Source of the DNA: Eledone cirrhosa
Taxonomy: Eukaryota
Direction of reading: 5' to 3'
DNA: 64,000 nucleotides
Assembly (NCBI GenBank): GCA_964016885.1
Contig: OZ024745.1
Location: 73,160,001 to 73,224,000, forward strand
Shown here: positions 1 through 64,000 of the stretch, one piece after another
Position numbering within the stretch: position 1 is the stretch's first letter
How the letters are laid out: every line of letters begins with the position of its first letter
Program-made: the position numbers and the translations under genes
Notes under the pieces: generated by a model
The model's input: the letters and a program-made list of their open reading frames with translations, nothing else
The model's database searches: none
What the model was told of the DNA's origin: nothing

Positions 1-2945
1 GAATCCACGGAGGCTATGGGTTTGGTACTAGAAATGAGGAAGGCTCCAGAATCCTGGAATTCTGTGACGCAAATAACCTAACTATCTGTAACACTACCTT
101 AAAAAAACGAGACAATCACTTGATCACCTACAGATCAGGGGAACATACCAGCCAGGTAGATTATTTCCTTAACAGAAGACGTGACAGTGTGTCTGTTGTA
201 AACACTAAATCCCTCCCCCATGAAGAATGCACCTCCCAACATAGACTCGTAATTAGTGACCTCATAGTCAGGACGAGACGTACTCGACAGAAGAAGAGGA
301 CTATCCTCAGGAGAAGAAAATGGAAGCTAAAGGACCCCACAGCCAGAAATAAATTTAAAAGCATATTACTTGATGCTTTCGACAGTAAGGAAGAGCATTT
401 AGTCGTACAATATAGAGGAACAGTGGGAATTTCTGAAAGCAAACCTGCTTATGGCGGCAGACGAAGTCTGTGGCTGGAGCAGGCCTATAGGCAGGAGGAG
501 AGTAACATGGTGGTGGAACAGTAAGGTGGAGGAGTCAATTAAGGCCAAAAAGCAGGCTTGGAAAGTATGGCGGGATGGGGGAAGTAGAGAAGACTATCAA
601 GTGGCCAGGAGGGAAAATAGGAGACAAGTGTACTTCGCAAGAAGAGAAGCAGAGGAAAGAAAGTTCAAGCATGTTCTACAATGCGAGGACCAAAAACGTG
701 AGGTGTTCAGGATTGCTAGGCAATGTGTCAAGGAAAACCGTGATATTGTCGGGGAGAAGTGTGTACTTAATGATGATGGTGTACTTGCCATGTCTGACGC
801 TGATAAGTAGGTAGCTTGAAAGTGTCACTACGAAAGGCTACTAAATGAGGAGAATAAATGTGAGAAAGACGGTCTCCCCCACATCGACCCAATAGAGGGA
901 CCAGCAGTGTTAGTCGAAGGTAGTATAATAAGTAAGGCAATCAAAGATATGAAGACGGGAGAGGCGGCTGGGCCTTCGGAAATAGTTGCTGAAATGCTGA
1001 AAGCCTCTGGAACGGTGGGACACACCATGGTCACCCGGATAGTAAACCAAATCATACAGAATGGGGTTGTTCCGAAGGACTGGCGCAGCAGCATCATCAT
1101 TAACTGCTACAAGGGTAAAGGAGATTCCCTAGATAGGAGTAACTATAGAGGCATTAAATTAATTGACCAGGTCATGAAAATCACGGAAAAAGTAATAGCG
1201 CAACTAATCAGAGAGAGAATTGATCTAGATGAAATGCAGTTCGGGTTTGTGTCAGGCAAAAGTACCACAGACGCTCTTTTCATTGTACGACAACTACAAG
1301 AGAAGTACCTAGCTAAAAGTAAACCCCTATACTTAGCTTTTGTCGACTTGGAGAAAGCCTTCGACAGAGTCCGCCGTTCCATTATCTGGTGGGCTCTTAG
1401 AAAACTGGGTGTTGATGAATGGCTTGTGAGAGCTATACAAGCCATGTATAAAGAAACAGTCAGCAAGGTTAGAATTAACAACGAATATAGTGAAGATTTA
1501 GCATAAAAGTTGGTGTTCATCAGGGCTCCGTTCTTAGCCCCCTACTATTTATTATTGCCCTTCAGGCTATAACAGTGGAGTTCAAGACCGGCTGCCCATG
1601 GGAACTCCTATACGCAGATGATCTAACGCTCATAGCTGAATCAATGGCTGAACTAGACGAGAAATTCCAAACATGGAAGCATGGCCTAGAATCAAAAGGC
1701 CTTAAAATTAAGCAGTCTAAGACTAAAGTTCTAGTTTGTAGGAAGGAAAACAGGGCGCCAGTCCCATCCGGGAAATGGCCATGCTCAGTGTGTAGGAAAG
1801 GAGTAGGTAGAAACTCCATTTTATGTCCCAAATGCAAAGTATGGGTGCATAAAAGATGTAGTGGGATCACAGGTAAGCTAACTAAGAACATAGATTTTAC
1901 ATGTGGCCGGTGCTCTGGTGCAATAAGTAGCAGCAAGTGCCCACAGAATACTAGCTCTTTCAATTGCACAGAGGGTTCTATAGAAATAGTGGACAGCTTC
2001 TGTTACCTGGGTGACAAAATCAGCAGTGGGGGAGGGGTGCTCTGAAAGTACAGTAGCTAGAGCCAGAACTGGATGGAAAAAGTTGAGAGAGCTTATACCT
2101 CTATTAGCCGCTAAAGGGTTCTCCCTAAAAATGAAAGGCAGGCTGTATGATGCCTGCATACGAACAGCAATGTTGCATGGCAGTGAGACCTGGGCATTGT
2201 GTGCAGAGGATATATGCAGACTAGAGAGGAACGAAGCTTGCATGCTCCGCTGGATGTGTAACAGTAATATACGTGAACGGCAAAGCATTAACGAACTAAG
2301 GGAAACATTAGAAATAAGAGGGATCAGATGTTGTTTACTCAAGAGAAGGCTACGTTGGTATGGTCACTTGATGCGCATGAAAGACGACACCTGTATAAAA
2401 AAGTGCAGGGCAATAAAGATAGACGGTAGCCACGGAGTTGGCAGACCCAGAAAAATCTGCGACGACTTGATAAATTCCGACCTCACACACTTACACCTCT
2501 CCAAGACAATTACACTGGACCGAGATCTTTGGCGGAACACAGTAATAGAGAAGACCCGCCTTACCTAAATACAAAGTAAAACCTACTACAGTCAGTAGGC
2601 ACCTCTAACAAAATACACCCTCGTCCCACTACCCCCACCCTATCCACACCGCCCCTTCCAATGTAAAGTTATGTTGGTACCACAACATCCAGGCCGAAAC
2701 AAATCAGGTCGTGTAGGTGTCACGACAAAAAAAAACACAGTCCACGCTGTAATGTGGCCGTGTAGGTAACACGGTAAAAACCTCCCAGTTCCACACTGTA
2801 AATGTGGTTGGTGTTAGGAAGGGCATCCAGCTGTAGAAAACCCACCAGACAGACCTATGCGAGCAAGACAACCACTCTTGCCTCAAGTGCGAAAACTGCC
2901 GTCCAAACCCATGCAAGTGTGGAATATGGACGTTAAACGATGAGG
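1..2945 (+). mobile_element. RTE-clade LINE, family A, copy 1 (5' part outside the window; frameshifted/decayed)
   Basis: ORF pieces 120-2568 give the APE endonuclease C-terminus (SQVDYFL), RT motifs (FVDLEKAFD, LLYADDL), a C4HC3 insert and the RTE C-terminus (RLRWYGHLMR...GRPRK). The 3' UTR ends in ggacgttaaacgatga. Several frameshifts and stops. Confidence 0.93.
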
Positions 2946-3126
2946 TGGTGGTAGGTGGGTGGGTGGATGGATGGATTTAGTATCGTGAGAGAGTAGAAGG
3001 TTTATGGGAGAGGCGATACATATAGTTAGTTGCCATAAGCTGGCGCATTTGTGCTCAATACTTGTGCCTACATATTTAAATATCGGAAGTGTTAATATTT
3101 AGTGGGGGAGATATAAGCAGAGCAGT

Positions 3127-3569
3127 TACAAATGAAAATATTAGAAAGAGAATACAGACTGTTAGAACATATTTATAAAATAAGCTCATACTTACGTTTC
3201 GCCCGAAGAGGGCTTATCAAGGGCATATAATGCAAGAAAATGTTCAATACAGATCCCAGAAGGGGTTTAAAATGATAACAACATCGAAGTTCATGTTTAT
3301 CTCAAACACACATGACTGTTTGTATCTCAAACACACATGACTGTTTGTATCTCAAACACACATGGTTGTTTATACAAACAGCAATGTGTGTTTGAAATAA
3401 ACATGAACTTCGATGTTGTTGTCATTTAAAAAACCCCTTCTGGGTTCTGTATTGAACACTTGCATTATATGCCCTTGTGAAGCCTTTTTTGGGTGAAACG
3501 CACGTAGGAGCTTATTTTATAAACATGTTGTAACAGTCTGTATTCTCTTTCGTAATATTTTCATTTGTA
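3127..3569. mobile_element. Foldback (long inverted repeat) element, likely two Penelope-like pLTRs in inverted arrangement
   Basis: 3127-~3320 (tacaaatgaaaatattagaaagagaatacagactg...) is the near reverse complement of ~3375-3569. The centre has about three copies of a 25-bp repeat (tatctcaaacacacatgactgtttg). Each arm carries a hammerhead-like motif. Confidence 0.75.
3180..3229 (-). ncRNA. Minimal type I hammerhead ribozyme motif (U3:A8 core variant)
   Basis: Minus strand reads atatgccc-UUGAUAA-gccc(tcttc)gggc-GAAA-c(gtaa)g-UA-tgagcttat. Stem II is perfect, stem III is short with a GUAA loop, the site is GUA, and stem I is imperfect. The mirror copy at ~3466-3516 has a damaged core. Confidence 0.55.
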
Positions 3570-3603
3570 TATATATATTTATATATAAAATGTATATACC
3601 CAT

Positions 3604-3760
3604 ATAGCTGACGAATTGGTAGAGTTGCTAGAATGTTAAATAGACTGCTTTGTGGTACTTGTTCCAGCTCTCTGCTCTACTATCCCATTGAGGTCAACTT
3701 TGTCTTTTATCCTTTCGAGATAGATAAAAGAAAGTACCAGTTTAATACTGGGGTCAATTC
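3604..3760 (+). mobile_element. Decayed tRNA-derived SINE (same family as 14700-14888)
   Basis: gaggtcaactttgtcttttatcctttcgagatagataaaagaaagtaccagtttaatactgggg matches the body of the SINEs at 11151-11343 and 14700-14888. Confidence 0.6.
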
Positions 3761-5552
3761 TTCCTCTATGTCTTTTTCTCACTTTGTTTCTCTCACTTTC
3801 TATTCTTCTCTGGAAGAAATCTGCTGTGTTCAGGCCTGGAGAGGAATGGGCTCTGCTAGGCTTAAAATGCCCAAGAAACACTGTATGCCACTATGGTGCT
3901 ACTACGACTCGCTCCATCAGAAGTTATGGGACCATACCATATACCCATAAGATGGTTGTTTTAAAATGATTGCTAGAACTAATAGAAACCTTCAGGTACG
4001 ATCAGCAGCAGAGGTTGTGAAATCATAGCGTTGACTGTGAAGGCAGTCGATTAACTGCCCTTAGTTCTGACGTCAGTAGCTGAAACAATGTTAATTGAAC
4101 GATGATACCTCGGAGGGAATAGGCGTATTTCCACGCAGTGACCCAAAAGGCGATATCACACCATGCGGTCGCATCAGTATATGACGATTGAAAAATATCC
4201 CAACCTAGGAGCACTGATGTATTTGAATATATTCTTTAATTGCTCTAATTAAAAATGTTTCTATAACATAATATTGAGGTATGTTCCTTCTTCCTTGTTT
4301 GACTATGTGCCAGTATACTATATCCAGTTAGACGGGATGTCTGACCACCCCGCCTAAAAGTTCAAGGAGCTATTACATTTGGTACTCTTTAAATGAAGGA
4401 CGTATTGGATGATTGTTTATAAAGTGCAATACTACATAGAAATGGAATGGGTATTGCAGAGGATATGTGATGGCAGAGGCCATTATGTTTCATTAGATGT
4501 GTAATGTTAGTGTTTATAAGTAACAGCACAAATAAGCTGAGGGTTTAAAAATAGTTATAAGAAAAAGTCAACTAAAGTATAGAAGAGAGAAGACTGTGCT
4601 GATATGGATATTTGATGTGTATGACAGGTGAAGAGGTGCCAAGCAATCTAAGTGGATTAAGCCTGTAGTAGAAGAAAGATCAAAGAATTTATGGTCAGAA
4701 GTAATAAAGACTAATCTTAGAATGCTGACCCTCTTGAATGTAATGACAATAGATTGTTGAAAATCCATTCAACCAATGCAAGCATGGACAATCTAACATA
4801 AAATGATGACAATGATGATGATTCTCTTTGATTTATAATTGTATACAATGTTTAAATAACCTCATAATACTTCTATGTGTAGCTTTTATCTGATAAAACT
4901 TTTTCTAACATGTATGTTTATATATTGACAATTTTGACTTTATTAGATTTTCTTCTGCTGGATTTCTCATATTATATTGAACATATGTATATACCATTCA
5001 CTGAAAATCATCATCATTTTCATCATTTAACATCCACTTTCCCTGCTAGCCAGAATTAGATGGGTCTTCATGAACTGAGTCAGTACTGAAGTAGAGCTAC
5101 TGATCTCCCAGAAAAGCTGTGGGTTTGCATCTTGCTTACATATGGTCCCACATTCTACCAAGTGGTATAATTGCTTAACAATTGAAGATTGTTAGTTACA
5201 CATGCACACACACATACGTCTCATACACATAGAAGGTTTTCAAGAAAAAAGAAATCAACACTTAAATGCTGCCCTACTTATGTGACATTGTGTACTAAGC
5301 AAGCAAACTTCACTCCAGTTCTTATGACTTTGAAAAGAAATGTTTATGTTGTAGATTTCACAGGAAATTCACATAAAGCATATTTTCAATGGCTTTGTTG
5401 TTATTTCGACATTTGCAGAAAATTTCTTACTGAAGTCCGGTTTATATATCATAGATAGGTTACTCAGTATTTTCCCATTACAAATTTTGTGTTTAGCTTC
5501 ATGGTTTTATAGTTTTTTCTTTAGTTCAGTTACCACTGATAGATTTTGATTT

Positions 5553-5580
<28 letters not shown>

Positions 5581-5583
<3 letters not shown>

Positions 5584-6399
5584 GGAAAAAGTATGACCCC
5601 GACGGCAGGCAGAGCTCAAGCTGTTTCAACGGCTATTTTTGGACTAAAATCATTTCCTTCCACCCCCTATTTTCTTCCTCGTCTGCTTTTCCCCTTCGCC
5701 TACCGCGATGCAGCCCATCGGGCCTCTGAAGCATCAGTTCCCCCACCACTGTATTTTTAAGATAGAATGGGCCAAATACATTTTACTAACTACTTATAGC
5801 AGACGTGTTAAACCCCTTTAATTCTGTATCAGTTCTGGTACTACTCAATTTCTACAAGTTTTTTATATTCTCAACTTATTAACCTGTAATTGTAAGATAG
5901 CATTGTGATTTTTTTTAATCATTTCTCACTATCTAATTTTATATCTTTTTTTTTATTTATTTCTATTATCTTTCATTGTCTCCTACTCTCATTAGATTTA
6001 CCTATTCTATAACCTCCCTCCTCCACTTCATACACTATTCTGCTGTATACATATCACTTTCAATGCTTGACCGTCCACTCACTCCCCTATTATTCTACAG
6101 GCAAGTTCAGCCACCCCTACTTCCCACCAAATGCCATGATAGACTTATTTGTGTTTACAACAAATTTTAACCAATCCACTTGACAACTACAATCTTCCCA
6201 TATAAAAAAGTACCCCCTTGAAAAGTTCGGCTATTTATTCACCAGGCTAAAAATTCTAATTTAGTCCAGAAATAGCCGTCGAAACGGCTTGAGCTCTGCC
6301 GTCGGCGTCATACTTTTTCCTATTTCCCACTCTACTACCCTAGTATTGAGTACTCTGGTGCGTTATGGTCCATCTGGTTCCTTACCACAATTCCTTTGT

Positions 6400-6400
<1 letters not shown>
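5581..6400 (+). mobile_element. Non-autonomous Penelope-like/retrozyme-like element with an inverted partial terminal repeat, between (TA)n tracts
   Basis: 5581-5650 is the reverse complement of ~6259-6323. A hammerhead motif lies at 6205-6318, and (TA)n flanks both sides (5556-5582, 6401-6427). Confidence 0.7.
6205..6318 (+). ncRNA. Type I hammerhead ribozyme motif (U3:A8 core variant)
   Basis: Stem I aaaaagta-cccc / gg(c)g-tca-tacttttt; the inverted copy reads gggg here. Core UUGAAAA 6218-6224. Long stem II cggctattt/aaatagccg closed by G6225-C6280. GAAA 6281-6284. Stem III acggc/gccgt. Cleavage triplet GUC 6301-6303. Confidence 0.7.
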
Positions 6401-6427
<27 letters not shown>

Positions 6428-6432
<5 letters not shown>

Positions 6433-7222
6433 TGCTCTTTCTCAATGCTATTCTATAATTCTGTCTGGTTGTTCTAAATAATTTCTTGTATTTTAAAATC
6501 CCATTATTCGCTTATTACTGTTATTTGTTGTCCAATTATGCCCAAAATTTGAGGATTTTATTTAAACCCTCTCGCTAACTACCCCATTATTCGCTTATTA
6601 CTGTTATATGCTTGTCCAATTATGCCCAAAATTCGAGGATTTTATTTAAACGCTCTCGCTAACTACCCCATACCTCTCCCACCCGCCCCCATTATTATTT
6701 GGACCAATCATAAGTCAGCGGCCCATGCTATCACTTCTCCTGGTTGCTTTTCGATATGATGGATGGACTAAGGAATTCTGGAGAGTCTAAAAAATCTGGA
6801 CACTCAGTGACAATGTCAAAGATAAAGACAAATTCATCTCATGTTGCCGGACGAAAAGGCAAAAACTCCTCCTCTTTGTTTCGGCCGCGGATGGCCAACA
6901 TAACCCCAACCCCATCCCCCTTACCCATCCCCGCGTCCCACCGTTCCAACCCACCAAATATAATCCAAAACTTCAGAGTTGGTACCATGAATGTAGGCAC
7001 CTTAAAAGGTCGCTCTAATGAGGTTGTAGAAATGCTTGAACGTAAGGAGGTTGATGTTTGCTGTATCCAAGAGACCAGGTGGAGGGGTGGGACTGCTAGA
7101 TTCATTGTGGGTAAAAAACGATGCTATAAGCTTTTCTGGGTGGGAAATGACAATGGGCTGGGTGGGGTAGGAATCATGTTAGCAGAAAAATGGGTAGATA
7201 AGATAATAGACGTAAATAGAGT
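6428..7222 (+). mobile_element. RTE family A copy 2, 5' segment (5' UTR + endonuclease N-terminus)
   Basis: ORF 6744-7222 has VGTMNVGTL and VDVCCIQETRW (APE). It breaks at ...IIDVNRV and resumes in register as NDRIIKISLV at ~11554. The UTR has an ~85-bp tandem duplication (~6501-6670). Confidence 0.88.
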
Positions 7223-7584
7223 CATCATCATCATCATCATCATCACCGTTTTACGTCCGTTCTTCCACGCTAGCATGGGTTAGACGGGTTGTCCTGTTGT
7301 GGGTAGTGTCTGGTCGGCTGACCATGCCTTGCTCATACAGGAACTGATTTGGCTTGATTTCTACAGCTGGATGCCCTTCCTAACACCAACCTCATTTACA
7401 GTGAGTGCTGGGTGCTTTTTCGTGGCGCCTACACGTCCACTTTACAGTGTGGGCTGGGTGCTTTTTTGCCGTGGCACCTCCACGACCACCTTGCAGTGGA
7501 GGGTGTGGGGGGCATATTGTCTGTATGCTTCAGCTTGTACCCATGGGAGGTCGGGTACTCTGTATTACTGCGTGACGCCAGAGG

Positions 7585-10500
7585 TCACGGTCGTGTGTCA
7601 TCGCTTTTGTTTGAGAGGTGTAATTGGGAAAGGTCGGCTTTTATCACCTCATCCCAGGTCATCTTGGGTCTCCCCACTTCGCGATTTCCATCGACTTCTA
7701 GTGCTCTGCACCTTTTTCTGCAGCTGTCATCCTTCATACGCATCACATGTCCATACCAATGCAACCGCCTCTCCTGCACACAGCATTTGATTCCTCTTAT
7801 GCTCAGTCTCTCTCTCAATTCATTTATGCTTTGTCGTTCGCGTATATTACTATTACACATCCATCGGAGCATGCAGGCTTCGTTTCTCTCTAATCTACGT
7901 AAGTCTTCCACCTTCAGCGCCCAAACCTCACTACAATGCAACATCGCTGTTCGGATACACGCATCATACAGTCTGCCTTTCATTTTGAGGGAGAAGCCTT
8001 TTGCAACTTGCAGTGGCAGTAGTTCCCTAAACTTCTTCCATCCCGTTCTTACCCTAGTTATTGTACTTTCTGAACACCCACCTCCGCTGCTAATTCGGTC
8101 ACCTAGGTAGCAGAAGCTGTCTACTGTTTCTACAGAGCCCTCCCAGAGATTGGTGGTACTTGTTTCCTGTGGCTGTTTGCTGCTTGCTGTCCCAGCACAG
8201 CTGCTGCACGTGAAGCCTACATTCTTAATTAAGCTTCCTGAGACCCCGCTACATCTCTTGTGTACCCATTGTTTGCATTTGGGGCAGAGCATAGAGTTCC
8301 TACCTACACCTTTCCTACATACTGAGCAAGGCCATTTCCCTGAGGGGATCTGGGTTTTGTTTTCTCGTCTACTTACAAGGACCTTAGTCTTTGTCATGTT
8401 GACTTTGAGACCCTTTCTTTCTAGTCCCTGCTTCCAAGTTTGGAATTTCTTCTCTAGTTCTACCATAGATTCAGCTATAAGTGCGAGGTCATCAGCATAC
8501 AGGAGTTCCCATGGGCATCCAGTCTTAAACTTCTCTGTTATTGCCTGCAGGACTATGATGAACAGGAGGAGGCTAAGAACAGAGCCCTGGTGGACACCAA
8601 CCTGTACGCTAAATTCCTCGCTATACTCATTGCTAATCCTAACTTTGCTGACTGCTCCCCTATACGTGGCTTGTACCGCTTTCACAACCCATTCATCTAC
8701 TCCTAGTTTTCTAAGAGCCCACCAGATTACAGCACGTGGAACTCTGTCAAAGGCTTTCTCGAGGTCGACAAATTCCAGGTAGAGTGGCTTACTTTTAGCT
8801 AGGTACTTTTCCTGTAACTGCCTGACAAGGAAGAGGGCATCAGTGGTGCCTCTTCCTGGTACAAACCCAAATTGCATCTCGTCTAGTTTCACCCGGTCCC
8901 TAATCAACTGTGCTATAACTCTTTCTGTTACTTTCATGACCTGGTCCATCAGCTTTATACCTCTATAGTTTCCTCTATCTAGTGCATCACCTTTACCTTT
9001 GTAGCAGTTGACAATGATGCTACTGCACCAATCTTTTGGTATGTCACTTAGTATTACCTGGTTAACAATACGTGTGGTTATAGTGTGACCTACAGACCCA
9101 GATGCCTTCAGCATCTCGGCAGCTATACCCGATGGACCGGTTGCCTTCCCCATATTCATATCTTTGATTGCCTTACTTACTACGCTGCTGCTGACTTGTA
9201 CTGCTGGCCCCTCTATAGGGTCTACTTGGGGTAGGGTCTCTTCTTCCCATGCATTCTCCTCATTTAGTAATCTATCATAATGACTCTTCCATGCATCTTT
9301 CTTCTCAGCACTTGTGAGGGCAAGCTCACCTTTATCATTCTGGATACACTTCTCTCCAATGACATCACAATTCTCTCTGACACACTGCCTCACAATCTTG
9401 AACACCTCCTGTTTCTGGTCCTCATGTTGCAAAACATGCTTGAATTTTCTATCCTCTGCTTCCCTCCTAGCTAAGTATACTTGTCGCCTAGCTTCCCTCT
9501 TGGTCTCTATGTAATGTACCCTGCTCCCCCCGTTCTTCCATTCTTTCCATGCCTGTCTCTTGGCCTTAACTGCCTCATCTACCTTATTGTTCCACCACCA
9601 AGTCACTCTCCTCCTGCTTGAGGTCTTACTCCAGCCACAGACCTCATCCGTCGCCTCTAGTAAGTTATTTTTTAGGAACTCCCAGTTCTCTTCTACATTG
9701 AATGTCTCCATCTGTTCTTCTTTACTGTCGTAGGCGTTGAGTAAAATATCTTTAAATCTGTTACTGGTTGAGGGGTCTTTCAGCTTCCAGATCTTTCTTC
9801 TCCAGGTTGGCCTCTGTTTCCAGGTTCGTCTAGTTCTGACTGTGAGGTCGCTGACAACTAAGCTATGTTGGGATGTACATTCCTCACTAGGGAAGGCTTT
9901 TGTGTTTATGACCGTCCATCTGTCACGTCCTCTGATGAGGATAAAATCTATCTGACTAGAGTGCTCCCCTGATCTATAGGTGATCAGGTGGTTGTCGGGT
10001 TTTTTGAAGTTTGTGTTACATATCGACATGTCATTGGCGTCGCAGAATTCTAGAAGTCTGAATCCTTCCTCATTTCTTGTGCCAACCCCATGGCCGCCAT
10101 GTACTCTATTGAAGCCGTCGCAGTGTTTACCTACGTGTCCGTTAAAATCTCCTGCGATGATTAGGAAGTCATTGTCGTTTGTTAGAGCAGTAGTGTGCAT
10201 TAGGGACTCGTAAAACCTATCCTTAAGTTCGTCTATCAACTCTGATTGGGGTGCGTAAGCTGATATTATTGTGGTAATTGTTTTATTCAGGACTAGTCTG
10301 AGTTTAATGATTCTTGCATTTACCCTGTACACGGAGATTACTTTATCTCCCCACTTGTCAGCTAGTAGTATACCTACATCACCCATCCCATCGTCATTTC
10401 CCACCCAGAAAAATTTGTAGCACTGACTTTTTTCTACAAGGACTCTAGCAGACTCTCCTCTCCATCTAGTCTCTTGCACACAGCATACATCAATTTCCTT

Positions 10501-10653
10501 TCGCTCTAGCATTTCTATGATTTCTCCTGCTCTTCCTTTCATTGTGCTTACATTGATGGTACCAACTCGGAGTTTTGGGCATTTGTCGACACTCGTAGGG
10601 AAGGGTCTCTGGATTGGCGCTTCACATGGGTGCTTGGTAGCTCGCAGATTCAT
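7585..10653 (-). CDS. RTE APE endonuclease-reverse transcriptase ORF with PHD-like insert; small indels, C-terminal frameshift
   Basis: 1022-aa ORF with GTINV, CVQETRW, AGDFNGH, FVDLEKAFD, LLYADDL, CSVC...CPKC-x4-H-x2-C...CSSC and RLHWYGHVMR. Its end (SNKSDDTRP) departs from the sister copies ([13 protein letters not shown]...). Confidence 0.9.
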   Translation of the reverse strand: MNLRATKHPCEAPIQRPFPTSVDKCPKLRVGTINVSTMKGRAGEIIEMLERKEIDVCCVQETRWRGESARVLVEKSQCYKFFWVGNDDGMGDVGILLADKWGDKVISVYRVNARIIKLRLVLNKTITTIISAYAPQSELIDELKDRFYESLMHTTALTNDNDFLIIAGDFNGHVGKHCDGFNRVHGGHGVGTRNEEGFRLLEFCDANDMSICNTNFKKPDNHLITYRSGEHSSQIDFILIRGRDRWTVINTKAFPSEECTSQHSLVVSDLTVRTRRTWKQRPTWRRKIWKLKDPSTSNRFKDILLNAYDSKEEQMETFNVEENWEFLKNNLLEATDEVCGWSKTSSRRRVTWWWNNKVDEAVKAKRQAWKEWKNGGSRVHYIETKREARRQVYLARREAEDRKFKHVLQHEDQKQEVFKIVRQCVRENCDVIGEKCIQNDKGELALTSAEKKDAWKSHYDRLLNEENAWEEETLPQVDPIEGPAVQVSSSVVSKAIKDMNMGKATGPSGIAAEMLKASGSVGHTITTRIVNQVILSDIPKDWCSSIIVNCYKGKGDALDRGNYRGIKLMDQVMKVTERVIAQLIRDRVKLDEMQFGFVPGRGTTDALFLVRQLQEKYLAKSKPLYLEFVDLEKAFDRVPRAVIWWALRKLGVDEWVVKAVQATYRGAVSKVRISNEYSEEFSVQVGVHQGSVLSLLLFIIVLQAITEKFKTGCPWELLYADDLALIAESMVELEKKFQTWKQGLERKGLKVNMTKTKVLVSRRENKTQIPSGKWPCSVCRKGVGRNSMLCPKCKQWVHKRCSGVSGSLIKNVGFTCSSCAGTASSKQPQETSTTNLWEGSVETVDSFCYLGDRISSGGGCSESTITRVRTGWKKFRELLPLQVAKGFSLKMKGRLYDACIRTAMLHCSEVWALKVEDLRRLERNEACMLRWMCNSNIRERQSINELRERLSIRGIKCCVQERRLHWYGHVMRMKDDSCRKRCRALEVDGNREVGRPKMTWDEVIKADLSQLHLSNKSDDTRP

Positions 10654-11150
10654 ATTTCATCTATTAATTCAGAGTTGCTCAAATTTATTCTCAGCTCATC
10701 CATCCATAACGGTAGGAAAATTCAGGGCTAGAAGAACAGTGGTGGTGGAATAATGGCAGGGTGTGTTGGGCTGGGACAGGGGAGGAGAGAGTTAGTTAGG
10801 TAGTAGTAGCAGAAGAAATGGCATGCTGAGGTTTGATTGGTCGAATAGGCTATGGTGGTGTGTGGGGGTGGGTGGGAGAGAAATTGTGAGGTAGGGAGAG
10901 AGGGTCGCCGTCAAGATGGATGACTGGACCGAAGCCAAATCAACTCTAGTGATTCATTTTAGCCTTTCAGAATAGAGTGTCTTATCTCTTCAATAGCTTC
11001 AAGATGAGTGAGGTGGAATGGGTGAAGAGGTAATGGGTGGCTTAGAGAGGGGGTAGCCATCATAGAGAGAGGGTCGCCGCATGGCAAAGTAGCCGATAGA
11101 ATACCGCATGGCAAAGTAGCGATAGAATACATCAACAATAATATTAATAA

Positions 11151-11343
11151 TTGTTTCTACTTTTGGCACAAGGCCATCAAATACCCAGTACATTACTGGT
11201 ACTTTATTTTATCGACCCCGTAAGGATGAAAGGCAAAGTTAACCTCGGCGGGATTTGAACTCAGACCGTAAAGGGAGGACGTAACTATGCTGGAAAGCAT
11301 GGCATCCGACTCTCTACCGATACTGCCAATCCACACCCGGTAT
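11151..11343 (-). mobile_element. tRNA-derived SINE inserted in the 5' region of RTE-B copy 1
   Basis: Minus strand has an A-box-like tggcagtatcggt, a B-box gagttcaaatccc and the body ggggtcgataaaataaagtaccag. A 14-bp TSD aataatattaataa lies at 11137-11150 and 11344-11357. Confidence 0.8.
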
Positions 11344-11548
11344 AATAATATTAATAATAATAGCCAGTCATGGCCTGTAGCCTTTGATGGAAAAATAGAC
11401 AGAGACAGAGTCAGCATGGTAGAGGAAAAATAGACAGAGACAGAGTCAGCATGGTAGGAGAATAACAAAGTAAATGTGTTGTAGGAGCTGATATACCTTC
11501 ATAAAAATTTGTATGTAAGTAAATGTGTTGTAAGTAAATTTGTATGGA

Positions 11549-14500
11549 AGAGTGAACGACAGAATAATTAAAATAAGTCTTGTCCTAAATAGAACTACTG
11601 TGACAGTAATATCTGCGTATGCACCCCAATCCGGACTGCCTGGCGCTATAAAAGGCAGATTCTATGAGACATTGATGCTCACTACCTCCCAAATAACTGA
11701 CAGTGACTACATAATTATTGCTGGCGACATAAATGGTCACGTTGAACAACATTGTGACGGCTATGACGGAATCCATGGAGGCTATGGGTTTGGTACTAGA
11801 AATGAGGAAGGCTCCAGAATCCTAGAATTCTGTGACGCAAATAACCTAACTATCTGTAACACTAACTTCAAAAAACGAGACAATCTTTGATCACATATAG
11901 ATCAGGGGAACACGCCAGTCAGATAGATTATATCCTTACCAGAAGACGTGATAGAGAGTGTCTGTTGTAAACACTAAATCCCCCCCCCCCCCCATGAAGA
12001 ATGTACCTCCCAACATACTCATAGTCAGCGACCTCATAGTCAGGACAAGACGTACTCGACAACAGAGGAGGACTATCCTCAGGAGAAAAATATGGAAGCT
12101 AAAGGACTTCACAGCCAGTAATAAATTTAAAAGCATATTACTTGACGCTTTCGACAGTAAGGAAGAGCAATTAGAGTCGTACAATATAGAGGAACAGTGG
12201 GAATTCCTGAAAGCTAACCTGCTGAAGGCGGCAGATGAAGTTTGTGGCTGGAGCAGGCCTATAGGCAGGAGGAGAGTAACATGGTGGTGGAACAGTAAGG
12301 TGGACGAGTCAATTAACGCCAAAAAGCAGGTTTGGAAAGTATGGCAGGATGGGGGAAGTAGAGAAGACTATCAAGTGGCCAGGAGGGAAGCTAGGAGACA
12401 AGTGCACTTCGCAAGAAGGGAAGCAGAGGAAAGAGAGTTCAAGCATGTTCTACAATGTGAGGACCAAGAACGTGAGGTGTTCAGTATTGCTAGGTAATGT
12501 GTCAAGGAAAACTGTGATATTGTTGGGGAGAAGTGTGTCCTTAATGATGATGGTGTACTAGCCATCACTGACGCTGATAAGAAGGTAGGTTGGAAGTGTC
12601 ACTATGAAAGGCTACTAAATGAGGAGAATAAATGGGAGAAAGACAGTCTCCCTCACATCGATCCAATAGAGGGACCAGCAGTGCGAGTTGAAGGTAGTAT
12701 AAGTAAGGCAATCAAAGATATGAAGACGAGTAAGGCGGCTGGGCTTTCGGAAATAGTTGCTGAAATGCTGAAAGCATCTGGAATGGTGGGACATACTATG
12801 GTCACCTGGATAGTAAACCAAGTCATACAGAATGGGGCCGTTCCGAAGAACTGGCGTAGCAGCATCATCATTAACTGCTACAAGTGTAAAGGAGATGCCC
12901 TAGATAGGGGTGACTATAGAGGCATTAAATTAATCAACCAGGTCGTGAAGCTCACAGAAAAAGTAATAGCGCAACGAATCAGAGAGCGAATTGATCTAGA
13001 TGAAATGCAGTTCGGGTTTGTGTCAGGTAAAAGTACCACAGACGCTCTTTTCATTGTACAACAACTACAGGAGAAGTACCTAGCTAAAAGTAAACCCCTA
13101 TACTTAGCTTTTGTTGACTTGGAGAAAGCCTTTGACAGAGTCCCCTGCTCCATTATCTGGTGGGCTCTTAGAAAACTAGGTGTTGATGACTGGCTTGTGA
13201 GAGCTATACAAGCCATGTATAAAGAAACAGTCAGCAAGGTTAGAATTAACAACGAAAATAGTGAAGAGTTTAGCGTAAAAGTTGGTGTTCATCAGGGCTC
13301 TGTTCTTAGCCCCCTACTATTTATTATTGCCCTTCAGGCTATAACAGAGGAGTTCAAGACTGGCTGCCCATGTGAACTCCTATACGCAGATGATCTAACG
13401 CTCATAGCTGAATCAATGGCTGAACTAGAGAAGAAATTCCAAACATGGAAGCATGACCTAGAATCAAATGGCCTTAAAGTTAATTTGTCTAAGACTAAAG
13501 TTCTAGTTTGTAGGAAGGAAAATAGGGCACCGGTCCCATCTGGGAATTGGCCATGCTCAGTGTGTAGGAAAGGAGTAGGCAGAAACTCCATTTTATGTCC
13601 CAAATACAAAGTATGGGTGCATAAAAGATGTAGTGGGGTCACAGGTAAGCTAACTAAGAATATAGATTTTATATGTGGCCGATGCTCTGGTGCAATAAGT
13701 AGCAGCAAGTGCCCACAGAATACTAGCTCATTCCATTGCACAGATGGTTTTATAGAAATAGTGGACACCTTCCATTACCTGGGTGACAAAATCAGCAGTG
13801 GGGGAGGGTGCTCTGAAAGTACAGTAGCTAGAGTCAGAACGGGATGGAAAAAGTTGGCTGCTAAAGGGTTCTCTCTAAAAATGAAAGGCAGGCTGTATGA
13901 TGCCGGCATACGAACAGCAATGTTACATGGCAGTGAGACCTGGGTATTGTGTGCAGAGGATATACGCAGACTAGAGAGGAACGAAGCTTGCATGCTCCGC
14001 TGGATGTGTAATAGTAATATACGTGAACGGGAAAGCATAAACGAACTAAGGGAGAAATTAGGAATAAGAGGGATCAGATGTTGTTTACTCGAGAGAAGGC
14101 TACGTTGGTATGGTCACGTGATGCGCATGAAAGACGACAGTTGTATAAAAAAGTGCAGGGCGATAAAAATAGACGGTAGCCACGGAGTAGGCAGACCCAG
14201 AAAAACCTGGGATGACCTGATAAATTCAGACCTCACACACTTACACCCCTCCAAGACAATGTCACTGGACCGAGATCTTTGGCGCTACACATAATACAGA
14301 AGACCCGCCTTGCCTAAGTACAAAGTGAAACCTACAGTCAGTAGGCACCTCTAACAAAAATACACCCTGTCCCACTACCCCAACCCCATCTACACCACCC
14401 CCTTAGATGTGAAGTTATGTTGGTACCACAACATCCACTCCGAAACAAATGAGGTTGTGTAGGTGTCACGACAAAAAAACACACAGTCCACGCTGTAATG

Positions 14501-14698
14501 TGGCCATGTAGGTAACACGGTAAAAACCTCCCAGTCCACACTGTAAACGTGGTTGGTGTTGGGAAGGGCATCCAGCCGTAGAAAACCCACCAGACAGTCC
14601 TATACGAGCAAGACAACCAATCTTGCCTCAAGTGGGAAAACTCCCGTCCAAACCCATGCAAGCATGGAAGATGGACGTTAAACGATGATGATGATGAT
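11549..14698 (+). mobile_element. RTE family A copy 2, 3' segment (decayed)
   Basis: ORFs 11540-11890, 11958-12497 and 12681-14294 are collinear with copy 1 (RT, C4HC3 insert, C-terminus). It ends in ggacgttaaac(gat)n. Confidence 0.93.
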
Positions 14699-14699
14699 A

Positions 14700-14888
14700 G
14701 GTGGTAGATTGGCAGTATCGGTAGAGTTGGACGCCATGCTTTGACGCATAGAGTTACGGCCCTTGCCAATCTGAGTTCAAATCCCGCCGAGGTTAACTTT
14801 GCCTTTTATCCTTACGGGGTCGATAAAATAAAGTACCAGTAACGCACTGGGTAATTGCTGGCCTTGTGCCAAACGAAGAAACAATAAT
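14700..14888 (+). mobile_element. tRNA-derived SINE
   Basis: tggcagtatcggtagag ... gagttcaaatcccgccgaggttaactttgcc ... ggggtcgataaaataaagtaccag ... gaaacaata, the same family as 11151-11343. Confidence 0.8.
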
Positions 14889-14919
14889 ATATATATATAT
14901 ATGTATGTATATATACCAT

Positions 14920-14944
14920 TAGGTAGTTTAAAACTGGTTCTATC

Positions 14945-14981
<37 letters not shown>

Positions 14982-15133
14982 ATAGAATCAGTTTTAAACT
15001 ATCTAAACCATTACTCAACAGAGTACTCGATGCTTGAGATAGTAGAGTATGGTTATATTAGAAAGAGTCAGAGTGCTAGTTCTCGACTGATAACCAACAA
15101 GCTTACAGTCAACTGGCCATTTCATCAGGGGAG
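14920..15133 (-). mobile_element. Penelope-like pLTR fragment with a degenerate hammerhead; 27-bp inverted repeat around (TA)n
   Basis: Minus strand has CTGATGA (15122-15128) and ctctactatctcaagcatcgagtactctgttgagtaatgg, similar to 6330-6370. 14920-14946 and 14979-15005 are inverted (2 mismatches). Confidence 0.5.
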
Positions 15134-15417
15134 TGTGTGTATGTATGTGTGTGTGTGAGTAAGCATGCTGTTTGCCATTTGTATGGTCGGAAAAACATAG
15201 CTAGCTTAATTTCAGACATGGCGTCAATCACTGGGTCACACTCCAATAAATAAAGTTGATAAATAGAATCTATCTTCTGGAAAAATTATCATCTTATTAA
15301 CAACTTCTCTTTGATATTTTGAGATTTATTTTGAATATTTATATTTTTCAGATCACATAAATGTTTACTTTACTTTTTAGTTACCAGTTGATTAAATAAG
15401 AACATTTTGTTTTACAG

Positions 15418-15640
15418 GTTGCCTATTCACAAGTTGTAACTTCAAATTCAATTCAGATTTCGATCAGTAATATTAATAGTTCCACTGTACAAGTCAGAGA
15501 TTCTCAAGGCAATGAAGTAGAGTTCAATGTTTCTGCCAATAGTACACATTTACAAATTCTATCTCTTCATCCTGGAGATTTATATAATATTACTGCTTTT
15601 AACAATTCTGGTAGTGGTTTCACATGGGAATTCTCCACAT
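15418..15640 (+). CDS. Host gene exon, N-terminal FN3-like domain (phase 0-1)
   Basis: tttacag|...|gtaagt. Open frame VAYSQVVTSNSIQISI...LQILSLHPGDLYNITAFNNSGSGFTWEFST with the FN3 L-x-P-G-x-x-Y motif. 223 nt, joins 17022 in frame. Confidence 0.8.
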
Positions 15641-17021
15641 GTAAGTACCAAGTTATTATTTAAAAATAAAGATAATTCTGTTCACTATTTTTTTTTTATT
15701 GGAATTATGGTGCATTCCATTATATGTATTCAAAACAGTATCTATTTTTCTCAGAAATGTAACAAATCCTTAGTCTTAGAATATTAACACACTATATAAT
15801 CTACACCTAGGTCAGAGCAATATTATGCCTGCACCCTGTGGACAAAACTGCAAAGGTATTTCCATGGACAATGGCTAGTGACACCCTCTGCAACAGCCAC
15901 CCCACCTCATGGAGCTCCTTCCTCAGACGAGCTGCTAATGTTCTGATTTTATGGAGGAGCTTAGCTGTATGGGGTCCAAGGACACATGAGGTCTTGACAG
16001 CAACTAGTCTGAGAAGAAAACTATTGAGAATAGTTTAACATTTCATGTTTGAATGTTGTCTCAAATGTTAATCAAGGGAATGTTATAGTAATGCTAATTT
16101 GAAATAAGTTTAAAAAATTAAATAGATATTTACGATGATTATCATTTTCAATTTAAATTGTTTCTGATTTAAAAATTATACATTTGGACAATATATTTAA
16201 TAAAGTTACTATCTGTTATTTCATTAATGAACATGTATAGAGTAATGAAAAAAGACTCCTTCCTGGATATGGGACTGGGTGGGGGGAAATATTAAATGTA
16301 TAAACAGCAATGTCAGCATCTGCTTATAATAGCATTTTGAGGAAAAAAATTCATATGCTTTGCTACTTACATGAAAAATGGATGAACCCAGGTCTTTGCT
16401 GTTCATATTTTTGTTGTTGATAATTTGATAAATTGCAGTTTTTAGCTCTATGTCAGCTCTAGCTTAGCAGACCTCTGATCAAAGGATTTACAACCATGAT
16501 CATTATTAGTCATAGTGTATTTTGGACTACATTAATTTATGTATCCTGCTTTCTTTTTCCTTTTTGTTTTAAAGATAGCAAAGTGTCATTTGAAGGAAAT
16601 TTGGCTTTGTAATGTTAGTTGGTGTAGGGTAGAAAAGCAGGATAATTGTTCCAAAGATTGCAGTTCTGAAGAGGAGGGACTATGAAAAGTATTTAGTATT
16701 GATTCTGAAACATGAAATAAAGTGTGACAGTAAGTAGTTTTTAGTAGGAAATGCATTAGATTTATCAAGTTTTCAAGAACAAAAGCCATCATTATAATGG
16801 TTAAGGTGTCAAAGGGACACATTGAAATTAGAGTTAGGGATTGACATATTGTGATCTATTCATTATCTCAAACAGTGCTCCATTGTGAAATGCATTATGA
16901 TTAATTATCTGTAAACAGTACTCCATTGTGAAATGCATTTTCACAACTGATTTGCTTTCAATTACTTTTTTTTTCTAAAGTAACATTAGGAAGTCATATT
17001 GTTTTATTTTATTTCTTACAG

Positions 17022-17288
17022 TTCCATTGAAACCAACTAATGCCATCGTTACAAATGTTAAAACAAATAGTTCTACTATTGAATGGAAATTTAACGACAC
17101 AGCATCTTCTGGAAGTGAATGGTTAATTCAATACAAATATGGTAGCAATAATTACATAAATGAAACAAGTACCAAGGAAAACATAATATTAACCTCCTTA
17201 AGACCTGGTGAAAAATATGAAGTAAAAATATGGACTAAATCTAACAATAAACTCAGTGACTCAGATTTGAACACAAGTTTTGTTACTA
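17022..17288 (+). CDS. Host gene FN3 exon, array unit 1
   Basis: cttacag|ttcc...acta|gtaagt; 267 nt, phase 1-1; PLKPTN...IEW...LRPGEKYEVKIWT. Confidence 0.9.
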
Positions 17289-18154
17289 GTAAGTATATGA
17301 AGTGAAACTTTCTAAGATGTTTAAAATAGCTTATAAAAGATATTTTTTTAATATATTATGGCTTTTACCTAGGAAAAAATCTTTCCATATTTGATCCGAA
17401 ATCTTCAGTTAATGAAGAACCAAAACTATTGTTAATGTTTTTCAGTTTAGTGTTTCTGTTTTTGTGGCAGAACATCATATCTTTCACTTTCTCTGGCATA
17501 TAAAATCTCATAATCTACAGGTATAACTAGGTGGAAAAAAGTGCCCAGCCCACACTGTAAAGTTTTTTACGTGTCACAACAAAAATCACCTTGTCTACAC
17601 TGTAAAGGTGGTTGGCATTAGGGAGGGCATCCAGCTGTAGAAACCAGGCAAGAGACAGTTCAGTATGAGCAAGACATGGTCATCTGATCTAGCTTGTCTT
17701 ATAGCTGAACATGTCTAACCCATACTAGCATGGAAAAATAGTTGTTAAAAGGTGATGATAATGATATCTCCTGTAATGTTCTGTGGACAGTCTTCATTTG
17801 AATGTTAATTTAATGTTTCATATATGATATTAAATCTACATATGTCTATGTAACAGAATGCCAATAGTATCATTCTTTTGACAGTATATTTTGTATAAAG
17901 AGAGAACAAATAGTCCAACCCATGCCAACATGGAAAATTGGATGTAAAGTTAACATGATTAAATGTTGATAATTTAGATTAAAATTATATGTTTCTGAAT
18001 CTGAGAATCAGATTTCATATATTTAATCATTATTATTGAAAGTAATGTTATTGTATTAAAATCATGTTTTTACTTTAGAATAATGTAAATAATCAAACTG
18101 CAGGTTTCTCCCATAACATTGTGAAGTCATATTGTTTTATTTTATTTCTTACAG

Positions 18155-18421
18155 TTCCATTGGCACCAACTAATGCCATCGTTACAATTGTTACAACAAA
18201 TAGTGCTACTATTGAATGGAAATTTGACAAGACAACATCTTCTGGAAGTGAATGGTTAATTCAATACAAATATGGTAGCAATAATTACATAAATGAAACA
18301 AGTACCAAGGAAAACATAATATTAACCTCCTTAAGACCTGGTGAAAAATATGAAGTAAAAATATGGACTAAATCTAACAATAAACTCAGTGACTCAGATT
18401 TGAACACAAGTTTTGTTACCA
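18155..18421 (+). CDS. Host gene FN3 exon, array unit 2
   Basis: Same splice sites, 267 nt, open frame, FN3 W and LxPGxxY motifs. Confidence 0.88.
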
Positions 18422-19287
18422 GTAAGTATATGAAGTGAAACTTTCTAAGATGTTTAAAATAGCTTATAAAAGATATTTTTTTTATATATTATGGCTTTTA
18501 CCTAGGAAAAAATCTTTCCATATTTGATCCGAAATCTTCAGTTAATGAAGAACCAAAACTATTGTTAATGTTTTTCAGTTTAGTGTTTCTGTTTTTGTGG
18601 CAGAACATCATATCTTTCACTTTCTCTGGCATATAAAATCTCATAATCTACAGGTATAACTAGGTGGAAAAAAGTGCCCAGCCCACACTGTAAAGTTTTT
18701 TACGTGTCACAACAAAAATCACCTTGTCTACACTGTAAAGGTGGTTGGCATTAGGGAGGGCATCCAGCTGTAGAAACCAGGCAAGAGACAGTTCAGTATG
18801 AGCAAGACATGGTCATCTGATCTAGCTTGTCTTATAGCTGAACATGTCTAACCCATACTAGCATGGAAAAATGGTTGTCAAAAGGTGATGATAATGATAT
18901 CTCCTGTAATGTTCTGTGGACAGTCTTCATTTGAATGTTAATTTAATGTTTCATATATAATATTAAATCTACATATGTCTATGTAACAGAATACCAATAG
19001 TATCATTCTTTTGACAGTATATTTTGTATAAAGAGAGAACAAATAGTCCAACCCATGCCAACATGGAAAATTGGATGTAAAGTTAACATGATTAAATGTT
19101 GATAATTTAGATTAAAATTATATGTTTCTGAATCTGAGAATCAGATTTCATATATTTAATCATTATTATTGAAAGTAATGTTATTGTATTAAAATCATGT
19201 TTTTACTTTAGAATAATGTAAATAATCAAACTGCAGGTTTCTCCCATAACATTGTGAAGTCATATTGTTTTATTTTATTTCTTACAG

Positions 19288-19554
19288 TTCCATTGGCACC
19301 AACTAATGCCATCGTTACAATTGTTACAACAAATAGTGCTACTATTGAATGGAAATTTGACAAGACAACATCTTCTGGAAGTGAATGGTTAATTCAATAC
19401 AAATATGGTAGCAATAATTACATAAATGAAACAAGTACCAATGAAAACATAATATTAACCTCCTTAAGACCTGGTGAAAAATATGAAGTAAAAATATGGA
19501 CTAAATCTAACAATAAACTCAGTGACTCAGATTTGAACACAAGTTTTGTTACTA
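19288..19554 (+). CDS. Host gene FN3 exon, array unit 3
   Basis: Same splice sites, 267 nt, open frame. Confidence 0.88.
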
Positions 19555-20420
19555 GTAAGTATATGAAGTGAAACTTTCTAAGATGTTTAAAATAGCTTAT
19601 AAAAGATATTTTTTTTATATATTATGGCTTTTACCTAGGAAAAAATCTTTCCATATTTGATCCGAAATCTTCAGTTAATGAAGAACCAAAACTATTGTTA
19701 ATGTTTTTCAGTTTAGTGTTTCTGTTTTTGTGGCAGAACATCATATCTTTCACTTTCTCTGGCATATAAAATCTCATAATCTACAGGTATAACTAGGTGG
19801 AAAAAAGTGCCCAGCCCACACTGTAAAGTTTTTTACGTGTCACAACAAAAATCACCTTGTCTACACTGTAAAGGTGGTTGGCATTAGGGAGGGCATCCAG
19901 CTGTAGAAACCAGGCAAGAGACAGTTCAGTATGAGCAAGACATGGTCATCTGATCTAGCTTGTCTTATAGCTGAACATGTCTAACCCATACTAGCATGGA
20001 AAAATAGTTGTTAAAAGGTGATGATAATGATATCTCCTGTAATGTTCTGTGGACAGTCTTCATTTGAATGTTAATTTAATGTTTCATATATGATATTAAA
20101 TCTACATATGTCTATGTAACAGAATGCCAATAGTATCATTCTTTTGACAGTATATTTTGTATAAAGAGAGAACAAATAGTCCAACCCATGCCAACATGGA
20201 AAATTGGATGTAAAGTTAACATGATTAAATGTTGATAATTTAGATTAAAATTATATGTTTCTGAATCTGAGAATCAGATTTCATATATTTAATCATTATT
20301 ATTGAAAGTAATGTTATTGTATTAAAATCATGTTTTTACTTTAGAATAATGTAAATAATCAAACTGCAGGTTTCTCCCATAACATTGTGAAGTCATATTG
20401 TTTTATTTTATTTCTTACAG

Positions 20421-20687
20421 TTCCATTGGCACCAACTAATGCCATCGTTACAATTGTTACAACAAATAGTGCTACTATTGAATGGAAATTTGACAAGACA
20501 ACATCTTCTGGAAGTGAATGGTTAATTCAATACAAATATGGTAGCAATAATTACATAAATGAAATAAGTACCAAGGAAAACATAATATTAACCTCCTTAA
20601 GACCTGGTGAAAAATATGAAGTAAAAATATGGACTAAATCTAACAATAAACTCAGTGACTCAGATTTGAACACAATTTTTGTTACTA
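20421..20687 (+). CDS. Host gene FN3 exon, array unit 4
   Basis: Same splice sites, 267 nt, open frame. Confidence 0.88.
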
Positions 20688-21553
20688 GTAAGTATATGAA
20701 GTGAAACTTTCTAAGATGTTTAAAATAGCTTATAAAAGATATTTTTTTTATATATTATGGCTTTTACCTAGGAAAAAATCTTTCCATATTTGATCCGAAA
20801 TCTTCAGTTAATGAAGAACCAAAACTATTGTTAATGTTTTTCAGTTTAGTGTTTCTGTTTTTGTGGCAGAACATCATATCTTTCACTTTCTCTGGCATAT
20901 AAAATCTCATAATCTACAGGTATAACTAGGTGGAAAAAAGTGCCCAGCCCACACTGTAAAGTTTTTTACGTGTCACAACAAAAATCACCTTGTCTACACT
21001 GTAAAGGTGGTTGGCATTAGGGAGGGCATCCAGCTGTAGAAACCAGGCAAGAGACAGTTCAGTATGAGCAAGACATGGTCATCTGATCTAGCTTGTCTTA
21101 TAGCTGAACATGTCTAACCCATACTAGCATGGAAAAATGGTTGTCAAAAGGTGATGATAATGATATCTCCTGTAATGTTCTGTGGACAGTCTTCATTTGA
21201 ATGTTAATTTAATGTTTCATATATAATATTAAATCTACATATGTCTATGTAACAGAATACCAATAGTATCATTCTTTTGACAGTATATTTTGTATAAAGA
21301 GAGAACAAATAGTCCAACCCATGCCAACATGGAAAATTGGATGTAAAGTTAACATGATTAAATGTTGATAATTTAGATTAAAATTATATGTTTCTGAATC
21401 TGAGAATCAGATTTCATATATTTAATCATTATTATTGAAAGTAATGTTATTGTATTAAAATCATGTTTTTACTTTAGAATAATGTAAATAATCAAACTGC
21501 AGGTTTCTCCCATAACATTGTGAAGTCATATTGTTTTATTTTATTTCTTACAG

Positions 21554-21820
21554 TTCCATTGGCACCAACTAATGCCATCGTTACAATTGTTACAACAAAT
21601 AGTGCTACTATTGAATGGAAATTTGACAAGACAACATCTTCTGGAAGTGAATGGTTAATTCAATACAAATATGGTAGCAATAATTACATAAATGAAATAA
21701 GTACCAAGGAAAACATAATATTAACCTCCTTAAGACCTGGTGAAAAATATGAAGTAAAAATATGGACTAAATCTAACAATAAACTCAGTGACTCAGATTT
21801 GAACACAATTTTTGTTACTA
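21554..21820 (+). CDS. Host gene FN3 exon, array unit 5
   Basis: Same splice sites, 267 nt; protein identical to unit 4. Confidence 0.85.
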
Positions 21821-22686
21821 GTAAGTATATGAAGTGAAACTTTCTAAGATGTTTAAAATAGCTTATAAAAGATATTTTTTTTATATATTATGGCTTTTAC
21901 CTAGGAAAAAATCTTTCCATATTTGATCCGAAATCTTCAGTTAATGAAGAACCAAAACTATTGTTAATGTTTTTCAGTTTAGTGTTTCTGTTTTTGTGGC
22001 AGAACATCATATCTTTCACTTTCTCTGGCATATAAAATCTCATAATCTACAGGTATAACTAGGTGGAAAAAAGTGCCCAGCCCACACTGTAAAGTTTTTT
22101 ACGTGTCACAACAAAAATCACCTTGTCTACACTGTAAAGGTGGTTGGCATTAGGGAGGGCATCCAGCTGTAGAAACCAGGCAAGAGACAGTTCAGTATGA
22201 GCAAGACATGGTCATCTGATCTAGCTTGTCTTATAGCTGAACATGTCTAACCCATACTAGCATGGAAAAATGGTTGTCAAAAGGTGATGATAATGATATC
22301 TCCTGTAATGTTCTGTGGACAGTCTTCATTTGAATGTTAATTTAATGTTTCATATATAATATTAAATCTACATATGTCTATGTAACAGAATACCAATAGT
22401 ATCATTCTTTTGACAGTATATTTTGTATAAAGAGAGAACAAATAGTCCAACCCATGCCAACATGGAAAATTGGATGTAAAGTTAACATGATTAAATGTTG
22501 ATAATTTAGATTAAAATTATATGTTTCTGAATCTGAGAATCAGATTTCATATATTTAATCATTATTATTGAAAGTAATGTTATTGTATTAAAATCATGTT
22601 TTTACTTTAGAATAATGTAAATAATCAAACTGCAGGTTTCTCCCATAACATTGTGAAGTCATATTGTTTTATTTTATTTCTTACAG

Positions 22687-22953
22687 TTCCATTGGCACCA
22701 ACTAATGCCATCGTTACAATTGTTACAACAAATAGTGCTACTATTGAATGGAAATTTGACAAGACAACATCTTCTGGAAGTGAATGGTTAATTCAATACA
22801 AATATGGTAGCAATAATTACATAAATGAAACAAGTACCAAGGAAAACATAATATTAACCTCCTTAAGACCTGGTGAAAAATATGAAGTAAAAATATGGAC
22901 TAAATCTAACAATAAACTCAGTGACTCAGATTTGAACACAATTTTTGTTACTA
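22687..22953 (+). CDS. Host gene FN3 exon, array unit 6
   Basis: Same splice sites, 267 nt, open frame. Confidence 0.88.
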
Positions 22954-23819
22954 GTAAGTATATGAAGTGAAACTTTCTAAGATGTTTAAAATAGCTTATA
23001 AAAGATATTTTTTTTATATATTATGGCTTTTACCTAGGAAAAAATCTTTCCATATTTGATCCGAAATCTTCAGTTAATGAAGAACCAAAACTATTGTTAA
23101 TGTTTTTCAGTTTAGTGTTTCTGTTTTTGTGGCAGAACATCATATCTTTCACTTTCTCTGGCATATAAAATCTCATAATCTACAGGTATAACTAGGTGGA
23201 AAAAAGTGCCCAGCCCACACTGTAAAGTTTTTTACGTGTCACAACAAAAATCACCTTGTCTACACTGTAAAGGTGGTTGGCATTAGGGAGGGCATCCAGC
23301 TGTAGAAACCAGGCAAGAGACAGTTCAGTATGAGCAAGACATGGTCATCTGATCTAGCTTGTCTTATAGCTGAACATGTCTAACCCATACTAGCATGGAA
23401 AAATGGTTGTCAAAAGGTGATGATAATGATATCTCCTGTAATGTTCTGTGGACAGTCTTCATTTGAATGTTAATTTAATGTTTCATATATAATATTAAAT
23501 CTACATATGTCTATGTAACAGAATACCAATAGTATCATTCTTTTGACAGTATATTTTGTATAAAGAGAGAACAAATAGTCCAACCCATGCCAACATGGAA
23601 AATTGGATGTAAAGTTAACATGATTAAATGTTGATAATTTAGATTAAAATTATATGTTTCTGAATCTGAGAATCAGATTTCATATATTTAATCATTATTA
23701 TTGAAAGTAATGTTATTGTATTAAAATCATGTTTTTACTTTAGAATAATGTAAATAATCAAACTGCAGGTTTCTCCCATAACATTGTGAAGTCATATTGT
23801 TTTATTTTATTTCTTACAG

Positions 23820-24086
23820 TTCCATTGGCACCAACTAATGCCATCGTTACAATTGTTACAACAAATAGTGCTACTATTGAATGGAAATTTGACAAGACAA
23901 CATCTTCTGGAAGTGAATGGTTAATTCAATACAAATATGGTAGCAATAATTACATAAATGAAATAAGTACCAAGGAAAACATAATATTAACCCCCTTAAG
24001 ACCTGGTGAAAAATATGAAGTAAAAATATGGACTAAATCTAACAATAAATTCAGTGACTCAGATTTGAACACAAGTTTTGTTACTA
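23820..24086 (+). CDS. Host gene FN3 exon, array unit 7
   Basis: Same splice sites, 267 nt, open frame. Confidence 0.88.
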
Positions 24087-24951
24087 GTAAGTATATGAAG
24101 TGAATCTTTCTAAGATGTTTAAAATAGCTTATAAAAGATATTTTTTTATATGATATGGCTTTTACCTAGGAAAAAAATCTTTTCATATTTGATCCGAAAT
24201 CTTCAGTTAATGAAGAACCAAAACTATTGTTAATGTTTTTCAGTTTAGTGTTTCTGTTTTTGTGGCAGAACATCATATCTTTCACTTTCTCTGGCATATA
24301 AAATCTCATAATCTACAGGTATAACTAGGTTTAAAAAAGTGCCCAGCCCACACTGTAAAGTTTTTTACGTGTCACAACAAAAATCACCTTGTCGACAATG
24401 TAAAGGTGGTTGGCATTAGGGAGGGCATCCAGCTGTAGAAACCAGGCAAGAGACAGTTCAGTATGAGCAAGACATGGTCATCTGATCTAGCTTGTCTTAT
24501 AGCTGAACATGTCTAACCCATACTAGCATGGAAAAATAGTTGTTAAAGGTGATGATTATGATATCTCCTGTAATGTTCTGTGGACAGTCTTCATTTGAAT
24601 GTTAATTTAATGTTTCATATATAATATTAAATCTACATATGTCTATGTAACAGAATACCAATAGTATCATTCTTTTGACAGTATATTTTGTATAAAGAGA
24701 GAACAAATAGTCCAACCCATGCCAACATGGAAAATTGGATGTAAAGTTAACATGATTAAATGTTGATAATTTAGATTAAAATTATATGTTTCTGAATCTG
24801 AGAATCAGATTTCATATATTTAATCATTATTATTGAAAGTAATGTTATTGTATTAAAATCATGTTTTTATTTTAGAATAATGTAAATAATCAAACTGCAG
24901 GTTTCTCCCATAACATTGTGAAGTCATATTGTTTTACTTTATTTCTTACAG

Positions 24952-25218
24952 TTCCATTGCCACCAACTAATGCCATCGTTACAAATGTTACAACAAATAG
25001 TTCTACCATTGAATGGAAATTTGACAAGACAACATCTTCTGGAAGTGAATGGTTAATTCAATACAAATATGGTAGCAATAATTACATAAATGAAACAAGT
25101 ACCAAGGAAAACATAATATTAACCTCCTTAAGACCTGGTGAAGAATATGAAGTAAAAATATGGACTAAATCTAACAATAAATTCAGTGACTCAGATTTGA
25201 ACACAAGTTTTGTTACTA
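24952..25218 (+). CDS. Host gene FN3 exon, array unit 8
   Basis: Same splice sites, 267 nt, open frame. Confidence 0.88.
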
Positions 25219-26087
25219 GTAAGTATATGAAGTGAAACTTTCTAAGATGTTTAAAATAGCTTATAAAAGATATTTTTTTATATGATATTATGGCTTTTAA
25301 CTAGGAAAAAAATCTTTCCATATTTGATCCGAAATCTTCAGTTAATGAAGAACCAAAACTATTGTTAATGTTTTTCAGTTTAGTGTTTCTGTTTTTGTGG
25401 CAGAACATCATATCTTTCACTTTCTCTGGCATATAAAATCTCATAATCTACAGGTATAACTAGGTGGAAAAAAGTGCCCAGCCCACACTGTAAAGTTTTT
25501 TACGTGTCACAACAAAAATCACCTTGTCGACACTGTACAGGTGGTTGGCATTAGGGAGGGCATCCAGCTGTAGAAACCAGGCAAGAGACAGTTCAGTATG
25601 AGCAAGACATGGTCATCTGATCTAGCTTGTCTTATAGCTGAACATGTCTAACCCATACTAGCATGGAAAAATAGTTGTTAAAAGGTGATGATTATGATAT
25701 CTCCTGTAATGTTCTGTGGACAGTCTTCATTTGAATGTTAATTTAATGTTTCATATATAATATTAAATCTACATATGTCTATGTAACAGAATACCAATAG
25801 TATCATTCTTTTGACAGTATATTTTGTATAAAGAGAGAACAAATAGTCCAACCCATGCCAACATGGAAAATTGGATGTAAAGTTAACATGATTAAATGTT
25901 GATAATTTAGATTAAAATTATATGTTTCTGAATCTGAGAATCAGATTTCATATATTTAATCATTATTATTGAAAGTAATGTTATTGTATTAAAATCATGT
26001 TTTTATTTTAGAATAATGTAAATAATCAAACTGCAGGTTTCTCCCATAACATTGTGAAGTCATATTGTTTTATTTTATTTCTTACAG

Positions 26088-26354
26088 TTCCATTGCCACC
26101 AACTAATGCCACCGTTACAAATGTTACAACAAATAGTGCTTTTATTGAATGGAAATTTGACAACACAGCATCTTCTGGAAATGAATGGTTAATTCAATAC
26201 ACAAGTAATTTTGGCAGTTCCAAAAATATAACAAGTCACATGAAAAATATAACATTACAAATATCAGACGATGGTGCGAGATACAAAATAAATATATGGA
26301 CCATGTCTTACAATGTAACCAGTGAAAAATCTTTAAACACATCTTTTATTACTT
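26088..26354 (+). CDS. Host gene FN3 exon 9 (5' half array-like, 3' half unique)
   Basis: cttacag|...actt|gtaagt, 267 nt. Matches the array up to EWLIQY, then reads TSNFGSSKNITSHMKNITLQISDDGARYKINIWTMSYNVTS. Confidence 0.9.
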
Positions 26355-26734
26355 GTAAGTATCATCATTATCATCATATTCATCAGTTTATGCCTGCTTT
26401 CTATGCTATTAATATTGCCGCTGCTGCTAGTGTCACAGAATCTAAATTACATCTAGAAGAAAGCTTGTTGATGGCAAGACTCATTCATCAACACATTGTA
26501 ATCTTGTTTCTACTTTTTCAGATCTCTATTCATTTGTCACTTCTGCAGTAATGTATGGCGTTCTGAACTAGCAAGTTTTTTCTTATTTGCCCTCTTTTCC
26601 TTTGTTACTCTTACTTTATGGACATTAACTTTCTTTTTTCTATCTTGTCTGTAAAAATGAAACTAAATTCTGAAATATTCAACAAAAATGTACTCAGTCA
26701 TTGCAACATTTTGATAAATATTTCTTATTTCAAT

Positions 26735-29167
26735 ATCCTTCTTCTTCACCCACATATTCCTGAGATGGTCTTGGGGGCAGAGTCCTCAAAGACTCCCTCG
26801 AATAGGTCCCGTGAGAAGCAACCATCTTGAATTGATCCAGCTGGATCTCCAAGTGAGATCAGCCAAGCTTATGGATGTGATCCAACCATCTCGCTTGGGG
26901 TCTATGCCTGGGTCTCCTGCCATTTAGTTTTGCCCGTAAAATCTGTCCAGTGATTCTTTCCTGTAACATTCTAACTACATACCACTAGTATTGGAGCTGT
27001 GATCTCTGAATGCTGAGAAGTAGCAGCTCTACCTGGAGTGACTGTTTGATGTTTGAGCTACACACTTTATCGAGTAAAATTAAACGAAAGACCCTTTGGA
27101 GGAATCCTATTTCGGCTGCTTGTATTCATGACCATAGGAAAGGGTTGGCATGAATACAGAATTGAAGATAGTGAGTTTGGCTTTTACGCCTACCTCTCTT
27201 CTGATTAAGCCCACAAAACTGACAGGTAGGGGCGGCCTACATGATAATTGGGAAGCAATGGTAGATAAGGAAGTCTGGACCAGGTATGCAAATAATATTG
27301 CATCCAAATTCAGAGAACTCTCTGAGCAAACTGAGGAAGTTGAGACAGAGTGGAAATTGTTCAGTGCAGTAGTTTCTGCTTAAGTTGTTAAATGCTGTGG
27401 GCAAAAGAGGCTTGTTGTGGTGCCGGATGGCAGGAAGGCTCCTTGGTTCAGTCAAGAGGTCAAAGATGCCATCCCAGCAAAGAAGGGGGCTTACAAATCT
27501 TGGCTTGGAAATAAGTGCTGTAAAAGCAGTCACAAGGAATTGTAGCAGAGAGACAGTAAAGGCAACCAAAGTTAACGCATGGGAGGACTTTGAGATAAAG
27601 CTGGAATCTGACTTCAGATCAGCAAATAAAGTGTTCTGGCCGACCATCCACTGTCTTCATAGTAAGAAGCCCTCCTCCACACCTTCTATCAAGAAGGCAT
27701 CTGGGGTTCTCCTCTCTTCAGAGAGGTGTATCTTCATAATGTGGAGAGAATACTTTGCTGATCTCCTAAACACAATCACAACAGCATCTTCAGATGTACA
27801 CGAGGTGCATCTAGGAGCAGTGACTAATCTCTCAGAGGCTGAGCAGTTAAAGAGCTCAAATGTGGCAAAGCCTGTGGGGAAGATGAAATCTGGCGCAAGA
27901 TGTTAAATAATAATAATGACATTATTGTGTACAGTGCTCAGGTGCACTACAACTTATCAAAGGTGCATGTATAGTACATAGAATAATATACAAATGTCAG
28001 GGAAGTGAATAGTGTACGAGTCATGATATACATGTGTGCGTGCGTATGGAGGTTTTAATGGATGCAGTGTCTTGACAGCTAATAACTGATGCAGGTAGTT
28101 TGTTCCATGCTTCAGCAACTCTGAGCGTGAAAAAATGTTTCCGAAAGTCATGGGAGCTGTGCTGTTTTCTGACTTTGTGGGCATGCCCAGGTGTGTTAGA
28201 CACATGGAAATCAAAAAGGCACCCATGGTTGTTGTTGGCAAGATGGTTAATAATTTTGTGGGTGTTTACCAAGTCAGTTGCCAGACGTCGGAGCTTCAAT
28301 GTATCCATGTATCCATGTTAAAAGCCTTTAATAGAGAAGGTAATCTCTGGCTGACTTGTGTGAGCCGGATGGCCTCAATCTAGAAAGTCACCTAAGCAAT
28401 AGCAATCAGGAATGATAATCCCAATTTTCAGAAAGGGAGACAAGAGAGATTGTTCCAATTACAGAGGGATCTCTTTGTTAAGCCTCCCTGGTAAAGTCTA
28501 TGCTAAGTGTCTGGCAAAGAGATGCAGGGGGATTGTTGAGTTGAAGCTAGATGATAAGTGTGGTTTTCGCCTCTGACGCAGCTCAGCTGACCAAATATTG
28601 ACACTGTAGCAGGTATTCAAGAAATTGTGGGAGTATTGCTAAGAAGTGTATTGTTGTTTTGTCGATCTTGAAGAGGCATATAACCGTGTTCTTTGAGATC
28701 TGCTGTGGAAGGTTGTATAGGAGTATGGGATTGATGGTCAACTTCTTGCTGCCCTGATGTCTCTATATGAATGCTTGAGTGTTTGTGTTTGGATAAATGG
28801 TGCTAAATTAAAACCATTCAATGTGGGAGTCAGACTCTGTCAAGAGTGTGTACTGCCACCTCTCCTGTTCATTATTATTTGTAGTGGTATCATGACTGGC
28901 AGGTGTAAAATGAGTTGGCTGGAATCTGTAGATGACATGGTGTTACTTAGCTCAACAGATGATGATCTCAGATCTGCCCTTGATAGGTTTGATGCTGAGT
29001 GTTGCATGGCTGGAATGAAAATCAGTGCCGTGAAAACTGAGACAGTTGTCCTCTCTAGGAAGCCTGTGCAGTGCACTCTACATATGAATGGAGTTCCACT
29101 GAAGAGGGTAGAGAAGTTCAAGTATCTCGGGGCCATATTTGCAAGTGGTGGAAGGCATGAGGCTGAA
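26735..29167. mobile_element. Old RTE-clade LINE with a 5' inversion, bounded by a 10-bp TSD
   Basis: The 3' part lies on minus at 26735-~27225 (KAKLTIFNSVFMPTLSYGHE, (AAG)n tail). The 5' part lies on plus at ~27225-29167 (...LPPLLFII...VDDMVLL...KFKYLG). TSD ttatttcaat at 26725-26734 and 29168-29177. Confidence 0.8.
27908..28314 (-). mobile_element. CR1/L2-group LINE 3' fragment inserted in the old RTE
   Basis: LKLRRLATDL...TPGHAHKV...RKHFFTLRVAEAWNKLP is a typical CR1-group ORF2 C-terminus. (TAT)n tail; TSD atgttaaa at 27900-27907 and 28315-28322. Confidence 0.8.
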
Positions 29168-29396
29168 TTATTTCAATTTTGTTTTATATTTTTACTAGGA
29201 GACATTTAATTCTATCTGAAACTCTAATTTGAACCATTGTAATGTGACTGGAAGGAATATTTATGTTTGATTGAATTTATATTTGAATGTTTCTAAAACA
29301 TCATTAGGGATCATATAATTTAACAGTACCTTGTCAAAAATACTCAGCCAATCTTTATATTATTAAAATAATTTACTGTACTTTGTTTATTTTCAG

Positions 29397-29520
29397 TTCC
29401 TAATCAAGTTTCTGATGTTAAAATGGATCCTATTGAAAGAAATATTACAGTTACTTGGCTCAAACGTAAAACATTTACTTATACAGTTTGTTTAACTGAT
29501 CTAGCTGATTGTGTTCTAAG
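29397..29520 (+). CDS. Host gene exon, first half of an FN3 domain (phase 1-2)
   Basis: ttttcag|ttcct...ctaag|gtaagt; PNQVSDVKMDPIERNITVTWLKRKTFTYTVCLTDLADCVL. Confidence 0.82.
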
Positions 29521-30129
29521 GTAAGTTTGTTACATTATTGTTTAATTTAGTTTTCCAAATCTAATTTATTAAAATGTTAGAACAACTTGTTTAAGTTGTA
29601 TTCCTTTCTATCCTTTTGTGGGTTAGGGGCAATTGTTTTCCTGCTAATCACTGTTTCAACAGTTCAAATGTGATATTGTGTGTTAGTGTATGTTTTTTTT
29701 AGTAGAAAATAAATTTTTTTTTTATGTTCATTAAAGCTTTAAGAAGGTCTATCTTGCATCTTAATTGATCTGGAGTTTTAAATCAAAAATATTGAAATTT
29801 ACCTGATAAAACAAAGATTTATTAATGTAACTATAATCCATACCCATTTTGATTTAATAGGAGCTATTTGTATTTTAAGAACTCCACTTTTGTATAAATA
29901 TGTATCAGTATTTCTTTAATGAACAGTTATAATTAATAACACTTCATTCACATCTTATTACATTGTTGCTTTAGATTGATATTGAGCATGTCTTGAAAAA
30001 CATTCTTGTCAGTTACTTATCAGTTTGTTTGTTAAAGGTTATCATTATAGGCACAGAGTCTTCAATCAGTGTTGTGTATGAAACTATAAACAAATGAAAA
30101 AAATGTTAGGCCTGTGAATACATTACTAA

Positions 30130-31600
30130 CAATATGTCTCACATATGCAGTATGGTATGATAGTAGAAGAGGTGGCTTATTAAAGTTGAAAGGAAGCCAG
30201 GGCGCTCCATAGAAAGATGTGGCAAGGACCACAGGTGCCATATTAAAAATGTTCAGGGAATTAATGGACTCAGAATAGGGTCAGCAAAAGGAATGGCTAG
30301 AAGAATGAAGTGGGAGAAATTGTTGTAGACTTAAATGAAATTTAAGAAAGGTGAAAGAGATATGAGAGATTGTTGAATATGGAGAATAAATGGGATGGCA
30401 ACATAGAGAGCAATTCAGTTAGACTGGTGGAGGAGATAGTTGAGAAAGCATTGAGAAAGATAAAGAGTGGCAGGATAGGAGTGCTGACAGGGGTTGTGGG
30501 AGATATGTGAAAAGTAGTGGGAAGTTGGGGTGTAAAGAGAATGACAGATCTGTTAGTTGATGGTGAAAGAAGACTTTAAGCCAGAGGTTCTCAAACATTT
30601 TGGGCCATTGCCCCCACCTCATGGCAGTATCGCCCACTCTGAGAAGCTCTGCTTTAAACTATTGGAGCATGGAATAAAAGTATTAGGAGGGTTTACCATA
30701 GGACTTACTGTATGTAGATGACTTGGTGTTAATAGCAGAGAGTATGGATGAATTGAAGAAGATGATGAATGTATGGAGGCAAAAGGTATGAAGGTGAATA
30801 TTAGAAAGACAAAGGTAATGGCAAGTGGTATAGATTTTGGTGAGATGACCATGTGCAGGAAGGTTGATAGAGTGAACTCTATTAAATGTTTGATATATAC
30901 TAGGTAAAATGTAGTGGTGTGAAGGGATCATTAAATAATGTGGCAGCTATATTTAAGTGTCAACTGTACGGAGGGAGCTACTCATGGAGAGGATATTGAG
31001 CTAGATCTTGGGAATGGTGTGAATATGGAAAGTGTGGATATGTTTTTTTTTATCTTGAGGACATGTTGAATAGAGAGGGTTGATCAAACTCTGCAACAAC
31101 ATCCATAATGAGATGTGCATGGAGGAAGTTTCAGTGGTATGCTAATGAAGAGGGGAGTGTTGCTGAAACTGAAGAGAAAGGTTTATGCTGTGTGAAAAGT
31201 GTCATGTTTTATGGGTGTGAGACATGGGTGAGGAACATGGAGCAACACAGAAGGGTGTAAAGAACAGAATTGAGAATGGTCTGGTGGATGAGTGGAGTAT
31301 CACTGATAGAGAGGAAGACAGACAATGAATTACAGAGGATGATGGGAATAGAGCCAATGATGAATGTTGTGAACAGAAATGGAATAAGATGGTTGGCTTA
31401 TGTGTTAAGGAAGAATGAAAGTGAGAGTGATGGAAATGAATTTGGAAAGAGAAGACCTAGATATGGCTAAAGCTGATAGAGGAAGAAATGAAATCCAGGG
31501 AGTTGGTGAGAGGGGTGTAGATGAAAGGGAAAAATAGAGAAGCTTGTCATGGGATCCACAAGAGATGACCTTAAATTGCTAGTTATTGTTGTTGTATATG
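30130..31600 (+). mobile_element. Heavily decayed RTE LINE fragment
   Basis: Remnants of LLYVDDLVLIAES, KVNIRKTKVM, YGCETW and MRMVWWMSGVSL..NELQRMMGIE; related to 39060-40440. Confidence 0.65.
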
Positions 31601-31680
31601 TAATATAGAATATAGTGAGTTGAAAAACATTAATCAACTGAGATTATTCAAGCAATTAGTTGTCAGGAACTTTCCCTATA

Positions 31681-32830
31681 TCATCATCATTAACATCGTT
31701 TAACGTCTATTTTCCATGCTAACATTACTAGGACGGGCTGGTCCTTTGGGAGAGAATCAGGTTAGAGGACCATGTTTCGCTCACCCATGGCTGATTTTTG
31801 CTTGGTTTCTACAGCTGGATGCCCTTCTTAATGCTAACCACATTTACAGTGTGCTGGGTGCTTATTGTTGTGTCACCTACATGACCACTTTACAGTGTGG
31901 ACTGGGCACTTATTGTCATGTTGCCGACACATCCACTTTACAGTGTAGACTGGGCACTTTTTGTCATGACTCCTATGTGACCACATTACAGTGTGGACTG
32001 GGTGTTTTGTCTTGACGCATACAAAACCACTATACAGTGTTGGATGGGCCATTTCATGGTGAGGGATGGGAACTAGGGAGGGTGGAGGAAGAAGCTTGAG
32101 GAAATTGAGGACGTAGGTAATAGGGGAGGGATGGATTACAGCAAAGGGGAGGTGATAGGGAACGGTTTGGGCTATTAGATATATGCCTCAGCTCAAACAT
32201 ATGGGAGGGCGGGTCTTCTGTAGTACTGCATAGCGCCAGAGTCATGGACCTGTGTCATCGCCTTAGTGAGGTGTAATTGTGGTCAGCTTTTATTACCTCA
32301 TCCCAAGTCTTCCTAGGCCTGTCCACTCCATGGCTATCACCAACTTTTAGCGCTCTCCACCTTTTTATACAGCTGTCATTCTTTATATGCATCACATATC
32401 CATACCTACGCAATCTCCTCTCCTGCACACAACAACATATCCTTCTTATGCGTAATTTTTTCACACAGTACATTTATACTTTGCCATTCATGTATATTGT
32501 TATTGCACATACATCAAAGCATGGGGGCTTCATCTCTTTCCAATCTTTGCAGGTCCTCAGTACACAGTGCCTAGGTTTCGCTGCTGTGTAACATTGCTGT
32601 CTTATACATGGATCATACAGTCTGCCTTTGATTTTGAGGAAAAATCATTTTGTAGTTAGCAGTGGTAGTAGCTCTCTGAACTTTCTCCAACCCGATCTCA
32701 CTCTGGTTACTATGTTTTCAGAACACCCTCACCCACTACTGATTTGGTCACCCAGGTAGCAGAAACTATCTACCACTTCTACCGAGTCCACTGGGCATTT
32801 GAAAGTGATTGTATCCTGAGGGTGAATTTT
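31681..32830 (-). mobile_element. RTE LINE 3' fragment (related to families A/B) with an expanded 3' UTR subrepeat
   Basis: Minus strand [18 protein letters not shown]...[13 protein letters not shown]. About five tandem ~42-bp cactttacagtgtggactggg units at 31840-32050; (ATG)n tail at 31681. Confidence 0.8.
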
Positions 32831-32834
32831 ATCA

Positions 32835-33200
32835 TTGTCACTGGCACTACTACCAGTTGTGTTATATGGTCTTGACTGTGTTAATTGGATGACAAGGTTA
32901 CTTCAGAAGCTCTCTACATTCCCAAACCACATCATGAGACTTATGACTGGCAAGCGGCTCAGCGACCATATCTGTATCAGTGAGCTGCTCAACATTACCA
33001 AACTTAGACCAGTTACATCAATTGTCAAGTCAAGAGTACTCAAACTACATGGCCATATAAAAAATTAACTCGTGGTGTGAGTAGGAAGGAAGGTTGGTTG
33101 GTAAGAGAAGCAGAGGCCGGCAGCTAAAAGGATGGCTTGACAATGTCAACTTATGGATTGGACTTAATCTTTGCTCTTTGAACTCTGCTGCTGGCAGAGT
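32835..33200 (+). mobile_element. Decayed RTE-like 3' fragment, different family
   Basis: LLPVVLYGLD...KLSTFPNHIMRL...VKSRVLKLHGHI followed by a GR..KRWLD-like remnant. Confidence 0.55.
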
Positions 33201-34575
33201 TTAGCGTCACAAAAAGACCTTGCAGTATTTGTTTCAACTCTCTGCACTTTATACTGAAACCTTGCCATTATCAACTGTACTTTTCATCCTTTATAGCTTG
33301 AGAAAATGAAGTACCAGTCTAGGATTAAGGACATTTTTAGGGTGTTTCATGAAATGCCTTGTGATATTTATTCTGGCTTTTTGTGTTCTAAGTTCAAATC
33401 TTATGGTGATCTATTTGGGTGATAGACTTAATCTGTTCCTCAGTTTAACCTGGACCTTGGGTGTCTTTAAAGAAATCCACTCTGTTGCAAACATTCAGAC
33501 CAGATCTCCTCTTTAAGGATACCTTCCTCCTTCTTATTTCAGAATCGAGTCCTTGACTAAACTTTAAAAAAAAAGTAGCATAATTTATTTGGTTGAATTT
33601 TTAAAATGATCTTAGTCTTTCAGAGACTGTATTATTTTTATATCAGTTGTAGTTGTATACAAGAAAGAAATATTTGTGTTGATAATTACAACTATATGAA
33701 TTTCAATCTGACTCTGACTAATATATATTTGATCTCTTAGATTATTTAATATTTTAGCTGAATAATGCATGGTGGATGGAATAAAGATTTTAAAAAGATG
33801 TTGCTGTATATAATGAATAGTGATTTTTAATCATTCAATAGAGTTTGAAATTGTTATAAAGACTATTTTCCAAATTAAATATTAATTATTGATGTCAATT
33901 GTTAACAATTGACTTATATAATTTGTTTTATTTTCTTTAGTTTGTTACATTTAAAATGCTCCTTCATTTTCAATCCATTATATATAGATATTTTCCAAAT
34001 TATTTAACAGCAATTAAAAAGAACAACAATACTGTTTAGTATCAATATGAAAAAGAAAATTTTGATGGCATCTGAATATCTCAGATGCATCTCAGTTTAC
34101 AGATAAATTATTTGTTTTTTTTTTCATGTAATATTTATGTTCCAAACACCAAATGTTATACAGTGATAGAAAATATTAAAAACGGATAAAAACAAAATTA
34201 AGAGGGAAAAAAGGGGACAAAGTAAAGAAGAGCAAATCTGGCTGTGTAGGAAAGTAAAGGAAAGAACTATAAATACCACAAATGAGAAGAAAAGGAGTGA
34301 AAGAGCAAGGACTATTAGGCAAGAAAGAAAGAGGAGAAGAGGAGAGGGTGACATACTCTATACCTAGGTTGGCGCAGTGTTTTCACCTCATCCTATTATA
34401 TAGTCTCTTGTTATAAACTTTTATTTCAAAAGTATCAACATTAGGAGTATTTTAGTTTTTTTCAAATAGTAATGAAAGGGGTAACATAAACAATATATAA
34501 TTGAGATAGATATAAATATTTAAACTAGAGTTTGTGTTGTCATCAATACTTGTAAACTGAATCTTTTATTTTTAG

Positions 34576-34691
34576 GAACAACAATAATTACACATTTCGC
34601 AACCTGATAGCTGGAAAAAAATACACTGTTTCTATTACTGTGCATTCTTATTCTCGAAACAGCAGTGTATATAAAATATCTAAAATAATTC
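34576..34691 (+). CDS. Host gene exon, second half of an FN3 domain (phase 2-1)
   Basis: ttttag|gaac...attc|gtaagt; NNNNYTFRNLIAGKKYTVSITVHSYSRNSSVYKISKII. The phase matches 29520. Confidence 0.85.
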
Positions 34692-35107
34692 GTAAGTCTT
34701 TGATAAAAATCTTACCATTGTTAATATTACTAAATGTGATTCAACACAATAATACTAACTTGAATATTAATTACTTAGAAGACTGAACTCTTGTTTCAAC
34801 ATCATAATGTAAGGCAGTATGTTGCCAATATCATATTTTATATTGAATGAATAGTTTCTATGATTTTCAAATACTTGTTATATGTCCTGTAAATTCTTAA
34901 AGGTGGCCTTAATTTGAAATTTTAAGGTCAAATTCGTTTTTACATAATTACATAATTTAAGTACAGCTGAAATTTCATAGCAAAATTATTTTTAACAACT
35001 TTTCTTACATGTATACTAAAATATGGATGAATGTTGATAAAGATATATTTTATTTCTCTTGTGACAGTGAGAGAGGAGGATATTAAATACATTTTCTATT
35101 TTTACAG

Positions 35108-35374
35108 CTCCATTGCCACCATCTCGTGTGATTAATGCAAGTATTACAAATAGTGTACTTTTCCTGGAATGGGATTTTAATGCCAATATATCTGTTGTTA
35201 GTGAATGGATTATTGAATACAAAATTGAAACTGTGAACAATTACACTAGTGTTAAAACAAACCTCACAAGCATACAATTAAAATTAACCGATGGTGTGGC
35301 ATATCAGTTTCGAATATGGACTATATCTCTTAATGTGACCAGTACATCTAATTTAACTTTTGGCCTTTTCACTG
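35108..35374 (+). CDS. Host gene FN3 exon (267 nt, phase 1-1), diverged paralog of the array exons
   Basis: tttacag|ctcca...actg|gtaagt; PLPPSRVINASITNSVLFLEWDF...SEWIIEY...DGVAYQFRIWTISLNVTS. Confidence 0.9.
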
Positions 35375-35599
35375 GTAAGTTATATTCCTTTATTCTCTTA
35401 CTAGTTTCAACAACAGGAAGAGAATGTAAATAATAGTAAGCCTCTCCCTTCTATGAACTGCCTTTATTACATTACCTTAAATAAATGGAGACTATAGATC
35501 AGTGAGGGCTGTTTAGTGTTGCAGAGTACAGGGAAACTTCACTAATATTTATACCTCAATAAAATACATCAAGTACAGCCTGTAAATTGGTCAGTGATA

Positions 35600-36830
35600 G
35601 GAATGGCATTCCTAACATGTCTAGGAAAACAGTAATTTATAATGCACAGAAATGATCAGCACCATCTACAGTTAATTCCACTGGGACCTTCTTTATTCAG
35701 ATTTCTCTGAGATGTTGCCACAAGAAATCTTAGCTAAATATTAGGTCTGAACACAGATTCCTCAAAATGCTGAACCCTATGGTAATGTATGACTGTTTAT
35801 TAAGGTTAAGGGTTAGGTCTACAATAGTATAGCCTTTAGAACTGGAATTTAATGTTTTCTGAACCTTAGTAATATATTTACTGTACAAGTAAACCTTTAA
35901 TTTTAGAACCTGCACAGCTTTCTTGCTATGGTAATAATAAATGCTGCAGGAATCTAATAGAACACTTGACCTTTTTCTATTCACTATCACAGAGGTTGCA
36001 GCTTGAATAAGTCCCTGTGGTACATGAATACATGTGGCCTGTATATGAAAGTTGACTACTGTCATTATTGAGCTTGACAATGCCTTGGGTTTGCACAGAG
36101 GAGCATAATATTCTTTCTTCAATATGTATTGCAAATAACTTTGCATACTGGACAGTTATTTTGTAGATAAGAGAAACCATAAAAGAGATATTTCTGTCTC
36201 ATATTGTAAGAGGTCATTTCATCTAGTTCCTTTCAAGCAACTGGAAATTTACAATAATGTGTATACATCATTACTGGGCTGATTTATGCCTAACACTGAT
36301 GCTTGATTATAAGTAGTTTGGTGGCCCAGAATAATTCTTTCTAAGAGGAGCTAGCAAATTGCAAGTAAGACTACAACAGCAATGTATACATTATGCATTG
36401 CCTCATTACCACTTCGCTCTGTGCTACAATCCCAGAAGATGAAGTCTCTCATTAGTTTCTCCATCTCTGAAAAATTCATTCTAGGTTTCTTTTGGTTTTG
36501 GTTACCTAGTAGTTAGTAAATGTCCAGCTGAAACCTTTTAGGGGAGTTTTCACATATAAGCTGTCCAATTTAGAAATGGCTAATTTAAAATTCTCAAACC
36601 CTTCAACATATTCAAAGATACTGGATTTTATGCAGCTTAATAGAGTCCTGTATTTATTCAGCGTTTTGTCCTAATAGTTTTTCAAAGTAAGCTAGCCATT
36701 GTTGCTACATCCTGGCAGTTGTCCTGCAAGCTAGAGCCAGTGTCTAACCTTTTAAGGATTCATATCATTTCCTTTTTTGATATTAAGTTGAATAAATTGT
36801 AATGAAAACAAAACTTGGTGACTGCTTTTC
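35600..36830 (-). mobile_element. Decayed Ty3/Gypsy-like gag-protease remnant
   Basis: Minus strand has a degenerate double zinc knuckle (CPVCKVICN...YYAPLCK) followed by aspartic-protease-like VIVNRKRSSVLLDSCS ... LCSDLIF. Confidence 0.5.
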
Positions 36831-37689
36831 AATCTTCATTCAACTTGACTGTATAGTTACGGTCTAGTTTTACATAATTTAATTTCACAATTTATAACAT
36901 AATCTATACAACAGAATATTATGGCACATAGCATTCCTGTTTTAACTATGGAAACCCATATTACTACACACTAATTAATAGTAACATTATAAGCATGTAA
37001 GTTTTAAATTAACTAATACTATCATTTCATAAACAAAACTTATGAAATATGTTAGGAAGCTCAGTGCAATGAAACATGTAGAATATGAAGTCATTAGCAT
37101 GGATCCTAGTGCACTAAGATATTACAGCCTTTAGTTATAATTCCTTTTTATAGAGGATGGGGATCAGTCACATTTCTTAAACAGTCATACAATGTGGTTA
37201 TTGTAACCGTGTACTAGTACACTATGTTTATGTATTCCACAGTAAATAGGAAATAAATTTTGCCAAAGACTTGGAAATAGATCTAACTGTAATGTTACAA
37301 TGATAGCCATACAATATATTCTAGCAGCTACTGACCTCACTTTCAGGACATCATAGATATGCCTTTGCTTCAGTTTTTTTCCTCCCACTGTTATTGAACA
37401 CTTACTATGCTTGGTTTTGTCTCTTTAACTGCTCATTTTCTTGTATCATTATAGACTTTTTGTACAATACAAAATGAGTTGATGAGCAAAAGCTTTGCCC
37501 AACTTAAAATATTGTACACACACACACAAACACATATATACCTGAAATTTGTAAACAGGCTACAGCTAATTGCCAGTCACTCTAACTTCTAACATTTCAA
37601 CTTGAATCTCTCTCTTTAATGACCACTAGTATGACTTCCTTAAAATAAGATCTATTGGAAACCTACTCCTAGTTGTTACTCACCTTTGG

Positions 37690-38130
37690 ATACACATCTC
37701 TGAAAATGTGTTAAAGAAAATGTTTTCAATCAACAAAGTATTTGTGTCTGGCTTATGAATCTTCCAGCTAACCTGCCTGTCTATATATTTCACCTGTTAG
37801 ATTACATCTCCATGGTATATGCTGATAGAGCTCTCTCTGATCTACAGATAAATGTACCATGTATCAAGGTTTTGTTTTTTTTCCTCACACTTCTCCTATA
37901 CATCAACAGCTTACTTGCTCTCATCTTCAACAACACCCACTATTATGCAGAGAATGTCATCTTTTACACATCCATAACCTTTTGCATCTAAACAGGCACA
38001 CACAACCTAATCAACTTGTGTCAAACCTGCATAGACTCCATGAAAATAAATTTTGACAGACCATCCCAGTAAAGGCCATGCCAATTTTTTCTCTTTCAAC
38101 AAAGACACGATCACCATATACATCAATTAA
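37690..38130 (+). mobile_element. Very decayed L2/CR1-like RT fragment
   Basis: ...LLLYINSLL...NNTHYYAENVIFY resembles RT motifs B and C. Confidence 0.35.
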
Positions 38131-38142
38131 ACAGTCCTTTGT

Positions 38143-38420
38143 GGGAGCATGTAGCCTAGTTGTAATCGTGTTGGATCATAATGTTGTGGGTATGATTCTT
38201 GGGCTGGTTTTTGTGTTGTATTCTTGTAAAAAGGCTTCATTTCACATTGCTCCAGTATACTCAGCTGAAAATGAGTACCAGCAATAGCTGGGGATTTAAC
38301 TCTGTAATGAACTGGCATCCTGTCCAGGGGAGAGTCTTGTAGTCTCAATTGCTTCACACCACGAAACTGGGATAAGCACCAGTCTGATGAGCCTCCTGAC
38401 TTGAGACAGATTTTAGACTT
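38143..38420 (+). mobile_element. Decayed tRNA-derived SINE (second family)
   Basis: A-box-like tagcctagttg, CORE-like cacattgctccagtatactcagctgaaaatgagtacc, and 3' body tggcatcctgtccagggg...gaaactgggataagc. Confidence 0.6.
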
Positions 38421-39059
38421 AGATTAGACTCAGATATGAACGACATGCAAGGTTACTTTAAATGTAAGGCTTCATTGTAACTGATCATCTCTCCTAGTAA
38501 TCTCACATTTTCAACATCACAAAAACTGGTATTCTTTTTCAGAGCCAGGCAACATACATGACTAGAATTTTCTATTAGTTCTTGCCTAATTTTAAAGAAG
38601 ATCAGTTAAGCATCTATAATTTTATAATTGTATGATTGTATTGAATTGTTGATTAGAATAATACTTCATACAAGTTCCTATCTAGAACTAGTGTAGGATT
38701 TCAGATATTGGCTGGCAAATATTAAAAATATAATAACTTTGATATATATATGCAAATGGAATAACTGTGTTGAATGTTGTAAATTATTATGTATTTGTAA
38801 AAACAAAATTCATAACTAGTCTTTCTTGAGTCATTTATGAGTATGTTTGTAATAATCATTATATTTATGTAAATTTAGTTACATAACAATCAAAATATAT
38901 TGTTAGAAAAACATCAGTAAAAAACATTAGTAAACACTGTATTAGTAATAAACCATCTAAATTTAACTACTAAGAAAGTAAATGTTATTTTCCACACTGT
39001 TGACATTTGGAAACAGAATAAAAATGAAATCAATTTAAAATATATTTTATCAATATATC

Positions 39060-40440
39060 TCAAAAGTGAAAATTGATGAAATGCAGTTTGCATTTGTTCC
39101 TAGGAGAAGGAATAACTGGTGCAATTTTTATTTTAAGGCAGTTATAGGAGAAGTACAGGGACAAGAGGAAGAATTTGTTTTTTGGATGTGTTTATTTGGA
39201 GAAAGCTTTCAAGAGGTTTATATGAGGTGATATGGGCATTGAGAGAGAGTTAGGATTGGAGGAGTGGCTGGCTCAAGTAATGATGAAAGTGTATGAGAAA
39301 ATTCATACAGACATGAGGACAAATGATAGGAATAGACAAGTTTGAAGTGAAGTTTGGAATGCATAAACAATCAGTGTTAAGCACTGCTATTTGCAGTTGC
39401 AATGTAGGTACTGACATAAAGTGTAAAGGAGGATTTACCATAAAAGTTGCTCTATGCGGATGACTCGTATTAATAGCACAGAGTATGGATGGATGGAAAG
39501 GAATGAAGCTAAAGGAATGATGGTGATGTCAAGTGGTAAAGATTTTGGTGAGATGGTGGGTCAAACTCTACAACAATATCTGGTGTGTGAGAACTGAGTG
39601 GTGTGCTAACAAGGTGAGGGAGTGTTGCTGAAACTGAAGAGAAAGGTGTATACTACATGTGTGAGAAGTGCCATGATTTATGGGTGTGAGACATGAGTGA
39701 TGAACATGGAGCAGCAGAGAAGACCAGAGAAAACCGAAATGAGAATGGTCTGGTTGATAAGTGATGTATCACTAAAAGAGAGGAAGACAAACAATGAATT
39801 ACAGAGGATGATGGGAATAGAGCTAATGATGAATGTTGGGAACAGAAATAGAATAAGATGGTTGTATGATGAGGAAAGATAAATGTGACTAGCTGAGAGG
39901 AGTGAAGGAATTGAATGTGTAAGGAAGTAGGAATCATCATCATTTCATTTCATTTTACGTCCGCTTTTTCCATACTTGAAAATGTGGGACGGGAACTGAT
40001 ACTGGCTTGATTTCTACAGCTGGATGCCCTTCCTAACACCAACCTCATTTACAGTGAGTACTGGGTGCTTTTTTGCCGTGGCACCTCCACGACCACTCTG
40101 CAGTGGAATGATAGGGACCTCAGTCCCTATCATCTCATTTCTACACCTGAGTAAACTGGAGAAATGTGAAATAAAGTGTCTTGCTCAAGGAAACAACACA
40201 TCACCCGGTCTGAGAATTGAACTCACAACCTTTCGATTGCAAGGCCAATGCTCTAACCACTAAGCCATGTGCCTCCAAAAAAGATATGTTTAAAATGATG
40301 GAGGAATAAACAAAAGCCAGGGGTTTGGTGATGGCGATACAGATGATAAGGAAAAGTAGAGAAGTGTGACATGGGGCCGGTAAGGCTAACCCCCACTTAA
40401 GAAGGGACGATGATCTTAAAATATTTGTCATTGCCACTAA
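39060..40440 (+). mobile_element. Heavily decayed RTE fragment interrupted by a SINE
   Basis: KIDEMQFAFVP, LEKAF, LLYADD and EMRMVWLISDVSLKE remnants; resumes after 40276. Confidence 0.65.
39933..40276 (-). mobile_element. tRNA-derived SINE with an RTE-B-type 3' tail
   Basis: A box tggcttagtgg, B box gagttcaattc, CORE-like body, then sequence near-identical to the RTE-B 3' UTR and an (ATG)n tail. Confidence 0.8.
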
Positions 40441-40839
40441 ATAGCCCTAATTTTATTATTACGAGGACTTTTACGCTTTTGAACTTTGAATCAATTTTGC
40501 AACTTTTTTACAGATTCTGTTAGGAGAAGCAAATTAAATAAAAGTTCTATCATCAAAATATATACACAATGTTTTTTGTATATACACTCAAAGGATTGAA
40601 AATGGGCAATGCAATAGAACACTAAGCTATATGTGTTACTATGTTTTGTCTTTTTCTACTTGCTTCCAAGCTGAAATACTGTTCAGACTGATATTTAGTT
40701 TTTGTTCTCCCCTCAGATAGATAAAATAAGTTCTAGCTATATACTGTGGCCATTGGCTTGATTCTTAGTTAAGAGAAATTGATCTATTTACATTGTTGTT
40801 ATTGAAACTAAAACAAAATAATTCTGTTATACATTTTAG

Positions 40840-40970
40840 CTCCTGAGAAAGTATTGAATATTACTCATGTTGAAAATAATACTCACTTATCAATTCATTG
40901 GTCGCCTCCTCTACAATCTGATATTACAAAATACATTCTCGAGTATTCTGAAACATGCTGGAAACATAAA
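40840..40970 (+). CDS. Host gene exon, first half of an FN3 domain (phase 1-0)
   Basis: cattttag|ctcct...cataaa|gtaagt; PEKVLNITHVENNTHLSIHWSPPLQSDITKYILEYSETCWKHK. Confidence 0.85.
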
Positions 40971-41682
40971 GTAAGTATGTTATACATTTTATAGTATGTA
41001 ATATCGTTAACATAAAATAATTAAGTTGATTTGGTCACATTGAATGAGTTTTAAAAGTTGTTAAATATATTATATTCCTATGACAAGAAGAATTTCATTT
41101 GTGTATATACTTATCAACATATAAGCAATGAGTTCATATTCCTCTGTAGGTATTTTATTCATTGTAAATGAGAAAATTCTACTTAACCCAGTAAACCAGA
41201 GAGTATCTTCTACATCTCATTCACTTGTTTCTATAGGAAGTATTGTTCCCATTAGACATGTCACTTCATAAATGAACTAAACAGAGTAATGAGCTTTAAC
41301 AAAGCATACAACAGAATGGCAACATAGAGAACAATCCAGTTTTAAGACAGGTAGAGGACATAGTTAAAGAAGTTTAGGAAGCATTGGTAATCTTCATAAT
41401 GAAAAATGTACTGGTTAAGAAAGTTTGAAACTGTTATGATATACACCTACTTAGCCATTTAAACCTCCAATCAGCCAATTTAATTGAAAGTAAATGCTGC
41501 TTTAACTTAATAGCTACTTGAATCATTATTTTAAAAAAAAGCATAGAGTTATAAAAGTTTTCTTCTAGATACGCAAATATTCAAACTTACATAAGTCCCA
41601 AATTACTGGCAGCTTAGATAAACAGAAATAGACTTGTTTTTAAAAGTTCAGAAGCACATTAAGGAGAGAAAATAGACTTTAG

Positions 41683-41888
41683 CCCTTTAGCTTTTAAACT
41701 GGCCATATCCGGCCAGGATTCTCTCATCTCTTTCTGTTCAAACCGGCTGTAACCAGCTGCTCATACAGATATTAAAGTATTGTTCTCAAAATAAAAAATA
41801 TCAAAATCTGATAGATTTGATATTATGTGAGGTAAAGCCTTTACGTAAAATATAATAATAAATATAGAGTAATGTAAATGCTAATGGG
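41683..41888. mobile_element. Possible piggyBac-like MITE
   Basis: ttag|ccctttagc ... gctaatggg|ttaa: short imperfect TIR beginning CCC with a TTAA-like target. Confidence 0.4.
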
Positions 41889-42679
41889 TTAAACGAGTTC
41901 CCAACAAGAACTGACCATAATAGAATCAAATTCGCATTGTCACTGCCTCTGTCTCTCTCACTCTTATAAGCAAATGGGGGCCCATTTTCTGGCTGCCCCA
42001 TGGCCCTGGCAGATAGAATAGAGGCATTCTCCAGAGGATCGTGAGGGAGACGTGTTGGAAGAGCCATTCCAGCTTGTGGGGCTCATACCTGTGGGTAGCC
42101 AATTCCGTTCTGATGGTGGTGAGTAGGAAGGTGGTCCTTTAGCCAAGGACGTGGAAAGTCTCCACTGCTATGGGCTTGAATGCAAACCTGTCAGAGAGCG
42201 ACTGATATTTGGAGAAAGGATGTTTTCAATTAATTCTGAAATAATAATAAAAAAAAGCAAATATTGTATAGAACTGAGTTGATTTATGAGATGTAAGTAA
42301 TTTATGTCTTTTTTAGTCTCAGACAAGATATCTTGTTGATTTAGTTCACTTTATTACATTATCTATATTATTTGATCCAGTCAAATATATCCAGAACCAC
42401 GAGGTGCATATTTGGGTAATATGGAATATCGACACTACTTTTTGCTAAAATATTGATTGATATCAAACAAAATTTGAACTTTTGTCAAAACAATAATCAC
42501 ATACAATGTCAAAGTTTGAAATTTTATTTTTAACAATATTCCGATTTAAAATATTGATTTATGAATTATCTTGGTTTATCTCTAACTGCAAAAGATAACA
42601 TTAAAGAAAGAATGTTCTAAAAGCTCATATGTATGTGTGTGTGAGTGTGTGTATATATTTATATATGTATATGTATATA

Positions 42680-44600
42680 TCATCATCATTTTTACATCTG
42701 CTTTTCCAATCTTGCATGGGTTGGATGGGTCCTTTTCACCTCAACATCTCTCCATTCATAGCAATCCTTCATTATCTCCTCTGTGACTTTCAGCATTTTG
42801 ATATCAGCTCTCACCACCTCTGCCCACATTTCCGTTGCCATTCCTCTACTGTGGCTTCCTTCCACTAGGATTTCTAGGTAATTCTACATCTAGCAATCAC
42901 CATCCATGCACATCACATGCCCATACCAAGGCAGTCTTCTCTCTTGCACACATTGTCTGATTTCTCTTATACCCAGTTTTTCTCAGTTCAACCAAGCTCG
43001 GTCATTATCTTACACTAATATTGCACATCCATCAAAGCTTGCTTGCTTCCTTTCTTTCTGGCCACTTCATATCTTCTGCAGTCATTGTCCATGTTTCAGA
43101 GCCATGAAGCATAGCACTTTGTACATAGGCAACATACAGCCAGCCTTTCATTTGGAGAGAGAAGCCTTTTGTTGTCAACTGAGGTAGTAGTTCCCTAAAC
43201 TTCTTTCAATCTATCCTTATTTTAGCTATTATGTTTTCAGAGCATCCTCCTCCACTGTTAATTAAATCACCTAGATAGCAGAAGCTATCAATCACTTCTA
43301 TGGATCCTTCATGGAAAACATTTATATCACTGGCACTGTTACTATCAATTAACCCAGAGCATCTACATACAGTGTCTTCTTTTCCTGTTAGTCTACCTGT
43401 TATCCCTCTATAACTCTTGTGTACACAAGATATACATTGTATACATCATATAGAGATTGTGGTTACTCCTTTTCTACACATTGAACAAAGCCACTTCCCT
43501 CATGAAATTAGGGTCCTGGTTTCTTTCCTTCTTACTAGCACTTTAGTTTTGGTTGAGTTTACTCTTAGCTTATTTGATTCTAAATTCTATTTCTATAGTT
43601 GGACTTATTCTCTAATTCTCCCATAGTTTCAGCTATGAGGACCAGATCATCAGCATACAGAATTTTCTATGGAAAACCAGTATTAAATTCCTCTGTTATG
43701 GCCTGGAGAACTATAATGAACAGCAGTGGGCTGAGAACTGAACCATGATGAGCTCCTACCTGTACCTTGAATTCTTCACTAACCTCATTTCCTATCCTTA
43801 CTTTACTGACAGGTCCTCTGTACATGGCTTACACTGCACTCAATAGCCAATCATTTACCCTTTGTTTCCTTAGGGACCACCATATAACAGATCAAGGTAC
43901 TCTATCAAAGACCTTTTCTAGATAAACAAAAGCTAAATATAGTGGCTTATTCTTAGTTAGGAACTTCTCTTGTAGTTGTCTCACTGGGAAGCGGGCATCT
44001 GTACTTTTTGGCACAAAACTAAACTGTATCTCATCTAACTTTATTCTTTCCCCAAATAGTTGTGCCAGAACTCTTTCCATCACTTTCTAATCTAGATCAA
44101 TTAGTTTGATTCCTTTGTATTTGCTCCTTTCTAGAGTGTAACCTTTTTTCCAATTGTAATCATCAATGAGTGTACTGCTGCATCAGTCCTTGGGTATGTT
44201 TCATTCTGTATTGCCAGATCGACTATGTGGATGACAAGTTCAACTCCTACTTCCCTTGATGCTTTAAGCTTCTCAGTCACTATCTCTGATGGTCCTATGG
44301 GTTTGCCATTCTTTTATCGCTTATAACTGTTTATTTTGATAGCTGGTCCCTCTTTTTTGTCAGCTGGTGGGTTAGTCCCTCATCCTCAAATTCATTCTCC
44401 ACATTGATCAACCTCTCATAGTAACATTTCCTGGCTTCTTTGTTTTGAGTATCAGAACACAATTTTCTTCAAGAACATCCCGATTCACACTGACACACAG
44501 CCTTGCAATGCAGAACACCTCATGTCTTTGATCCTCATGTTACAAAACGTTGACAAACCTTTCAACCACTTTCTGAGCTATGTAGCTTGTTGTCTAGCTA
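42680..44600 (-). mobile_element. Decayed RTE LINE
   Basis: Minus strand VRQLQEKFLTKNKPLYLAFVYLEKVFDRVP, YADDL, zinc-finger remnant and (ATG)n tail at ~42680; microsatellite on both sides. Confidence 0.85.
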
Positions 44601-44620
44601 TGTATATATATATATATAGC

Positions 44621-44671
<51 letters not shown>

Positions 44672-44859
44672 TGGAGAGGCTCATATTGTTATAATATTGC
44701 CAGAAATAATAATAGAACACACCCTCTATTTGGTATGGGTTGGTTTTCGCTTCTGTGTCTTTTATATCTCCATAGTTAATTTATTTGGCAATCAATGTTT
44801 ATCATTGATTGACCAATGGTTAAAAATACAGATATAAATATGTATATATATATATATAG

Positions 44860-45575
44860 TCTATCAAAGTTATTTCATCGATCATCTGTGACATCATCAG
44901 TTGTACTATTATGATTACTCCCGTTGTGTTATAATGCCTATGCAATTTTTATTTTATTTATTTATTTATTTATTCTTGTCTCTGTCTCTGTTTGCGCATG
45001 CGTTTGCGTGTGTTTCCTGTTTGGTGTGTTTTCGTGTTTGAGTGTATGTGTTTTTGTATTTTATCTTTGTTCACTAGTGTGTGTCTATGTGTATTTGTTG
45101 TTATTTTACTTGTGTATATATATATATATATTTATTTATTTATATTTCCCTTAGGTCAGTATTGTTTGTTTGGGTATGGTTGTTGTTCAATTTTGGTTTT
45201 CTTAGTTCTATCTCAGTTGCTTCTCAGATTTGCCTACCTGTTGAGTCATTTCTATGCTTAGATATTATTTTAATTTCTATGTTGTTTGTATTACCGTCAT
45301 GTCTTTGTCTGGCATGTTCATATTGTAGTGAAGTGTTTTTTTTTTCCTTTTAGTTCCCCCCTGTGTTGGTCTATTATTTTTTCTTCTATGCTTCGAGCTG
45401 CCTCACCTATGTATGTTGTTGTCATGTTTCTACCAGGACCCTATGAATATCTTATGATATAGACTACATTTCTAGTTTTATAATTTATCTGGGGCTTCAT
45501 TCTTCATATAAAACATTTCTTATTCATACAGTACATTTTCTTAAAGGGATATGTATTTTGTGGTAGTTCCTGGCT
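44860..45575 (-). mobile_element. Penelope-like element 3' remnant (GIY-YIG endonuclease + degenerate hammerhead)
   Basis: Minus strand from 45500 reads ...KTRNVVYIIR...TTYIGEAARSIEEKIIDQH, then YEHARQRH...RQI*EATEIELRKPKLN. CTGATGA...GAAA at ~44873-44900. Confidence 0.7.
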
Positions 45576-45591
45576 TATATATATATATAGA

Positions 45592-45645
<54 letters not shown>

Positions 45646-45646
45646 C

Positions 45647-45696
<50 letters not shown>

Positions 45697-45737
45697 ATAT
45701 ATGTATATATGTATATATGTATATATATATATATGTA

Positions 45738-45783
<46 letters not shown>

Positions 45784-45958
45784 ATATATATGTATATATA
45801 TATATTTATATATATGTGTATATATGTATATATATATGTATATATATATATTTATATATATGTATATATATGTGTATATATGTATATATATATGTATATA
45901 TATATATTTATATATATATATGTATATATATATATTTATATATATATGTATATATATA
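45576..45958. repeat. (TA)n/(TATG)n microsatellite
   Basis: Seen directly. Confidence 0.97.
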
Positions 45959-48900
45959 TCATCATCATCATCATCATCACCGTTTTACGTCCGTTCTTCC
46001 ACGCTAGCATGGGTTAGACGGGTTGTCCTGTTGTGGGCAGTGTCTGGTCGGCTGACCATGCCTTGCTCATACAGGAACTGATCTGGCTTGATTTCTACAG
46101 CTGGATGCCCTTCCTAACACCAACCTCATTTACAGTGAGTGCTGGGTGCTTTTTCGTGGCGCCTACACGTCCACTTTACAGTGTGGGCTGGGTGCTTTTT
46201 TGCCGTGGCACCTCCACGACCACCTTGCGGTGGGGGGGGGGGGGGGGGGGGGGGGGCATATTGTTTATATGCTTCAGCATGTACCCATGGGAGGTCGGGT
46301 ACCCTGTATTACTGCGTGACGCCAGAAGTCACGGTCGTGTGTCATTGACTTTGAGAGGTGTAGTTGGGTAAGGTCGGCTTTTATCACCTCATCCCAAGTC
46401 ATCTTGGGTCTCCCCACTCCGCGGTTTCCATCAACTTCTAGTGCTCTGCACCTTTTTATGCAGCTGTCATCCTTCATACGCATCACATGTCCATACCAGC
46501 GTAACCGCCTCTCCTGCACGCAGCATTTGATTCCTCTTATGCTCAGTCTCTCTCTCAATTCATTTATGCTTTGTCGTTCACGTATATTACTGTTACACAT
46601 CCATCGGAGCATGCAGGCTTCGTTTCTCTCTAATCTACGTAAGTCTTCCACCTTCAGCGCCCAGGTCTCACTACCATGCAACATCGCTGTTCGGATACAC
46701 GCATCATACAGTCTGCCTTTCATTCTGAGGGAGAAGCCTTTTGCAGCTAGCAGTGGTAGTAGTTCCCTAAACTTCTTCCATCCCGTTCTTACCCTAGTTA
46801 TTGTACTTTCTGAGCACCCACCTCCGTTGCTAATTCGGTCACCTAGGTAGCAGAAGCTGTCTACTGTTTCTACAGGGCCCTCCCAGAGATTGGTGGTACT
46901 TGTTTCCTGTGGCTGTTTGCTTGCTGTTTCAGCACAGCTGCTGCATGTGAATCCTACATTCTTAATTAAGCTTCCTGAGATCCCGCTACATCTCTTGTGT
47001 ACCCATTGTTTGCATTTGGGGCAGAGAATGGAGTTCCTACCTACACCTTTCCTACATACTGAGCAAGGCCATTTCCTTGAGGGGATCTGGGTTCTGTTTT
47101 CTCGTCTACTTATAAGGACCTTAGTCTTTGTCATGTTGACTTTGAGGTCCTTTCTCTCTAGTCCCTGCTTCCAGGTTTGGAATTTATTCTCTAGTTCTAC
47201 CATAGATTCAGCTATGAGTGCGAGGTCATCAGCATACAGGAGTTCCCATGGGCATCCGGTCTTAAACTCCTCCGTTATTGCCTGCAGGACTATGATGAAC
47301 AGGAGAGGGCTAAGAACAGAGCCCTGGTGGACCCCAACCTGTACGCTAAATTCCTCGCTATACTCATTGCCAATCCTAACTTTGCTGACTGCTCCCCTAT
47401 ACATGGCTTGTACCGCTTTCACAAGCCATTCATCTACTCCTAGTTTTCTAAGAGCCCACCAGATTACTGCACGTGGAACTCTGTCAAAGGCTTTCTCAAG
47501 GTCGACAAATGCCAAGTAGAGTGGCTTACTTGTAGCTAGGTACTTTTCCTGTAATTGCCTCACAAGGAAGAGCGCATCAGTGGTGCCTTTCCCTGGAACA
47601 AACCCAAATTGCATCTCGTCTATATTCACCCGGTCCCTAATCAGCTGTGCTATAACTCTTTCTGTTACTTTCATGACCTGGTCCATCAACTTTATACCTC
47701 TATAGTTTCCTCTATCTAGTGCATCGCCTTTACCTTTGTAGCAGTTGACAATGATGCTACTGCACCAATCTTTTGGTATGGCCCCCTCTAGTATGACCTG
47801 GTTAACGATACGTGTGGTTATAGTGTCACCTACAGACCCAGATGCCTTCAGCATCTCGGCAGCTATACCCGATGGACCGGTTGCCTTCCCTATCTTCATA
47901 TCTCTGATTGCCTTACTTACTACGCTGCCGCTGACTTGTACTGCTGGTCCCTCTATAGGGTCTACGTGGGGTAGGGTCTCTTCTTCCCATGCATTCTCCT
48001 CATTTAGTAATCTATCATAATGACTCTTCCATGCATCTTTCTTCTCAGCACTTGTGAGGGCAAGCTCACCTTTATCATTCCGGATACACTTCTCTCCAAT
48101 GACATCACAACTATCTCTGACACACTGCCTCGCAATCTTGAATACCTCCTGTTTCTGGTCCTCACGTTGTAAAACATGCTTGAATTTTCTATCCTCTGCT
48201 TCCCTCCTAGCTAAGTATACTTGTCGCCTAGCTTCCCTCTTGGTCTCTATGTAATGTACCCTGCTCCCCCCGTTCTTCCATTCTTTCCATGCCTGTCTCT
48301 TGGCCTTGACTGCTTCATCTACCTTATTGTTCCACCACCAAGTCACTCTCCTCCTGCTTGAGGTCTTACTCCAGCCACAAACCTCATCCGTCGCCTCTAG
48401 TAAGTTATTTTTTTAGGAACTCCCAGTTCTCTTCTACGTTAAATGTCTCTATCTGTTCTTCTTTACTGTCGTAGGCGTTGAGTAAAATATCTTTAAATCT
48501 GTTACTGGTTGAGGGGACTTTCAGCTTCCAGATCTTTCTTCTCCAGGTTGGCCTCTGTTTCAGGGCTCGTCTAGTTCTGACCGTGAGGTCGCTGACAACT
48601 AAGCTATGTTGGGATGTACATTCCTCACTAGGGAAGGCTTTTGTGTTTACGACCGTCCATCTGTCACGTCCTCTGATGAGGATAAAATCTAACTGACTAG
48701 AGTGCTCCCCTGATCTATAGGTGATCAGGTGGTTGTCGGGTTTTTTAAAGTTTGTGTTACATATCGACATGTCATTGGCGTCGCAGAATTCTAGAAGTCT
48801 GAATCCTTCCTCACTCCTTGTGCCAACTCCATGGCCTCCATGTACTCTATTGAAGCCGTCGCAGTGTTTACCTACGTGTCCGTTAAAATCTCCTGCAATG

Positions 48901-49600
48901 ATTAGGAAGTCCTTGTCGTCTGTTAGAGCAGTAGTGTGTATTAGGGACTCGTAAAACCTATCCTTAAGTTCGTCTGACAGCCCCGATTGGGGTGCGTAAG
49001 CTGATATTATTGTGGTAATTGTCTTATTCAGGACTAGTCTGAGTTTAATGATTCTTGCATTTACCCTGTACACTGAGATTACTTTATCTACCCACTTGTC
49101 AGCTAATAGTATACCTACACCACCCATCCCATCGTCATTTCCCACCCAGAAAAATTTGTAGCACTGGCTTTTTCCTACAAGGACTCTAGCAGACCCTCCT
49201 CTCCATCTAGTCTCTTGCACACAGCATACATCAACTTCCTTTCGCTCTAGCATTTCTACGATTTCTCCTGCTCTTCCTTTCATTGAGCCTACATTGATGG
49301 TACCAACTCGGAGTTTTGGGCATTTGTCGACACTCGTAGGGGAGGGTCTCTGGGTTGGCGCTTCACGTGGGTGCTTGGTAGCTCGCAGATTCATATTTCA
49401 TCTATTGATTCAGAGTTGCTCGTGTATTCCCAGCTCATCCATCCATAACGGTGGGAAAATTGAGGGCTAGAAGGACAGTGGTGGTGGGGTAATGGCAGGG
49501 TGTGTTGGGATGCGCCAGAGGAGGAGAGAGTTAGTTAGGCAGGTAGTAGCAGCAGCAGCAGTGGAAATGGCATGCTAGGTTTGATTGGTCGAATAGACTA
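45959..49600 (-). mobile_element. RTE family B copy 2, complete ORF region with one frameshift; embedded in TA microsatellite
   Basis: ORFs 48405-49394 and 46274-48346 are collinear with the 1022-aa ORF. One extra T in a homopolymer at ~48408-48414. (ATG)n tail abuts (TA)n and the 5' end runs into (TA)n. Confidence 0.95.
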
Positions 49601-50154
49601 TGTATATATATATATTTATATATATATATGTATATATATATATGTATATATATATATTTATATATATGTGTATATATGTATATATATATGTATATATATA
49701 TATTTATATATATGTGTATATATGTATATATATATGTATATATATATATGTATATATATATATGTATATATATATATTTATATATATGTGTATATATGTA
49801 TATATATATGTATATATATATATTTATATATATATATGTATATATATATATGTATATATATATATTTATATATATGTGTATATATGTATATATATATGTA
49901 TATATGTATATATATATGTATATATATATGTATATATATATTATATATATGTGTATATATATATATGTATATATATATGTATATATATATTATATATATG
50001 TGTATATATATATATTTATATATATGTGTATATATATATGTATATATATGTGTATGTATATATATATGTGTATATATATATGTGTATATATATATGTGTA
50101 TGTATATATATGTGTGTATATATGTGTATATATATATGTGTATATATATATGTG

Positions 50155-50185
<31 letters not shown>

Positions 50186-50240
50186 GTATATATATATGTG
50201 TATATATATATATGTGTATATATATGTATATATATATGTG

Positions 50241-50271
<31 letters not shown>

Positions 50272-50469
50272 GTATATATATGTATATATATATATATACA
50301 TATACATGGACACACTGGAAGAGGAAGACCAAGGTTAACATATGTTGATGCCCTAAGGACAGACACTGGTCTGTTGGAGACGCAGGATATGGCAGCGATA
50401 ATGAGGGACAGAGACCGCTGGAGAGAACTCGTCCATGGATCTCGGGAATTTTACCTGCCTTAGATAGAT

Positions 50470-50509
<40 letters not shown>

Positions 50510-50782
50510 ATATATATATATATGTATATATATATGTGTATATATATGTATATATATATGTATATATATATGTGTATATATATGTATATATATATGTATA
50601 TATATATGTGTATATATATGTATATATATATGTATATATATATGTATATATATATGTATATATATATGTATATATATATGTATATATATATATGTATATA
50701 TATATATGTATATATATATATGTATATATATATGTATATATATATGTATATATATATATGTATATATATATATGTATATGTA

Positions 50783-50858
<76 letters not shown>

Positions 50859-50912
50859 TGTATGTATATATATATGTATGTATATATATATGTATGTATA
50901 TATATCTGTATG

Positions 50913-50947
<35 letters not shown>

Positions 50948-51128
50948 GTATGTATGTATATATATATATATGTATGTATATATATATATATGTATGTATA
51001 TATATATATATGTATGTATATATGTATGTATATATATATATATGTATGTATATATATATATATGTATGTATATATGTATGTATATATATATATATGTATG
51101 TATATATGTATGTATATATATATGTATG

Positions 51129-51167
<39 letters not shown>

Positions 51168-51168
51168 G
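49601..51168. repeat. (TA)n-derived microsatellite block, interrupted at 50305-50470
   Basis: Seen directly. Confidence 0.95.
50305..50470 (+). mobile_element. Short 3' end of another RTE family inside the microsatellite
   Basis: [23 protein letters not shown]...[11 protein letters not shown], then a (TAGA)n tail. Confidence 0.7.
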
Positions 51169-51830
51169 AACAATTAAGTTAAAGTGTACATCTACATATG
51201 TATACGGAAGTATTAGTATGCATATAAATACACACATGTATACATATGTACATGTACTCAGCTTTTCACTAGACACTTTACAGTGAGTGTCAGCTAGTCT
51301 GTATGTAACCACACAGACGGACCGGGTTTTAGAGTCATACGGGTTTTCAAGGAAACACATTTCCTCTATTCTCTAGAGGGCCAGACAGGAATATTGGACT
51401 AGTTTCGATGTTATTACATCTCATCAACAATATTTACCCATCTTCCGGCTTCTCTGGAGAATTGTAAAAGCACATATCGTTATATGCTTTTTCTATGAAA
51501 ATTAGTAGTGGGTAGACTAATTTGCATAGAACGTGAGTCATTGTACGCACCGGTTCAGCGGAAACGATAAAAACAAATAACGAAACGAAATTAAATTTCG
51601 TTTCGCTTCTAACTCACTTTTGTATGACTGACGCTTAAACAATTAAGTTAAAGTGTACATCTACATATGTATACGGAAGTATTAGTATGCATATAAATAC
51701 ACACATGTATACATATGTACATGTACTCAGCTTTTCACTAGACACTTTACAGTGAGTGTCAGCTAGTCTGTATGTAACCACACAGACGGACCGGGTTTTA
51801 GAGTCATACGGGTTTTCAAGGAAACACATT
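51169..51830 (-). mobile_element. Element bounded by 193-bp direct repeats, containing a hammerhead (retrozyme/Penelope-like)
   Basis: 51169-51361 equals 51638-51830, with a hammerhead on minus between the copies. Confidence 0.65.
51384..51442 (-). ncRNA. Minimal type I hammerhead ribozyme motif
   Basis: Minus strand reads gatggg-ta-aatattg-UUGAUGA-gatgt(aata)acatc-GAAA-c(ta)g-UC-caatatt-cctgtc. Perfect 7-bp stem I, 5-bp stem II, palindromic CUAG stem III, GUC site. C3 is replaced by U. Confidence 0.75.
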
Positions 51831-52288
51831 ATATTATATTATGTTCTATTTTATATAATTTTAATTTTAATTTTATATTATTTTATCTCATTCCTTACCC
51901 TGTATCACTATTATCTGTATATTTTATATTTTATATGTAAGTTTGTTATGTATTTCTTTATATTTTCTTATATATATTATAAGTCTGTTTTTCACCTATT
52001 TTTTACCTACTCTTACCTAATCCTATCTATCTTATCTACTCTTGTCTGTTCTCTTATCCATGTGTATGCTTGTATGTAACTATATGTTGACAGCACCCCG
52101 CCCAACTGTGACTGATAGCACCCCTTATTTTTCATTGTTTATTTTATTATCTTATTTTTATTTTTATTTTTATTTTTATTCTTATCTTTATTTTTACTTT
52201 TACTTCCTTAATATCCTTTATCGTCTATTATTATTTTTCATTCTTCAATGTCTTGGATTTGTTATTGCTTGTATGGTATGTAATTAAC

Positions 52289-52346
52289 CTTTATGCTCTG
52301 ATGAGTCCCACTTATAGTGCGGATGAAACAATGTTAGCAAGTAAAG
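52289..52346 (+). ncRNA. Minimal type I hammerhead ribozyme motif
   Basis: ctttatgct-CUGAUGA-gtcccac(ttata)gtg-c-ggat-GAAA-c(aat)g-UU-agca-ag-taaag. All three stems pair; predicted cleavage after 52335. Confidence 0.75.
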
Positions 52347-52471
52347 ATATGCATATGCTATAGGCGTTCTTTGTTATTTATTATATCACGGCTCTGTCCT
52401 CAGACATTGAGCTAACCTTATACTGCCTGCTGGATAAGTGGAGTGTTATACACCCCTGATCCTCTCCCTAG

Positions 52472-54539
<2,068 letters not shown>

Positions 54540-54541
<2 letters not shown>

Positions 54542-56855
54542 AGAATCTTAATTATGTTAACTTTAAATCTAACCATCCTACCAATATCAAGAGTGCTATA
54601 GTTAATAATATTGGAAATAGAATATCTAACATATCTTCTAATAAAAACATCTTTGATGCTAACGCCAATTACTATAATAACGCACTTTCTAAAGCCGGCT
54701 ATCCAGATAAAATCAAATATAATAAAGAAACAAATTCTAGGAAAACTTACAGTAGAATAATTAATCTTGACCATTCCAATAATTTTAATAAAAGACCTAG
54801 ATACAAAAACATAATCTGGTATAATGCTCCTTTCTCCATCTCTATTAATAACAATATTCCTAAATTATTTTTTAGTGCCTTAAATAAATGCTTCCCTCCC
54901 TCATATCTATAGTAAAATATTTAACAAACACACCATCAAATTTTCGTATTCTACATCCTCCAATATTTCCAACATCATCTCTAAACACAACAACAAAATA
55001 TTAAATACTAAATCTCTTCCTTCCAATATTGAATTTCATAATAACAGTAATAGTACTCCCGACGTCATTGTAAACCCTAGGCTAACTTCTGTAAACCCAA
55101 ATACAACGTCAAACACAACTTCGCTAAATGTTCATAATCCAACTCTAAATCAAGAAACTATTATTCCTATCGCAAACAACTTCTCCAATCCAATTCCTTC
55201 TATAGATAACACTAGATCACTCATTAATAATCTCTCTAATTGCAACTGCCACATTAAAAATAAATGTCCTCTCAACAACCATTGCCTCGATAAAAACTTA
55301 ATTTATGAATGTAAAATTATAACTAGCACCAATTCCTTCACCTATTTTGGCTCCACTTCCACCTCTTTTAAAGCTCGTCTCTATAATCATCATTCATCTT
55401 TCAAATACAAACTTAAAAGAACTAACACTGCTCTCTCAGAACTCATATGGTCCTTAAAAGACAAAAACATTAAATATAACATCTTTTGGAAAAAGATTTC
55501 TTCTGCATCCTCATACTTGAAAAGCTCTCTATCTAAAATCTGTAATCTCTGCCTAAATGAAAAATTTACCATTATCTCTAACCTAGAATCTATAATAAAT
55601 AGACGCTCAGATTTGTTTTCTATCTGCCTGCATAAATTCCATAGAACTTTTCACAAAGTATACAGTTAATATTCAATTCTTTATCAATTTAGAATCTTTT
55701 CTCAAAGGCACATATACATACACCTCTTTAAAATATACCCATCTACCTTACTTTAAAGGGCATTATACACTCTATAATACTTGTTTACTCATTACCCTCA
55801 TTCTATCTTCTCGTAAAATAATATTTGTTTTTGACATTTTAATATTCATCCGCAATCATTATTATTTTTTCTCTCTATCATAAATCTTTTTAATCTCAAT
55901 TTCATCCTTCATTTATTATTATTTTTTTCTCCCCATCAACGAACTCATTATTAATACATATCAATTCAATATACAAACTTTAACTTCACATTATTTTTCT
56001 CAAATCCTTCTACACTTCTCAAATCCTTCTACCTTAACAATTTTTCTCTTCGCTAATTTTGAAATTGCCACAATACATACATTTCTTCTTTTGACGTTAG
56101 AATATTCACCCACAATTATTATTTTTTTCTCTCTATCTTCATACATAATTTCCCTTCGTTAATTTTCAAATTCCTTTAATTTATACATTATCTTCCAACG
56201 GTTCCCAACCTCTCTATATTAAAACAATATATCTTTTTCTCAGTTATAAAAACTATCTCTTTCTCTCTATCACCCATCTCTCCCTCTCCACCTTCACTCT
56301 CATCTCCTCCCCCCTTTTTTTTTCATCCTTTCCACCCCACCCTCCCTAAATAAAATATTTTTTCCTCGCACATATCCTCCCTTCGTTAATTTTCAAAATT
56401 TTTAATTTATACAGTATCTTCCAACGGTTTTCAACCCCTCTATGTAAAAAATATATCTCCTCTCAGTTATAAAAACTATCTCTTTCTCTCTATCACCCAT
56501 CTCTCCCTCTCATCTCCTTCCCTTTTCATCCTTCTCCCCCCCCCCTCTCTAAATAAAATATTTTTCCCAATATCACACATCAATCTAAAACCACTTTTCA
56601 TATGTTGATTTAAAACTGCACTATCAACAAGTGTTTTTTTAGCCTTCATATCATGTTCTCCTGTTTTATCTGATGAAAACACAAATATTATTGCTTGATG
56701 ATGTTTGTTTTTGAAATGCGCATAATAAAATATATGGAACTCCTTTAACCATCTTTTGATCTTATATTATGCATACTCCAGTCCCACAAACTGTAGAGTG
56801 CTTCTTATCCGATATCTGCATTGCTTTATTGTACTACAATAAAACTCACCTCCTA
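54540..56855 (+). mobile_element. 5'-truncated Penelope-like element (RT thumb/linker + GIY-YIG endonuclease + 3' region with hammerhead)
   Basis: YVNFKSNHP...RISNISS...ALSKAGY...IIWYNAPFS, a frameshift near 54910, then CNC..KNKCPLNNHC..KNLIYEC...TYFGSTSTSFKARLYNH...CNLCLNEK...C.H, stop at 55667-55669. ~227-bp tandem duplication in the 3' UTR; (TA)n on both sides. Confidence 0.88.
56655..56740 (+). ncRNA. Type I hammerhead ribozyme in the Penelope-like 3' end
   Basis: tgttttat-CUGAUGA(56670-56676), long stem II caaatattatt(gctt)gatgatgtttg, GAAA(56713-56716)-t(gcgc)a-UA-ataaaata. Palindromic UGCGCA stem III; AUA site, cleavage after 56724. Confidence 0.8.
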
Positions 56856-57645
56856 CATATATGTATATATATGTATATATATATATACATATATATATAT
56901 GTGTATATATATGTATATATATATATACATATATATATGTGTATATATATGTATATATATATATACATATATATATGTGTATATATATGTATATATATAT
57001 ATTTGTATATATATATGTATATATATGTATATATATATGTATATATATGTATATATATATGTATATATATGTATATATATATGTATATATATGTATATAT
57101 ATATGTATATATATATATGTATATATATATATGTATATATATATATGTATATATATATATATGTATATGTATATATATATGTGAATATGTATATATATAT
57201 GTGTATGTATATATATATGTGTATATATATATATATGTGTATATATATATATATGTGTATATATATATATATGTGTATATATATGTGTATATGTATATAT
57301 ATATGTGTATATGTGTATATATATGTGTATATATATATATGTGTGTATATGTATATATATATGTGTATATGTATATATATATGTGTATATATATATATAT
57401 GTGTATATATATATATATGTGTATATATATATATATGTGTATATGTATATATATATATGTGTATATGTATATATATATATGTGTATATGTATATATATAT
57501 ATGTGTATATGTATATATATATGTGTATATGTATATATATATGTGTATATGTATATATGTATATGTATATATATATGTGTATATGTATATATATATGTGT
57601 ATATGTATATATATATGTGTATATGTATATATATATGTGTATATG

Positions 57646-57687
<42 letters not shown>

Positions 57688-57717
57688 AATATATATATGT
57701 ATATATATATGTGTATA
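56856..57717. repeat. (TA)n/(TG) mixed microsatellite
   Basis: Seen directly. Confidence 0.97.
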
Positions 57718-58080
57718 TCATAATCTATAAAGCTCAGTGTATGGACATGCTCCTTTGTTACAGAAATCTACGATATAGAATTTCTTCAATTGAAATTTAC
57801 AATTCAGTATTCGAAATAGCTTCGATTGCGTCTTGGCACATATAATTTTTTCAATTTCACTCACAATTACGCAAAAAATAGATAAAACTCAATATTTTAC
57901 GATTTTTCTCTCACATTTAAACTGCTAAACTCTTTCCATTACCATTCAAAATCTATACAAATTCATACTTTCTGCTACTTTCTCTTTCCAAGCTTGATGG
58001 TGATACTCTCCGTTTTACTCTCTCCTATCATCTGCCCCCCTCTATCTACAACCCACACATTTTGCTACTTTCTCTTTTAT

Positions 58081-58395
58081 ACTTCAAACTTACTGATTTA
58101 TTTCCAAACGCATACAAACGCACACTCACTTCAAATGATAAAAAAACATTTAAAGCAATTAAACAACGTGCGTGATTTATAACCACACTAACTTTTAGTT
58201 GCTTCAAACTTAATGATTTATTTACAAACACATACAAACACACACTCACATAAAATTGATAAAAAAAATTTAAAGCAATTAAACAACGTGCGGGATTTAT
58301 AACCACAAATACACGACTATTCATTAACTTATTTTCTTACACTCACTTCAAATGATAAAAAAAAAATTTAAAGCAATTAAACAACTTGTGTGATT
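58081..58395. repeat. ~121-bp tandem repeat, about 2.5 copies
   Basis: cttcaaactta...tttaaagcaattaaacaacgtgcg at ~58082 and ~58202, partial at ~58340. Confidence 0.8.
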
Positions 58396-58724
58396 GCCGA
58401 AGAGAGAGAGAAGAGAGGGAGAGAGAGAGAGAACGTTTATTATTACATAAAGTACCAGTAATGTACTGGGTAATTGCTGGCCTTGTGCCAAAAAAGTAGA
58501 AACAATTATTACATTTCATACGAAACGACAATTATTCAAAACAAACAGATACATTTATTCAACAACAAGCGATAAATCTTTTTAAAACCTCAACGAATGT
58601 GGATTCTTACAGACTTTGAGTCGATTCGGTTTGAAATTGTGCAAATGTATAAAATTGGAACATGTGCACACACACACAACAACAACAACAACAATCTGCC
58701 TTTTATAGATAATGATAAACAATA

Positions 58725-59183
58725 ATATCCTCTATGAGGTCACTAAACCTGCTAGAAACAGCAGCTAACTCTCCCCCATATCACACCACTTTCTACTGTC
58801 TTAAATTTAGAAAGCACATATCCTCTGAGGTTACTAAACCTGCTAGAAACAGCAGCTAACTCTCCCCCATATCACACCCCTCCCTACTGTCTTAAATTTA
58901 GAAAACATATCTTCTATGAGGTCACTAAACCTGCTAGAAACAGCAGCTAACTCTCCCCCATATCACACCACTCCCTACTGTCTTAAATTTAGAAAACATA
59001 TCTTCTATGAGGTCACTAAACCTGCTAGAAACAGCAGCTAACTCTCCTCCATATCACACCACTCCCTACTGTCTTAAATTTAGAAAACACATATCCTCTA
59101 TGAGGTCACTAAACCTGCTAGAAACAACAGCTAACTCTCCCTCATATCATAACCCTCCCTACTGTCTTAAATTTAGAAAACAC
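58725..59183. repeat. ~91-bp minisatellite, 5 copies
   Basis: atatcctctatgaggtcactaaacctgctagaaacagcagctaactctcc...ctactgtcttaaatttagaaaac starts at about 58725, 58818, 58907, 58998 and 59091. Confidence 0.92.
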
Positions 59184-59496
59184 ACAGACAACCATGCAGA
59201 ACAACTCCATCGCAGCTCTGTTGTTCGGCTGGTATCGTCTACGCGCGTGTTGCGCAAGTACTGTGAAACAATAAATTTCAACACTTTTTTGCACAGAGAT
59301 AATATCCATAGGCGAAACTACAAGTGTCACTGCTGGCGCAGCTTCTGCTTCCAGGTCTGCAATTCATTCACCCAGTGCCTGGCAGACAAAAAAGTGCTGC
59401 CATAAAATGGGTGGTGCAACCTAGCTTTGGTAACTTAATGACCCCGAGCAATGCCGCGCTTTAATACTAGTATATATATATATATATGTATATAAA

Positions 59497-59563
<67 letters not shown>

Positions 59564-59625
59564 ATATATATATATGTATATATAAATGTGTATATATATA
59601 TATATGTATATATATATGTGTATAT

Positions 59626-62065
59626 CATCATCATCATCACCGTTTTACGTCCGTTCTTCCACGCTAGCATGGGTTAGACGGGTTGTCCTGTTGTGGGCAG
59701 TGTCTGGTCGGCTGACCATGCCTTGCTCATACAGGAACTGATCTGGCTTGATTTCTGCAGCTGGATGCCCTTCCTAACACCAACCTCATTTACAGTGAGT
59801 GCTGGGTGCTTTTTCGTGGCGCCTACACGTCCACTTTACAGTGTGGGCTGGGTGCTTTTTTGCCGTGGCACCTCCACGACCACCTTGCGGTGGGTGGGTG
59901 GGGGGGGGGGGCATATTGTTTATATGCTTCAGCATGTACCCATGGGAGGTCGGGTACCCTGTATTACTGCGTGACGCCAGAAGTCACGGTCGTGTGTCAT
60001 TGACTTTGAGAGGTGTAGTTGGGTAAGGTCGGCTTTTATCACCTCATCCCAAGTCATCTTGGGTCTCCCCACTCCGCGGTTTCCATCAACTTCTAGTGCT
60101 CTGCACCTTTTTATGCAGCTGTCATCCTTCATACGCATCACATGTCCATACCAGCGTAACCGCCTCTCCTGCACGCAGCATTTGATTCCTCTTATGCTCA
60201 GTCTCTCTCTCAATTCCTTTATGCTTTGTCGTTCACGTATATTACTGTTACACATCCATCGGAGCATGCAGGCTTCGTTTCTCTCTAATCTACGTAAGTC
60301 TTCCACCTTCAGCGCCCAGGTCTCACTACCATGCAACATCGCTGTTCGGATACACGCATCATACAGTCTGCCTTTCATTCTGAGGGAGAAGCCTTTTGCA
60401 GCTAGCAGTGGTAGTAGTTCCCTAAACTTCTTCCATCCCGTTCTTACCCTAGTTATTGTACTTTCTGAGCACCCACCTCCGTTGCTAATTCGGTCACCTA
60501 GGTAGCAGAAGCTGTCTACTGTTTCTACAGGGCCCTCCCAGAGATTGGTGGTACTTGTTTCCTGTGGCTGTTTGCTTGCTGTTTCAGCACAGCTGCTGCA
60601 TGTGAATCCTACATTCTTAATTAAGCTTCCTGAGATCCCGCTACATCTCTTGTGTACCCATTGTTTGCATTTGGGGCAGAGAATGGAGTTCCTACCTACA
60701 CCTTTCCTACATACTGAGCAAGGCCATTTCCCTGAGGGGATCTGGGTTCTGTTTTCTCGTCTACTTATAAGGACCTTAGTCTTTGTCATGTTGACTTTGA
60801 GGCCCTTTCTCTCTAGTCCCTGCTTCCAGGTTTGGAATTTATTCTCTAGTTCTACCATAGATTCAGCTATGAGTGCGAGGTCATCAGCATACAGGAGTTC
60901 CCATGGGCATCCGGTCTTAAACTCCTCCGTTATTGCCTGCAGGACTATGATGAACAGGAGAGGGCTAAGAACAGAGCCCTGGTGGACCCCAACCTGTACG
61001 CTAAATTCCTCGCTATACTCATTGCCAATCCTAACTTTGCTGACTGCTCCCCTATACATGGCTTGTACCGCTTTCACAAGCCATTCATCTACTCCTAGTT
61101 TTCTAAGAGCCCACCAGATTACTGCACGTGGAACTCTGTCAAAGGCTTTCTCAAGGTCGACAAATGCCAAGTAGAGTGGCTTACTTTTAGCTAGGTACTT
61201 TTCCTGTAATTGCCTCACAAGGAAGAGGGCATCAGTGGTGCCTTTCCCTGGTACAAACCCAAATTGCATCTCGTCTATATTCACCCGGTCCCTAATCAGC
61301 TGTGCTATAACTCTTTCTGTTACTTTCATGACCTGGTCCATCAACTTTATACCTCTATAGTTTCCTCTATCTAGTGTATTGCCTTTACCTTTGTAGCAGT
61401 TGACAATGATGCTACTGCACCAATCTTTTGGTATGGCCCCCTCTAGTATTACCTGGTTAACGATACGTGTGGTTATAGTGTCACCTACAGACCCAGATGC
61501 CTTCAGCATCTCGGCAGCTATACCCGATGGACCGATTGCCTTCCCTATCTTCATATCTCTGATTGCCTTACTTACTACGCTGCCGCTGACTTGTACTGCT
61601 GGTCCCTCTATAGGGTCTACGTGGGGTAGGGTCTCTTCTTCCCATGCATTCTCCTCATTTAGTAATCTATCATAATGACTCTTCCATGCGTCTTTCTTCT
61701 CAGCACTTGTGAGGGCAAGCTCACCTTTATCATTCCGGATACACTTCTCTCCAATGACATCACAACTATCTCTGACACACTGCCTCGCAATCTTGAATAC
61801 CTCCTGTTTCTGGTCCTCACGTTGTAAAACATGCTTGAATTTTCTATCCTCTGCTTCCCTCCTAGCTAAGTATACTTGTCGCCTAGCTTCCCTCTTGGTC
61901 TCTATGTAATGTACCCTGCTCCCCCCGTTCTTCCATTCTTTCCATGCCTGTCTCTTGGCCTTGACTGCTTCATCTACCTTATTGTTCCACCACCAAGTCA
62001 CTCTCCTCCTGCTTGAGGTCTTACTCCAGCCACAAACCTCATCCGTCGCCTCTAGTAAGTTATTT
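59626..62065 (-). mobile_element. RTE family B copy 3, 5'-truncated; open 690-aa RT frame
   Basis: ORF 59929-62001 is nearly identical to 46274-48346; (TA)n on both sides. Confidence 0.95.
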
Positions 62066-62089
62066 ATTATATATATAAAAGTTATTTAT

Positions 62090-62120
<31 letters not shown>

Positions 62121-62146
62121 GTGTGTGTATATATATATATATATAT

Positions 62147-62737
62147 CATCATCATCATCACCGTTTTACGTCCGTTCTTCCACGCTAGTATGGGTTAGAC
62201 GGGTTGTCCTGTTGTGGGCAGTATCTGGTCGGCTGACCATGCCTTGCTCATACAGGAACTGATCTGGCTTGATTTCTACAGCTGGATGCCCTTCCTAACA
62301 CGAACCTCATTTACAGTGAGTGCTGGGTACTTTTTCGTGGCGCCTACACGTCCACTTTACAGTGTGGGCTGGGTGCTTTTTTGCCGTGGGACCTCCACGA
62401 CCACCTTGCGGTGGGGGGTGTGGGGGCATATTGTCTATATGCTTCAGCTTGTACCCATGGGAGGTCGGGTACTCTGTATTACTGCGTGACGCCAGAAGTC
62501 ACGGTCGTGTGTCATTGTCTTTGAGTGGTGTAATTGAGGAAGGTCGGCTTTTATCACCTCATCCCAGGTCATCTTGGGTCTCCACACTCCGCGGTTTCCA
62601 TCAACTTCTAGTGCTCTGCACCTTTTTATGCAGCTGTCATCCTTCATACGCATCACATGTCCATACCAGCGCAACCGCCTCTCCTGCACACAGCATTTGA
62701 TTCCTCTTATGATCAGTCTCTCTCTCAATTCATTTAT
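62147..62737 (-). mobile_element. RTE family B copy 4, short 3' fragment
   Basis: 3' UTR plus C-terminal ORF 62444-62728; (TA)n on both sides. Confidence 0.93.
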
Positions 62738-63317
62738 ATGTGTATATATATATGTGTATATATATATATATGTGTATATATATATGTATGTATATATATA
62801 TGTATATGTATATATATATGTATATGTATATGTATATATATATGTATATATATATGTATATATATATGTATATATATATGTATATATATATGTATATATA
62901 TATGTATATATATATGTATATATATATGTATATATATATGTGTATATATATATGTATATATATATGTATATATATATGTATATATATATGTATATATATA
63001 TGTATATATATATGTATATATATATGTATATATATGTGTATATATATATGTGTGTATATATATTTGTGTATATATATGTGTGTATATATATGTGTGTATA
63101 TATATGTGTGTATATATATGTGTGTATATATATGTGTATATATATATGTGTATATATATATGTGTATATATATATGTGTATATATATGTGTATATATATG
63201 TGTATATATATATGTGTATATATATATGTGTATATATATATGTGTATATATATATGTGTATATATATATGTGTATATATATATGTGTATATATATATGTA
63301 TATATATATGTGTATAT
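62738..63317. repeat. (TA)n/(TATG)n microsatellite
   Basis: Seen directly. Confidence 0.97.
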
Positions 63318-64000
63318 CATCATCATCACCGTTTTACGTCCGTTCTTCCACGCTAGCATGGGTTAGACGGGTTGTCCTGTTGTGGGCAGTGTCTGGTCGG
63401 CTGACCATGCCTTGCTCATACAGGAACTGATCTGGCTTGATTTCTACAGCTGGATGCCCTTCCTAACACCAACCTCATTTACAGTGAGTGCTGGGTGCTT
63501 TTTCGTGGCGCCTACACGTCCACTTTACAGTGTGGGCTGGGTGCTTTTTTGCCGTGGCACCTCCACGACCACCTTGCGGTGGGGGGGGGGGGGGCATATT
63601 GTTTATATGCTTCAGCATGTACCCATGGGAGGTCGGGTACCCTGTATTACTGCGTGACGCCAGAAGTCACGGTCGTGTGTCATTGACTTTGAGAGGTGTA
63701 GTTGGGTAAGGTCGGCTTTTATCACCTCATCCCAAGTCATCTTGGATCTCCCCACTCCGCGGTTTCCATCAACTTCTAGTGCTCTGCACCTTTTTATGCA
63801 GCTGTCATCCTTCATACGCATCACATGTCCATACCAGCGTAACCGCCTCTCCTGCACGCAGCATTTGATTCCTCTTATGCTCAGTCTCTCTCTCAATTCA
63901 TTTATGCTTTGTCGTTCACGTATATTACTGTTACACATCCATCGGAGCATGCAGGCTTCGTTTCTCTCTAATCTACGTAAGTCTTCCACCTTCAGCGCCC
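63318..64000 (-). mobile_element. RTE family B copy 5 (continues past the window)
   Basis: (ATG)n tail abutting (TA)n, 3' UTR and C-terminal ORF 63612-63989. Confidence 0.93.

Follow-up and report, generated by a model that had tools for sequence, protein, structure and literature searches.

A tandem array of nine FN3 exons in an octopod Ptp10D-like R3 receptor phosphatase gene with three probable copies of differing arm length

The 64,000-nucleotide stretch of Eledone cirrhosa DNA analysed here (the window) contains a real array of nine intact, open FN3 exons. The best explanation, to which we assign a probability of about 0.58, is that the array forms nine FN3 domains in the extracellular arm of one of three copies of a Ptp10D-like R3 receptor phosphatase gene, with 9, 14 and 3 array exons, respectively, and that these exons are likely spliced in series.

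Re-reading of the sequence bore out the description in an earlier note of nine in-frame FN3 exons: each is 267 nt long, of phase 1-1 and stop-free, with ...CTTACAG before it and GTAAGT after it (Table 1). The eight near-identical units of that description were also found, but not all of them measure 1133 bp, since six of the exon-to-exon distances are 1133 and the last two are 1132 and 1136. Units 1-8 differ from one another by 0-25 substitutions, whereas exon 9 differs from the other array exons at 67-69 of 267 sites; all three gene copies end their array with one such divergent exon. Against Pfam fn3 (cut-off 25 bits), array exons 1 and 2, the array-type exons tested, scored 34.0 and 34.5 bits and exon 9 scored 22 bits, below the cut-off; 7 of 8 exons tested matched at E<0.1 and 2 of the 8 exceeded the cut-off. 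Structure prediction for array exon 2 gave a sandwich of seven strands (pLDDT 88.6), and the best PDB matches of this model are FN3 domains (TM 0.86). When one array exon was used for a protein search among longer proteins, none of 130 candidates scored. The interspersed repeat present in each array intron is probably SINE-like and has its core motif at 17607, 18740, 19873, 21006, 22139, 23272, 24405 and 25540. It is extremely unlikely that the assembler multiplied one or two units. Units 4 and 5 show no difference over 1133 bp, and the array count could therefore be off by one, but seven of the eight units are distinct, and the three arrays each have their own variants and periods. Furthermore, the depth of DNA contigs per assembled copy is similar for array and non-array contigs (10-15 in all 6 contigs tested); contig depth is no measure of copy number or RNA level, as the tool itself states, and the DNA runs behind these figures may come from the assembled animal itself.

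Table 1. Exons and repeats of the window copy (copy A)
Feature	Position	Strand	Remark
Signal-peptide exon	G000:C5:73151387-73151452		8.6 kb ahead of window
Second coding exon, first FN3-like domain, phase 0-1	15418..15640	+	spliced to array exon in run X4
Tandem array: 8 exon+intron units (1132-1136 bp) and a 9th, more divergent exon	16981..26354	+	
Array FN3 exon 1, phase 1-1	17022..17288	+	4 N-glycosylation sequons
High-copy interspersed repeat	17530..17740	+	in each of 8 array introns; very high read depth
Array FN3 exon 2	18155..18421	+	Pfam fn3 and structure model
Array FN3 exon 3	19288..19554	+	
Array FN3 exon 4	20421..20687	+	unit identical to unit 5
Array FN3 exon 5	21554..21820	+	
Array FN3 exon 6	22687..22953	+	
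Array FN3 exon 7	23820..24086	+	
Array FN3 exon 8	24952..25218	+	
Array FN3 exon 9	26088..26354	+	5' end as in other exons, remainder ~25% divergent
Split 'B-type' FN3 domain, first half, phase 1-2	29397..29520	+	
Split 'B-type' FN3 domain, second half, phase 2-1	34576..34691	+	
FN3 exon, phase 1-1	35108..35374	+	in copies A and C
Last ordinary FN3 domain, first part, phase 1-0	40840..40970	+	
Remaining two exons of last ordinary FN3 domain	C5:73247024-73247101, 73250626-73250689		outside window, downstream

Judged by its sequence, the gene is an octopod Ptp10D-like R3 receptor phosphatase, as the earlier note had supposed. Copy B, 160 kb from the window copy, runs on into PTP_tm (PF18861, 43.5 bits), one membrane exon and one set of PTP exons, and a second PTP domain was not found in the 664-kb region examined. 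The PTP domain of copy B is 77-78% identical to Octopus Ptp10D-like, and in a midpoint-rooted PTP tree (22 rows, drawn from 15 of the 16 proteins selected) it groups with the octopod Ptp10D-like proteins (100/100) within the R3 clade (98/96). The catalytic loop HCSAGVGRTG and the Q loop QTDEQY, both classical-PTP motifs, are present, and the tail after the PTP domain contains YHN, a YxN motif. However, copy B, the only assembled PTP region, reads WPG where 7 of 7 relatives checked have WPD, so that the general-acid aspartate of this loop is absent from the assembly sequence. The flanking exons that had been said to join the array in frame (15418, 29397, 34576, 35108 and 40840) are all present with AG/GTAAGT sites, and the frame is open when they are joined with the array. 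The signal peptide, recognized by sequence match to the O. vulgaris N-terminus rather than by a predictor, is a 22-codon exon in all three copies. The ectodomain is FN3 only, and the gene model is colinear with the O. vulgaris Ptp10D-like protein, which served as the guide for placing exons; a homologue-free de novo exon scan was too noisy. R3 PTPs, such as Drosophila Ptp10D/Ptp4E and vertebrate PTPRB/J/H/O/Q, have an FN3-only arm of mostly 1:1-phase exons, variable in FN3 number among members, a long juxtamembrane domain, one PTP domain and YxN in the tail, according to the parts of an R3 survey drawn on here (PMC5336234). The present gene shares the FN3-only arm, the 1:1 phases with FN3 exons bounded by phase-1 introns and, in copy B, the juxtamembrane domain, the single PTP domain and YxN. 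In contrast, near-identical exon arrays or length series of young paralogues are not described in those parts of the survey, which include no mollusc (PMC5336234).

The chromosome carries three gene copies (A, the window copy, B and C) that are 98-99% identical, with open array exons numbering 9, 14 and 3. Their predicted ectodomains have 14, 18 and 8 FN3 domains, and the open ectodomain before the PTP_tm exon, including the signal exon, is 1157, 1509 and 623 aa long, respectively; copy B is without the 35108-type FN3 exon owing to a 2.08-kb deletion. The variation in array copy number that had been proposed was thus found between the three gene copies, and it is likely the gene copy, not a choice made in splicing, that sets arm length. 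RAD-seq reads of other animals (run X5) covered the array only sparsely. Array units cluster in copy-specific groups, and a block of the copy B array has been duplicated, with 7 differences over 4.5 kb, which is the pattern expected from unequal exchange. Array exons were therefore likely gained and lost by unequal crossing-over, with gene conversion. Alternatively, copy A could represent the other haplotype of the B/C cluster, retained as an inverted contig, and 9 versus 14 (or 3) exons would then be allelic, as in LPA KIV-2. Copy A does lie alone on a 165-kb contig bounded by gaps, only a single PTP region is assembled, and A, B and C lie at roughly equal distances from one another, with 105, 102 and 81 private changes over 21,462 intron sites, near the allelic range. 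However, the kilobase around the signal exon of copy A matches B and C at only 85%, its outer flanks are unalignable, a second sample carries A-type and B/C-type exon letters together, and the per-copy depth given above is, on a rough comparison, similar to that of unrelated single contigs (most about 7-13). On balance the allelic interpretation is unlikely. LPA KIV-2, a proven multi-allelic polymorphism in one secreted protein with a 5.6-kb unit in 1-40 copies, as given in the portions of the sources used (PMC7613587; PMC11462820), does resemble the present array in its near-identical in-frame exon+intron units in tandem, the number of which in the genome determines protein size there and likely does so here. 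Unlike KIV-2 alleles, the differences here lie between gene copies of a receptor.

Since its membrane and PTP exons are absent from the assembly, that copy A encodes a full receptor can only be inferred. After its last FN3 exon, PTP_tm, membrane and PTP exons were found neither in the 46 kb of the contig nor in 56 kb past the gap, PTP exons were found past neither assembly gap, and a search of the assembly for membrane and PTP exons gave one match each, with an additional 47-base match elsewhere for one query. Copy A might accordingly be a truly truncated duplicate, either encoding a secreted decoy ectodomain or being a pseudogene of recent origin, and the depth of the membrane region in run X2, equivalent to only 1.4 copies, would agree with this. 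We consider it quite unlikely: copies A and C both halt at gaps within the same repeat-filled 20-kb intron, runs X1 and X3 gave 2.8 and 2.9 copies of the membrane region from contig depth, DNA contigs there form several variant clusters with a 481-bp indel, and the frame of copy A is fully open, with window-type exons transcribed. The contig depths weakly suggest that the membrane/PTP region of several copies was collapsed, and under the preferred reading of three gene copies the missing exons of copy A would exist but be collapsed or unassembled.

Transcripts were sought in run X4, which was taken as RNA solely from its exon-only coverage and GT..AG joints, as its kind is not on record. Its contigs show array exons spliced, as had been put forward for checking: 15640 is joined to 17022 at GT..AG, another contig passes from the end of an array exon into the start of an array-type exon, and letters unique to window exons 2-8 indicate that window-type exons are transcribed. 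The PTP_tm exon is joined to the membrane exon in the same run. The longest view in these contigs is one array junction each. It had also been proposed that alternative splicing tunes receptor length, with cassette exons skipped or chosen per transcript to give many lengths per gene, or with one of many chosen as in Dscam. All array exons are indeed symmetric with intact splice sites, and in one X4 contig exon 15418 is followed by an array exon with 5 mismatches to window exon 1 in 57 sites, which could reflect skipping to one of window exons 2-7; the first array exon of copy B and the last one of copy C fit equally well, and the contigs therefore gave no identifiable skipping joint. Summed contig depth in X4 was 872 on the array exon (at 17061) against 90.3 on the PTP_tm/membrane contig, a ratio of about 10, where 8.7 is expected for full inclusion and 2 for one-of-many choice; this is weak evidence, as contig depth, yet fits serial inclusion of most exons better. 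Furthermore, introns and splice sites are near-identical and offer little to distinguish exons, and the O. bimaculoides isoforms vary at the tail only (in a model without the array). Length tuning by splicing is thus very unlikely, and Dscam-type choice is unlikely given near-identical exons and a depth suggesting many per transcript. Serial inclusion of all array exons would result in receptors of three arm lengths in one animal.

The changes between copies point to diversifying selection on the arm, as far as can be inferred from sequence comparison. The mature ectodomain exons common to all three copies carry 17 replacement changes and no silent one (P 0.009-0.017), or 20 and 1 when the 35108 exon is added (P 0.024-0.045), with the reservation that gene-conversion tracts make the counted changes non-independent. 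The signal exon was left out because the copy A version is older sequence; against a 21-kb intron background, with gap-near and AT-run columns removed, the replacement rate gave P 0.06 without and 0.01 with it. Window units 2-7 alone showed no replacement excess (5 replacement, 1 silent and 15 intron changes), nor did a first test on 23 units with a poorly aligned intron set show an excess over introns (48 replacement, 6 silent; P 0.93), and the 15 of these 23 units with alignable introns gave P 0.0065. A test on 9 of 12 flanks, with 3 dropped for insertions (P 0.00015), was superseded by the 21-kb background. Such selection would most likely come from ligands or pathogens. A comparable molluscan cluster of paralogous receptor phosphatases, rich in replacement changes and linked to parasite resistance, is SudRes1 of Biomphalaria sudanica, in which extracellular domains were gained or lost, according to the parts of the report used here (PMC12297450); the SudRes1 proteins have EGF and galactose-binding ectodomains and tandem PTP domains and belong to another subfamily than this R3 gene.

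Arm length could also matter in itself, by affecting the reach of the phosphatase or its push-out from cell contacts. The length of CD45 varies by splicing of mucin exons. To our knowledge, no CD45-like contact system is described in cephalopods. CD45 and CD148 are, like the present protein, receptor phosphatases with large ectodomains, and arm length could grade exclusion from contacts by analogy: in a 15-nm gap, exclusion was about 20% for CD45R0 and 40-50% for CD45RABC in the data taken from PMC6170634. All three predicted arms exceed such gaps, and therefore length may not be the selected trait. A broader proposal, which we regard as doubtful, is that octopods repeatedly and independently lengthen the arm of a single R3 phosphatase, and that here a co-expressed 8/14/18-FN3 series is under diversifying selection, with one WPG substrate-trapping or dead member. 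If so, this might be an invertebrate counterpart of the CD45 length isoforms, made from gene copies and not from splicing, and receptors 98-99% identical with a more than 2-fold difference in arm length would provide a natural series for size-based exclusion outside vertebrate immune cells. The component parts (the R3 family, symmetric FN3 exons and coding exon copy-number variation) are already known. Among the papers searched, none concerned this locus as judged from title and opening of the abstract, and none turned up on octopus Ptp10D fibronectin arms or on FN3 repeats of PTPs evolving in concert.

The orthologous locus in related species, also listed for checking, showed that Octopus and Argonauta have Ptp10D-like genes with arm repeats of their own. 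The relatives, Ptp10D-like by their source names, are O. vulgaris CAI9718161.1, O. sinensis XP_036370794.1, O. bimaculoides XP_014781630.1 and LOC106883510, and Argonauta hians GAB1597278.1 and GAB1597277.1; they share the signal peptide and domain order with this gene, their PTP domains are 71-78% identical, and each species has its own recent repeat at the corresponding place in the arm. Here the repeated unit is one exon, whereas Octopus repeats a two-domain unit of 170 aa (three close copies; equal in number in O. vulgaris and O. sinensis) and Argonauta one of 171 aa (at least 5 copies, 95-99% identical), both of which duplicate the 'B-type' domain (29397/34576) jointly with an array-type domain. 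Also unlike these relatives, the gene itself is present three times here with differing exon counts. In a repeat tree the O. vulgaris and Argonauta repeats each form their own clade (100/99 and 100/100), and these two lineages expanded the same part of the arm separately, by a two-domain unit. Such FN3 expansion is not unique to octopods, since near-identical FN3 blocks were found by 15-mer count in two frog R3-type proteins (Hyla XP_056384175.1 and Leptodactylus KAM3920260.1), for which self-BLAST gave nothing. That the arm expanded separately in three lineages of octopods, and also in frogs, suggests recurrent selection on the length or surface of the R3 ectodomain. The 79-aa repeats of a starfish 10D-like protein were rejected as a parallel, being most likely HYR and not FN3. 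Such arrays also break gene models: for instance, the O. bimaculoides and Argonauta orthologues are each annotated as two pieces, and the three isoforms listed for O. bimaculoides come from a model without the array.

Between 17022 and 26354 lie nine exons of 267 nt, all in phase 1-1 with AG/GTAAGT borders and zero stops. They are FN3 domains: in Pfam, exons 1 and 2 pass the fn3 cut-off and exon 9 scores below it, and a structure model of an array exon (pLDDT 88.6) matched FN3 folds at TM 0.86. The intact in-frame FN3 array described in the earlier note was thus borne out, as was the in-frame joining of its flanking exons (5/5). The claim of near-identical 1133-bp units held for the similarity of units 1-8 (0-25 substitutions, with exon 9 differing from the others by 67-69) and less well for the spacing, which was 1133 six times and otherwise 1132 and 1136. 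A DNA search of the 3.0-Gb genome with one array exon gave 26 matches, every one on the same chromosome sequence and in one of three gene copies, A (in the window), B and C (Table). All 26 have an open frame, four copy B exons being 264 nt long, and it is extremely improbable that the array is an artefact.

Single-copy exons are 98-100% identical between the copies (664-kb region), and the collinear introns about 99%. Copy-number variation, also proposed earlier, was seen in the assembly search as a difference in unit number between the three gene copies. Within copy B, exons 3-7 and 8-12 are a block duplication with 7 differences over 4.5 kb, and its array (fetched stretches L001-L002, G000:C5:73003208-73019564) has a higher order in which one 264-nt exon heads a run of four or five exons of 267 nt. 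Copy B also lacks the 35108 exon through a clean 2.08-kb deletion (window 34861-36942) of one whole FN3 exon, in frame; Octopus orthologues contain this exon. A two-base variant at window 15517-15518, changing one exon 2 residue, occurs in DNA run X2 and the RNA-like run X4 but is absent from A, B and C as assembled, which implies at least a fourth haplotype.

We consider it most likely (probability about 0.58) that a symmetric FN3 exon and its intron would have been duplicated first, that unequal crossing-over and conversion would then have altered unit number separately in three gene copies, and that every array unit is probably spliced in, giving three receptor lengths. A signal-peptide exon and complete ectodomain exons up to the juxtamembrane domain were found in each of A, B and C, with predicted ectodomains of 1157, 1509 and 623 aa and 14, 18 and 8 FN3-type domains, the juxtamembrane one included. 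At about 3.5 nm per FN3 domain, the extended arms would reach roughly 49, 63 and 28 nm, and all three would already exceed a 15-nm gap. Ectodomain length can grade exclusion from cell contacts, according to PMC6170634.

X4 comes from a second sample, its kind having no entry on record, and its contigs cover exons and repeats and no unique intron. Two contigs contain a GT..AG joint from 15640 to 17022, one contig passes from the end of an array exon into the initial eight letters of another exon start of array type, and letters unique to window exons 2-8 are present, so the array exons of the window are represented among transcripts. In a contig of 1585 nt, PTP_tm is joined to the membrane exon, and the 5' extension of this contig equals, by length only, the three preceding exons together. 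Summed depth was 872 on the array exon (at 17061) versus 90 on the PTP_tm/membrane contig, a ratio of 9.7, where 8.7 is expected if the three copies are expressed equally and include every array exon, and about 2 for one-of-many choice; since contigs are no measure of RNA level, this is a weak hint that most array exons are included. It is quite improbable that splicing tunes receptor length. One exon-2 junction fits a skip of window exon 1 and use of B's first exon equally well, so some skipping of array exons is possible.

The R3 receptor PTP identity suggested earlier was confirmed through copy B, which continues into a PTP_tm exon (PF18861), a membrane exon and six PTP exons; no second PTP domain was found in the 664-kb region. 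The closest named proteins are Ptp10D-like proteins of Octopus and Argonauta, that of O. vulgaris being colinear with the gene from signal peptide through tail, and the copy B PTP domain groups with them at 100/100, nested in R3 at 98/96. In the tree, the copy B domain sits on a branch of 0.16, roughly double the length seen for the Octopus orthologues. The catalytic HCSAGVGRTG and the Q loop are intact, and the WPD loop, WPD in 7/7 relatives examined, reads WPG in this sole assembled PTP domain (- strand, L025:8769-8914, G000:C5:72908914-72908769). Loss of the WPD aspartate normally cripples catalysis, and the WPG reading could reflect a phosphatase that is naturally trapping or dead, or else an erroneous base. 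In the accessible part of PMC5336234, WPD changes within R3 are reported only for PTPRQ and some deuterostome proteins. A basic KSKR motif in the juxtamembrane domain (L021:9131-9589, - strand), which Octopus shares and Argonauta has in similar form, is a possible processing site.

Across the assembly, the only PTP_tm and PTP exons found in a search for those of copy A were the set in copy B, as would suit a truncated decoy. However, copies A and C both end within one 20-kb intron, C at a gap and A through repeats to a gap. Six contigs from exon 2, intron 2 and the array had a depth of 10-15 per assembled copy, and membrane-region medians of 33.5 (X1), 19 (X2) and 40 (X3) correspond to about 2.8, 1.4 and 2.9 copies, the X3 value being scaled from repeat bins and contig depth being no copy number. 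X1 and X3 thus point to a collapse of the membrane/PTP region and X2 does not, all three runs being from one sample, maybe the assembled animal itself; a decoy is unlikely. That copy A is an allele is fairly unlikely too, because its signal-exon region (L019:482-1495, G000:C5:73150482-73151495) is only 85% identical to B and C, and identity rises to 98-99% in the gene body beyond a 1.4-kb insertion; a plain allele would fit this pattern less well than an older inverted paralogue that conversion has homogenised. A sharp conversion or recombination boundary lies at the insertion.

No purifying selection is visible on the arm, and there is moderate evidence for diversifying selection. The mature ectodomain exons common to A, B and C show 17 replacement and 0 silent differences (P 0.009-0.017); when the 35108 exon is added, the counts are 20 and 1 (P 0.024-0.045). 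Compared with introns, which differ at 1.35% per site, the replacement excess is 1.6-fold (P 0.06). For 15 of the 23 array units the counts were 16 and 2, with P 0.0065 when set against introns and silent sites together, a value inflated by conversion from divergent end exons; window units 2-7 by themselves showed no replacement excess. N-glycosylation sequons number 0-2 per amplified inner unit versus 4-8 per end unit, several replacements at window 18155-24086 abolishing them. The arm may have been retained through conflict with pathogens or ligands, which would suit a fast-changing, length-variable arm; the Biomphalaria RPTP cluster (PMC12297450) is a comparable case.

A literature search, with sparse coverage of subscription journals, turned up no account of the locus. 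In O. vulgaris and O. sinensis a unit of two domains (170 aa) is repeated, in equal number, and in Argonauta units of 171 aa occur at least five times, with 163-170 residues identical; the repeats of each species form their own clade, implying separate expansions or within-species homogenisation. By annotation, two R3-type frog proteins (P0132, P0143) with an FN3 arm and one PTP domain carry near-identical FN3 blocks with periods of 175 and 276 aa. An R3-type protein of the starfish Asterias (P0099) shows recent internal amplification, probably of HYR domains.

Table. Array copies and other elements
Feature	Position	Strand	Remarks
Copy A array	within the window, G000:C5:73160001-73224000	+	9 exons; exon DNA search
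Copy B array	C5 73.003-73.020 Mb	-	14 exons; exon DNA search
Copy C array	C5 72.79 Mb	-	3 exons; exon DNA search
Young LINE-type element	window 7585-10656	-	reverse transcriptase; open 1023-codon frame with endonuclease
Young LINE-type element	window 46274-49397	-	reverse transcriptase
Young LINE-type element	window 59929-62085	-	reverse transcriptase
Young LINE-type element	window 12498-14294	+	reverse transcriptase
TA-type microsatellite tracts	window 49599-57718, 45576-45959, 62735-63317		very long (up to 2 kb); intron 3' of exon 40840
Five tandem 91-bp units	window 58725-59184

In three of the four LINE-type elements, a PHD finger follows the reverse transcriptase.

What the first reader, a model, noticed from the sequence alone, without database searches (positions are those of the whole stretch)
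17022..26354. Differences between array exons toggle N-glycosylation sequons, in all four combinations
Seen: among internal units 2-7 the only amino-acid differences shared by several units are NET/NEI and NTS/NTI, and each destroys an N-x-S/T sequon. They occur as NET+NTS (units 2, 3), NEI+NTI (4, 5), NET+NTI (6) and NEI+NTS (7). Edge-unit differences also hit sequons (NVT vs IVT/NVK, NSS vs NSA, NDT vs DKT). Sequons per exon, units 1-9: 4, 2, 2, 0, 0, 1, 1, 4, 6. I saw few synonymous changes. Inference: four haplotypes imply inter-unit conversion or recombination, and the variation could amount to a glycosylation pattern along the stalk, possibly under selection. Numbers are small and sequons are dense, so chance is possible.
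Basis: partly seen in the sequence, partly recalled or inferred. Interest (0 to 1): 0.7.

Follow-up and report, generated by a model that had tools for sequence, protein, structure and literature searches.

The report
Octopus receptor repeats shedding sugar sites
In an octopus cell-surface receptor gene family, one exon has been copied many times in a row, and its copies have lost sugar-attachment sites several times more often than chance predicts, likely through selection, while the mixing of variants between copies is ordinary recombination.

Summary
The four combinations are ordinary: 28 of 105 informative site pairs, intron pairs included, show all four. The array sits at the N-terminal tip, not a stalk. 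It lies in a partial duplicate of an octopod Ptp10D-like receptor phosphatase that has no transmembrane or PTP exon in this assembly.

The sequon bias survives testing as net loss, not toggling. In the amplified unit type (window plus paralog B), 9 of 21 amino-acid changes destroy a sequon, against 2.4-3.3 expected; without the two flagged variants it is 7 of 19, p 0.005-0.015. Sequon-changing alleles run at 7.7x the intron rate, other alleles at 1.1-1.2x. O. vulgaris versus O. sinensis agrees (8 of 25, 3.6 expected). Non-amplified units, Argonauta repeats and non-array exons show no significant excess.

The two flagged alleles were not seen in any run laid, though those tests were weak. Best reading: concerted evolution plus likely selection for glycan loss.

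The parts
15418..15640 (+). Exon for the first mature FN3-like domain, spliced to the array
   Evidence: tblastn with O. vulgaris and O. bimaculoides proteins; splice sites read; its 3' end appears as a loose end joined to an array exon in run X4
17022..17288 (+). Array exon 1 (FN3), 4 sequons
18155..18421 (+). Array exon 2, NET+NTS
19288..19554 (+). Array exon 3, NET+NTS, private K50N
20421..20687 (+). Array exon 4, no sequon (variant bases at 20565 and 20676)
   Evidence: seven-strand model, mean pLDDT 84.9
21554..21820 (+). Array exon 5, no sequon (21698, 21809); whole 1133-bp unit identical to unit 4
22687..22953 (+). Array exon 6, NET+NTI (22942); unit differs from unit 5 by one base
23820..24086 (+). 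Array exon 7, NEI+NTS (23964); carries several paralog-B-like alleles
24952..25218 (+). Array exon 8, 4 sequons
26088..26354 (+). Terminal exon 9, 6 sequons; first ~115 nt like the array, the rest old and divergent; near-identical to the last exon of paralogs B and C
17289..26087 (.). Eight homogenised introns (865-869 bp), each with a high-copy interspersed repeat; used as the neutral yardstick
29397..29520 (+). Downstream ectodomain exon (first half of a short FN3 domain); ends approximate
34576..34694 (+). Downstream ectodomain exon (second half); ends approximate
35108..35374 (+). Divergent single FN3 exon, sequon-rich, used as outgroup; absent from paralog B
40840..40970 (+). Downstream ectodomain exon; ends approximate

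Best explanation
This is a recombining tandem array of one FN3 exon near the N-terminus of a partial duplicate of an octopod Ptp10D-like receptor phosphatase, and the amplified exon has lost N-glycosylation sequons faster than chance, likely under selection. Shown: unequal crossing-over and conversion copy and mix the units, which explains the four combinations and the older alleles at the edges. Shown statistically, on small numbers: sequon-destroying changes are in excess in the amplified unit type. Inferred: selection favours a barer protein surface on a multivalent, membrane-distal contact domain, either to expose it to a partner or to remove glycans that a microbe or lectin binds; conversion would then spread each loss through the array. 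Inferred: the window's copy would be secreted, since it has a signal-peptide exon but no TM or PTP exon.
For: Recombination: 28 of 105 informative pairs in units 1-8 are four-gamete, two of them intron-intron. Paralog B has a higher-order duplication (B4=B9, B5=B10, B3 vs B8 one base), and exon numbers are 9, 14 and 3 in W, B and C. Sequon loss: 9 of 21 changes, expected 2.55 (uniform), 2.43 (base type), 2.96 (site variability in other cephalopods) and 3.30 (same residue), p 2e-4 to 9e-4; 7 of 19 without the flagged two, p 0.005-0.015. Pooled over all array units with no grouping: 14 of 39, p 0.003; 16 of 47 with alleles shared with terminal exons added, p 0.002; 12 of 37 without the flagged two, p 0.016 (uniform nulls). 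Private alleles against the intron rate (28 of 862): synonymous 1.2x, other nonsynonymous 1.1x, sequon-changing 7.7x (p 5e-5), 5.5x without the flagged two (p 0.003). Best of 143 decoy motifs without N-x-T: p 0.03, against 2.5e-4 for N-x-S/T. The same sequons are lost by different mutations: N46 by T48I (W) and T48K (B), N83 by S85I (W) and N83H (C2), N11 by N11I and T13K. O. sinensis has I where O. vulgaris has T at the same position 48. O. vulgaris vs O. sinensis ectodomain: 8 of 25 differences change a sequon, 3.64 expected, p 0.007. Expression: run X4 covers only the exon, has exon-exon loose ends, and holds contigs that match only W2-W7 among the 26 units.
Against: The T alleles at 20565 and 20676 were seen in none of the 8 runs laid. 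7 of 7 raw reads had C at 20565 and 9 of 9 had G at 20676, from few start points, in other samples, several looking like paralogs; contigs drop such variants. My first out-of-sample test, on within-type variation in B and C, was not significant (4 of 12, p 0.13-0.30). No significant excess in non-amplified C and B units (4 of 18), Argonauta repeats (best pair 3 of 8, p 0.28) or non-array exons (3 of 11, p 0.20). The amplified/non-amplified split was made after seeing the data. Stem changes alone are not significant (3 of 8, p 0.06-0.27). In the pooled set a T-x-x-x-[E/S] decoy scores as well as the sequon. Overall synonymous deficit is borderline (7 of 58, p 0.053). Backgrounds were reconstructed by hand under recombination. 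No glycan occupancy, ligand or tissue data.
Confidence: 0.5

Rival explanations
1. Neutral turnover: the array is unconstrained, sequon residues sit on exposed, tolerant strand faces, and a small sample happened to hit them.
For: Non-sequon amino-acid alleles occur at the intron rate, so there is little purifying selection. Several sets show no excess. The window copy lacks TM and PTP exons and may be dispensable. Counts are small.
Against: Neutrality caps the rate at the intron rate, yet sequon-changing alleles run 5.5-7.7x above it. Same-residue and site-weighted nulls are still rejected. A second species pair agrees.
Confidence: 0.27
2. Selection acts on the exposed surface itself (beta-favouring or hydrophobic Ile/Tyr on outward strand positions), and sequon loss is a by-product.
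For: Five of the nine losses are changes to Ile and one to Tyr. Positions 45-48, 55 and 85 lie in predicted strands.
Against: The other three losses go to Lys (T13K, N25K, T48K), and C2 has N83H. Non-sequon Asn/Ser/Thr rarely change, and the same-residue null is rejected (p 3e-4).
Confidence: 0.1
3. The two flagged alleles, or their arrangement in four combinations, are assembly or polishing products.
For: Not seen in any run laid. A scaffold gap lies about 45 kb upstream of the array. Multi-mapping polish can shuffle alleles among units (general knowledge).
Against: Each allele recurs in three units that otherwise show no indel noise. Contigs of one sample differ between runs at two other variable sites, so they hide minority alleles. 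The losses shared by the amplified units are present in independent contigs, and the excess remains without the flagged two.
Confidence: 0.08
4. One reading: a maintained, position-specific glycosylation code along a receptor stalk.
For: Counts fall from the edges to the centre in W, and the sequon excess is real.
Against: The array is N-terminal and this copy has no TM exon. Paralogs show other patterns. Edge units keeping older alleles is expected in recombining arrays (general knowledge). The four combinations arise in 18 of 20 shuffles.
Confidence: 0.05

Closest known systems
R3 receptor tyrosine phosphatases (Ptp10D/PTPRJ/PTPRB class); octopod Ptp10D-like proteins CAI9718161.1, XP_036370794.1, XP_014781630.1
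   Same: Signal peptide, FN3-only ectodomain and phase 1:1 FN3 exons (PMC5336234, passages read); exon-by-exon homology to the O. vulgaris protein. Paralog B has the TM exon and one PTP domain.
   Different: The window copy lacks the juxtamembrane, TM and PTP exons. A single FN3 exon is amplified, whereas O. vulgaris repeats a two-domain module three times. Paralog B reads WPG where O. vulgaris has WPD.
Avian Trojan family (Mystran, Trojan, Thracian; PMC4372362, abstract and passages read)
   Same: Three clustered FN3 genes, one a receptor phosphatase and two without a PTP domain; gene conversion between ectodomains; positive selection outside the cell with a conserved interior.
   Different: The Trojan proteins are membrane-bound and carry CCP domains. 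The passages read report no exon array and no sequon-directed bias. An analogy, not homology.
Argonauta hians protein GAB1597277.1
   Same: Homologous FN3 domains amplified as near-identical tandem modules.
   Different: Two-domain 171-aa module; sequons kept (10-11 per module) with no significant excess of sequon changes.
Tandem exon arrays under concerted evolution, such as LPA kringle IV-2 and abalone VERL (recalled, no call)
   Same: Near-identical exon-intron units, copy-number change, divergent edge units.
   Different: I know of no report of directional sequon loss in them; not checked.

Membership tests
R3 receptor tyrosine phosphatase | Ectodomain of FN3 repeats after a signal peptide | tested here: met
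   Pfam fn3; signal-peptide exon 8.6 kb upstream of the window with ATG and donor intact
R3 receptor tyrosine phosphatase | FN3 domains mostly in single phase 1:1 exons | tested here: met
   feature from PMC5336234
R3 receptor tyrosine phosphatase | Single transmembrane segment | tested here: not met
   TM exon found once in the genome, in paralog B; W-B homology ends near window position 96,200. Met for B, not for the window copy
R3 receptor tyrosine phosphatase | Single cytoplasmic PTP domain | tested here: not met
   PTP exons only in B; one search agrees but used a stricter first look
R3 receptor tyrosine phosphatase | Catalytic motifs (HCSAGxGR, WPD loop) in paralog B | tested here: inconclusive
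   HC|SAGVGR intact; WPD reads WPG; activity untested
Tandem exon array under concerted evolution | Near-identical exon plus intron units | tested here: met
   units 2-6 differ by 0-6 bases in the pairs compared
Tandem exon array under concerted evolution | Exchange between units | tested here: met
   28 of 105 pairs four-gamete; higher-order repeat in B
Tandem exon array under concerted evolution | Copy-number variation between individuals | not testable with these tools
   no long reads; paralogs differ (9, 14, 3 exons)
Positive selection on glycosylation sites | Sequon-changing alleles above the neutral rate | tested here: met
   7.7x intron rate in the amplified unit type; not met in non-amplified units
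Positive selection on glycosylation sites | Alleles verified in raw reads | tested here: inconclusive
Positive selection on glycosylation sites | Sequons occupied by glycans | not testable with these tools
   needs glycoproteomics

The most novel reading that the evidence does not exclude
Octopods tune a Ptp10D-like receptor and a secreted decoy paralog by amplifying one distal FN3 exon while selection strips its N-glycans one sequon at a time (about 8 to 0), with conversion spreading each loss through the array and between paralogs: a host-side reversal of glycan-shield evolution, caught in progress.
Probability: 0.3. Interest if true: 0.75.

Novelty: new variant of a known kind. Interest (0 to 1): 0.5.

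Why it matters
If real, it is a rare case where selection on a post-translational motif can be read against a built-in neutral control: synonymous and other amino-acid alleles sit at the intron rate while sequon-changing alleles are several-fold higher. It would point to an unknown partner, microbe or lectin acting on the tip of a fast-evolving octopus receptor, and to a possible secreted decoy. Natural domain variants with 0, 1, 2, 4 and 7-8 sequons form a ready series for testing what glycans do on an R3 ectodomain.

Tried and rejected
Four combinations as a sequon-specific signal: rejected. W as an unmerged allele of B: a gap and an inversion lie between them, but there are three copies, W's 600 bp upstream of the ATG differ from B far more than C does (63 mismatches and 64 gap positions, against 15 and 2), and W runs on into unrelated sequence; judged unlikely, not excluded. 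Verification in reads: no RNA holder listed; contigs and RAD reads were too weak to confirm or refute the T alleles. The single-exon homolog search found nothing, and the search with the Argonauta protein found only itself. The intron counts in the last two rows were inflated by longer introns (B7, C) and were redone without them. Left out: eight alleles shared with terminal exons (added back), the N53 deletion of the 264-nt B units, and the divergent 3' part of the terminal exons. Earlier findings of the scan: none. No complex prediction or fold search was run. Literature searches listed no paper on this locus or on sequon loss in an exon array; I saw listings only, the library lacks most subscription papers, and no supplements were opened.
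Full report
1. Observation. The region holds nine 267-nt, phase 1-1 exons in units of 1132-1136 bp. The three array exons scanned match Pfam fn3, and unit 4 is predicted as a seven-strand domain. Units 2-7 also hold three amino-acid changes that miss sequons and one synonymous change.

2. The gene. A genome search found 26 copies of the exon in three arrays on one contig: W (the window, 9 exons), B (14) and C (3). Long blocks are mostly 96-99% identical between copies; W is inverted and separated from B by a 200-N gap. A profile search led to an Argonauta protein and an O. bimaculoides fragment, and from there to O. vulgaris, O. sinensis and O. bimaculoides proteins named Ptp10D-like or receptor PTP H-like. 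Mapping the O. vulgaris protein gives W a signal-peptide exon, one domain, the array and further ectodomain exons. The juxtamembrane, TM and PTP exons were found only in B. So the array is N-terminal, and W is an ectodomain-only duplicate in this assembly. Run X4 has no library record, but it covers only the exon and its loose ends match neighbouring exons, so I infer it is RNA. Two of its contigs match only W2-W7 among the 26 units, which suggests W is transcribed and spliced.

3. The four combinations. Of 15 informative sites in units 1-8, 28 of 105 pairs show all four gametes, including two intron-intron pairs. Shuffling gives all four in 18 of 20 arrangements. B carries a higher-order duplication. 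This is ordinary unequal crossing-over and conversion. Site 145 conflicts with ten other sites, which fits a short conversion tract or a repeat mutation in unit 7 (inference).

4. Is the sequon bias real? The flagged pair alone gives p 0.002-0.012 but is post hoc; all five changes in units 2-7 give 2 of 5, p 0.015-0.09. My first out-of-sample test, on B and C variation, gave 4 of 12, p 0.13-0.30. Polarising with the terminal exons, C, the 264-nt B units, the exon at 35108 and other species shows the sequon-rich state to be older at most positions; N6 and S17 are ambiguous and were not counted as losses. In the amplified unit type shared by W and B, 9 of 21 changes are losses and 1 is a gain, with 2.4-3.3 losses expected under four nulls (p 2e-4 to 9e-4); without the flagged two, 7 of 19 (p 0.005-0.015). 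Pooling all units removes the post hoc grouping: 14 of 39 (p 0.003), 16 of 47 with alleles shared with terminal exons (p 0.002), 12 of 37 without the flagged two (p 0.016). Against the intron rate of 28 in 862, private alleles run at 1.2x (2 synonymous), 1.1x (6 other) and 7.7x (7 sequon-changing; p 5e-5). Among 162 motifs the top 12 all contain N-x-T, and the best of 143 without it has p 0.03; in the pooled set one unrelated decoy ranks above the sequon. O. vulgaris vs O. sinensis gives 8 of 25, 3.64 expected, p 0.007, with gains as well as losses, and 24 of the 25 differences in the N-terminal half of the ectodomain. Against: non-amplified units 4 of 18, Argonauta best pair 3 of 8, non-array exons 3 of 11, none significant. 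Fisher's combination of the four sets other than the amplified type gives p 0.011, driven by the species pair.

5. Are the alleles real? The shared losses N11I and N25K are in X4 contigs with no mismatch to W2-W7, and N39Y, T45I and T55I are in contigs of X1-X4. The two flagged T alleles are in none of the 8 runs. Contigs keep one path (sites 231 and one intron site differ between runs of one sample), and raw RAD reads covered the sites only 7 and 9 times, from few starts. This is unresolved.

6. Mechanism. Shown: amplification and mixing by recombination; an excess of sequon loss in the amplified type. Inferred: selection for a barer multivalent surface at the receptor tip, with W as a predicted secreted form sharing that surface. 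Partner, tissue and glycan occupancy are unknown. Confidence 0.5; neutral chance 0.27; other rivals as listed.

7. Known relatives. R3 architecture and 1:1 exon phase follow PMC5336234 (passages). The avian Trojan cluster is the closest analogy in layout and evolution (PMC4372362, abstract and passages). Sequon gain and loss by single variants is common in human genes (PMC3346765, abstract only), so individual toggles are ordinary. Eight literature searches listed nothing on this locus. W is not filed as an R3 member, because it fails the TM and PTP tests.

8. Verdict. Observation confirmed, interpretation partly supported, a new variant of a known kind, interest 0.5.

Noticed in passing
L022 (G000:C5:72908768-72908914, minus), paralog B: The WPD loop of the only PTP domain in the cluster reads WPG, while the HC-SAGVGR motif is intact. 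It may be weak or a substrate trap (recalled from PTP1B work, untested).
   Followed up: no
window 35108-35374: This FN3 exon is present in W and C but missing from the full-length paralog B.
   Followed up: partly
L009-L010 (G000:C5:73003209-73019563): Paralog B mixes sequon-rich 264-nt units with sequon-poor 267-nt units and has a higher-order duplication (B3-5 matches B8-10).
   Followed up: yes
P0001, P0152, P0154: The same domain family was amplified independently as a two-domain module in Argonauta (5 or more copies) and O. vulgaris/O. sinensis (3 copies).
   Followed up: partly
L025 (about 8.6 kb upstream of the window): W's signal-peptide exon and upstream DNA are more diverged from B and C than the gene body is, which suggests an older duplicate homogenised later.
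   Followed up: partly
window 20515-20687, run X4: The main exon contig matches none of the 26 assembled units exactly: a merged path, or a different array allele in that sample.
   Followed up: partly
window 34576-34694: Both amino-acid differences among W, B and C in this exon change a sequon, one gain and one loss.
   Followed up: yes
window 20900-21180 and equivalents: A very high-copy interspersed repeat sits in every array intron.
   Followed up: no
window 7585-10656, 46274-49397, 59929-62085: Reverse-transcriptase LINE copies, one with a 1023-aa open frame; RTE-like by recall, untested.
   Followed up: no
window 54884-55669: A 261-aa frame resembling a Penelope-type GIY-YIG endonuclease (recalled, untested), beside long TA-rich arrays.
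   Followed up: no
window 58725-59184: Five tandem copies of a 91-bp unit.
   Followed up: no
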